From: Gemmatimonadales bacterium
GTDB lineage: Bacteria > Gemmatimonadota > Gemmatimonadetes > Gemmatimonadales > GWC2-71-9
NCBI GenBank assembly: GCA_041615815.1
Contig: JBFJCP010000035.1
Span: forward strand, 1-38,413
Direction of reading: 5' to 3'
Length of the DNA: 38,413 nucleotides
In this document: in pieces, positions 1-38,413 of the stretch
How the letters are laid out: each line of letters begins with the position of its first letter
Position numbering within the stretch: position 1 is the first letter of the stretch
Notes under the pieces: model-generated
Database searches by the model: none
Seen by the model: only the letters and a program-made list of their open reading frames with translations
What the model was told of the DNA's origin: nothing
Program-made: the position numbers and the translations under genes

Positions 1-627
1 ATTCCCGAGGACCGGGTCGGGGATCTGTTCTGTGTCCTGGTCTGTTGCTGGAACGGTCCGCATGAGGAGGCTGAGCGCGTACTGCAGCCACTACGCGACG
101 CGGCCGAGGTAAAGGCGGAGAACGTCGACATGATGCCGTTCCCGGCTCTCCAAAGCGCCTTCGACGGTCTCGTCCCGAAGGGCATGCAGCATTACTGGAA
201 AGCAGACTTCGTTACCGAGCTCACCGACCAGGCAATCGCGGCGCACATCGAGCATGGCAAGAAGACACCGCACATCAGCTCGAGCATGCATCTCCATCCG
301 ATCAACGGTGCGGCTCAGCGGGTCGGTGCCGACGAGACCGCATTCGGACATCGAGACAAGAACTTCGCCCCGGTGATCGTGGGGATTTGGGACGACCCTG
401 CCGAGAACGAGGCCAACATCAGGTGGGTGAAGGATTACTACGCCGCTATTCACCCCCACTCGGGCAGCGATGGTGGCTACGTCAACTTCATGTCCAGCGA
501 CGACGACCACCGCGCGCCTGCGAACTACGGCACCAACTACGAGCGGCTCGCCGCAGTGAAGGCGACCTATGATCCGGACAACCTGTTCCACATCAACCAG
601 AACATCGCTCCGGCGAACAAAAGCTGA
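1..627 (+). CDS. FAD-binding oxidoreductase, berberine-bridge-enzyme (BBE)-like C-terminus; 5'-truncated by the window edge
   Basis: Frame is open from base 1 (IPEDRVGDLFC...) to TGA at 627. Carries the BBE tail GGYVNFMS...ANYGTNYERLAAVKATYDPDNLFHINQNI and the motif YWKADFV. Confidence 0.9.
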   Translation: MPEDRVGDLFCVLVCCWNGPHEEAERVLQPLRDAAEVKAENVDMMPFPALQSAFDGLVPKGMQHYWKADFVTELTDQAIAAHIEHGKKTPHISSSMHLHPINGAAQRVGADETAFGHRDKNFAPVIVGIWDDPAENEANIRWVKDYYAAIHPHSGSDGGYVNFMSSDDDHRAPANYGTNYERLAAVKATYDPDNLFHINQNIAPANKS

Positions 628-686
628 ACATCGCGGGACTTCATCTTGGCCGTGGATATCGCAGCCGTCTCCCCAGGAGGAACACG

Positions 687-1475
687 ATGCCCCGATACCA
701 CCTCGCGAATGTCGTACCAATAGTCGCCGCCGTCCTGAGCGCATGCGGGAAGGAAGTCCCGGTTGCCGAAGTGGAGGGCGAGTGCGCAGATGTCTACGAG
801 GCGCAGGTCTGCACCTGGGCGCGGATGCAGGGGACAACACTCGTCGCGGTCGGTGTGACCGTCCCGATTGCCAGCATCGAGAATGCACCGGACGATCAGC
901 AGATGGTCTGGCCGCCGGCGCAGACCGCCGCATTGAGAATGCCGCAATCGGCCCAACAGCAGGCTGGGCTTACGGAACTCACAATGTTCTGGGAAGCCCA
1001 TGGACACCCGCCCGGTCCGTACCTGACGCCGCACTTCGACTTCCATTTCTATACGATCCCGCCCACGGAGCGGTCTGCCATTGACTGCACCGATGAGACC
1101 AAGCCGTCCGTCATGCCCGCAGGCTACACGTTGCCGGACGTGATACTGCCACCTCCTCTAGCCCAGATGGCCGGCGATAGCATTCTCATCGGCCTTTGTG
1201 TTCGGCAAATGGGTATGCATTCCCTGTTGACCTCCGAGCTGGAGAGCACGGACACGTTTCGCGGGAGCATGGTCATCGGCTACTACCACGGCATGCCGAT
1301 CTTCATCGAACCCATGGTCACGCGCGCACTCCTATTGGAGAAGCAGTCGTTCGATCTGCCCATCCCCAGCCTGCCAAGTATGACCGGGGCATATCCGAGG
1401 AGCTTCCAGGCGGCGTACGACGCTGAACGGCAGGTCTATCACTTTGTGTTTTCCGAGTTTGCGGCTGGCGCATAG
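687..1475 (+). CDS. DUF5602/TTHB210-like lipoprotein
   Basis: AGGAGG RBS upstream; lipobox-like VLSA-C; family-like motifs GHPPGPYLTPHFDFHFY, QMGMH and GYYHGMPIFIEPM. Confidence 0.75.
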   Translation: MPRYHLANVVPIVAAVLSACGKEVPVAEVEGECADVYEAQVCTWARMQGTTLVAVGVTVPIASIENAPDDQQMVWPPAQTAALRMPQSAQQQAGLTELTMFWEAHGHPPGPYLTPHFDFHFYTIPPTERSAIDCTDETKPSVMPAGYTLPDVILPPPLAQMAGDSILIGLCVRQMGMHSLLTSELESTDTFRGSMVIGYYHGMPIFIEPMVTRALLLEKQSFDLPIPSLPSMTGAYPRSFQAAYDAERQVYHFVFSEFAAGA

Positions 1476-1590
1476 CTTGGGGGGTCGAAACCGGTGCAGG
1501 TGTTCGAAGCGCGAGCGGACGAGACCACGCTCGTCACCATCACGAATTCGGGCTTCACCGAAAGCGATGATGAGAAGGTGGCGAAGGCTC
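1331..1590 (+). repeat. 260-bp imperfect direct repeat, copy 1 (DUF5602 3' end + SRPBCC fragment)
   Basis: Manual alignment to 3859-4118: about 21 substitutions in the first 145 nt, two compensating 1-nt indels plus one substitution in the spacer, and 1 mismatch in the last 90 nt. Confidence 0.95.
1500..1590 (+). pseudogene. Fragment of an SRPBCC/AHSA1-like gene
   Basis: Translates VFEARADETTLVTITNSGFTESDDEKVAKA, resembling the last strand and helix of bacterial SRPBCC/Aha1 proteins. No start or remainder of the gene. Confidence 0.55.
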
Positions 1591-1719
1591 ACGTGGCGCG
1601 GAAGGCAAACACATTCCATAATCGCGTCAACAACGGACAACGTCCACGTTTGAAAGAGGCTCGCTTCCAAGGACGTTTCCATTATTTTAGCAAAGTCCTC
1701 ATCGCTCCGCCGGAAGCGC

Positions 1720-3843
1720 ATGCCCGTCCTCAAGAAAGCGCAGAAGCTCAGGAAAGAACTGGGGCTGTTCGACGTCTATGCGATCTGCACGGGCGCCATG
1801 TTCAGCTCGGGCTTCTTCCTGTTGCCCGGGCTGGCCGCGGCCAAGGCGGGACCGACGGTGGTACTGGCGTATCTCATTGCCGGAGTGCTCATCTTGCCTG
1901 CGATGTTCAGCAAGGCCGAATTGAGCACGGCTCTGCCGCGAGCCGGAGGGACCTACTACTTCCTCGACCGCAGCCTCGGCCCGATGTTCGGTACGATCGG
2001 CGGGCTTGGCACATATTTCGCACTCACGCTCAAGACAGCGTTCGCGCTCGTAGGCATCGGGGCCTATTCGGCACTCTTCATAGAGCTGCCGATCAAACCG
2101 ATAGCCATTGCATTGACGGCCGTGTTTGTCGGCATCAATGTCATCGGGGCGAAGGAGACCAGCGGCCTGCAGCGCGGGTTTGTGGTAATCCTCCTGAGCG
2201 TTACGGTCTTTTTCATCCTGCAGGGCTTTCACGAGATCATCTTCGAACAGTCCCGGTCGCTGACTCGCGAGCGCTTCACTCCGTTCGCACCGTTCGGCGT
2301 GGAGGGACTGCTTACGACGGTCGGGTTTGTGTTCGTTTCGTATGCGGGGTTAACGAAGGTGGCCAGTGTCGCCGAAGAGGTGACGGACCCGGAGCGCAAC
2401 ATCCCCCTCGGGATGATTCTGTCGCTCGCGTCAACCTCCCTTATCTACGTCGCAGGCGTGTTCGTCATGGTGGCGGTGCTGGAGCCTGAGTCGTTTCACG
2501 CCGATCTGACGCCGGTGGCGACGGCCGCCGAGGCCTTCTTCACGTGGCTGCCCCAGCCGATCGGGCTGGTGTTAATTGTGGCCGCTGCACTCTCGGCGTT
2601 CGCATCCACGGGCAACGCTGGTGTGCTCTCGGCATCGCGCTATCCGATGGCCATGGCACGCGACCGTCTGCTGCCCCATTTGTTTGCAAGACTGAGTCGT
2701 TTCCGCACGCCATCGACCGCCATCTTCGCAACTGGCATCCTGATCGTCTTCTTCATCCTCGTGCTCGACGAAGAGGGTATCGCGAAGCTCGCCAGCGCCT
2801 TTCAATTATTCATCTTCATGCTGGTAAATCTCGCTGTCGTCGTGATGCGCGAGAGCCGGATCCCTTCCTACGACCCGGGCTATCGATCACCCCTCTATCC
2901 CTGGATGCAAGTGGCGGGCATCCTCGCTTCGTTCATCCTGATCGTGTACATGGGCTGGCTCGCCATTTTGTTTACGCTGGGTGTGGTGGTGGCATGCCTG
3001 ATCTGGTACCTATGGTATGCGCGGCCGAACGTCGTTCGGGACGGGGCGATCTATCACTGGTTCAGACGGCTCGGCCAGCGTCAGTACGATGAGCTCGACC
3101 GCGAATTCAGGACGATTCTGAAAGAAAAGGGGCTCCGGTCGGACGACGAGTTTAACGAGGTCGTGGCCCGGGCGCAGGTGATCGAGATGGCCGAAGGCGA
3201 GTCCTTCGAGGAGCTCGTGTCGAAGGCGGCCGACCGGCTTGCGGCCCGGCTGCCGGTCCCCGCCGCCAAGCTGGAGCAGGGCTTCCTGCAGGGAACGAAG
3301 ACCGGTGCGACACCGGTTGCTCGCGGCGCCGCTCTGCCGCACCTCCATGTACTCGGCATCGAGCGGCCGGAGATGGTGCTGGCACGATCACGCACCGGTC
3401 TGCATATGGAAGTCATCGACGCCCTCGGCGGCGAGGAGGACGTCACGCAGCGCGTCCACGCCATCTTCCTGCTCGTCAGCCCGGAAGAAGACCACGGACA
3501 GCACCTTCGAATGCTCGCGCACCTCGCCAACCGTGTCGACGAGGACCACTTCATTAATGAGTGGCTGCAGGCTCGCAACGCAGCCCACCTCAAAGAACTG
3601 CTTCTCGAGGACGCACACTACCAGACGGTGCGCCTGCGATCGACGGACAATACGGCCGAACTTATCGGCAAGGCGCTGAAGGAACTGGAGCTGCCGGAGA
3701 ATACGCTGGTGGCCATCATCCGTCGCGGACATGACATCATCGTCCCCGGCGGCAATGCGGTCCTGAGAGAAAACGACCGGGTCACCATCATCGGTGAGCC
3801 CGACGCACTCCGGCTGTTGAGAAACCGTTACACGACGACGTGA
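1720..3843 (+). CDS. APC-family amino acid permease fused to PTS EIIA-like and TrkA-C (RCK_C) domains
   Basis: About 12 hydrophobic segments with APC motifs (GAMFSSGFF, AELSTALPRAGGTY, SYAGLTKVASVAEEV). Followed by TPVARGAALPH...HLRMLAHLA (EIIA) and LIGKALKELELPENTLVAIIRRG...PGGNAVLRENDRVTIIG (RCK_C). Confidence 0.9.
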   Translation: MPVLKKAQKLRKELGLFDVYAICTGAMFSSGFFLLPGLAAAKAGPTVVLAYLIAGVLILPAMFSKAELSTALPRAGGTYYFLDRSLGPMFGTIGGLGTYFALTLKTAFALVGIGAYSALFIELPIKPIAIALTAVFVGINVIGAKETSGLQRGFVVILLSVTVFFILQGFHEIIFEQSRSLTRERFTPFAPFGVEGLLTTVGFVFVSYAGLTKVASVAEEVTDPERNIPLGMILSLASTSLIYVAGVFVMVAVLEPESFHADLTPVATAAEAFFTWLPQPIGLVLIVAAALSAFASTGNAGVLSASRYPMAMARDRLLPHLFARLSRFRTPSTAIFATGILIVFFILVLDEEGIAKLASAFQLFIFMLVNLAVVVMRESRIPSYDPGYRSPLYPWMQVAGILASFILIVYMGWLAILFTLGVVVACLIWYLWYARPNVVRDGAIYHWFRRLGQRQYDELDREFRTILKEKGLRSDDEFNEVVARAQVIEMAEGESFEELVSKAADRLAARLPVPAAKLEQGFLQGTKTGATPVARGAALPHLHVLGIERPEMVLARSRTGLHMEVIDALGGEEDVTQRVHAIFLLVSPEEDHGQHLRMLAHLANRVDEDHFINEWLQARNAAHLKELLLEDAHYQTVRLRSTDNTAELIGKALKELELPENTLVAIIRRGHDIIVPGGNAVLRENDRVTIIGEPDALRLLRNRYTTT

Positions 3844-3858
3844 CCAACAGCGTCCCGA

Positions 3859-4118
3859 CCTGTTGGAGAAGCACTCGTTCGATCTGCCCATCCCCCGTCT
3901 CTCCGGGATGTCCGGCGTATATCCGAGGACCTTCCATGCGGAGTACGATGCTCAACAGCAGGTCTATTACTTTGTGTTTTCCGACTTTGCGGCTGGTGCA
4001 TAGCTTGGGGGTCGAAACCCGTGCAGGTTGTTCGAAGCGCGAGCGGACGAGACCACGCTCGTCACCATCACGAATTCGGGCTTCACCGGAAGCGATGATG
4101 AGAAGGTGGCGAAGGCTC
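3859..4118 (+). repeat. 260-bp imperfect direct repeat, copy 2
   Basis: Aligns to 1331-1590 at an offset of 2528 nt. Confidence 0.95.
3860..4003 (+). pseudogene. Orphan, diverged 3' end of a DUF5602-like gene
   Basis: Translates LLEKHSFDLPIPRLSGMSGVYPRTFHAEYDAQQQVYYFVFSDFAAGA*, versus LLEKQSFDLPIPSLPSMTGAYPRSFQAAYDAERQVYHFVFSEFAAGA* in 687-1475. Confidence 0.85.
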
Positions 4119-4123
4119 TAGAA
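4028..4123 (+). pseudogene. Second copy of the SRPBCC/AHSA1-like fragment
   Basis: LFEARADETTLVTITNSGFTGSDDEKVAKALE; near-identical to 1500-1590. Confidence 0.55.
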
Positions 4124-4251
4124 AGGCAGAATCTGCGATCTGAGCTTTTTGTCCATAGGTTCGTCATGCACACGAGTCCACCCTCATCCATATGCGAGAA
4201 CCGAATGCGGGGCGAGGTCGTCAAGGCGTTGTACCCGTTGAGGACCACGGA

Positions 4252-6495
4252 ATGACACACAACCTGTCGGCCTCGGACCGCGAGCAGCTCTCCGGTCTTC
4301 CTCTATTCGCCGACCTACCACCGGAGGCTCTGACACGGATGCTCAACGCGGCCGCAGCGAGACGCTGGGCCGCGACCGCGCCGGTGATTCGTGAAGGCGA
4401 GGAGAGCCACGAGCTCTTCGTGGTCCTCGACGGATCGGTGCAGGTCACCGTGCGCACCGACGATCGTGACCTGGTGCTCGCCAAGCTCGGTCCCGGCGAT
4501 GTCTTTGGGGAAGAGGGCCTCCTCTCGGGAACGGTGCGCGCGGCCACGGTCACGGCGCTCACCGAGTTGCGATGCGCGGTGCTGCCGCGTCGTGCCCTGG
4601 ATTCGGTGCTGGAAGACGCAACCGCAATGCGAACCGGACTCGAGGAACTCTCGGTCCGCAGGCTGCACGACCGCTTGGTCCGCTCTGTGACTGCTCTTCA
4701 AGGCCTCGAGCGGGATGGCCTCCACAGTGGGGACGTCCGCCGCGTGTCATTTTCGCCCGGCGCCGTGATCCTCAGGCAAGGCGAGGCCTCGGATGCCGTT
4801 TACTTCATCCTCGACGGCATTGTGATCGCCCTGCGCGACGGACGCGACCAGCCAGTCGTGATGACCCGCGTCGGCTCCGGACAATGCGTCGGCGAAGTCG
4901 GAGTCCTCAAGCGCGCCGCACGCTCCGCGTCGGTCGTTGCGGAGACGCAGGTCGTGACGCTCCGAGTGGATGCGGATCGATTCCGCGCTTGGGTCGCAAG
5001 CAATCCTCGGCTCGCGGACTACCTGGGGACGCTCGAGCGGATCTACCCGCTGGCCGACGGCCGGCTCCTCTCCGTCTATCGCAGCCAGCACATGGGGCGC
5101 GAGGCCGTGACGACCCTCGCCGGCGATCCAGCTTCCGATTGCATCATGTCGACGAAGGTGATTGGCGAAGACATCGTCCTCCTCGCGAGAGGCGCGGCGA
5201 GCGCCGGGGTGGACCGCGAAGTCGTGCGTTACGAGCGCCCTGGGGACGGACGAGAACGCGAGTTGGTGCTCGAGTGCCTCGAGAGAGGATCGAGGGGTGA
5301 GGTCCTCAGCGCTCGGATCGACGGCGTGCAGGTACGAGGGACTGATCTCGACGTACCCCTGCTCTACCACGCGCTCAGAAACCGGCAGGTGATACACCAG
5401 AGAGAAATCAAGCGCTTTCGCCGAGCGGGATTCCTCGGAGGGCAAACGCCGGCCGCTCACAAGCATAGGATCTGCGGCTGCTTGGGCATCGGCGGGCGGG
5501 AGCTGCTGGCTGCGAGCGCCCAGCACGGCGGTGACTTGAACACGATCAGCGCAATGCTGGGGATCGGAACCGTCTGCGGTGCCTGTCTTCCGCGAGCCGC
5601 GGAAGCGATCCATTGCCCGACGCCACTCACCGCCTCATTTCCCGCACTCCCGACGATACAGCGTCGAGGCAAATCGAAGTTGATCGTGCGTCGGCCGCGC
5701 ATCGAATATGACATGAGCGCTTTGCAGCAGCTTTCGGCCGAGCCGCAGATTCATGCGCTGGCGGTTGCGTCACTGTTTGCCACCATTGGCGAGCGGTTCA
5801 TGGTGCAGCGGGTTGGCGCCGCTCTGCCCGCACTTGCAGATCCGGCGCTCACGGCGGACGTCGAAGTCTTTCTCGAGCAGGAGAGCCAACACATTGCCGC
5901 CCACGAGCCGTTCAACCGTCTGCTCCTGGACCGCATCTATCGCGACAATCGTGCCCTGCATCGGTGCGCGCATGGAATGGTTGGGGGTGTCGAGCGGGTC
6001 TCCACAAGAACGGGCCTCGCGGTGTCCGCCTTCTTTGAGCACATCGCTGATTGCACATTCGCGGCATTCCTGGAGGATTACTACGGGCGCAACCGGCGCT
6101 TCAGCTCCGATCCTGGCGTGCACGACCTGATAGACCGTTCCGGCGTTGGCTCGCTCTTCCTCTGGCATGCCGGCGAAGAGATGTCGCACCGTCACGTCGC
6201 ATTCGATGTGATGCGGGCATACGGCGCCGGCTGGTTCACCCGCGTGGCCGCCGTGGGGTTGCTCGGGATGCAGGCCGCACTTTTGTTCCTCCCGGCGTCT
6301 GCCGCGCTCTACATGAGCACCCGCCGGCAGAAGCGTGCTCGCGCATCCCGCCGGCTCAATGTCACCGTGCGCATAGCGTTGTCCTCGTTCGTCCGCGGAA
6401 TGCGCTTCCTTTTACCGGGCTTCCATCCGCGGAAAGAGCGCTACCCATTCTTGGCCGAGCTCGAGCAGGATCTGGCGCGCTTCCCCGAAGCGTAA
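4252..6495 (+). CDS. Fusion protein: two cyclic-nucleotide-binding domains + NirB-like C-terminal segment + BFD-like [2Fe-2S] domain + PF10118-type ferritin-like (predicted metal-dependent hydrolase) domain
   Basis: FGEEGLL...RAATV and VGEVGVL...RSASV (cNMP cassettes); ICGCLG...GTVCGACLP (BFD); GERF, QESQH...H, FEH, WHAGEEMSHRHVAFDV, PGFHP (PF10118-like). Start placed at ATG 4252 after GAGGA. Confidence 0.8.
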   Translation: MTHNLSASDREQLSGLPLFADLPPEALTRMLNAAAARRWAATAPVIREGEESHELFVVLDGSVQVTVRTDDRDLVLAKLGPGDVFGEEGLLSGTVRAATVTALTELRCAVLPRRALDSVLEDATAMRTGLEELSVRRLHDRLVRSVTALQGLERDGLHSGDVRRVSFSPGAVILRQGEASDAVYFILDGIVIALRDGRDQPVVMTRVGSGQCVGEVGVLKRAARSASVVAETQVVTLRVDADRFRAWVASNPRLADYLGTLERIYPLADGRLLSVYRSQHMGREAVTTLAGDPASDCIMSTKVIGEDIVLLARGAASAGVDREVVRYERPGDGRERELVLECLERGSRGEVLSARIDGVQVRGTDLDVPLLYHALRNRQVIHQREIKRFRRAGFLGGQTPAAHKHRICGCLGIGGRELLAASAQHGGDLNTISAMLGIGTVCGACLPRAAEAIHCPTPLTASFPALPTIQRRGKSKLIVRRPRIEYDMSALQQLSAEPQIHALAVASLFATIGERFMVQRVGAALPALADPALTADVEVFLEQESQHIAAHEPFNRLLLDRIYRDNRALHRCAHGMVGGVERVSTRTGLAVSAFFEHIADCTFAAFLEDYYGRNRRFSSDPGVHDLIDRSGVGSLFLWHAGEEMSHRHVAFDVMRAYGAGWFTRVAAVGLLGMQAALLFLPASAALYMSTRRQKRARASRRLNVTVRIALSSFVRGMRFLLPGFHPRKERYPFLAELEQDLARFPEA

Positions 6496-6594
6496 TGCGT
6501 TGCGATGGTACCCGCGCCCGGCTGGCGGGATCGGCATATCACCGTCAGCGCCGCTTTCCTTGCCAGACCCCGTTACCCCGGCGATGTTCTCTCC

Positions 6595-7767
6595 ATGCGT
6601 GTCGCCGTTCACGCCGTTTCCATCGCTTCCATCATCGTCCCGGGCATCCTTTGCGCTCAGGAATCGGCCCGCAGCCCGACCGCGGTGTTGGCTGTCGCGT
6701 CGTGGAGCGGGACGTTTTCCGCCACGTTCGCCGACACGACGACGTCGGACGGAGAGGTTCGCGTGCAATTCCGATCCGTCCAAGGGACGGTCCGCTTCAG
6801 TAAGCCACGACGTCGAGGAACAACAGCCGCGAGCTGGAGCGGTACGGGAGCGGGCGACTGGCGCGTCGACGATCGCATCACCACGCCCGTGCCCCGCGGA
6901 TCCGAGGTCACGCAGACGATGTCGGGGCAGGGCACGGCGCCGCTGGACGAGCGACGCACCTCGTTGCGAGTCGATACGGGTCGTCACACGTACGATCTGA
7001 CGCTCGCCCTCGAGCCATTCCAGGTGGATCTCGTCACCGAGGGCGGGACGCTGGACGAGCCGATGCGCACGCGCACGCGGCCGCCGCGGGGTGGTGGCCT
7101 CGCTGGCTCGGTCCGGGGCGCCGTGCTGCCTGCCACAGGACTGCTGCTCGAAGGGAATCAGACGCTGCAAGACGGGACCGTGCTGCGTTGGAGTTTCGCT
7201 CCTGCGGGAGGCGTCCAGACGGCCGAACATGCAGAACCGCCGCCGGCACCGGCGAAACAGCAAGAGGTGGATGGTCCACCGCCCGCGCCCCCCGCGGCTC
7301 CCGCTGAGTCGACCCTTCCGCAACTATCCATGAACCGACCAGGTCGCGGTGAGTCCGGCACGTCGTGGTTCGAGGATCGATGGGAGCGGTCGTACACCGT
7401 TGCCGTGGTCGAGGTGATCCCACCGGAACGCGAGAAAGACTTCAAAGGCCTCGATCACACGCTCGTGATCAAGGTCATGGGTGACGACGGCGGTTGGATC
7501 ACGATCGCGGAAGCGCCCGTGAAGCCCGGCCCCGTCTCGGGGATGGACGGGTGGCAGAAGGATCATCCGGTGCAGCTCAATCCCGATTACTTCGTGATCC
7601 GGTTGGTGAAATCGTTGACCGAGCCCATGGCCGCCCGCGGGATTCGCTTCGAGTTGCAGGGTGCCCGGGTGTTGGGTGGGGGGTGGACGTTCTGGGTCCG
7701 ATCGGCACCACAGCCGGACATGATCGGCGAAACCCGCTATGAGTGGAAGTACACACATGCTTGGTGA
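6595..7767 (+). CDS. Exported hypothetical protein: beta-rich module A + Pro-rich linker + possible discoidin/CBM-like C-terminal domain
   Basis: Signal-like MRVAVHAVSIASIIVPGILCA-QE from ATG 6595; PPPAPPAAPAE linker; SWFEDRWERSYTV...EPMAARGIRFEL resembles an F5/8C jelly-roll. The start could be 6505. Confidence 0.65.
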   Translation: MRVAVHAVSIASIIVPGILCAQESARSPTAVLAVASWSGTFSATFADTTTSDGEVRVQFRSVQGTVRFSKPRRRGTTAASWSGTGAGDWRVDDRITTPVPRGSEVTQTMSGQGTAPLDERRTSLRVDTGRHTYDLTLALEPFQVDLVTEGGTLDEPMRTRTRPPRGGGLAGSVRGAVLPATGLLLEGNQTLQDGTVLRWSFAPAGGVQTAEHAEPPPAPAKQQEVDGPPPAPPAAPAESTLPQLSMNRPGRGESGTSWFEDRWERSYTVAVVEVIPPEREKDFKGLDHTLVIKVMGDDGGWITIAEAPVKPGPVSGMDGWQKDHPVQLNPDYFVIRLVKSLTEPMAARGIRFELQGARVLGGGWTFWVRSAPQPDMIGETRYEWKYTHAW

Positions 7768-9277
7768 CGCTCGCCGAGCCACACGTTCTCCGCTGCGGCA
7801 CGGCGCAGCGTTGGCTTTGGCGTTGACCCTGTCGATCGCTGCGACGGCGATCGCCCAGGAGAACACGCCCAACATCGAAGGTTCTGGGACCTACCTGCCC
7901 GGCGACTACACGTTCTATTGCGCTACGTACCGGGATCCGCCTGACGCGCCGATGCTGGGTGTCGGAAGAGCCCCCAACGAGGGCGAGCGCGGCCGCCTCG
8001 TCAACGTCACGGTTGGTATCGAACGGTTGGAAGGAGAACGGGCCCGCCGCGTCGTAACCGTCCGCGACCTCGAAAACGAGGTGTGCCGTGCGAATCTGGT
8101 CGAGCCCGGCATTTACGAGGTCAGCAGCGAAACGAACATCAGCTCGTGGATCTGGGTGAAGAACCCCGACGCCAGTTCCGTGAACGTCACGCGAGTCGTT
8201 CGCCAACCACTCCCGCTCAAGTTCTTTCGCAGCGTCTACCGCATCCAGATCGGCGACGCGGAGATCGCGCCCCCACCCGAGCCTGACTGCGCCAATCCAT
8301 CACTCGAGATCGAGCACCCCAGGCCCGACACCCTCGTGGCGTTCGATCGCGGCGCGCCGGGCCGTCTCGAGATTCAGTTGGAGGCGATCGTGTTGCCCGA
8401 CGATTGTCCGGCAGAAGTCCAGTGGCAAGCAGACGACATCCGCGGATCCACCAAGACGTTTCTGTCGGCTGACGGGACCCAGTCGAACCAGGGGCAAACG
8501 CTGACGCTCGTGTACGAAGGCTTGCCGGAGCGTACCGACGCGTTTGGGCCCAAGACCATCACGGCCACCGTGGGAGGGGTCTCGAAACAGGTGGCGGTGC
8601 AAGTGTTTTTCGATCCGGATGCGACAAACCATGCCGGAGAGGGCCACAACCAGACGCCCAACTGGTTCCACTATTGGCTGCAGACCTCCGCAGGGCAGGA
8701 CAGGACGCTGAGCGAGGTCAAATACGACGACCCGTGCCAAAGAGAAGATGGTGTCAGCCACTTCGATGGGATGCAGAACCCCAACGCCATGGATGTCATC
8801 TTCGTTTGTGACGACGCGCGTATCCACCAGCAATTCGAGATTACGGGTCAGCGAACCTGGGGAATCGATACATACGCCGTGGTCATCATTCACGAGTGGA
8901 CGCACAAGCGTAATTTCGACGAGTGGTGGAGAGAGCTGATCACGGAGATGGCTCGCGACCCGGAGATCTGGAAAGACGGCAAATGGGATGTGGACCGATT
9001 CTTGGCGGCGACGGTCGGTTCCGTGGATTCGGATCAGGACGCCATCCCGAATCACTTCGAGCCGGGCATTCCCGCGAGCCGCGGTGGCCCTCTGGACTCG
9101 ACGAAGATCGATACGTACGGGTACGACACGACCGACGACGAGTACCTGGCCTTCAAGGCCCAAGAAGCTTGGCCTATCGGTTTTGCGGACGACGAAGACT
9201 GGTCGAGGTGCGGGAAGCAGTGGAGACAGAAGTATCCGAATGATTGCCCGGAGATCCCACCACCCAAGAAGAACTGA
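7757..9277 (+). CDS. Exported HEXXH zinc-metallopeptidase-like protein (module Y + module B)
   Basis: Signal peptide ending AIA-QE; HEWTH at 8891-8905; DSDQDAIP Ca-binding-like motif. Start overlaps the end of the upstream gene. Confidence 0.75.
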   Translation: MLGDARRATRSPLRHGAALALALTLSIAATAIAQENTPNIEGSGTYLPGDYTFYCATYRDPPDAPMLGVGRAPNEGERGRLVNVTVGIERLEGERARRVVTVRDLENEVCRANLVEPGIYEVSSETNISSWIWVKNPDASSVNVTRVVRQPLPLKFFRSVYRIQIGDAEIAPPPEPDCANPSLEIEHPRPDTLVAFDRGAPGRLEIQLEAIVLPDDCPAEVQWQADDIRGSTKTFLSADGTQSNQGQTLTLVYEGLPERTDAFGPKTITATVGGVSKQVAVQVFFDPDATNHAGEGHNQTPNWFHYWLQTSAGQDRTLSEVKYDDPCQREDGVSHFDGMQNPNAMDVIFVCDDARIHQQFEITGQRTWGIDTYAVVIIHEWTHKRNFDEWWRELITEMARDPEIWKDGKWDVDRFLAATVGSVDSDQDAIPNHFEPGIPASRGGPLDSTKIDTYGYDTTDDEYLAFKAQEAWPIGFADDEDWSRCGKQWRQKYPNDCPEIPPPKKN

Positions 9278-9363
9278 CGTCGAGCACGCATAGTCCGCCG
9301 GTCCGCGGCGCGGCGCGGCGCGTCCTACAGTGGCCACGCGACCGAGCTGTGTCGACCCCCGAG

Positions 9364-9610
9364 CCTGACGAGACGGCGCCGGCCACACCCCCGAGGCGCG
9401 TTCGTCGAGCATACGCCCCACGATCGTGGCGATCTCGGCCACTGCCGTCTGGGGCCGCTTGCCCGCGCGATGGACGCCACACACCGCTGTCGTGCACGAG
9501 TGATCGAGGGTGGGGCTCCAGCGCGTCGCACCCCTCTGGTCCTTGCCGTAGGTGAGGTAGGCGGAGAGGGTATCGAGACCCGTCCCCGGGCGCTCGCCGA
9601 TGAAGTGCAC
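9364..9610 (-). pseudogene. Orphan, diverged 3' end of the eutBC fusion gene
   Basis: Aligns without gaps to 11624-11870 with 27 mismatches in 247 nt by hand count. The TAG stop has become CAG. Confidence 0.9.
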
Positions 9611-9698
9611 CCGGTGTGGATCGAGGACGGCGAATACCTCCTGTTCTCGGACGTTCCGCAGAACAGGATCTATCTATGGAAGGAGGGGACGGGCCATC
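9610..9698 (+). pseudogene. Internal fragment of the gluconolactonase gene
   Basis: Matches 14132-14220 with one mismatch (PVWIEDGEYLLFSDVPQNRIYLWKEGTGH). Confidence 0.9.
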
Positions 9699-9763
9699 CC
9701 CTCATCAGAATGGTGAATGCTTCGTAAGGGACATCGAGGCAGCGACGCCGAAAGGAGCAGGCG

Positions 9764-10060
9764 ATGCAGACGTACGTACTGCTGACCAAGCTCTCTCCCG
9801 ATGTCGGCAAGAGAGTGAAAGATCGAGCCAAGTTGGGCCGCGCGTGGCTACAGGAAGTAAGGGAGAAGTGCCCCGAGGTGAAGTTTCTCTCGCACTACGC
9901 CCTGCTGGGGAGATATGACTTCCTCGACATCTACGAGGCACCGAACGAAGAGACAGCCGCGAAAGTCTCCCTAATCAGCCTGTCGCACGGCGCCTTCCAG
10001 GTCGAGAGCCTGGTTGCCATACCATACAAACGCTTCGTGGAGCTGATCGATGAGATTTGA
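9764..10060 (+). CDS. GYD-domain protein
   Basis: AAGGAG RBS; 98 aa; YALLGRYDFLDIYEAPNEETAAKVSL motif. Confidence 0.85.
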   Translation: MQTYVLLTKLSPDVGKRVKDRAKLGRAWLQEVREKCPEVKFLSHYALLGRYDFLDIYEAPNEETAAKVSLISLSHGAFQVESLVAIPYKRFVELIDEI

Positions 10061-10140
10061 GCGCGTCGAGTAAACGAGGTTCGCGGCCGACAACACGAGA
10101 CATCGCGTGGATCGCGCTCTCCCAGGTGGATGACCCGCAC

Positions 10141-10175
10141 GGTGGGGCGCCCAGGCGGCAAGGCGGCGCCCCACC
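10141..10175. terminator. GC-rich hairpin between convergent genes
   Basis: GGTGGGGCGCC / GGCGCCCCACC: perfect 11-bp stem, 13-nt loop, no U-tract. Confidence 0.5.
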
Positions 10176-10201
10176 CTCAGCGAAGCTGGATCTGCCTTGC
10201 C

Positions 10202-10939
10202 CTACGGCTGGGGCACCACCGTGTTCCAGATGTAGTCGGTGTGCGTGGGGCAGACTTCGTTGAGCTCTCTGTTGGACATGGGTGGCATATCGGGGCCCAT
10301 GGTCTCTTGCGCATTCAGCAGGCTCTTGGCATCGGCCGCGCCGATCACCGCCAACCGGCGGTACTTGCCCCCGTGACGGTGTGAGAGCCATCCCCAGGAG
10401 CTGATGGTCCCCTGGGAGACGTGCCGGTCCCACACCGGCGCAATGAGCCGGGTCACGACACTGTCGGCCCGCGCCTGCTGTGTCTGGTCACACACGTAGT
10501 ACGTCGAAAGCGATGCGCCGCCACCGGTGCCGGCGAGGCTGCTCTGTCCCACGATGTTCCAGATGTAGTCGTCGTGCGAGGGACAGATGGTGCCCAACTC
10601 CCGTCCCTCAGCGGCATGGTTTTGCTGGATCTCCTGCACGAACTCCTCTCGGGCGTCCAGCATTGCATCTCGATCGGTGCCAATCCAGTACATGAGGCGG
10701 CGCCAATCGCCTCCCATGGCGTGCGCATTCAATCCCCACTGGCTGTATGCACCGGCTGCCACTTGGCGGTCAAAGATGGGCCCGAAGGCATTGCGGATGA
10801 TCTCATCCGCGCGGCTTTCCTCCCCCTGGGCACAGCGGTAGTACAGGGCGAACACGACCCCCTGCCCCTCCTGCGCAAAGAGAGGCGGCGCCAGAAACAT
10901 CAGCGCCAGGGCGAGTACGATGGCGAACCTGGGATGCAT
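10202..10939 (-). CDS. Exported hypothetical protein with an internally duplicated domain (YYxC...WG...HxxGG...CPxHxDYIW x2)
   Basis: GGAGG RBS before ATG 10939; signal peptide ending LFA-QE; two clearly homologous halves. Confidence 0.85.
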   Translation of the reverse strand: MHPRFAIVLALALMFLAPPLFAQEGQGVVFALYYRCAQGEESRADEIIRNAFGPIFDRQVAAGAYSQWGLNAHAMGGDWRRLMYWIGTDRDAMLDAREEFVQEIQQNHAAEGRELGTICPSHDDYIWNIVGQSSLAGTGGGASLSTYYVCDQTQQARADSVVTRLIAPVWDRHVSQGTISSWGWLSHRHGGKYRRLAVIGAADAKSLLNAQETMGPDMPPMSNRELNEVCPTHTDYIWNTVVPQP

Positions 10940-11210
10940 GGGAGACCTCCGCGGAGCTGGGTGTTGGCAATGGGATAGCCGCGGGTCGAGCCCGCGGACG
11001 TATCCGGTGCGGGACGGCCTGCACGGAGGGTAAGTGAATTGGTGGTCTGGAACCACGGAACGCAAGAGGACGACGCCGCGACTGGGACATTGCCGCGGCG
11101 GATCCGCGAGCCGGTCCCGTGCGTCTTGGGTGAGAGCAGCAACCACTGGCTTATTGAGGATCCCTAACTTGGTTCCCAGCGATCCTACCCTAGGCAACCC
11201 CGCGCAACGA

Positions 11211-11247
11211 AATCTGCATTTTTTATGCAGCATTTTTTATGCGGATT
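11211..11247. promoter_or_regulatory. Putative tandem operator (GCATTTTTTATGC x2 within a larger inverted repeat)
   Basis: AATCTGCAT-TTTTT-ATGCAGCAT-TTTTT-ATGCGGATT; an AT-rich patch in a gene-free gap. Confidence 0.45.
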
Positions 11248-11624
11248 CACATGACCGATTCGGCACCAGCCTCTGACCACGCGCGACTCGGATCAGTTGA
11301 TCTTGATACGATGTGACTCGCTCGGTAACGAACGAAAGCTGATGTTCGGGGTCGAGAACCCGAGTGGGAGCATGCCATACGACGATCGCGTGCCAGTCTG
11401 TTCTGCATTGTTGGCCGAATGGATCGTTGTAGAGGCGTTCTTCGGGAGTTGAAGGCGAGCGGAGGATTGACCAGTCCTGTGCGCCCTTTGCGATTGCAGT
11501 AAAGAGATGTAACGGGGCACGGCACGCCTACTCCACCCCACAATCGCACTAGCGAGCGCTGTGCGAAGACCTCGAGCGTCGACTCCACCAAGTTGCCTGA
11601 AGCCCTCGATGCAGCGGCCGTTCC

Positions 11625-13715
11625 CTAACGAGAGGGCGCCAGCGAAATGCCCGAGGTGCGCTGCTCGAGCATACGCTCCACGATCGTGACGATCTCGGCC
11701 ACTGCCGTCTGGGGCCGCTTGCCGGCGCGATGGATGCCACACACGGCCGTCGTGCACGAGTGATCCAGATTGGGGCTCCAGCGCCGCGCACCGTCCCGGT
11801 CCTTGCCGTAGGTGAGGTAGGCGGAGAGGGTATCGAGACCCGTCCCCGGGCGCTCGCCGATGAGGTGCACGATGGCGTCCGCGTCGACGAGTCCGCCCAC
11901 ATGGTAACCGGCGCGAACCCGTCCGTTCTCGATGACGACGTCCACCCCACCGACCGCAACACCTCGCACTGCGAGCGCCTGCCGCAGTGGTGGTAGTACG
12001 TGGCGCAGGTTCTCGTTCAATGCGTTGGCGTTGAGGCCATCCGACAACACCAGCTGCAGTGCCGGGCGTCGATCGGGGTACAGCGCGCGGAGGGCAGGCT
12101 GGTCGTCACCTCGTATTCGTTCGCCGGTGGAGGGGTGGTTGAGGTAGTCGTCCCGGTTCGTGGACTCGGTACGGACGCTCGCGAATCGGGGCGAGGTGGT
12201 CTCCAGCACCGCGGGCTCGACGCGCGCATACAGCGAGCGCCGCGCGTGCCGGTAGATGGCGTCCAGCCGCCGCCCTACGTCGGGTGGTGCCGAGTGGCCC
12301 GGCCCGTGGCCTCGACCGAGATCCCAGCCGCGATCGGCCAGTTCGTGAAGCTCTCGTTGCGCTTCCGATGCGAGCTCGGCGGCGGTCCGGCGATCGCCGC
12401 CCGCACGGTAGTATGCCGCGTAGAGCGATGCAACGTCCTCGGTGCGCGCGGAGTCTTCACCAACGCCGAGCCCGCGGAGCCGATCAGCCATCGGCGTCGC
12501 GATCCGCCGACCGGTGGCATGCCTGAGACGCGGATGTTGACGAAACGAGGTCGTGAGATACCCCAGCATGGGGTCGGCGTTGCCGGCCACGGCCATGAGG
12601 TACGCCGGTGCCGCCCGCGTTACGATCTCATCGGTGAGCGCTTCGAGGGTCGCCGGGTCGATTCCCATGTGGAAGGTGGCGCACACATCGAGGCCCATCG
12701 TGAGTCCGTGGAGCTTGGCCATCACGGCGTCTTCGAGGCAAGCGCGGAGTAGCTGCGCGGGACTTCTGAACACTTCGGGGCCGATGAAGCCCGCCACGTC
12801 GTTCACGATGGTCCAGGTGCCGGTGGTGTGCTGCATGGCGCGAGCGAGTCCGTACGTGCGTGCCTCGAGTGTAAGCATGTCCACGCCCATCGCGACGCCG
12901 TTGGTCACCTCGGAGCCCTGTCCGGTTTCGAAGTAGAGACCGCTGAATCCGTTGGCCAAGTCGAGCACGCCGTCGGCGTCGAGGCCGACCATGCTGCGAA
13001 GCGCGCGCGACGTGCCCGCCAGGCTCTGGAATCCGACGTCGATCCGCGTGTGTGCTCGCGCCGCGGTCTGCTTGACGATGTCGGACAGGACACAGAACCG
13101 CGTGGGCAGCTCGAGGCGGGTGACGATGCGCTCGAGCAGCTGCTCCAGCTGAATAATGGTCTCGACGTCGTTGGTGGCAGGGTTGATGCCCACGATGACG
13201 TCGCCGCAGCCGTAAGCGAGTCCCTCGAGCACAGAGAGGAGGATCTCCGTCTCCTCGTCGCCGGGGCTGTTGGGCTGGATCCGGGAGCCAAAATGCCCGG
13301 GCGCGCCGATCCGGTCTCCCGAGCCGGGCAGGGGATTGAACAGCTTCCCGGCCAGGGTCGAGAGGTCATCGTTTGTCATGGTCTTCGCCAGCGCCGCGAT
13401 CGCCTCGCTCGGGAGACCTGCGGCGTATCGGCTGGCCCAGTCGGCGCCGTGGGGGCCGAGCAGGATTTGCTTCACCTCCCCGATCGTGCGGTGCCGGACG
13501 TCGGCACGTTGGTCGTTGTCCGTGGCGCGCGCCAGCAGCTCGCTCACCCCGTCGTCGACGAACCGGGCGGGATCGAATTCGGCAATCGGCGTGCCCAGAA
13601 GCGCCCGTCGGGCTTCTTCGCGTGCGTGGGCGTCGTTCGTTCCGCCCACGAGACGGTCGCCCTCCTTGAACTCGCTGGCGAGCGTCATCGTGTGCTGCAG
13701 AGCGTCGGGAGGCAT
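11625..13715 (-). CDS. eutB: Ethanolamine ammonia-lyase, fused large (EutB) and small (EutC) subunits
   Basis: EutB motifs SRIQPNSP, GDVIVGINPA, YFETGQGSE, VAGFIGPE, ACLED, DPMLGY; EutC motifs RDDYLNHPSTG, SDGLNA, GRVRAG, LIGERPG, all in one 696-aa ORF. Confidence 0.9.
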   Translation of the reverse strand: MPPDALQHTMTLASEFKEGDRLVGGTNDAHAREEARRALLGTPIAEFDPARFVDDGVSELLARATDNDQRADVRHRTIGEVKQILLGPHGADWASRYAAGLPSEAIAALAKTMTNDDLSTLAGKLFNPLPGSGDRIGAPGHFGSRIQPNSPGDEETEILLSVLEGLAYGCGDVIVGINPATNDVETIIQLEQLLERIVTRLELPTRFCVLSDIVKQTAARAHTRIDVGFQSLAGTSRALRSMVGLDADGVLDLANGFSGLYFETGQGSEVTNGVAMGVDMLTLEARTYGLARAMQHTTGTWTIVNDVAGFIGPEVFRSPAQLLRACLEDAVMAKLHGLTMGLDVCATFHMGIDPATLEALTDEIVTRAAPAYLMAVAGNADPMLGYLTTSFRQHPRLRHATGRRIATPMADRLRGLGVGEDSARTEDVASLYAAYYRAGGDRRTAAELASEAQRELHELADRGWDLGRGHGPGHSAPPDVGRRLDAIYRHARRSLYARVEPAVLETTSPRFASVRTESTNRDDYLNHPSTGERIRGDDQPALRALYPDRRPALQLVLSDGLNANALNENLRHVLPPLRQALAVRGVAVGGVDVVIENGRVRAGYHVGGLVDADAIVHLIGERPGTGLDTLSAYLTYGKDRDGARRWSPNLDHSCTTAVCGIHRAGKRPQTAVAEIVTIVERMLEQRTSGISLAPSR

Positions 13716-13907
13716 TCGCTCAGGCTTTCCGCTGGGGTTCTTGTGGCGCTCGACCGAATCTACCGCACGGGGGGTGGAGCGAGCGAGGCGGCACGTGGAC
13801 CGGTGCAGCGCACGGAGACCGCGTTATGCCGGTCTCCTGGCCCCTACCGTATCGTGTCCGCATTATGCAGGCGAAACTGGGAGATCCCAGGGATAGTCGG
13901 AGACGAT

Positions 13908-14957
13908 ATGCATCACATGAGGATCGTAATCGTGCTGCCACTGCTTGCCGCGTGTGTCGGGAACGGCTCCACCCGCGGAGCCGCTGTGGGAAGTGAGGAA
14001 CCCTCCGCCTCCGGTGAGGCACCCGTGCAGACGATCGGATCGATCGAGCGGCTGGACCCCGCCATCGACTCCCTGATCCCCCCGGACGCCGTCATCGAAG
14101 TCTTGGCCGACGGCTTCGATTGGTCGGAAGGCCCGGTGTGGATCGAGGACGGCGAATACCTCCTGTTCTCGGACGTTCCGCAGAACAGGATCTATCGATG
14201 GAAGGAGGGGACGGGCCATCAGGTGTGGCTCGAGCCGTCCGGCTACACCGGCCGCGCCGCACGGGGTGGAGAGCCAGGCTCCAACGGCCTGTTGCTCGAT
14301 AGCGAAGGCCGGCTCGTCCTGTGCCAGCATGGCGACCGCCGAGTGGCTCGTCTGGATGCTCCGCTCACCGCTCCCGAGCCCGTTTTCACGACGCTCGCCG
14401 ATCGCTACCAAGGCAAGCGATTCAGCAGTCCGAACGACGCGGTGTTCGACAGTCGCGGCGCGCTCTACTTCACCGATCCGCCGTATGGACTCCCCGAGGG
14501 TCCGGCTGACCCGACGAAGGAAATACCGTTCAACGGGGTCTACCGTGTCGAAGTGGACGGAGCGGTGACGCTGTTGACGGACGAGCTGTCGCGTCCCAAC
14601 GGCATCGCGCTGTCGCCCGATGAGAAGACACTCTACGTCGCCAACTCCGATCCGGAGCGCGCCATCTGGATGGCGTACGATCTGCTCCCGTCCGGCGGGA
14701 TCGAGAACGGTCGCGTCTTCTTCGATGCGACGGGGCTGGTAGCCGATCGTCCCGGTCTCCCCGATGGCCTCAAGGTGGACGAAAACGGCAATCTGTTCGC
14801 CACCGGGCCGGGTGGTGTGCTCGTGTTCTCCCCGGATGGTCGTCATCTGGGTACCATCCGGACAACACAGGCGACGTCCAACGACGCCTTCGACGGGGGT
14901 GGTACCACGCTGTTCATGACGGCGGACAGCTATTTGCTCCGCCTCAGGCTCCGGTAG
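13908..14957 (+). CDS. SMP-30/gluconolactonase/LRE family lipoprotein
   Basis: Lipobox LLAA-C; WSEGPVW, GSNGL, SPND, YFTDPPYG, PNGIALSPD, PDGLKVD. Start trimmed to ATG 13908 after GGAG. Confidence 0.92.
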   Translation: MHHMRIVIVLPLLAACVGNGSTRGAAVGSEEPSASGEAPVQTIGSIERLDPAIDSLIPPDAVIEVLADGFDWSEGPVWIEDGEYLLFSDVPQNRIYRWKEGTGHQVWLEPSGYTGRAARGGEPGSNGLLLDSEGRLVLCQHGDRRVARLDAPLTAPEPVFTTLADRYQGKRFSSPNDAVFDSRGALYFTDPPYGLPEGPADPTKEIPFNGVYRVEVDGAVTLLTDELSRPNGIALSPDEKTLYVANSDPERAIWMAYDLLPSGGIENGRVFFDATGLVADRPGLPDGLKVDENGNLFATGPGGVLVFSPDGRHLGTIRTTQATSNDAFDGGGTTLFMTADSYLLRLRLR

Positions 14958-14958
14958 C

Positions 14959-15453
14959 GTGATCGTCGTCTTGATGGGCGTCTCCGGGGCGGGGAAGACT
15001 GCCGTTGGCGAGTCTCTGGCAAAGCGCCTGGGATGGATCTTCGTGGACGCCGACGATCTCCATCCAGCCAGTAACATCCGCAAGATGACGGCCGGCGTGC
15101 CGCTCACGGATGAGGATCGATTCCCGTGGCTTCTGAGTGTCCGCGGCGTCATGGTCGAGCATGCCACCGCCGGCCGGTCGGCGGTCGTCGCCTGCTCGGC
15201 GCTCAAGCAGACGTACCGCGAATTTCTCCGGCGAGGGCTTGCGGATGTTCGGTTCGTTTTCTTGCGTGGCGCGCCCGCTGTCTTGGAGCGCCGACTGCGT
15301 GAGCGTCGAAACCACTTCTTCGATCCCAATCTGCTCGCCTCGCAACTCGAGATCCTCGAAGAACCCACGGACGCGCTCGTGGTCGATGTCGATGGCGAAG
15401 TCGACGCGGTGATCGACGCGGTGGTGGCTGGCCTGGACCTCCCAATGTCTTGA
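14959..15453 (+). CDS. gntK: Gluconokinase (GntK/IdnK type)
   Basis: MGVSGAGKT P-loop, DADDLHP, PLTDEDRFPWL, ACSALKQTYR, LLASQLEILEEP. Confidence 0.92.
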   Translation: MIVVLMGVSGAGKTAVGESLAKRLGWIFVDADDLHPASNIRKMTAGVPLTDEDRFPWLLSVRGVMVEHATAGRSAVVACSALKQTYREFLRRGLADVRFVFLRGAPAVLERRLRERRNHFFDPNLLASQLEILEEPTDALVVDVDGEVDAVIDAVVAGLDLPMS

Positions 15454-15490
15454 GAATTGAGGAGTAAGGACTGGGCGTGTGGTCGTGGGG

Positions 15491-15554
15491 CGAGTGGCGC
15501 TCCCTCCGCGGGCAGCGGTGCGGGCGGACTCGACGGATTCGACCGCGCCACTCG
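15491..15554. terminator. Long-loop inverted repeat between convergent gntK and gntP
   Basis: CGAGTGGCGC (15491-15500) pairs with GCGCCACTCG (15545-15554), with imperfect outer extension. Confidence 0.3.
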
Positions 15555-15593
15555 GCCCGCGCTACGCCAGGCTACGAGGTCACAGCGTATCGC

Positions 15594-16946
15594 CTAGAGG
15601 AACAACGACAGCAGCAGGACCACGCCGAAGCCGGTGAGACCGACGATCGTCTCCATGACGGTCCACACCCGCAGGGTCTGTTTCTCGGACATGCCGAGAT
15701 AGCGGTTGACGAGCCAGAAGCCCGAGTCGTTGAAGTGGGAAAGGACGGTGGCGCCCGAGGCGATGGCGATGACCGTGGCCGCGACCATCGGCGGCGACAT
15801 CGTCGTGGCTTCGACGATCGGCCCTACCAGGCCGGCGGCCGTCACCATCGAAACCGTCGCCGATCCCTGCGCCACGCGGACCACCGCGGCGATCAGAAAG
15901 GCCAGCGCCACGAGCGGGAGCTGCGACGTGGCCATCCACTCGGCCGCCGCGGTGCCGACCCCGGCGGCGACCAGGACCTTCCCGAAGACGCCGCCGGCCC
16001 CGGTGACGAGAATGATGAGACCCACCGGCTCCAGCGACTTCGTGGCCATCCGTCGGACCGCATCGCTCGAAAAACCGAGCCGGGTGCCCAGCGCGTAGAA
16101 CGACAGCAGCGTCGCCACGATCAAGGCGGTGAACGGATGCCCGACAAACGTCAGGAGGTCGCGCATCCGATGTCCGTCCGGCAGGGCGACCGACGACGCC
16201 GTTCCGAGCAGGATGAGGACCAACGGAAAGGCAATGAGTCCCGCCGCCAGGCCGAAGCTGGGCACCCTGCCCGCGGTTTGGTGGTTCGTGGTCTCGGGCG
16301 GCAGATGCATGAAGTCGGGCACGTCCAGATGAATACGGCTGGAGACACGGCGGCCGAACCAGATCCCGCCGACGATCGTGGCGGGGATGCCGGCGACCGC
16401 ACCGATGGCGATGACCCATCCCAGATCGGCCCCCAGGAGGCCCGCGACGGCCACCGGTCCCGGCGTGGGTGGAATGAACGAATGCGCCACGGCGATGCCG
16501 GCGAGTAGCGGGATCGCATAGAACAAGAGCGACCGACCGCTGCGCCGGGCGAGGCTGTAGACCAAGGGGATGAAGAGAATCAGGGCCACATCGAAGAACA
16601 CGGGCACCGCGACGATCACACCGGTCAGCCCGAGCGCCCAGGGAGAGTAGCGGTCGCCGAACACCCGAAGCAGCGTGTTCGCGATAGCGCGGGCGCCGCC
16701 GGACTGCTGCAGCATCTCGCCGAACATGGCGCCCAGGCCGATGACCACGGCGATGTAGCCGAGGGTGCTCCCCATCTCTCGCTGAATCAGACCCGCGATC
16801 TCGACAAGCGGGATTCTGCCCAGGACCGCAACGACGAGGCTGGTCACGAGCAGGGCAATGAAAGCGTGGAGGCGGACCACGACCACCAAGCCGAGGAGCA
16901 AGGCAACGCCGAAGACCACCAGGCCAATGAGCGCGCCAGTCGACAT
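15594..16946 (-). CDS. gntP: GntP-family gluconate:H+ symporter
   Basis: LHAFIALL, PVFFDV, HSFIPPTPGP, RVAQGSATVS, SHFNDSGFWLV. Confidence 0.92.
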   Translation of the reverse strand: MSTGALIGLVVFGVALLLGLVVVVRLHAFIALLVTSLVVAVLGRIPLVEIAGLIQREMGSTLGYIAVVIGLGAMFGEMLQQSGGARAIANTLLRVFGDRYSPWALGLTGVIVAVPVFFDVALILFIPLVYSLARRSGRSLLFYAIPLLAGIAVAHSFIPPTPGPVAVAGLLGADLGWVIAIGAVAGIPATIVGGIWFGRRVSSRIHLDVPDFMHLPPETTNHQTAGRVPSFGLAAGLIAFPLVLILLGTASSVALPDGHRMRDLLTFVGHPFTALIVATLLSFYALGTRLGFSSDAVRRMATKSLEPVGLIILVTGAGGVFGKVLVAAGVGTAAAEWMATSQLPLVALAFLIAAVVRVAQGSATVSMVTAAGLVGPIVEATTMSPPMVAATVIAIASGATVLSHFNDSGFWLVNRYLGMSEKQTLRVWTVMETIVGLTGFGVVLLLSLFL

Positions 16947-17082
16947 CAGCTGTTACCGTCCATTGCCCAACCTCACGCGAACGCGGATGGTGATAACAGT
17001 CTGCCCCGCGATGCCGTCGCGCAAGTCAGCGAAAAGCCGTAGAATGGTTCGTGAAAACCACTGTCATGCGGAGGGACGAGTT

Positions 17083-17739
17083 ATGAAGCGCGCGAGTGCC
17101 ATGACGAGGTATGGACGGTCTCTCATGGCCATTGGCTGCTTTGTCTTCCTGGCCACTGTAAACACGCAAGAATGGACGCCACTCTTCAATGGGGGCGACC
17201 TCGAAGGCTGGAGTCATGTGGGAGACGGAGGTTTTACGATCGAAGATGGTCTCCTCAAGACGCATGGTGGAATGGGTCTCCTCTGGTATACCCCTCGCAA
17301 ATTCCACGACGTAACGTTGCGAGTCGTTTATAAAGGCGCCTCGCAAAACAATGCCGGCGTCTTCATTCGAATCCCGGAGGCCCCAACCGAACCATGGATG
17401 CCCGTACACACGGGATTCGAGGTTCAGATCGATGACAGAGAGGGTGAGTTTCACAGGACCGGTGTGCTCTACTCCCTGACGAAGGCTAAAGCGTCACCAG
17501 GGAAAGCTGGCGAGTGGAACGTCATGGAGATTACGTTGGACGGAAACAGGACGATCGTTGAAGTCAACGGCGTCCTGGTCACGGATTTCACGGAAGGTGA
17601 TGAGGTACCGCCAAAAGTGCACGACTATGAGCCGGACAGAGGTCCGAGGCCGGTGTCGGGCTATATCGGCCTACAAAACCATGGGGAAGGGGACGTCATT
17701 TATTTCAAAGAATTGAGCTATAAGCCGTTGCGCCAATGA
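17083..17739 (+). CDS. DUF1080 (3-keto-disaccharide hydrolase-like) exported protein
   Basis: WTPLFNGGDLEGW, NAGVFIR, FEVQIDD, GEWNVMEI, GYIGLQNHG. Start uncertain (17083/17101/17125). Confidence 0.88.
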   Translation: MKRASAMTRYGRSLMAIGCFVFLATVNTQEWTPLFNGGDLEGWSHVGDGGFTIEDGLLKTHGGMGLLWYTPRKFHDVTLRVVYKGASQNNAGVFIRIPEAPTEPWMPVHTGFEVQIDDREGEFHRTGVLYSLTKAKASPGKAGEWNVMEITLDGNRTIVEVNGVLVTDFTEGDEVPPKVHDYEPDRGPRPVSGYIGLQNHGEGDVIYFKELSYKPLRQ

Positions 17740-17814
17740 CACGAATGCACCGGCACCGACAATCGATTCGGTGCGGAGCACGTCACGAAATGCCGTACGC
17801 ACTATGGAACCGAT

Positions 17815-18894
17815 ATGAATGACAAAGTCGGCGTAGGTCTCATCGGGTCGCAGTTCATTTCGACCATTCATGCGGAGGCCCTGCAATCGATTTCGAAGGC
17901 TGAGGTTTTGGCCGTCATGTCGCCAACCGCCGGCCATGCTCGCGAGCTTGCGCGAAAATACGACATCCCCAATCACTTTAGATCTCTCGATGAGATGTTG
18001 GCGATGGACGACATCAAGATGGTTGTTGTCGGTGCGCCGAATTTCGTTCACTGCGATATCACATTGAAAGCCGCCGCCGCCGGCAAACATGTAGTGGTCG
18101 AAAAACCTCTATGCGTGAATCTGGCGGAGGCGGAGCGGATGATCGACGCCTGCAAACGGGCGAAGGTCAAACTGATGTATGCGGAGGAACTGTGCTTTAC
18201 CCCGAAGTACGTACGACTGAAGGGACTCCTGGATGAGGGCGCTCTGGGGAAGCCTGTCCTCCTGAAGCAATCTGAGAAGCATGATGGACCCCATGCGGAT
18301 CATTTTTGGGATGTCGAGCGCTCCGGGGGCGGGGTAACGATGGACATGGGGTGCCATGCCATCCAGTTCTTTCGTTGGTTGAATGGCAGAAATCCCATCA
18401 AATCCGTATACGCGCAGATGACCACGAGCGTTCATACGACAAAGACGAAGGGTGACGACAATGCGATCATTGTGCTCGAGTTCGAGAATGGGGTCATTGC
18501 GCTCGCAGAGGAGAGCTGGACAAAGCTAGGAGGCATGGACGACCGAGCAGAGATCCATGGTTCGGAGGGAGTTGCCTATGCCGACGTCCTGCAAGGGAAT
18601 TCTATCCAGACGTACAGCGCGAAAGGGGTCGGCTACGCGGTCGAAAAGGCCGGGATGACCACCGGGTGGAGCTTCACGATGTACGAGGAAGTGTGGAATT
18701 ACGGCTTCCCGCAGGAGCTCGAGCATTTCGTGCATTGCGTGAAGCATGACGAACAGCCACTCGTGACAGGTGAAGATGGAAAAGCGGTACTCGAGGTGAT
18801 ATTCGCGGCATATGAATCAGCGGGAACCGGAAAGAAGGTCATGTTGCCGTTTCACTCCGATGTGGACAAGCCGTACAAGCTTTGGAAGAAGTAA
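17815..18894 (+). CDS. Gfo/Idh/MocA family oxidoreductase
   Basis: GLIGSQFI, GKHVVVEKPL, SGGGVTMDMGCH, PLVTGEDG. Confidence 0.92.
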   Translation: MNDKVGVGLIGSQFISTIHAEALQSISKAEVLAVMSPTAGHARELARKYDIPNHFRSLDEMLAMDDIKMVVVGAPNFVHCDITLKAAAAGKHVVVEKPLCVNLAEAERMIDACKRAKVKLMYAEELCFTPKYVRLKGLLDEGALGKPVLLKQSEKHDGPHADHFWDVERSGGGVTMDMGCHAIQFFRWLNGRNPIKSVYAQMTTSVHTTKTKGDDNAIIVLEFENGVIALAEESWTKLGGMDDRAEIHGSEGVAYADVLQGNSIQTYSAKGVGYAVEKAGMTTGWSFTMYEEVWNYGFPQELEHFVHCVKHDEQPLVTGEDGKAVLEVIFAAYESAGTGKKVMLPFHSDVDKPYKLWKK

Positions 18895-18976
18895 TCGAGC
18901 CGAGTGTTACCCGTTTCGCTCCAACAACGTCGCCCGACCCCGAGAATGAACATCGACCAAGGTGGAGGTTGTCACC

Positions 18977-20326
18977 ATGAAACGCCAGCTTTCCCGCCGC
19001 GATTTTCTGGAAACGAGTGTGGCGGCTGCGGGAGGAGTCTTTGCGGCCGAGTCAGTACGCCTCGGTCCGCGCTCGGTCGAGGCGGCAACGGTCCGGATGC
19101 AGGCGAGTGACCGCGTCCGATTCGGAATCATCGGGGTCGGCATGCAGGGTTCCGGTCTGCTGGCCACCGCGCTGGAAGTCGGACACCAGTGTGTCGCAGC
19201 AGCGGATCTGTATGACGGTAGACACAGGCTTGCCGAGGAGATAACCGGCGATGCAAGCTTGCCAACGACGCGCCGCTATCAGGACCTACTCGATCGGCAG
19301 GACATCGACTGCGTGATCGTTGCGGTGCCCGATCACCACCACCGTCGGGTCGTCGTGGACGCGCTCAGTGCGGGCAAGGACGTGTACTGTGAAAAGCCGA
19401 TGTCGCACACCGTCGCCGACGGCACGGCGATAGTCGCGGCGGCACAAAGGCATGGTCGGATCGTGCAGGTAGGGTCCCAGCGCGTCAGCTCCGCGCTATG
19501 TGCCAAGGCCAACGAGGTGTATCTGGAGGGGGGCATCGGCGACGTCTCGATGGTCGAGCTGTCGCTCGGTCGCAATACGCCCACGGGGGCGTGGCAGTAT
19601 CCGCCGCCGTTCGACCTCTCGCCGCGAACACTGGATTGGGATGCATGGCTGGGTTCGGCTCCCAGGATTCCCTTCAATCCGCTACACTTTGCGCGCTGGC
19701 GATGCTGGAAGGAATACGGGACGGGCGTGGCGGGTGACCTGATGGTGCATTTGATCTCCGGGATGCTGTACACGCTCGGATGGAACGAGCCACCGAGGTC
19801 GGCACAGTCGCTTGGCGGGATCGTTCGATGGAAGGACGGCCGTAACATGCCCGACCTGCACGCGGTACTGTTCGACTATCACGGCGTGCCCGTGTTCGTT
19901 CGCCTTGGTCTCGGCACGGAAACGCGAGAGGTCACCCGCTTCATGGGACCGAAAGGAGTTCTGGAAGCCACCAGCCAGACGCTCGCGCACACACCGCAGG
20001 TGGGAGAAGACCAATCCCCGAGCTACTACGCATACGGATTCCCGAGAGAGATGCGCGAAGAGTACTTCGAGCAGTGGCATGCCGAGCACGATCCTCAACC
20101 CGGCAGTGAGCCCGTGGATGCCGCCATCACCTATCACGGACCGCACTGGGACGACACCACGCCGCATGTATGGGGCTTCTTTGAGGCCGTGAGGACGCGC
20201 GAGCCGGTCGTGCAGGACGCCATCTTTGGCAACCATACGGCGATCGCCTGTCATATGGCCAATGAGTCATTTTTCCGCCAGGCCCCTGTTCGCTGGGACG
20301 AGGCTTCGGGGACAGTGAAGAGCTAG
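18977..20326 (+). CDS. Tat-exported Gfo/Idh/MocA family oxidoreductase
   Basis: GGAGG RBS; SRRDFL Tat motif; GIIGVGMQG, AVPDHHH, KDVYCEKP, QVGSQR, GDLMVH. Confidence 0.92.
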   Translation: MKRQLSRRDFLETSVAAAGGVFAAESVRLGPRSVEAATVRMQASDRVRFGIIGVGMQGSGLLATALEVGHQCVAAADLYDGRHRLAEEITGDASLPTTRRYQDLLDRQDIDCVIVAVPDHHHRRVVVDALSAGKDVYCEKPMSHTVADGTAIVAAAQRHGRIVQVGSQRVSSALCAKANEVYLEGGIGDVSMVELSLGRNTPTGAWQYPPPFDLSPRTLDWDAWLGSAPRIPFNPLHFARWRCWKEYGTGVAGDLMVHLISGMLYTLGWNEPPRSAQSLGGIVRWKDGRNMPDLHAVLFDYHGVPVFVRLGLGTETREVTRFMGPKGVLEATSQTLAHTPQVGEDQSPSYYAYGFPREMREEYFEQWHAEHDPQPGSEPVDAAITYHGPHWDDTTPHVWGFFEAVRTREPVVQDAIFGNHTAIACHMANESFFRQAPVRWDEASGTVKS

Positions 20327-20408
20327 AACGAGCGCCAGGGTGGTTCTCTGGGGGCACCGCTGTTGGGTAGTTGCCCAACCGGGGAGTTACACGAGCCAAA
20401 CCAGCGAC

Positions 20409-21650
20409 CTACACCCCGTACTTCTCGGCAAACGCCACGAGCGCCCGTTCGAAGATCTCCATGGGCGGGCGGACGAGGCCGGCGCCGATCTGGCCGATAC
20501 CCGGCTCTCTGTGCGCGATACCGGTGTTGACCCGCGGCGTCAGACCCGTCTCGATGACCTTGCGCAGGTCGATACCGGTGGGCGTGCCACGGAAATCGAG
20601 CGGTGGAATCGTGAAGTATTTGTGCTCGCCGTAGGTGATCTCGTACATCTCCATGGTGGCGTGGAGTGCGTCCTGCGGCGTGCCGCTGACGAAGGTGACG
20701 ATGGCGGGCGCCGCCGCCATGGCAAAGCCGCCGATGCCGGCGGTTTCCGTGATCGTGCTGTCGCCGATGTCAGCGTTGGCGTCGTCGTCGCCGTAGCCGG
20801 GGAAGTAGAGGCCCTTGGGGATCTGCGCCGGGGCCGTAAACCACCGCTCGCCGAGCCCGCTCACGCGGATGCCGAAGTCGGTACCGTTGCGTGCCATGGT
20901 CGTGACAATGGTGCTGCCATCGATACCGTGGGCGGCGTCGGCCATCGCTTTGCAGGCCGCCATCACCGGATTGAGCACACTGAGGGCGTTGTCGCCGATG
21001 GCGTTGAGCACCGCCGCGGCCGTGGCACCGTCCGGACTCACGCGCGCGACGTGCGGGGCCAGCGCTTTCAAATATAGGATCGAGCCGGCCTTGTTGCGGT
21101 TGTGTCCCTCGTCGCCCATGTGCAGCGCTTCGGCCAGCAGTGCTTTGATGTCGATGCCGCCACTCGCTTCGATGGCCCGTTTCAATACCGGCGCCATCAC
21201 GTCCTCCATCCAGCGCAGGCGTTGCTGCACCTCCTCGTCGAACGCTCCGTAGCGCAGCACCTTGCCATAGCCTTCGTTCAGATTCGAAAACGCGCGGTTG
21301 CCGTGCGTCGCATTCTCGATGACGTACACCGACATCGATGGTGACGTGACGCCCGCCATCGGCCCAACGGTTCCGTGGTGATGGCACGGCTCCAAGTCGA
21401 TCTCGCCGCGTTCGACCAGGGCCCTGGCCTCGGCTTCGTCTTTGGCCTTGCCCTCGAAGATGAGTGCACCGGTGACGGCACCGCGGAGCGGTCCGGAGGC
21501 CCGGTCCCAGCGTATGGGCGGACCCGCGTGAAGCAGCAGGTTGTCGCGCATGCCGGGAATGACCTCGCGTGCCTTCTCGAGCCCAACTAGCACGGCGTTG
21601 GCTTCGATCATGCGCTCGGTGGCGGCGGCGTTGGCCTGGTCGATGGTCAT
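20409..21650 (-). CDS. ylbE: DUF1116 / YlbE-YahG family protein (oxamate carbamoyltransferase AllG-like)
   Basis: LLHAGPP, PCHHHGTVGPMAG, MGDEGHNRN, MARNGTDFGIR, DIGDSTITET, NTGIAH. Confidence 0.88.
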   Translation of the reverse strand: MTIDQANAAATERMIEANAVLVGLEKAREVIPGMRDNLLLHAGPPIRWDRASGPLRGAVTGALIFEGKAKDEAEARALVERGEIDLEPCHHHGTVGPMAGVTSPSMSVYVIENATHGNRAFSNLNEGYGKVLRYGAFDEEVQQRLRWMEDVMAPVLKRAIEASGGIDIKALLAEALHMGDEGHNRNKAGSILYLKALAPHVARVSPDGATAAAVLNAIGDNALSVLNPVMAACKAMADAAHGIDGSTIVTTMARNGTDFGIRVSGLGERWFTAPAQIPKGLYFPGYGDDDANADIGDSTITETAGIGGFAMAAAPAIVTFVSGTPQDALHATMEMYEITYGEHKYFTIPPLDFRGTPTGIDLRKVIETGLTPRVNTGIAHREPGIGQIGAGLVRPPMEIFERALVAFAEKYGV

Positions 21651-21669
21651 CGTGTGCGGCTATGCGGCG

Positions 21670-23388
21670 TCAACGCTGCTTCATCCGTTCGAGGATAGAC
21701 ATCAGGTTCTCCTTGCCGCCGGCCGGTGGTTGCCAGTCGACATGGATGACCGCCGCGGCGTTCTGGGTGGCGAGGCTCACCGCGAACGATTCCAAACCAA
21801 CATTGAGGGCTTGGAGCGGCTGGTTCAAGACAGCCAGGTCGACCGGGGGCAGGGGAGGGGGACCATCGCGGTCTCGCAGGCGGTGGCCGGCGTAGGCCGC
21901 CGCTGCGCTTGGGCGCGTCTCGACGCGTGCGCCCGCGCCTTCGAGCTGCTGGATCTGCGCCGCCATGTCTTGTGGATCTTCGTCGGTGCCCACGACCAGG
22001 ACGACGACGTCGAGCGCGCGACCGGCCGCCTGTGCCTTGGCGCGGGCCTCGGCGATGGCGGGCGCGAGTTGGGCGGCGGGATCTGCGTGCGCACCGTCGC
22101 CCAACACCACGTCCAGCAGGATCATGGCGACGGTGGGGTCGTCCGCTTCCTGCATCAGGCGTTGGAGGCGAAGCGTGTTGTCGAGCATGGGGTGGAGGCG
22201 GCCCACCGTGAATTCGTCGGCTCCCAGGTCGAGGATCGTGTGCCCCTGGCTCACGGTGGGATCGGCCAGCGCGGATTCCTCGTCGGACGCCACGTTCGAG
22301 TACACGGCCGGCAGGTAGCCGTCAAGCAGAAGCAGCGTTTCGTATGCCAGTGTACCGCCGGAGAAGAGACCACGCACGTAGCGCTGAGTGGCAGCGAAGG
22401 TGCCAGAAGGAAACTCGGGGGATGGTATCCCGTCCGCCGATCCTGCCAACGTCACCGCCCGCGCGGCCGCTTCGTCGAGGGAAGTCGCAATATGGAGCTG
22501 GCCTCCCCCGGTCGGTCCGGCCGGCGGCGCATAGCCGGTGAAGTAGATGACCACGGGCTTCCCGGCGTCTCTTGCTTGTCGCATCAACGCCGAGGCAACG
22601 GCGGGGGCCGGGGGCTTGGAGATGAGTACGATGACGCGGGTCTCGCCGTCGCGGCGGAGCAGGTCGAGCGCTTGGCGGGCGGTGGTGCCGCCGACGGCGT
22701 GGGAGAGGTCGCGTCCGCCGGTGCCGAGGGCGTGGGTGATGCCGCTGCCCAACTGATGAATCCGGGCGGTGACGTGTTGCAGCCCCGTTCCCGAAGCCCC
22801 GACGAGCCCGATGGGACCGTGCCGCACCCGATTGGCGAAACCGAGCCCAGCGCCGCCGATGAGGGCGGTGCCGCAATCCGGCCCCATCACCAGCAGCCCG
22901 CGGGCGGCCGCTTCCCGTTTCAAGGCAATCTCGTCGTCGAGCAACACGTTATCGCTGTAAAGGAAGACGTTCTTTCCGAGATGCAGGGCCTCGCGGGCCA
23001 CGGCGGCGGCGTATCGTCCCGGCACCGAGACGAGGACCCACGCGGCTTCGGGCAGATGGCGGGCCGCCGTCGCCAGGGTCTTGGGATGGTACTCCTGTTC
23101 GAGAACGGCGCGTCGTCGGGTGAGCAGCGCGTCTACCTGTGCCAACGCGGATTCGGCGGCAGCTTCGTTCTGGCCTGCGATGCTGATGATCAGGTCTTCC
23201 GGTCGCGCACCTTCTGTGTCCGTGCTCGAGAGACCATTTTGATCGAGGAGCGCTTTGTTCGCCGGCGTGCCCATCATCACGCCGGCGCTCGTGACGCCGG
23301 GAAGGTTCAACAAGGCGGCCTGCAATTCCATCAGGACGATGGAGTCGTAGTACGCGCCGCGTCGAATGTCGACTTTTATCGCTGCCAT
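21670..23388 (-). CDS. fdrA: FdrA (acyl-CoA synthetase-like, AllF) with C-terminal DWQPPAGG extension
   Basis: YYDSIVLM, MGTPANK, SVPGRYA, SDNV, MGPDCGT, GASGTG, GLFSGGTL, DLGADEFTVGRLHPM. Confidence 0.92.
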   Translation of the reverse strand: MAAIKVDIRRGAYYDSIVLMELQAALLNLPGVTSAGVMMGTPANKALLDQNGLSSTDTEGARPEDLIISIAGQNEAAAESALAQVDALLTRRRAVLEQEYHPKTLATAARHLPEAAWVLVSVPGRYAAAVAREALHLGKNVFLYSDNVLLDDEIALKREAAARGLLVMGPDCGTALIGGAGLGFANRVRHGPIGLVGASGTGLQHVTARIHQLGSGITHALGTGGRDLSHAVGGTTARQALDLLRRDGETRVIVLISKPPAPAVASALMRQARDAGKPVVIYFTGYAPPAGPTGGGQLHIATSLDEAAARAVTLAGSADGIPSPEFPSGTFAATQRYVRGLFSGGTLAYETLLLLDGYLPAVYSNVASDEESALADPTVSQGHTILDLGADEFTVGRLHPMLDNTLRLQRLMQEADDPTVAMILLDVVLGDGAHADPAAQLAPAIAEARAKAQAAGRALDVVVLVVGTDEDPQDMAAQIQQLEGAGARVETRPSAAAAYAGHRLRDRDGPPPLPPVDLAVLNQPLQALNVGLESFAVSLATQNAAAVIHVDWQPPAGGKENLMSILERMKQR

Positions 23389-23708
23389 CGGTCGGGAGTC
23401 AGATTCTCAATCCAGGAGCAGCGGTAGTATCCCGGCTTTATGGGAAGAAGGCAAGCAGGTGGCTGTATCTGGTGACGGCGAGGGCCTGTTACGTGCCAAT
23501 CACCGTCCCCCGGTGTAGCCACTGGCTCCGCGAGCCGGAGACGGGAGCCGGCATGGCCACTGAGAAACGAGGCTTTCCCGCTGCCGGCTCGGCACGAGTG
23601 TCGTGACGCTCGGTCGAAACCGCTTGCAACTATTTCGAGGAGCGCTAGCTTAGCCCTGACTCGAGTAGCTCCAGCGTGTTGTCTGACCCAGGACTCGGAG
23701 GTACCAGG

Positions 23709-24506
23709 ATGCCGCACCGGTTCCGTCACACCCTATTCCTCGTAGGTCTCTTCACACTGGGCACGAGTGTCGCGTACGGGCAGGCCGACACGACTCTCTA
23801 CTTCGAGCTGGCTTACATGAAAGCTTCGAGTCCGGACTACGTCGACGTTGAGATGGACTTCTGGAAACCCATCCACGAAGCGCGGATCGCAGCGGGGGAA
23901 CTGGAATCCTGGACGCTCTACGCGGTCCGCTACGGGGAACGCACCGAATACGACTATGTCGTCGTCAATGGATATCGAGGACTCGAACAGGTCGGCAACG
24001 CCTTCGCGAACGTGGAAGAAATCGCGCAACGGGTGCATCCGAACACGGACTTGGACGCCTGGTGGAGTCGGACCACAAAAGCCAGGCAGATGGTCAAATC
24101 GGAGTTGTGGAGTCAGATCGAGGTGGCAGCTGGCTCTGATATGCACGGATCGGACATCTCCGTGGCGTACATGCGCGTTGCGCCGGGCGGGGGAAGCGAC
24201 TACGTCGCGCTCGAGCGGGACATCTGGAAGCCCATGCAGGAGGAGAGGATTCGGAGGGAGGCGTTGAACGGATGGGGGGTGTATCAGCTCAACATGCCGG
24301 GGGGTACCACCTACCCATATAACTACGCCGCGGTCAACGTCTGGGCGGGGTGGAGCTTTGGTCCTTCTATGCAGGACATCGCGGCCGCGGCCCACCCTGG
24401 CGTCGACTGGGCGGAGATCGATCGAAAAACGACCGCGGCGAGGGACATGGCCGTCTGGCAGGTATGGCAAGTGGTCGAGCACATCCACGCGAAGCCGCCC
24501 GAGTAA
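23709..24506 (+). CDS. Exported hypothetical protein with two repeats (YM...DYVxxExDxWKP...W), possibly NIPSNAP-like alpha-beta barrel
   Basis: GGAGG RBS; signal peptide ending AYG-QA; duplicated halves. Confidence 0.8.
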   Translation: MPHRFRHTLFLVGLFTLGTSVAYGQADTTLYFELAYMKASSPDYVDVEMDFWKPIHEARIAAGELESWTLYAVRYGERTEYDYVVVNGYRGLEQVGNAFANVEEIAQRVHPNTDLDAWWSRTTKARQMVKSELWSQIEVAAGSDMHGSDISVAYMRVAPGGGSDYVALERDIWKPMQEERIRREALNGWGVYQLNMPGGTTYPYNYAAVNVWAGWSFGPSMQDIAAAAHPGVDWAEIDRKTTAARDMAVWQVWQVVEHIHAKPPE

Positions 24507-24542
24507 AGACCGCTGCCGCCACCTGACCGTTCGCAGCAACGG

Positions 24543-24571
24543 CCCGCGAGCCCCACGGCGGGGCTCGCGGG
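24543..24571. terminator. Hairpin between convergent genes
   Basis: CCCGCGAGCCCC-ACGGC-GGGGCTCGCGGG: perfect 12-bp stem, no U-tract. Confidence 0.6.
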
Positions 24572-24609
24572 GCTAACGCCTCCCGCACGACCCTGCTTCT
24601 GCGGGGCCT

Positions 24610-25131
24610 CTACTGCCGTTCCCGACCACGGATCCTTCGGCTCGTCTTGGCCACGATATCTCGCACGGCCACGAACCCGATGAATCGGCTGTCCGGCCAC
24701 CCGACCATGTCTCGCGTGTCCGCCAGCAGCAGCAGCGAGTCCGTGGGCACGATCCAGGGACCCCACGAAAACAGGTTTCCTATAGGGTAGGGCGAGCGCC
24801 ACGCCTCGGGCTGGAGGATTTGGTAGGGCCAGTCCTGGGGCACTCCGTTCACCACCGCGCGGCCATCCGCCATCGCCACCGTGTCACCGGCCACTCCTGC
24901 GACGCGACGCAGCACGTGGTACGCTTCTCCTTCGTCCACGAACCGGAACAGGACGAGGTCGCCATGCGCGATGCTGCGCACTGGGGTCCACGCCACGAAA
25001 TAGCGGCCGGGCCCGATGGTCGGCTCCATGGAAGGGCCGGTCATGTAGTAGATCGCCGGCCGGCCGACGTAGACGAGGACGCCGACCGCAAGGCCCAGAA
25101 GTAATAGGAGTACCCAGGATGCCACGCGCAT
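24610..25131 (-). CDS. Signal peptidase I-like (S26) protein with an atypical catalytic box
   Basis: N-terminal TM; GPSMEPTI; GDLVLF; VLRRVAGVAGDTV; DSRFIG. Confidence 0.8.
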   Translation of the reverse strand: MRVASWVLLLLLGLAVGVLVYVGRPAIYYMTGPSMEPTIGPGRYFVAWTPVRSIAHGDLVLFRFVDEGEAYHVLRRVAGVAGDTVAMADGRAVVNGVPQDWPYQILQPEAWRSPYPIGNLFSWGPWIVPTDSLLLLADTRDMVGWPDSRFIGFVAVRDIVAKTSRRIRGRERQ

Positions 25132-25175
25132 GGGAACTCGCGGGGCCGTGACGGCAGGCTACTCGCTCCGCCCCC

Positions 25176-27665
25176 TTACTCGTCTCGCAACGCCTCGACC
25201 GGATCGATACGCAGCGCTCGCCGCGCCGGCAAGTAGCTCGCCACCAGCGCAACGCCGAGCAGAACCAGTGATACGCCGGCGAACGTGATCGGGTCGGCGG
25301 CCGTCACGCCATAGAACAGGCTGGAAACGAGGCGCGTCGCCACGAACGCGGCGATGAGACCCACCCCCAACCCGCCGAGCGCGAGCAGCATGCCCTGGCC
25401 CACCACCAGCCGGACCACCGCCTTGTCCGACGCCCCGAAGGCGATACGCACGCCGATCTCTCGCGTGCGCTGTCGGACCGAATACGCGATGACGCCGTAG
25501 AGTCCCACCGATGCCAAGACGAGTGCCAATCCGGCGAACACGCCAATCAGGGTGAGCGCGAAGCGGGTCTGTGCCAGCGCGTCGTCGATATAGTCGCCCA
25601 TCACACGGATCTTGGACAACGGGATGTCGGGATCCACTGCCTCCACCTCACGCCGGATGGGGTCGACGAGCGCCAACGGTCCGCCGGACGTGCGCACCGT
25701 GAAGCTCAGCGGGAACCATGGGAAGAACCGGTACGGATAGTAGACGGTCTCGCGTCCTTCGGCGGCAAGTGACTGCGCGCGCACACCCGACGCGACGCCG
25801 ACCACCTGCAGCGGCACGCGTTCCATGCCGAAGGCCTCGAAGTTGAACCGTTCGATGAACAGCTCCTTGCCCACCGCGTCGTCGTTCGGCCACATTCGCT
25901 GCGCCAGCTTCTCGTCGATCACGGCCACGTCGAGCGCACCGGCGCGGTTGTCGGCCGGTTCGATCGCGCGCCCCGCCACGATGCGAATCCCCATGGTTTC
26001 CGAATACCCCGGCAAGACGGCGCGATAGTCGGCCCTGTTGCTGCGCCATTCTTCCTCGGTGGATCCGCTCGTCCCGTAGCTGCCGATGCCGTACTGATCG
26101 CCGCCGGCGAGGGGCAGCAGACTGGCCGCCCCCACCGTCCGCACTCCTGGCAGCGCTTCGATCCGTGTCTGGATCCTGGTGGCCACGTCGTTCCGCACGG
26201 TCGGGTCGCGGTACTTGAATAGGGGCACGGGAACGGTGAACGTCAGCACGTTCTCCGATTGGAATCCAGGATACACGGCCTGCAGCTTGGCGAACGTCCG
26301 GAACATCAGACCCGTTCCGATCAACAGCACCAGCGAGAGCGCCACCTCGGCAACGACCAACCCGGTGCGGAGCTTGTTGCCACGGACGCCGCCCGCGTCG
26401 CTTCCCCGGTCCCGCAGGGAATCTGCCAAGTTGGAGCTTGTGGCCCTGAGCGCCGGCGCCAACCCGAACAGGAGCGCAGCGATCGCGGTTGCCCCCGCCG
26501 TGAAAAGCAAGACCGGGCCGTTGATCGAGAACTCCTCGAATCGCGCGAGCGTGTCCGGCCGCATGGCGATCAGGACGCGGCCACCCCACCACGCCAACAC
26601 CACCCCCACCACGGCACCGGTCACCGCGAGCACGGCGCTCTCCGTGAGCATCTGTCGGATGATGCGCCAACGGCCGCTTCCGAGCGCGGCCCGCACGGCG
26701 ATTTCGCGCTCCCGCGTCGTGGCGCGCACCAACAACAGGTTCGCGACGTTGGCGCACGCGATGAGGAGCACGAAGCCGACGGCTCCCAGCAGTGCCAGCA
26801 GTACGGGCCGCGCGTGTGCTACGACGTCCTCGTGCATGGAGTTCACCGCGATCTGCATGTTGCCGTTCGCATGGTGCTGGTACAGCTCGCGCAATCGCGC
26901 TGCGAGACCGTCCATCTCCTGCTGCGCCTGCTCCATCGTCACGCCGTCTTTTAACCGCGTCACCACCGTGAGCCATGCCGCGTCCCGCGCTGCGTCCGAG
27001 AAGTTGCTGGGAATCACGCCCCAGGCATCGATGTCGGTCGGCATGCCCGCATCTTCCGGCAAGTAAATGCGGAACGTCGCCGGCAGCACGCCAACCACGA
27101 TGGAGGTGCCGCCGTCGATTTGTACGGTCTGTCCCAAGACGTTGGGGTCGCCTCCGAAGCGCCGCTGCCAGAGGCCGTGACTCAACATCACCGTCCCCGG
27201 CGGCAGCTCGGCGTTGGGATCGAGGAAAAGGTCCGGGTCGACCGGCGCTTCATCCGCGGGCTCGAAATCGCGCCCGAGGATCGGCTTCACACCGAGGATC
27301 TGGAAGATGTTCGCCGTGGCCCAGGCAACGGTGACCTCCTCGGCGCGCCCCTCGCCGGTGATTGCCGCCGTGATCGCGACCGCACCGGCAAATCCCTCGA
27401 ACTGCCTGGTCTCGTTGCGATAGTCGACGAAATCCGGCCCGGAGACGAGCGCGCGCGGCTGGTTCGTGATCTGTGTCCACACCAGGGCCAGCTCTTCGGG
27501 ATCCTCGTACGGCAGCGGCTGAAACAAGACCGCGTTGGCCACGCCGAAAATGGCGACGTTACTCCCGATGCCGAGGGCCAGGGTGGCTACCACCACCGCG
27601 GTGAATCCCGGGCGCCGCGAAAACGACCGCACCGCGTACCGAAGGTCCTGCAGGAACAAGTTCAT
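25176..27665 (-). CDS. ADOP/MacB-like duplicated ABC permease
   Basis: QDLRYAVR...PGF...TLALGIG, LLIACANVANLLL, REIAVRAALG, RTREIGVR, YLPARRALRIDPVEALRDE. Confidence 0.93.
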   Translation of the reverse strand: MNLFLQDLRYAVRSFSRRPGFTAVVVATLALGIGSNVAIFGVANAVLFQPLPYEDPEELALVWTQITNQPRALVSGPDFVDYRNETRQFEGFAGAVAITAAITGEGRAEEVTVAWATANIFQILGVKPILGRDFEPADEAPVDPDLFLDPNAELPPGTVMLSHGLWQRRFGGDPNVLGQTVQIDGGTSIVVGVLPATFRIYLPEDAGMPTDIDAWGVIPSNFSDAARDAAWLTVVTRLKDGVTMEQAQQEMDGLAARLRELYQHHANGNMQIAVNSMHEDVVAHARPVLLALLGAVGFVLLIACANVANLLLVRATTREREIAVRAALGSGRWRIIRQMLTESAVLAVTGAVVGVVLAWWGGRVLIAMRPDTLARFEEFSINGPVLLFTAGATAIAALLFGLAPALRATSSNLADSLRDRGSDAGGVRGNKLRTGLVVAEVALSLVLLIGTGLMFRTFAKLQAVYPGFQSENVLTFTVPVPLFKYRDPTVRNDVATRIQTRIEALPGVRTVGAASLLPLAGGDQYGIGSYGTSGSTEEEWRSNRADYRAVLPGYSETMGIRIVAGRAIEPADNRAGALDVAVIDEKLAQRMWPNDDAVGKELFIERFNFEAFGMERVPLQVVGVASGVRAQSLAAEGRETVYYPYRFFPWFPLSFTVRTSGGPLALVDPIRREVEAVDPDIPLSKIRVMGDYIDDALAQTRFALTLIGVFAGLALVLASVGLYGVIAYSVRQRTREIGVRIAFGASDKAVVRLVVGQGMLLALGGLGVGLIAAFVATRLVSSLFYGVTAADPITFAGVSLVLLGVALVASYLPARRALRIDPVEALRDE

Positions 27666-27803
27666 AGCGGGCTCTGGAGCGTGGGTGAGCGCGCGACCTC
27701 GAGTGCCGCTCGGGTGATTGGCCGAGCGACGCTAGTACGGTGGGCGCACGTGTTCACGAACCTCAAAGTGCTTCACCATCGGACGAGCGTCGAGTCGGGG
27801 TCC

Positions 27804-27833
27804 GAACATACACCGAACAATATGTGAACGCAA
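27804..27833 (-). promoter_or_regulatory. Sigma70-like promoter overlapped by three GTTC-N7 direct repeats (LexA-box-like)
   Basis: Minus strand reads TTGCGT-N17-TATGTT. Plus strand has GAAC at 27804, 27815 and 27826. Confidence 0.55.
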
Positions 27834-28152
27834 GGAGCTACGGCGCAAAACCGCTGGCGTGGCCACGCGCTGCGAAACAGCTCCGCACGATGGATCTGGA
27901 GTGGGGGGACGTCCGCGCGTGGCGCCCGGTCGAGCGTGCTCCGAGAAGATGTCAGGTTCCGTGCGGTCCTTCCGTCACCGTTCGACGCGTCCTAGCTCGA
28001 GATCGAGGATCCAGTGCTCTTCGACTCTTTCCTCCAAAGAGCGCACGCTTCTGCGGACGGACGGTCCGCTTGCGCCGAACCGGACCCAAGGCGACGTTAG
28101 CCCCCCTCAGCTTGCGAAGTGTCGCCTCGTCTCGTATCCCCAGGAGGTCAGG

Positions 28153-28641
28153 ATGAGGTACCGCCCCGCCGTCTTCGTACCAGCCGCGCCTGCTATTGGA
28201 ATCGCACTCCTCCTCTTCGCTTGTACGGCCCAACCGCCGGTCGACATGGAGGCGGAAACCGCCGCCCTCCGCGAGGCCGTCATGGCCTACGATGAAGCCG
28301 GCTCCACCGCAAATGCGGAAGCACTCGTCGCCTTGTATGCCGCTGATGGTGTGATGCTGCCTCCCAACGGACCGGATGTCGTTGGCCACGACAACATCCG
28401 TGGTTTCCTCGAGAGCTTCACCACCCTCGAGAACTTTCAGTACCAAGCGTCGGCCCCCACGGTGGTGGTGTCCGCCGACGGGAGCATGGGCTACTCGGTC
28501 GCGGCTCTGACCTTGTCATGGCAAGCCGACGGCGAAGTGGTGAGCGAAGACTTCAGGGATGTCCATATCTGGAGCAAAGACCCTGACGGGGAGTGGAAAC
28601 TGGCGGTCGACATCTGGAACTCGACGGAGCCCGCCGACTAG
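28153..28641 (+). CDS. DUF4440/SnoaL-like (NTF2 fold) lipoprotein
   Basis: AGGAGG RBS; LFA-C lipobox; ALYAADGVMLPPNGP, DGEWKLAVDIWNS. Confidence 0.88.
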   Translation: MRYRPAVFVPAAPAIGIALLLFACTAQPPVDMEAETAALREAVMAYDEAGSTANAEALVALYAADGVMLPPNGPDVVGHDNIRGFLESFTTLENFQYQASAPTVVVSADGSMGYSVAALTLSWQADGEVVSEDFRDVHIWSKDPDGEWKLAVDIWNSTEPAD

Positions 28642-28946
28642 CTCGTCCTTCCCCGAGGGAGCGTCGCGCATGAATGGAACGATGCACGGCTCCTCTCGGG
28701 AGCGTTCTGCGTTCAACGGTGCGTAGAGACCAGCGGTTCGTGAGGCCTGGGGGTGGATGGCCATCGACGCGGGTCCGGCTGGGTCCCAACGCTTCCCGAG
28801 TGTCGTCCGCGAACCTCCGTCCCTCGATAATATCACGAGCCGTGCAAGGAGATTGACACCGGGCCCAGATTAGGGGACCGGGACGGACGCCGATCGGGGC
28901 TTTGCCCCGGGCTCCGGCCGGGGTAATGCACCGGGGGAGCCGTGTG

Positions 28947-30824
28947 ATGATTTGGGAATCGACGGCACTGATGACCATCATCGACGTGGCGATCATCGCT
29001 GCCGCCGCGCTGTCGGGATGGGTGCTCTTCAAGTACCGGCGCCAGTTGCTTGTGTCCCACCTCATTGTGGGTGCGTCGCTGGTCTCGGTGGGGTTGCTGT
29101 CCATCGGCCTGTTCTACGCCGTCGATTTGTTTGTCATGCTGGGGCTACCGCACGTCGTTTCCCGCGCCGCCGCCATGGCGGTCATGGAGAACCTGCATCT
29201 CAACTACAGTTGGATCGTCATTCTCCTCGCGGTCGGTCTCGTGTTGGTGGGCTTCGCACTCCTCATGCGAAGACTCCTTCTCAGCGAAGAACGCTACCGC
29301 GCCTACTCCGAACTCGTCTCGGATTGGGTGTACATACTCCGCTTTGACTCGAGCGGGGCACTAGTGCGGGAATGGGGAACCGACGGTTTCGTCAGAATAT
29401 CCGGCTTTTCGCAAGACGAGCTGGAGCGCTCTGGGGGGTGGATAGCGACGGCGGTGCACCCCGATGATCGGGCCACGCTGCAACGACGCGTGCAGGCGCT
29501 TCGCTCCGGCGTGGTGAATGTGTGTGAGTACCGCATTGTCACCAAGGACGGTGAGGTACGGTGGGTGCGCGACTATGGGCGCCCAGTTCTGGAAGATGGA
29601 CCGCGCCGCTCCGTTCGGGTGTACGGCGCCGTCCAAGATATCACGGAGACCAAACGGGCCGAGGAGGCATTGCGCCAGGCGCAAAAGATGGAGGCAGTGG
29701 GCCAGCTCACCAGCGGGATGGCCCATGACTTCAACAACCTGCTCACCGTGATTCAGGCCAACGTGGATCTGGTGGCCGCTCAGCTTCCCGGCAGTGCGGA
29801 GCGTCTCTTGACGGAGATACACGATGCGCAGGATGCGGCACGTCGGGGAGGGGCACTGATTCGGAGGCTGTTAGCCTTCACCCGGCAAGAGTCGCTTGCG
29901 TTCCAATTCGTCGACTTGGCAGTACTGCTCGATGGACTGGCCACGGCGCTACGTCACTTGCTTCCCGAGACGATCGAGATCCAGGTCACGACTGACAGAT
30001 CGCTTCCTTCCGTCTATGCCGATGCGGGTGCCGTGGAGCAGATCGTCATGAATCTCGCGACGAACGCGCGCGATGCGATGCCGAGGGGCGGTGTGCTTTG
30101 TATCGAAACCCGACATGGGACCTTCGACGATGGGCATCGCACCGTACACGGTTGGGGCGTTCCGGGAGAGTATGTCGTGCTTTCGGTGCGTGACAACGGT
30201 TGTGGCATGGATGAAGCGACCATGCGGCGGATGTTCGAGCCCTTCTTTACCACCAAGCCCCCCGGAGAGGGGACCGGGCTGGGCATGCCGATGGTCTATG
30301 GTCTGATCAAACAGCATCGCGGATTCGTGGATGTGCAGAGCGAGATCGAGCGGGGTACGACGGTTGAACTCTATTTCCCGATGTCGGATACCGAGGTCAC
30401 CGTCCCGGATCGGGTCGAGGAGTTGGAAGAAGCCCCAGGAGGCACGGAGACGATCCTGCTCGTCGAGGACGATCCGGCGATTCGTCGGACGGCGAAGCGT
30501 ACGCTGGAACAGTACGGCTATTCGGTGTTCGTCGCAGCGAATGGCGAAGAGGGCCTGAGCGTTTTCCGCGAGCGACAGGCAGAGATCGACCTGGTGCTGT
30601 CGGACGTGATCATGCCGCGGAAGACCGGTGGCGAGCTCTGTGCGGAAATCCGAGGGATCGCGCCCGGGACCAAGTTCGTTTTCATCAGCGGGTACACGCC
30701 TCAGGATTGGCGCGGGAGCGGGGCGCTCGACCCCAACATCCCGCTGGTGGCCAAACCGTGGACGATCCGACAGCTGCTCGTGGCAATTCGTAACGTCCTC
30801 GATCCAGCGGGCTCCCGAGTATGA
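28947..30824 (+). CDS. Membrane hybrid sensor histidine kinase (TM-PAS-HisKA-HATPase-REC)
   Basis: [14 protein letters not shown]...[44 protein letters not shown]. Start uncertain. Confidence 0.93.
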
Positions 30825-30907
30825 TCTTGCCGCGGCCACGGGCTTTCAGGTAAGTCACGCGGGTGTCGCCTCCCTGCCGATCAATCGGATTCCGGCTACT
30901 GTTGCGC

Positions 30908-31438
30908 CTACGGCGCGATCGCGCCACTAGCATCCCCTGGCTTGGCGTAGCGATAGACACTGTGCGGGCCGTAGTCGAGTAGCTGGATGGTTTTTTCGAA
31001 CCGCGCCCCCAGCCGCTCTGCCACACGCTTCGAGGGCTCGTTGTCCGGGTGAATGTAGCTCACCAGCGTGTCGGTGCCGATGATGTCGAACGCGTAGTCG
31101 CGGCAACGGGCGCCAGCTTCGGTGGCGTATCCCTTGCCCTGCATGGCCGGCATCAGCCAGTACCCCAGCTCCAGCTCGGGCCATCCCTCCGGAAACCAGA
31201 GGCCCACGCATCCCACGAATTGGCCGGTCCGCTTTTCCTCGACCGCCCAGTTGCCGTACCCACGGAGCACCCAGTGGCCGATTTGCGCTGCCATCCGCCG
31301 CCATGCGGTCTCGCGCCTACACGGTCCTCCCACGTACCGGGCGGTCGCTTCGTCGGCGTAATACTGCGCGTAGGATGGGAAGTCCTGCTCCCGCAACCCC
31401 CGGAGCAGCAGCCGGTCCGTTTCCAATTCCTTCACCAT
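30908..31438 (-). CDS. RimJ/RimL-type GNAT N-acetyltransferase
   Basis: LETDRLLLR, ELGYWL, QGKGYATEA, NEPSKRVAERLG; AGGAG RBS. Confidence 0.92.
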   Translation of the reverse strand: MVKELETDRLLLRGLREQDFPSYAQYYADEATARYVGGPCRRETAWRRMAAQIGHWVLRGYGNWAVEEKRTGQFVGCVGLWFPEGWPELELGYWLMPAMQGKGYATEAGARCRDYAFDIIGTDTLVSYIHPDNEPSKRVAERLGARFEKTIQLLDYGPHSVYRYAKPGDASGAIAP

Positions 31439-31527
31439 CTGGATTCTCCTGCCCAGCGTTTGCGGAAAACCATGGTTGGCGTGAAGCTCCTCGCCGAACG
31501 CGCCAGCACCTCATCGCCATGTGAAAA

Positions 31528-31553
31528 GAACGTCCGTATAGGATTTGACGTTC
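31528..31553. promoter_or_regulatory. Inverted repeat GAACGTC-N12-GACGTTC upstream of the GNAT gene
   Basis: Perfect 7-bp arms in a relatively AT-rich patch. Confidence 0.3.
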
Positions 31554-31592
31554 GCGAGATAGAATATGTGTTGGGGTGGCTTGCCCGGTTAA

Positions 31593-31685
31593 GGGCTGCT
31601 GGCGCTCGTGGCGGTCGGGGCCATCTTGCTGCCGGCACGTCGCGCCACGCGGCTGGATCCGGCGAAAGTCTTGAGCGAGGCTTAG
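31593..31685 (+). pseudogene. Orphan 3' end of an ADOP/MacB-like permease gene
   Basis: Translates GLLALVAVGAILLPARRATRLDPAKVLSEA*, with an in-frame TAA immediately before it. Compare YLPARRALRIDPVEALRDE at the end of 25176-27665. Confidence 0.8.
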
Positions 31686-31860
31686 GACCCCAACCCCCCG
31701 CCACCGACACCCGGCATCCGTCGCCTGCTTCCGTGACGAAGCTGACCCGCGTCTACCAGCGTGGGTCGGGCAACTGATGGGAAGAACGCCCCTCCTCCGA
31801 CTTCCACAGTCGCCCGTCACCCGACTACCTTAACCCGACACCCGACACCCCAATATCCCA

Positions 31861-32607
31861 GTGAGCATCTCGCCTCCCGTGACACCCCCCGCCTTCGCAC
31901 TGCACGGTGTCCGTCTGGAGAGGGCCGGCGTCCGCGTCCTCGACGACGTGAGTCTCGACATCCCGGACGGACAGGTCACCGCGCTCATCGGTCCGTCCGG
32001 TGCAGGGAAGAGCTCGCTGCTTCGGCTCCTCAATCGGCTGGACGATCCCGATGCTGGAGAGATTCGCTGTCGCGGTCGTCCCGTCGTCGACATGCCGGTA
32101 CGCCAACTCAGGCGCCAGGCGGGTTTCGTGTTTCAGACACCGGTCATGTTTCCCGGGACGGTGCGGGAAAACCTCGAGGTCGCCGCGAACATCGGGGATC
32201 TTCCGGCGGCGGAGGTGTCCAACCGCGTGGTCGAGAGCATGGGTCTCGCCGAGCTCGACACGGCCCTCGCTGATCGCGCTGCGGACCGGCTGTCCGTGGG
32301 TGAGAAGCAGCGCGCCAACATCGCCCGTGCGCTCATGACCGGTCCGGAAATCCTCTTGATGGACGAGCCCACCGCGTCGCTGGACCCGGAGACCGCCGAG
32401 CGATTGGGACGGACCATCAGGCATCTCAGTACCGCGTGCGGCGTCACGATCGTGCTGGCCACGCATCGGCTGAAGGAAGCCAAAGCCGTCTGTACGTTCG
32501 TGGTGATGCTCGATGGCGGGCATGTGGTGGAGGCGGGCCCCGCGTCTGCGCTCTTCGAGGAGTCGGCACACCCGCGTCTGCGGGCATTCCTCGAGCGGGT
32601 GGGCTGA
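31861..32607 (+). CDS. ABC transporter ATP-binding protein (FetA/YbbL-like)
   Basis: GPSGAGKS, LSVGEKQR, LLMDEPTASLD, H-loop LATH; adjacent to a UPF0014 permease. Confidence 0.9.
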   Translation: MSISPPVTPPAFALHGVRLERAGVRVLDDVSLDIPDGQVTALIGPSGAGKSSLLRLLNRLDDPDAGEIRCRGRPVVDMPVRQLRRQAGFVFQTPVMFPGTVRENLEVAANIGDLPAAEVSNRVVESMGLAELDTALADRAADRLSVGEKQRANIARALMTGPEILLMDEPTASLDPETAERLGRTIRHLSTACGVTIVLATHRLKEAKAVCTFVVMLDGGHVVEAGPASALFEESAHPRLRAFLERVG

Positions 32608-32609
32608 CC

Positions 32610-33428
32610 GTGTCCGCGCTCCTCCAGGCCGGCCAGGTGGACGCCCGTCCCATCATCGAGCTGTCGTGGCTCGATCTCACGCTCGCCGCGGGGCTGATCC
32701 TGATCGCGTTCGGGCTTTCCCGCTGGCGCGGCGTCGGACTGGGCCGCGACGTCGTCGTTGGGGCCATTCGCAGCGTGGTCCAGCTCGTGCTCGTCGGCTA
32801 CGTCCTCGTCTACATCTTCGCCATCGACCGGTGGTACCTCGTGGTGGCCGCATTGCTGCTCATGCTCGTCGTGGCAACCAAGACGGCGGTGGATCGACAG
32901 GACAAACCAAACCGCGAACTGCTCGGGATCGTCGGGGTCGCGATGCTCATCGGGTCCGGCCTGACCCTGATCTACGTGGGCGCCGCCGTGGTCCGCACGG
33001 ATCCCTGGTACGACCCGCGCTATCTGATCCCACTGTTCGGCATGATCGTGGGGAACGCGATGAACGCGGCCGCGCTCGCCGCCGAGCGCCTCGCCGGTGA
33101 GGTCGCCGCCCGCCGCGCCGAGATCGAGGCGTATCTCGCCCTCGGGGCCAGTCCCGTCCGGGCGGCGCAGGACGCCGTGCGCAAGGCCATCCGCGCCTCC
33201 ATGATCCCCATGGTGAACAGTCTGATGGTCGTTGGGATCGTGGCCCTGCCGGGGATGATGACCGGGCAGATCATCGCCGGGGCCTCGCCCCTGACGGCCG
33301 TACGCTACCAGATCGTGGTCATGTTCATGCTCATGGCGGCGGTGGCCGTGACGGGAACGCTGGTCGCCCTCTGGTATCGCAAGACCTTCTTCACACCGGC
33401 GGAACAGTTACGATACGAGGCCGGCTGA
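32610..33428 (+). CDS. fetB: UPF0014 ABC permease (FetB/YbbM)
   Basis: RSVVQLVLVGYVL, PRYLIPLFGMIVGNAMN, GIVALPGMMTGQII, AVRYQI; GTG start at 32610. Confidence 0.9.
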   Translation: MSALLQAGQVDARPIIELSWLDLTLAAGLILIAFGLSRWRGVGLGRDVVVGAIRSVVQLVLVGYVLVYIFAIDRWYLVVAALLLMLVVATKTAVDRQDKPNRELLGIVGVAMLIGSGLTLIYVGAAVVRTDPWYDPRYLIPLFGMIVGNAMNAAALAAERLAGEVAARRAEIEAYLALGASPVRAAQDAVRKAIRASMIPMVNSLMVVGIVALPGMMTGQIIAGASPLTAVRYQIVVMFMLMAAVAVTGTLVALWYRKTFFTPAEQLRYEAG

Positions 33429-33681
33429 ACGCGGCGGGATCAATTCGCGTCAGGAAGAAGCCCGTGGAACGCTTTACCAAAACCCTGCTTCATCCGTGGC
33501 GTACCGTCAGCGCGTTGTCTGCGTGGGGCTCGGCGTTGCACGGGGCAACCTCATGGTGATGACGACCACGGATTCCTCCCGAAGCGTATGGACCGCTTGC
33601 GAAAAGCTGAATGCAAAGGTGGGAAACTGACCTGCGTAAGCCAGCGCGAGCGGGTGAGGGGTGCCGTTTCATGCGACGTGC

Positions 33682-34440
33682 TCACGGGTCGAGGACGCGG
33701 TACTCACCTTCCTCGGTCAACTCTACCGTGAGTCCGAGTTCTTCGAGGGCTTTCATTGCGGAGACGCGGACCGGGTAGAGCTCGGTGGCACCACCATCTA
33801 GGTTGTCCACGTCGACCAGGTACGTGTCGCGGGCAGCCTGCCGCAGGTCGGGAATGGCCTCGTGCGCCTCCAGCTCGCCGAGCAAGTAGGCAGCGTCAGA
33901 CCGCACGTCTCCAACGGTGGATGTGCGCAGTAACGCTTGCAGCTCCGGTATCGCATCCCGCTGCCCGGCGTAACCGAGGGCAAGGACGGCCCGGGCCCGA
34001 ACCTCGCCGGTCTGTTGGTTTACCGCCTGGCGAAGGGTCTCCAGCGCTTGCGGCGCGAGCTTACCCAATGCGCGGGTGTAGACGTAGCGCAACCACTCGG
34101 TGGTGGAGAGATAGGTCCCGCGCGGGGCGGGACCGAGGGTGGGCTGGTTGATCTCACGCTCGAGGGCATCGAGGAGCAGCGTGACCCGAGCGGGTGCCGG
34201 GATGTCCTGACGGTCACCGAGCTGCCACGCCGCGTCGAGACGCCGATTCCAATCTTGGTGTGCCAGAGACTGCTGGATTTGGACGGCGGGATCTTGACTG
34301 GTCTCCTCGGACGTCGTGCCCGGAACATCCTCCGATGTATCGCTGCCGCACCCCGCGGCGAAAACGAGACCGAAGAGCAACGCACCCAGATTGGCACTTG
34401 GAGCCCAGACGGTTCGGGATGACCTGTTCACAGAGATCAT
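33682..34440 (-). CDS. HEAT-repeat lipoprotein
   Basis: ATG 34440 overlaps the upstream TGA (ATGA); FAAG-C lipobox; repeats RRLDAAWQLG, VRARAVLALG, VRSDAAYLLGEL, VRVSAMKALEEL. Confidence 0.82.
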   Translation of the reverse strand: MISVNRSSRTVWAPSANLGALLFGLVFAAGCGSDTSEDVPGTTSEETSQDPAVQIQQSLAHQDWNRRLDAAWQLGDRQDIPAPARVTLLLDALEREINQPTLGPAPRGTYLSTTEWLRYVYTRALGKLAPQALETLRQAVNQQTGEVRARAVLALGYAGQRDAIPELQALLRTSTVGDVRSDAAYLLGELEAHEAIPDLRQAARDTYLVDVDNLDGGATELYPVRVSAMKALEELGLTVELTEEGEYRVLDP

Positions 34441-36074
34441 CTCGATGGGCGTCCGGTTGCTGCGATGCCGCACAGCGGCTCCTGGTTCTCGTTGCGCTGC
34501 ACGGGTTCCGTTCCGAACCGCTTTCCTGGCGCCGCCCAATCCTCCTCGTCGGCTGTGCCGCTTTGCCACAGGCCTTCGGCCAACCACGCGAGGTAGTGCT
34601 CGTCGGTCATTTTGCAGCGGTGGGTGTCCTGCCACTTCGGGTTCATCCCTAGAGACCGCTCGAGGCGATCGGGGATCTTGTCTCGGTCGCGGTCCACCGT
34701 TCTGCGGTCCCTCCGGTATTCGGGCGTCCAGCATGTCTTGTGAACACACGGATCTTCGTACTTCGGCCCGCCCGTGCGCGTGGTCCATTCCTGGTCGAAG
34801 TTTCGCCACCACTGCTCGTAGTGTTTTTTGTGTTCCCACTCGTGCAAAACCGTCGTGGCATAGGTATCGATACCATCTGTGAACTCTCCCGTCACCGAAT
34901 TCCATCCGGAGCCCGTGACGGGATCACAGACGTTGATATGGGAGTCGCCGGGAACGTAGAAGCCGAATGTCTTCTTCGTCGGATCGTCGTCTTGGCACTC
35001 CTGCGGTGGGGAGTAATGGACCTGGCTGCGGGACAGCCCCCGTCCAGCAGCCGTCTGCCGCCAGTAGTAGAACCAGTTGGGAACGTCCTCGTCGTCCGGA
35101 TTGAAGGTCCCTTTCAGCGCGAAGAAGAATCGCACCGGCATTTCAGCCGTGACCTCCTCACTGCACATGCTGAGGCTCGCGGTCACGGGTTCCTCTACCG
35201 CAAACGCGCCGTTGTCTTCTGGCAGATTCGTATACGTTACCTTCACATACTGGCCCCGCCCGCTCTCCGGGTCCGTCGTCAGCCACACCCCGGGAATCTC
35301 GGGGAACGTCCAGACGACCCTCGCGGAATCTTGCTTGGAGACGTTGTTGGCGATGGCGAGCTCTTCGGCCCGTCCTTCTGAGCCGTCTTCGTCGAAGACC
35401 ATCGCGTCCCACCCGGTGGGATCGATTGCCAACGCCGGTGCGTCTCCGCCGGTGCAGGGGGACAGACTCCAGCTGATCGAGCCGCTTCGTGCGGCAGCCA
35501 TCGGGCTATAGCTCCGCTCGAGGTTCTGCGAGCCGGTCAGGGCACCCACGGAGGGCGGAAGCGGGATGTCTTCAGCCCGTACCTGTACCTCCTCGAGCAA
35601 CAGCTCCGCGCTCCCCGATTGGGAGAAGCCCCCTGCGGTGAACGTGGCGGTCCCGGTGATACCCTCCCCGGCGTCGAGCAGGGAAACCCGATAGGTCTCC
35701 TCATCCAAGTTCATGAACAGCTCCACCGATCCGCCGGGCGATCGGCCGGATCCGCTCGAGGTCGTGCCTCCACCCTCCATCGTGGCCTCGCTCTCGAACG
35801 TTGCTGAAAAGGTCACGTTCTCTCCGATCCAGATCACCCGCCGCGGACGGTCCCGCACTTCGGCTAATTGCAGGGTCACCGATCCGTTCGCCGACGCTGT
35901 CAGGCGGGCTTTCATGGCCGATACGTTTCCGCCTTCAGTGACTTCCACCCGGATGGTCCCCGACCACTCGGTGATCCCCGTCCAATCGTCTGCATCCCGA
36001 TCCTGCTTCGGCCACCATGAGGCCCCGGCGGTCAGCACCGCGGCAGCGACGACGGCAAAGAATGGCGCTCTCAT
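34437..36074 (-). CDS. Exported HEXXH zinc-metallopeptidase-like protein (module A + module B)
   Basis: Signal-like MRAPFFAVVAAAVLTAGAS from ATG 36074; HEWEH at 34830-34844; PNWFYYWRQT; DRDRDKIPD. Confidence 0.78.
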   Translation of the reverse strand: MRAPFFAVVAAAVLTAGASWWPKQDRDADDWTGITEWSGTIRVEVTEGGNVSAMKARLTASANGSVTLQLAEVRDRPRRVIWIGENVTFSATFESEATMEGGGTTSSGSGRSPGGSVELFMNLDEETYRVSLLDAGEGITGTATFTAGGFSQSGSAELLLEEVQVRAEDIPLPPSVGALTGSQNLERSYSPMAAARSGSISWSLSPCTGGDAPALAIDPTGWDAMVFDEDGSEGRAEELAIANNVSKQDSARVVWTFPEIPGVWLTTDPESGRGQYVKVTYTNLPEDNGAFAVEEPVTASLSMCSEEVTAEMPVRFFFALKGTFNPDDEDVPNWFYYWRQTAAGRGLSRSQVHYSPPQECQDDDPTKKTFGFYVPGDSHINVCDPVTGSGWNSVTGEFTDGIDTYATTVLHEWEHKKHYEQWWRNFDQEWTTRTGGPKYEDPCVHKTCWTPEYRRDRRTVDRDRDKIPDRLERSLGMNPKWQDTHRCKMTDEHYLAWLAEGLWQSGTADEEDWAAPGKRFGTEPVQRNENQEPLCGIAATGRPSR

Positions 36075-36151
36075 GCTGCTGGTCCCCAGTTCAGGTTGCT
36101 TCATTGAATATCGATGGTGATGAGCGTCTTGTACGCGTGTTCTTCCAGCCT

Positions 36152-36349
36152 CTAAGCAATCCACCCACTCGTCCCAGTGAGACTCCCGGGGTCGTCGTAG
36201 GAGAGGGCGACGGAGCCTGGGTACACCTCAGCGACCCGCCGATCCTGATCGCTAGTTTCAGAACCACCGAGCTCCGCCGCCTCCCCACCTGCACCTGCCA
36301 TCACCAACGTGAGGGTGGCGAGAGTAGTCATCGTGGCAGGCACCTTCAA
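36152..36349 (-). CDS. Small exported peptide or truncated gene (65 aa)
   Basis: AAGGAG RBS before a TTG start; hydrophobic N-terminus MKVPATMTTLATLTLVMAGAGGEA; fills the gap within a co-directional cluster. Confidence 0.5.
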   Translation of the reverse strand: MKVPATMTTLATLTLVMAGAGGEAAELGGSETSDQDRRVAEVYPGSVALSYDDPGSLTGTSGWIA

Positions 36350-36380
36350 AGTGCGGTCTCCTTACGCCATTGGATCTGGA

Positions 36381-36893
36381 TTACCCCCGTTCCAGCCGCC
36401 GGCGGAGGCTGAGCGGCCGCATGTCCGTCCAGACCTCCTCGATATACTCGGACGCTTCCCCGAACGTCCCGACCTTTCCCGTGGGTGTCAGTTCTTCGGG
36501 GAACGTCTCCTCCGCGGGCCAGAGCATGTATCCATAGTATCCGGACGGGATGCCGTCGTTCTCCCGGTCGTCTCCCGTCCTCTCTTTCCGCACCAGCACC
36601 TGGTATTTGATCGCATCGCGTTCGATGCCTCGTTGCGCCATTCGCGTGCGGAGGCTGCGGGGACGCATGTCGGTCCAGACCTCTTCGATGTAGTCCATCG
36701 CTTGTCCCAGCCCGCCGGTCCTGCCGGTGGCCTTCCATCCCGTCGGCACTTGCTCGTCGGCCACCCAGACGGCGTACTGCTCCTCCGGGTTGACGATGAC
36801 CTGGTAGCGGATCCGCTCTTGGGCTTGCGTGGTGCCGCTGAGGGCGATGGACGAGAGCAGGACCGCTGCGGTGCGAAGCGTGGGGAAAGACAT
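36381..36893 (-). CDS. Signal-peptide-bearing protein with two tandem MbtH-like domains
   Basis: GAGGAG RBS; signal ending TQA-QE; YQVIVNPEEQYAVW...PTGW...YIEEVWTDMRPRSL, then YQVLV...LWP...YIEEVWTDMRPLSL. Confidence 0.88.
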   Translation of the reverse strand: MSFPTLRTAAVLLSSIALSGTTQAQERIRYQVIVNPEEQYAVWVADEQVPTGWKATGRTGGLGQAMDYIEEVWTDMRPRSLRTRMAQRGIERDAIKYQVLVRKERTGDDRENDGIPSGYYGYMLWPAEETFPEELTPTGKVGTFGEASEYIEEVWTDMRPLSLRRRLERG

Positions 36894-36925
36894 GAAAGCT
36901 CCTCATCAAACCGTTGGTGTAGCGA

Positions 36926-38227
36926 TTAGCGCCCCGCGCAGACCAACTCGTCGGATCGTCCGTTGTTGTCCTCGCGGGCTTCTGTCACGACGCCGTTGGG
37001 ATCGATGGTAACCTGGACGGCCGTGGTGTCGGAGACGGTGATCGCCTCGAACGTGTGGGCCCGCTGCCCCCCCGCTGGCCCGAGCGCTTTTTCGGGGTCG
37101 AGGGACTCGAGAGTCACGGAGTGCGCGGGCTCTTCGTCGCGCGAGACGCTCAGGATCGCGGCCTCCCACGCCTCCGCGGGGAGCGTCGCGGGCCCACGGT
37201 TCACGACTTCCGCCGTCACCCGGCACTCTGCGTCGAGCCCCAATCGGGATACGGTCAAGTCGGGCAGCCGGTTGTACGCCACTTCCTGGAGGATTCTTCT
37301 CGTCAGATTCTCCTTCACGCTCCACGTCAGGCCGCCGTCAGTGGACCGCGCGACGGTCCCCCGCCAGCCGACGACGACCAGCACACCGTCTCTGCCCTCG
37401 GTCGCTCCGGTCAAACGCTGTGTGGTGCCGGACTCGACGGCCGTCCAGGTCTCGCCGCCGTCCTCGGAGCGTGCAATCGTGCCATCCCAGCCCGCCGCGA
37501 CGATCGTTCCCGATGCGCTGGTGGTCACACCCTCGAAGGTGTTGCGGATTCCGGTGCGCACCACCGTCCAGGTCGCCCCGCCATCGGACGAATACGCGGC
37601 TCCCCCCAACACGCCTACCGCCACCCACCGGTCGTCACCGAGGGCCGTCACGGCGTTCACGTGGGCGCCCATTCGCGTCGTCGTGGCAGTCCACGTCTCG
37701 CCGTTGTCACTGGAGTGAATGATCAAGCCTTGGGCACCACCCCCCACCCAGGTTCCCTCCCGGTCGGTTGCCACGGAATAGAGGGCGTCCGTGGTTCCCG
37801 AAACGCGGGCCTCCCAGCTGGTGCCACCATCGGTGGACAGGAGCACGCTCCCCTGACCACCCACCACGACGAAGCGTCCGTCGTCATGCCATGCGATGCT
37901 TTGCAGGTTGTCCTCGCTGCCCGACGCCATGGTCTCCCAGCTGGCTCCCCCGTCGGTCGAGCGGAGGATCACCCCCCCTGATCCCACTGCCACGAAGCGA
38001 CCCCGGTTGTCGGACACCACGCCGTTGATATAGGAGCTGATTGGCGTGACTGCTGTCCAGGATTCTCCGTCATCCGTACTGTAGAGTACGATGCCGCTTC
38101 TGCCGACGGCGACATAGTCCGTCCCTCCAGCGGATTCCGCCTGCTGCGCCTCCGAGGAGCCCGTTGGAACGAGCAGTACGACTCCCAGACCGAAAAGCCT
38201 CGCGGCCCACCGCAATAGCTGCTGCAT
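36926..38227 (-). CDS. Exported BNR/Asp-box (Ycf48-like) 7-repeat beta-propeller + CARDB domain
   Basis: Signal ending SEA-QQ; seven S(T/S/E)DxGxxW repeats; LPDLTV...VVNRG...IDPNGVVTEAREDNN. Confidence 0.9.
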   Translation of the reverse strand: MQQLLRWAARLFGLGVVLLVPTGSSEAQQAESAGGTDYVAVGRSGIVLYSTDDGESWTAVTPISSYINGVVSDNRGRFVAVGSGGVILRSTDGGASWETMASGSEDNLQSIAWHDDGRFVVVGGQGSVLLSTDGGTSWEARVSGTTDALYSVATDREGTWVGGGAQGLIIHSSDNGETWTATTTRMGAHVNAVTALGDDRWVAVGVLGGAAYSSDGGATWTVVRTGIRNTFEGVTTSASGTIVAAGWDGTIARSEDGGETWTAVESGTTQRLTGATEGRDGVLVVVGWRGTVARSTDGGLTWSVKENLTRRILQEVAYNRLPDLTVSRLGLDAECRVTAEVVNRGPATLPAEAWEAAILSVSRDEEPAHSVTLESLDPEKALGPAGGQRAHTFEAITVSDTTAVQVTIDPNGVVTEAREDNNGRSDELVCAGR

Positions 38228-38413
38228 GATTCACTCCATTTGGGGTTACTTCATGACGCGCTGATGATCGAGTGATCTATTTGACAGTGCGAGATCGTGC
38301 CGCTGCGGTCAACTCGGCGTTGCCTGCGTCGGTCTCTGGGAAACGAGATACCCCGGTCAGCGGCGCACGCTGGGCGGAACGAGTTTGAGTACAAATCGGA
38401 ACCGGCGTACCGC

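Follow-up and report, generated by a model that had tools for sequence, protein, structure and literature searches.

A zincin-like peptidase with a putative membrane-anchored HEAT partner, and a predicted exported double-MbtH protein, at one Gemmatimonadales locus

MbtH-like proteins are helpers and partners of cytoplasmic peptide-building enzymes (NRPS); they are used as NRPS markers and helpers, and their role is still debated. A typical member is small and single-domain and lacks an export signal. Their signature is given in passages of PMC7593251 as VxxNxExQxSLWP-x5-PxGW-x12-L-x6-WTDxRPxSL. Among peptidases with dedicated partners, the potempins of Tannerella forsythia are described in PMC9890683 as cognate inhibitors of KLIKK peptidases that protect the envelope. 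The C-terminal processing protease CtpA of Pseudomonas aeruginosa is, according to PMC8764530, inactive without the lipoprotein LbcA.

The locus described here shares features with each of these systems. As in the KLIKK/potempin pairs, the gene of a predicted secreted peptidase (g4) is tightly linked to that of a membrane-anchored lipoprotein partner (g5). However, the potempins described there are β-barrels of 98–132 residues encoded upstream, whereas g5 is a HEAT protein of about 250 residues encoded downstream, and proteins of its type also occur with a predicted TM anchor or fused to the peptidase. By analogy, g5 may work like a potempin, but without the β-barrel fold it is none. The combination of an α-solenoid lipoprotein with a soluble extracytoplasmic protease likewise recalls LbcA–CtpA (PMC8764530), but g4 is zincin-like with a mostly partnerless family, and g5 has HEAT rather than TPR repeats. 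Finally, the repeats of a third protein, g2, end in WTDxRPxSL like the MbtH-like protein PA2412 (PDB 2GPF/2PST), which repeat 1 matches with an E-value of 1e-17. Unlike MbtH-like proteins, g2 has two repeats per chain, a predicted signal peptide and no NRPS genes nearby, and relatives of its type occur in genomes without detected NRPS.

Layout of the locus

The window (the whole 38,413-nt stretch of DNA analysed) contains the following features.

36926..38227, minus strand: g1, 433 aa; signal-like leader, seven Asp-box repeats and a C-terminal CARDB domain
36381..36893, minus strand: g2, 170 aa; two MbtH repeats, the second degenerate
36822..36893, minus strand: predicted type I signal peptide of g2 (residues 1–24), with Gln at +1
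36152..36349, minus strand: g3, 65 aa; TTG start at 36349, RBS, hydrophobic N-terminus
34437..36074, minus strand: g4, 545 aa; leader and subfamily-specific N-terminal region (alignments A1, A2 and A4)
About residues 208–323 of g4, minus strand: Ig/PKD-like domain ahead of the zincin-like domain
34830..34844, minus strand: HExxH of g4 (HEWEH, residues 411–415; H411, E412, H415), conserved in all 63 aligned homologues
34659..34694, minus strand: DxDxDxxPDxxE loop of g4 (residues 461–472), predicted calcium site
33682..34440, minus strand: g5, 252 aa; linker and family-specific HEAT/PBS-type domain (alignment A3)
7739..9277, plus strand: second g4-type peptidase gene, intact, 512 aa, without a HEAT neighbour

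The initial annotation had proposed five co-directional genes with export-type leaders and mostly clear RBSs, and these observations were reproduced from the window sequence. All five ORFs lie on the minus strand, separated by 32 nt (g1–g2), 31 nt (g2–g3) and 77 nt (g3–g4), and the start of g5 overlaps the stop of g4 by 4 nt. GGAG-type RBSs precede g1, g2 and g3, and a weak one precedes g4. Hydrophobic N-terminal stretches in all five (best 9-residue Kyte-Doolittle mean 2.19–2.93) and a predicted lipobox on g5 (AAG-C31, with Cys31 as the lipoprotein cysteine) form the basis on which export of the five products is predicted. The domain calls (propeller and CARDB in g1, MbtH in g2, HExxH in g4, HEAT in g5) were borne out as well. 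The five genes are spanned in the same order by contigs from two studies, at 99% identity or more; these form three pieces, leaving a 60-nt gap within g4 and overlapping by 30 nt within g2. Scans of the stretch for promoters and terminators gave nothing above shuffles.

The call for g3 is the exception. Its codon score is ambiguous: of 733 stop-free windows in wrong frames 12% score at least as high, and no more than 14% of 426 windows from true genes have so low a score. No homologue was found in the genome, in the loci searched or among 470 longer candidates, and clustering placed g3 in a two-member cluster only. Its proposed role as a peptide substrate is not supported, and we regard g3 as a doubtful gene or a remnant. 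As candidate sources of such a remnant, the third cassette gene and a YPG-motif neighbour were both rejected (hhalign probabilities of 0.5% and 2%, respectively).

The peptidase and its HEAT partner

g4 is a member of a large family, comprising 1277 clusters at 50% identity, for which we found no Pfam model and no fitting NCBIfam or PDB sequence family; neither an Atlas search with g4 nor a PDB sequence search with the peptidase profile returned a match. Family members share a variable N-terminus, an Ig-like domain that is obligatory in front of the catalytic domain, the zincin-like domain itself and a calcium-type loop, together with their own motifs PNWFYYW, GIDxF and DWxxPGK. HExxH is present in 148 of 150 family representatives, and the loop matches a strict motif in 50 and a relaxed one in 59 of the 63 aligned homologues. 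We take this loop to bind calcium from its likeness to EF-hand-like loops. AlphaFold models of g4-type proteins are confident (pLDDT 92.9 and 94.1) and place HExxH in a long helix (88–121 of the predicted model). A fold search with the catalytic-domain model returned zincins in nearly all top rows, the best being the M30 peptidase lugdulysin (7BB8; Z 5.2, rmsd 3.9, 108 aligned), a Z in the range that the tool calls common. Foldseek gave nothing at E ≤ 0.001 (best E 0.32), and Pfam Aspzincin_M35 matched weakly in six of 63 family members (best E 0.0034). The modelled domain shares with zincins the HExxH on a long helix, and zincins dominate its structural matches, but it differs in its own motifs, its obligatory Ig-like domain and its lack of a sequence-family fit.

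The third zinc ligand is Glu in gluzincins and Asp in aspzincins. Candidates in g4 are D491 (63 of 63 homologues) and position 493 (Glu in 53, His in 10); E472, also invariant, is the twelfth residue of the calcium-type loop. We infer that g4 is a zinc peptidase exported by the Sec route. N-terminal regions of the family fall into 21 clusters, some with ankyrin repeats, ahead of a constant C-terminal domain, and these variable domains may select the targets of the peptidase.

The product of the second g4-type gene shares 32% identity with g4 over 326 aa. Upstream, the gene at 6505–7767 weakly resembles some peptidase N-termini (E 0.056 by BLAST; best E 1.3e-4 by phmmer, in a set of 109), and a third, broken copy lies on contig C18. 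Distribution of the family in the phylum is patchy (three of 401 genomes), with no further carriers among 120 relatives of genome G132 or 330 family genomes.

g5 matches Pfam HEAT_2 with an E-value of 8.9e-20, and Atlas likewise finds HEAT repeats; PADLOC reports weak HEAT-ARM matches and nothing more. Of 79 metagenome peptidase loci, 16 encode a full-length g5-type domain, either directly downstream of the peptidase or fused to it. Restricting the count to clusters (90% clustering) with at least 900 nt of downstream sequence, it follows the peptidase in 16 of 49, representing 15 distinct loci. Conversely, every full-length g5-type match adjoins a peptidase, both in the metagenome loci and among the 401 genomes (two of two). 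In the 14 loci where the genes are split, the HEAT gene starts at −4 relative to the peptidase stop in twelve, −1 in one and +3 in one. Thirteen of these partners carry a predicted membrane anchor, either a lipobox (eight) or an uncleaved TM helix (five), and the remaining one has a cleavable leader. Fusions account for four of the top 150 family representatives, and are also seen at loci L032 and L083, the latter in the same protein cluster as P0200. P0144 and P0200 are examples of natural fusions.

Such co-occurrence, overlap and fusion across distant lineages indicate that the peptidase with a membrane-anchored HEAT partner, as the initial annotation had supposed, is a real module. Pairwise identities of g4 and g5 correlate (rho 0.74, 16 pairs, 0 of 2000 permutations), a correlation for which shared descent suffices and which does not imply contact. 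HEAT-linked peptidases also cluster on a quick tree (6 changes versus 15.2 shuffled), so a single origin is possible and the loci are not independent. Taken together, g4 and g5 probably bind each other as a physical pair.

Given such a pair, we lean slightly towards g5 being an inhibitor. The HEAT gene is absent from 33 of the 49 testable clusters, all of which retain HExxH, and the fusions keep the HEAT domain while dropping the membrane anchor; both favour inhibition over activation, although substrate recruitment by g5 would fit the data as well. No downstream gene common to the peptidase loci without HEAT was seen. Since two thirds of the peptidases, including that at 7739–9277, have no HEAT partner, self-protection would be either not generally needed or provided in trans. 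g4 would then be secreted as a zinc peptidase, and the g5 lipoprotein would bind it one-to-one at the cell envelope and hold it inactive there.

A possible, if doubtful, alternative by analogy with LbcA is that g5 acts as an adaptor or activator, anchoring the peptidase at the membrane and bringing substrates to it. The precedent in PMC8764530 also involves an α-solenoid lipoprotein, an anchor has been retained here by two different means, and fusion is typical of substrate-binding domains. Moreover, a third protein with a single TM helix follows the HEAT gene in nine of 15 linked loci (at −4 to +4 nt in seven of the nine), and would be a substrate or a further subunit. That gene was not found in the genome studied here or in the G132 locus, however, and both the partnerless peptidases with intact catalytic motifs and the anchorless fusions count against an adaptor.

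It is quite unlikely that g4 and g5 form an interbacterial toxin–immunity pair, in which the peptidase attacks competitors and g5 protects kin. Gene order with overlap, the patchy distribution and the broken copy on C18 would fit, and the consulted passages of PMC3482391 include both metallopeptidase toxins and HEAT immunity proteins. Yet those passages pair HEAT immunity with Tox-REase-7 and Ntox34, and the constant C-terminus and variable N-terminus of the g4 family reverse the arrangement of polymorphic toxins. RHS or other delivery domains occur in none of 43 family members scanned, the immunity-like neighbour accompanies only a minority of members rather than essentially every peptidase gene, and peptidase–HEAT fusions exist. 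Inhibition of g4 by g5 remains the reading we prefer.

The double-MbtH protein

g2 matches PF03621 with an E-value of 8.5e-17 (60.8 bits, cut-off 27) and carries two WTDMRP repeats. Repeat 1 retains NxExQ, both tryptophans, PxGW and the tail, with A-V-W-V in place of the S-L-W-P of the signature; in repeat 2, NxExQ and PxGW are both missing. Among 120 homologues, WTDxRPxS occurs in 115 per repeat, PxxW in 91 and 89, and the strict signature in three. The leader of g2 has a basic start, a hydrophobic core (2.46) and T-Q-A followed by Q, a layout common to its homologues. In all, g2 has 1033 hits. By a crude scoring rule, 108 of the best 120 double-MbtH homologues have a hydrophobic leader; 90 of these 108 end in small-x-small-Gln, against 20.6 expected from shuffling, and 93 have no Met between leader and MbtH core. 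Judged by such signatures, leader-bearing double-MbtH proteins are a widespread family, also in genomes without detected NRPS. Carriers include the cultured isolate Aureitalea sp. L0-47.

g2 is very probably exported, and its conserved tryptophan surfaces could then make it a two-headed binder or chaperone of proteins, with no relation to NRPS. A role for g2 as an ordinary NRPS helper in the cytoplasm, its leader being artefactual or unused, is unlikely. In favour of a helper, the genome has NRPS genes (on C1, C16, C29 and C49) and no MbtH gene besides g2, both motif tryptophans and WTDxRPxSL are preserved in repeat 1, and 12 of 120 homologues are leaderless as called (some with plausible native starts). 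However, unrelated leader sequences still share signal-peptide anatomy and Gln at +1, and no Met separates the leader of g2 from its core. No NRPS motif was found on contig C35 or in any of 17 flanks of 2.5–14 kb. These flanks belong to 17 tandem-MbtH pattern loci, two of which (L020, L022) consist of neighbouring single MbtH genes and were left out of the 15-genome tests. In 13 of the 15 double-MbtH genomes the g2-type protein is the only MbtH gene; eight encode condensation or NRPS domains and seven lack a condensation domain. In two carriers with good assemblies, G445 and G448, there is no condensation domain and no A domain that exceeds the TIGR01733 cut-off.

Mosaic or single system

g1 has seven repeats of the Asp-box (BNR) type, each about 41 aa long, predicting a seven-bladed Ycf48-like propeller; its Pfam matches are BNR, PSII_BNR and, just above the cut-off, the Ig-like CARDB. 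Orthologues in G015 and G132 (59–62% identity) each lie beside a g4-type gene, so that g1 adjoins the peptidase in all three carriers among the 401 genomes of the phylum. G132 also carries g5. A single transferred island may account for all three carriers. In the nine HEAT-linked loci with more than 4 kb of upstream sequence g1 is missing throughout, and no further orthologue was found among the 120 relatives of G132. We regard g1 as a loosely linked accessory gene of the g4–g5 pair.

g2 is independent of g1, g4 and g5, a passenger in the locus. None of 80 peptidase loci contains an MbtH gene, no peptidase occurs in the 15 double-MbtH genomes, homologues of g1, g4 or g5 are missing from all 17 tandem-MbtH loci, and G015 and G132 have no MbtH match. 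g2 itself was not found in 60 relatives. The MbtH-fold adaptor role of the initial annotation is not supported by these counts. Its neighbourhood test, by which homologues that never co-occur imply a chance collection, comes out in part: g4–g5 and g1 beside g4 do recur, while g2 and g3 do not. A single system dedicated to processing, with MbtH as its adaptor and a peptide as its substrate, is most unlikely, since the short gaps, shared direction and leaders of the five genes and the recurrence of g1, g4 and g5 in G132 are outweighed by this independence of g2, the lack of g3 homologues, an order that is not conserved and the divergent orientation of g1 in G015 and G132. The stretch is probably a mosaic. 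We give about even chances to the fuller reading of a g4–g5 core in which g5 restrains g4, with g1 as an accessory and g2 as an independent insertion.

A search of the literature outside subscription journals found no description of exported or tandem MbtH proteins or of a peptidase–HEAT pair, and the consulted passages of PMC7593251, PMC3482391, PMC12419801 and PMC7159879 describe neither family. We tentatively suggest, at somewhat less than even odds, that the MbtH fold also serves outside the cytoplasm, independently of NRPS, as a widespread exported two-headed binder or chaperone, and that these zincins, a family of more than a thousand, come under the first membrane-anchored HEAT inhibitor of a peptidase. 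Annotation of double-MbtH genes as ‘NRPS accessory proteins’ may mislead, and an exported family of tandem MbtH proteins, present in bacteria with no detected NRPS, would offer a direct test of the fold as a general protein-binding module. The peptidase family is large, folds confidently in prediction, lacks a Pfam model and has a genetically defined partner. It may thus represent a new protease class with a new type of inhibitor or adaptor, which could be tested with two purified proteins.

Gene content of the five-gene stretch

The source genome measures 4.19 Mb at 96% completeness, and the window is its contig C35 entire. Five minus-strand ORFs were recovered as initially annotated, with intergenic distances of 32, 31, 77 and -4 nt:

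36926-38227, minus strand: g1, seven Asp-box repeats of predicted propeller type and a CARDB domain
36381-36893, minus strand: g2, MbtH-like, double
36152-36349, minus strand: g3, candidate ORF of 65 aa
34437-36074, minus strand: g4, predicted HExxH peptidase
33682-34440, minus strand: g5, HEAT-like, with a lipobox

The domain calls for g1, g2 and g5 were likewise reproduced, and g3 and g4 matched no family in the family libraries. The GC content of the five ORFs is 0.63–0.67 (genome, 0.64), and marine metagenome contigs (at least 99% identity, runs from two studies) span the stretch in three pieces in identical order. An RBS precedes the g3 ORF, whose N-terminus is hydrophobic; its codon score is matched by 12% of 733 stop-free windows in wrong frames, while 14% of 426 windows from true genes score equally low, and no homologues were found in the genome, loci or sequence sets searched.

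The proposal that these genes form a single extracytoplasmic system is unsupported. Neither an MbtH gene nor a g1 orthologue occurs in the 79 loci examined of 238 metagenome stretches encoding a g4 relative (upstream coverage exceeds 4 kb in 9 of the 16 HEAT-linked loci), and no peptidase occurs in 15 double-MbtH genomes, mostly incomplete MAGs. Orthologues of g1 (E ≤ 1e-40) and the peptidase are found in the same three of 401 genomes of the phylum (the source genome, G015 and G132), as neighbours in each, with divergent orientation in the latter two. G132 encodes g1 with g4 (52%) and g5 (53%), while G015 has g1 next to a distant ankyrin-type peptidase and lacks g5; neither has an MbtH match. 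Both carry a DUF4412 gene near the g1/g4 genes, its product predicted to be exported (L113 9091-11653; L026 10750-11544), followed in G132 by more predicted exported proteins of no family. Based on the three-genome adjacency and the absences in the 79 loci and 15 genomes, we regard g1 as a lineage-level companion of the peptidase that may stem from a single transferred island of genes for exported proteins; g2 is seen as a passenger at this locus.

Other features of the window include:

31861-33428, plus strand: ABC ATPase and UPF0014 membrane protein, convergent toward g5, a cluster boundary
4192-6495, plus strand: 767-aa protein; by eye, a pair of cyclic-nucleotide-binding domains joined to a BFD-like segment rich in Cys and to a C-terminus resembling metal-dependent hydrolases
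17000-19000: GC falls to ~0.55 (vs 0.64) across sugar oxidoreductase-like genes
11625-13715, minus strand: 696-aa ORF; by eye resembles a fusion of the large and small ethanolamine ammonia-lyase subunits

The double-MbtH family

Homology search with g2 returned 1033 matches of 93–298 aa. Among the best 120 of these, all contain two WTDxRP repeats and 108 have a hydrophobic leader. A basic residue precedes the leader in 94 of these 108, no Met separates leader and core in 93, and the leader ends in small-x-small-Gln in 90, where shuffling the tails would give 20.6. In SPI substrates of Bacteroidetes, Gln following the cleavage site is the rule (PMC5837995), and a number of the named carriers belong to Bacteroidota.

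A DNA pattern for the MbtH repeat junction identified 17 GTDB loci, 15 of them single-chain double-MbtH genes hosted by Bacteroidota, Rhodothermales and Acidobacteriota. The other two, set aside, are adjacent pairs of single leaderless MbtH genes in one Acidimicrobiia genome (L020 6755-7271; L022 ~530-1007); their flanks lack an NRPS motif, and such pairs may represent a stage that preceded the tandem form. Across all 17 loci, the flanks contain no NRPS motif and no g1, g4 or g5 homologue, and no specific common neighbour was seen. The double-MbtH gene is the sole MbtH gene in 13 of 15 carrier genomes. Condensation domains are absent from seven of the 15 and present in eight, and in one of five genomes tested an A domain scores above the cut-off of TIGR01733. 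Neither domain (A domains at that cut-off) was found in G445, where one contig covers 4.5 of 4.9 Mb, or in G448 (Aureitalea sp. L0-47). That g2 is a cytoplasmic MbtH protein after all has low odds; the reading is kept alive by the source genome, which has NRPS genes on contigs other than C35 and g2 as its only MbtH gene.

The predicted peptidase family

A word search with g4 gave seven other matches, and a profile search 1277 clusters at 50% identity. The common part spans ~300 aa, and no Pfam family exceeded its cut-off in 63 family domains. HExxH, PNWxxYW, ID, D465, E472, D491, DW and G517 are invariant in 63 aligned members. In the confident structure model (pLDDT 92.9), an Ig/PKD-like domain (best Z 7.3) precedes a helical one. 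Modelled alone (pLDDT 94.1), the latter retrieves almost only zincins in a fold search, at a low best Z of 5.2, and no Foldseek match at E ≤ 0.001. A DxDxDxxPDxxE loop closed by E472, strict in 50 of 63 members, is presumably a calcium site. Since E472 belongs to this putative calcium loop, D491 or residue 493 is the more likely third zinc ligand.

The family's N-termini form 21 clusters (109 sequences). A domain scan of 43 members found ankyrin repeats in four, HEAT in two, a weak phosphatase match in one and nothing in the remainder. A hydrophobic leader is present in 91 of 102 long members. The source genome has two further copies, given here with the gene that precedes the first:

7739-9277, plus strand: intact g4 paralogue, without a HEAT partner
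6505-7767, plus strand, ahead of it: predicted exported 420-aa protein of no family, weakly like some peptidase N-termini
G000:C18:91173-91889 (L025 7177-7890): third peptidase copy, split into three frames, N-terminal part missing; a long ankyrin-repeat gene lies nearby on the opposite strand

The proposed HEAT partner

The g4-g5 pair shows linkage, gene overlap, fusion, anchors and motifs. In 16 of the 79 loci, a g5-type domain immediately follows the peptidase or forms part of the same protein. Clustering peptidases at 90% identity gave 60 clusters, 49 after dropping 11 with <900 nt downstream; 16 of these (15 loci) have the domain. Every full-length g5-type match adjoins a peptidase, both in loci (16/16) and among the 401 genomes (2/2). 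In 14 split loci the HEAT gene starts at -4 (12), -1 (1) or +3 (1) relative to the peptidase stop, and its anchor, judged by eye, is a lipobox (8), TM helix (5) or cleavable leader (1). Peptidase-HEAT fusions, joined through a low-complexity linker, account for four of the 150 top representatives. Fusion loci L032 (1214-1732, 4706-5266) and L083 (406-1460) each also carry a DUF3617 gene and a predicted exported 187-aa protein with a YPGS motif.

HEAT partners share a Pro-rich loop with a terminal aromatic-Leu motif before the third helix. Across linked loci, identities of 30–69% (peptidase) and 21–64% (HEAT) are correlated (rho 0.74), which shows long joint inheritance, not contact. HEAT-linked peptidases group together on a quick tree and may have a single origin. 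Directly after the HEAT gene, nine of 15 linked loci encode a third protein of no family (~190 aa, GCxxGC ahead of a single TM helix), which was not found in the source genome:

L031, L035, L042, L044, L045, L050 (two copies), L055, L058, L060

L042 also has two peptidases in tandem.

We suggest that g4 is exported and would cleave proteins selected by its own N-terminal domain; g5 would be produced in step with g4 and bind it at the envelope. We favour restraint of g4 by g5 over activation because the catalytic motif is retained in the two-thirds of the family that have no partner, and the fusions keep the domain without the anchor; an anchorless HEAT domain is compatible with latency in cis. 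Close behind restraint is the reading of g5 as an adaptor of g4. A polymorphic toxin identity is unlikely, as the pair lacks two features that define such systems (PMC3482391). In its mode of action g4-g5 would resemble the potempin system (PMC9890683) or LbcA-CtpA (PMC8764530), yet it belongs to neither. Two families, absent alike from the family libraries and the literature searched, meet at this locus: tandem MbtH proteins that are probably exported, and a probable Ig-zincin family to which a HEAT partner is dedicated.

Follow-up and report, generated by a model that had tools for sequence, protein, structure and literature searches.

The stretch of DNA analysed here (the window) is an entire contig, C35, of 38,413 nt from a Gemmatimonadales genome of 4.19 Mb that is 95.7% complete. 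Close to its end, which lies 1.5 kb upstream of the gene, it encodes a 170-aa protein, hereafter P0002, with a predicted signal peptide and two units related to MbtH-like proteins (MLPs), the partners of NRPS adenylation domains (A domains). The features of the locus are:

36926..38227, minus strand: upstream co-oriented gene for a predicted secreted BNR-repeat propeller with CARDB, 32 nt before the P0002 ATG
36899..36904, minus strand: Shine-Dalgarno-like GAGGAG, 5 nt ahead of the P0002 ATG
36381..36893, minus strand: P0002 gene, signal peptide plus tandem MLP, an ORF of 170 aa reading from ATG
36822..36893, minus strand: predicted Sec/SPI signal peptide, residues 1-24, by eye, by hydropathy and by family-wide pattern
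36633..36821, minus strand: MLP unit 1, residues 25-87, from Pfam, identity to PA2412, residue mapping and the structural model
36387..36608, minus strand: MLP unit 2, residues 96-169, from the family profile, the strands and helices of the model and residue mapping
36534..36587, minus strand: insertion in unit 2, residues 103-120, replacing NxExQ in the beta1-beta2 hairpin, of low confidence (pLDDT 54-67)
33682..36349, minus strand: downstream co-oriented ORFs for an approximately 60-aa protein with a hydrophobic N-terminus, an approximately 545-aa protein with HEXXH and a HEAT-repeat protein

The P0002 gene is real. It is the second gene in a co-oriented run whose products are mostly predicted to be secreted, its GC3 (0.82) is in line with the window's other genes, and its two units appear in the DNA as a 93-nt repeat, 72% identical and spaced 246 nt. 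Contigs from three public runs (two studies; the assembly may derive from one of them) span the gene as two pieces that overlap, no difference being listed within the gene, and the signal peptide and most of unit 1 lie on one piece. We found no promoter-like site, and terminator-like sites were present only at chance level. The BNR/CARDB, 60-aa, HEXXH and HEAT-repeat neighbors are not conserved at related loci.

Two further observations concern the window at large. The HEXXH protein (34437-36074, minus strand) has a paralog at 7739-9277 on the plus strand; both are predicted to be secreted and share 35% identity over about 300 aa, neither has a Pfam match over cut-off, a broken third copy lies on contig C18, and the pair was not found in four relatives. 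In addition, the frame that begins at 9610 (8300-9610, minus strand) repeats in its first codons the C-terminal end of an ethanolamine ammonia-lyase-like ORF (11625-13715, minus strand), suggesting a partial duplication.

A preliminary description of this locus had read P0002 as a 170-aa protein with a signal peptide and two MLP units, and the ORF, Pfam, a family-unit profile and a structural model all agree with that reading, the signal being a prediction. Pfam PF03621 matched residues 25-71 at 60.8 bits, against a gathering cut-off of 27, and did not report unit 2; the family-unit profile recovered both unit 1 (E 2.3e-25) and unit 2 (E 2.2e-17) and had no other match in the host genome, making P0002 its only MLP. 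In the residue numbering of PA2412/TxtH, used throughout, unit 1 keeps the equivalents of N17, E19, Q21, W25, W35 and W55, with the tryptophan trio present as W43, W53 and W73 of P0002, and is changed at S23 (to Ala), P26 (to Val) and L48 (to Met), reading AVWV where MLPs have SxWP. Unit 2 retains W25, W55 and WTDMRPLS and is without N17, E19, Q21, S23, G34, W35 and L48; an insertion takes the place of NxExQ, and PEEL stands for PxGW. YIEEVWTDMRPxSL is present in both units; the preliminary description was accurate on this motif, on the three tryptophans and AVWV of unit 1, and on the insertion and PEEL of unit 2. Position S23 is Ala or Met in P0002, K/R44 and L48 are absent from both units, and neither unit carries the full signature NxExQxSxWP-x5-PxGW-x12-L-x6-WTDxRP as given in the accessible part of PMC6792134. 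A shorter insertion occupies the same place of unit 2 in P0003, the nearest relative of P0002; erosion of unit 2 is specific to these two proteins and not a family trait.

An AlphaFold2 model of P0002, built on an 86-row alignment (mean pLDDT 82.8), has the MLP strand and helix pattern twice over, each time as a three-stranded sheet, a packed helix and a C-terminal helix. All five Foldseek matches to this model at E<=0.001 are MLPs, and the best match of a VIA structure search was the MLP of 9UP2 (Z 6.9, rmsd 5.0, 61 aligned). NCBIfam has no family for P0002, P0010 or P0133, and the ESM Atlas gave no usable match for P0002.

Judged by eye and by a hydropathy heuristic, the N-terminus of P0002 has the layout of a Sec/SPI signal peptide, with Arg7 in the n-region, a hydrophobic stretch at 9-18 (best 10-residue hydropathy 2.39) and a T-Q-A|Q cleavage site after residue 24 that places Thr22 and Ala24 at -3 and -1. 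Such N-termini are widespread among the homologs of P0002. A homolog search returned 1033 proteins, and in the best 120 of these (P0002 included), from which the family counts are taken, two WTDxRP motifs and hence two units were present in 120/120 and a hydrophobic N-terminus, by the same heuristic, in 107, so P0002 is no isolated case. The 13 listed tandems without one include L014, which was confirmed on DNA; upstream of this tandem MLP (L014:6965-7351) an out-of-frame stretch could be a decayed leader.

Across 86 aligned homologs the signal region averages 19% identity, compared to 59-60% for the units. Behind the h-region, 87 of 106 family proteins have an [AGSC]-Q site, versus 16% of control windows, and Gln follows the predicted cleavage site at 11/11 loci from Bacteroidota and Rhodothermales and at 0/4 loci of other groups. 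This Gln(+1) pattern matches the Q-rule for Bacteroidetes signal peptides, as stated in the accessible part of PMC5837995; Gln is also the commonest +1 residue in the genome that hosts P0002 (34 of 100 heuristic signal peptides). The signals thus diverge in sequence yet follow each host's habit, and are most simply explained as functional. We also count as support for export a Cx4C pair found in 26/214 tandem units (23 proteins, probably of few lineages) and in 0/89 single MLPs, together with the Cx3-4C pair of the sister subfamily described below. A disulfide between the units was considered because C47 is present in both units of 106/120 tandems, in neither unit of 10 and in one unit of 4, but it also occurs in 98% of single MLPs and the units may change together; P0002 itself has no Cys. 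Going by these sequence patterns, mature P0002 is very probably exported.

The named genomes, scanned by a two-unit DNA pattern, yielded 18 loci in 17 genomes. A single tandem ORF is present at 16/18 (Bacteroidota 9, Rhodothermales 3, Acidobacteriota 3 and one 72%-GC contig labelled Enterobacteriaceae), with a hydrophobic N-terminus in 15 of the 16; L023 and L025, with two separate genes each, were left out of the tandem counts. Scoring part of the candidates per genome, we found no further tandem members in 300 other Flavobacteriaceae and one tandem fragment, at a contig edge, in 250 Saprospiraceae; among 400 genomes of the host phylum, likewise with part of the candidates scored, there was one sister-type gene, and five others had ordinary single MLPs. 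The tandem family is rare in each sampled group. A tree of 84 units, computed from 58 columns by a quick method, had 56/81 forks open; tandem units clustered (7 changes versus 27.7 when shuffled) and fusions fell among NRPS-linked MLPs. For L081 and L092, both entered in the tree as NRPS-linked, a later locus check confirmed the label. The 2448-aa repeat protein P0265, returned as a family match, was judged a false positive.

Such a distribution could be taken to mean that the tandems are drifting remnants, in which a small stable domain captured a signal peptide and has little function: their occurrence is very patchy, their context is not conserved, unit 2 of P0002 is eroded and tandems lacking a signal peptide exist. 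More than 100 clusters at 90% identity from several phyla nevertheless keep both units in frame; their WTDxRP is invariant and the units are 59-60% identical, in contrast to the diverging linkers and signals, and we consider drift the least probable of the explanations weighed here.

Known MLPs use a pocket between W25 and W35 to accommodate an Ala or Pro residue of their partner (PMC10510592, accessible part), modelling places K/R44 and L48 at the MLP/A-domain interface (PMC7593251, accessible part), and the signature residues matter for A-domain solubility (PMC6792134, accessible part). In 214 tandem units (107 proteins) most of the signature is kept, with N17, E19 and Q21 at 95-96%, W35 at 97%, W25 at 86% and S23 at 78%; WTDxRP stands at 100% but served as the alignment anchor. 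Of the interface residues, in contrast, K/R44 is kept in 41/210 and L48 in 38/210 tandem units (105 proteins, slightly different filter), compared to 87/89 and 84/89 in single MLPs without a hydrophobic N-terminus and 24/27 and 26/27 in NRPS-fused MLPs. The single-MLP control consists of the top matches of the family profile, which does not favor K/R44 or L48. Acidobacterial tandems retain both residues, and S23 as well. The central pocket is thus preserved and the rim contacts specific to A domains are loosened, as would fit a ligand that is smaller or of another kind.

The preliminary description had proposed that the conserved C-terminal motif may be the functional surface, but the family does not single this motif out. 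Family-wide, the N-terminal part, NHEEQYSIW..PxGW, is retained in both units as well, and a sister subfamily of 27 proteins (among them L086:1495-1932 on the minus strand, P0398-P0423 and P0425) has two truncated NHEEQYSIW units and no WTDxRP. From these sequences, the C-terminal WTDxRP is dispensable in one derived branch. Sister proteins have a hydrophobic N-terminus in 25/27 and a C-terminal Cx3-4C pair in 27/27; in G341 the sister-type gene lies just upstream of a carbamoyltransferase gene and a GDSL-like gene. Since both exported subfamilies share N-H-E-E-Q as their core and no dedicated partner gene was found, the NHEEQ hairpin, or WTDMRP, might bind a metal ion or small metabolite and make the proteins a periplasmic solute or metal sponge. 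We regard this as improbable, given that N-H-E-E-Q is equally conserved in cytoplasmic MLPs, that in P0002 the His is replaced by Pro in unit 1 and the hairpin is missing from unit 2, that no transporter is linked to these genes, and that, as described in the accessible part of PMC10510592, the MLP pocket is too shallow to serve as an active site.

As the preliminary description had stated, the window contains no adenylation enzyme, and tblastn with the host genome's NRPS proteins found no NRPS in it. Taken as an argument, the lack of a nearby NRPS proves little, because orphan MLPs act in trans (PMC7593251, accessible part) and NRPSs are present on other contigs of the host genome, which has 10 A domains above the TIGR01733 cut-off, all outside the window, and 12 condensation matches on contigs C1, C16 and C49. 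That MLPs work in trans (PMC10510592; PMC7593251, accessible parts of both) makes these NRPSs the main fact against the preliminary description. The host has two uncharacterised NRPS clusters (G000 C16:1-10932, C1:1-2445 and C49:1238-17544) that are shared with G001 at 59-68% identity. We found no MLP gene in the two clusters and no end overlap between contig C35 and an NRPS contig.

MLP genes usually lie in NRPS clusters, with orphans known, and neither the window nor the 41 related loci conform to this. At 18 genome loci (186 kb) and 23 metagenome loci (96 kb), many of the latter short and one of them a duplicate of a genome locus, there was no NRPS match; in a control, 6/14 single-MLP loci had an NRPS match within 1.5 kb. 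No neighbor family recurred in more than four tandem loci, and the largest groups (4 loci each), considered as conserved partner genes, were rejected as common secreted families. Among the 16 carrier genomes, mostly MAGs of unstated completeness with loci mostly on short contigs, 8 had no condensation match, 6 no A domain over the TIGR01733 cut-off and 5 neither; among these five are an isolate, Aureitalea sp. L0-47, and a genome that has a contig of 4.5 Mb. A domains occurred in 10/16 carriers, compared to 78/251 genomes in one background family unmatched for taxa and genome size.

Two side observations also concern MLP genes in genomes without an A domain over the cut-off. G841, from the Saprospiraceae sample and with one contig of more than 6 Mb, has an ordinary single cytoplasmic MLP (L108), for which an NRPS-independent cytoplasmic role is possible. 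G074 (Acidimicrobiia), with none over the TIGR01733 cut-off, has two adjacent separate MLP genes at each of two loci (L029:2-1010 and L045:1197-1716), one pair following a probable seryl-tRNA synthetase region.

The presence of A domains in 10/16 carriers and in the host, together with P0002 being the sole host MLP, counts against a role outside nonribosomal peptide synthesis and leads to a conventional alternative, in which P0002 is an orphan MLP that serves the host NRPSs in trans from the cytoplasm, its N-terminus being non-functional or its export leaky. The host has two NRPS clusters and no MLP besides P0002, the orphan MXAN_3118 acts in trans (PMC7593251, accessible part), and unit 1 has its three tryptophans, while the S23A change merely lowers activity in TxtH (PMC6792134, accessible part). 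The signal-peptide pattern across phyla, with its host-specific +1 residue, argues otherwise, as do the 6/16 carriers without A domains and the loss of K/R44 and L48 from both units of P0002. Relatives also point away from service in trans: each of the four large host NRPSs has an orthologue, at 59-68% identity, in G001 (same genus, 91% complete), where neither Pfam nor the family alignment found an MLP, and condensation domains occur in 9/60 relatives with an MLP in 0/60. We therefore think service in trans unlikely, and P0002 probably independent of the host NRPSs. The non-NRPS extracytoplasmic role put forward in the preliminary description thus stands in part: export is likely, and the decoupling from NRPSs is upheld by gene position, partly by genome content and by the loss of K/R44 and L48, whereas the ligand is proposed by analogy.

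MLPs also appear on other exported proteins. Our fusion survey listed 120 of 134 longer homologs. Among those listed, a C-terminal MLP was found on 17 aligned lipoprotein-type proteins that carry an unnamed domain twice (15/17 with a lipobox pattern), on 5 lipoprotein-type pentapeptide-repeat proteins, on 5 proteins with a signal peptide and DUF4262 (+Tdi1-C) and on one DUF4344 peptidase; single MLPs behind signal peptides also exist. Proteins of the lipoprotein family (alignment A2; P0129, P0133, P0137, P0140, P0146, P0154, P0168, P0171 and others) are about 350-380 aa long, and their repeated domain is beta-rich and has no Pfam entry; a fold search with it gave middling beta-barrel matches (Z <=7.1), and the ESM Atlas only hypothetical clusters under 0.9. 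This repeated domain was rejected as an MLP partner, since it was not found in the host genome and in 18 genomes A2 matched the MLP part only. Elsewhere, MLP units, up to several and some degenerate, are fused to the phage tail-collar domain PF07484 (P0122, P0134, P0186, P0258), and an MLP follows Tdi1-C (PF08906) in proteins that carry either a membrane anchor at the N-terminus or DUF4262 together with a signal peptide (P0125, P0127, P0136, P0138, P0148, P0167 and P0170; P0151, P0169, P0172, P0192 and P0196).

K/R44, L48 and S23 are all kept in these fusions (lipoprotein 17/17, pentapeptide 5/5, DUF4262 5/5), whose MLPs are 66-79% identical to NRPS-linked MLPs, and in the exported fusions the MLP part has 69% identity versus 41% for the other domains. 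Retention of K/R44, L48 and S23 in the fusions and the acidobacterial tandems counts against the reading of a new ligand, which leaves it unexplained. Exported MLPs might instead be decoys or modulators that act on the NRPSs (or further adenylating enzymes) of foreign cells, encountered in vesicles, lysates or prey. Both units retain most of the MLP signature family-wide, the interface is fully intact in exported fusions whose other domains drift, the patchy spread resembles that of accessory conflict genes (0/300 other Flavobacteriaceae), and fusions to DUF4262/Tdi1-C and tail-collar domains occur. A domains are cytoplasmic, however, no secretion or delivery genes are linked to the tandems, C-terminal sorting domains are lacking, and K/R44 and L48 are mostly lost in tandem units, leaving a decoy function doubtful.

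The explanation we prefer, with a probability of about 0.5, is by analogy that P0002 would be a periplasmic, non-enzymatic peptide-binding module. The protein would be exported by Sec and cleaved before Gln25, and its two MLP units would fold in the periplasm. Unit 1 would use its W43/W53 pocket to grip a short Ala- or Pro-bearing peptide segment of the envelope in place of an A domain. Two units would add avidity; in P0002 the pocket is complete in unit 1 alone, which would leave unit 2 a structural or secondary role. The lack of a dedicated partner gene across phyla favors a widely available ligand. By the same analogy, this could tentatively be exposed loops of exported proteins, with P0002 as an adaptor or holding chaperone, or, with less likelihood, peptidoglycan stem peptides. 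More broadly, it is conceivable, at somewhat less than even odds, that the MbtH fold is a general peptide-gripping module repeatedly moved to the envelope, as twin secreted units, as the disulfide-capped sister and as tags on lipoproteins, giving it a second, NRPS-independent function, or else that exported MLPs would be the first proteins to target the NRPSs of other cells.

MLPs serve to mine and engineer NRPS pathways, and their mode of action is still described as unclear in the accessible part of PMC10510592. An exported, NRPS-independent branch, if true, would mean that the fold has another ligand and would supply natural variants that separate the pocket residues from A-domain-specific contacts; the NCBI label 'MbtH family NRPS accessory protein' on these proteins would then not mark a biosynthetic cluster. 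Aureitalea sp. L0-47, which is cultured and carries a family member but has no NRPS-type A domain, makes this testable. Title, abstract and phrase searches found no exported or tandem MLPs in the literature covered, which mostly excludes subscription journals.

LysM and SPOR domains are small envelope-binding domains that occur alone, in tandem behind a signal peptide, or at the C-terminus of unrelated exported proteins. The likeness to the MLPs described here is one of domain architecture, and we found no relation in sequence or fold. Among solved MLPs, PA2412 from the P. aeruginosa pyoverdine pathway (PDB 2PST, 2GPF, 5JA2) is nearest to P0002: each unit shares the three strands and two helices, unit 1 is about 50-52% identical over 59-62 residues and has the three tryptophans, and WTDMRP is present in both units. 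MLPs are, however, cytoplasmic single domains of about 70 aa, standing beside NRPSs or fused to NRPS enzymes, whereas P0002 has 170 aa, two units, a predicted signal peptide and no NRPS neighbor, and has lost K/R44 and L48 and, in unit 2, W35. Like the orphan MXAN_3118 of Myxococcus xanthus (PMC7593251, PMC6792134), P0002 is encoded away from the NRPS clusters of an NRPS-bearing genome; unlike P0002, MXAN_3118 consists of one domain, which binds to seven NRPSs in trans, and the accessible parts of these papers mention neither a signal peptide nor a duplication. SlgN1, ObiF1 and LtxB resemble P0002 in that the MLP forms one module of a larger protein, which in LtxB is an enzyme other than an NRPS, but all three belong to NRPS pathways and none is described as exported or duplicated in the accessible part of PMC10510592. 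With the fold of an MLP, and departing from the full signature, the size and the location of one, P0002 is best filed as an MLP-derived variant.
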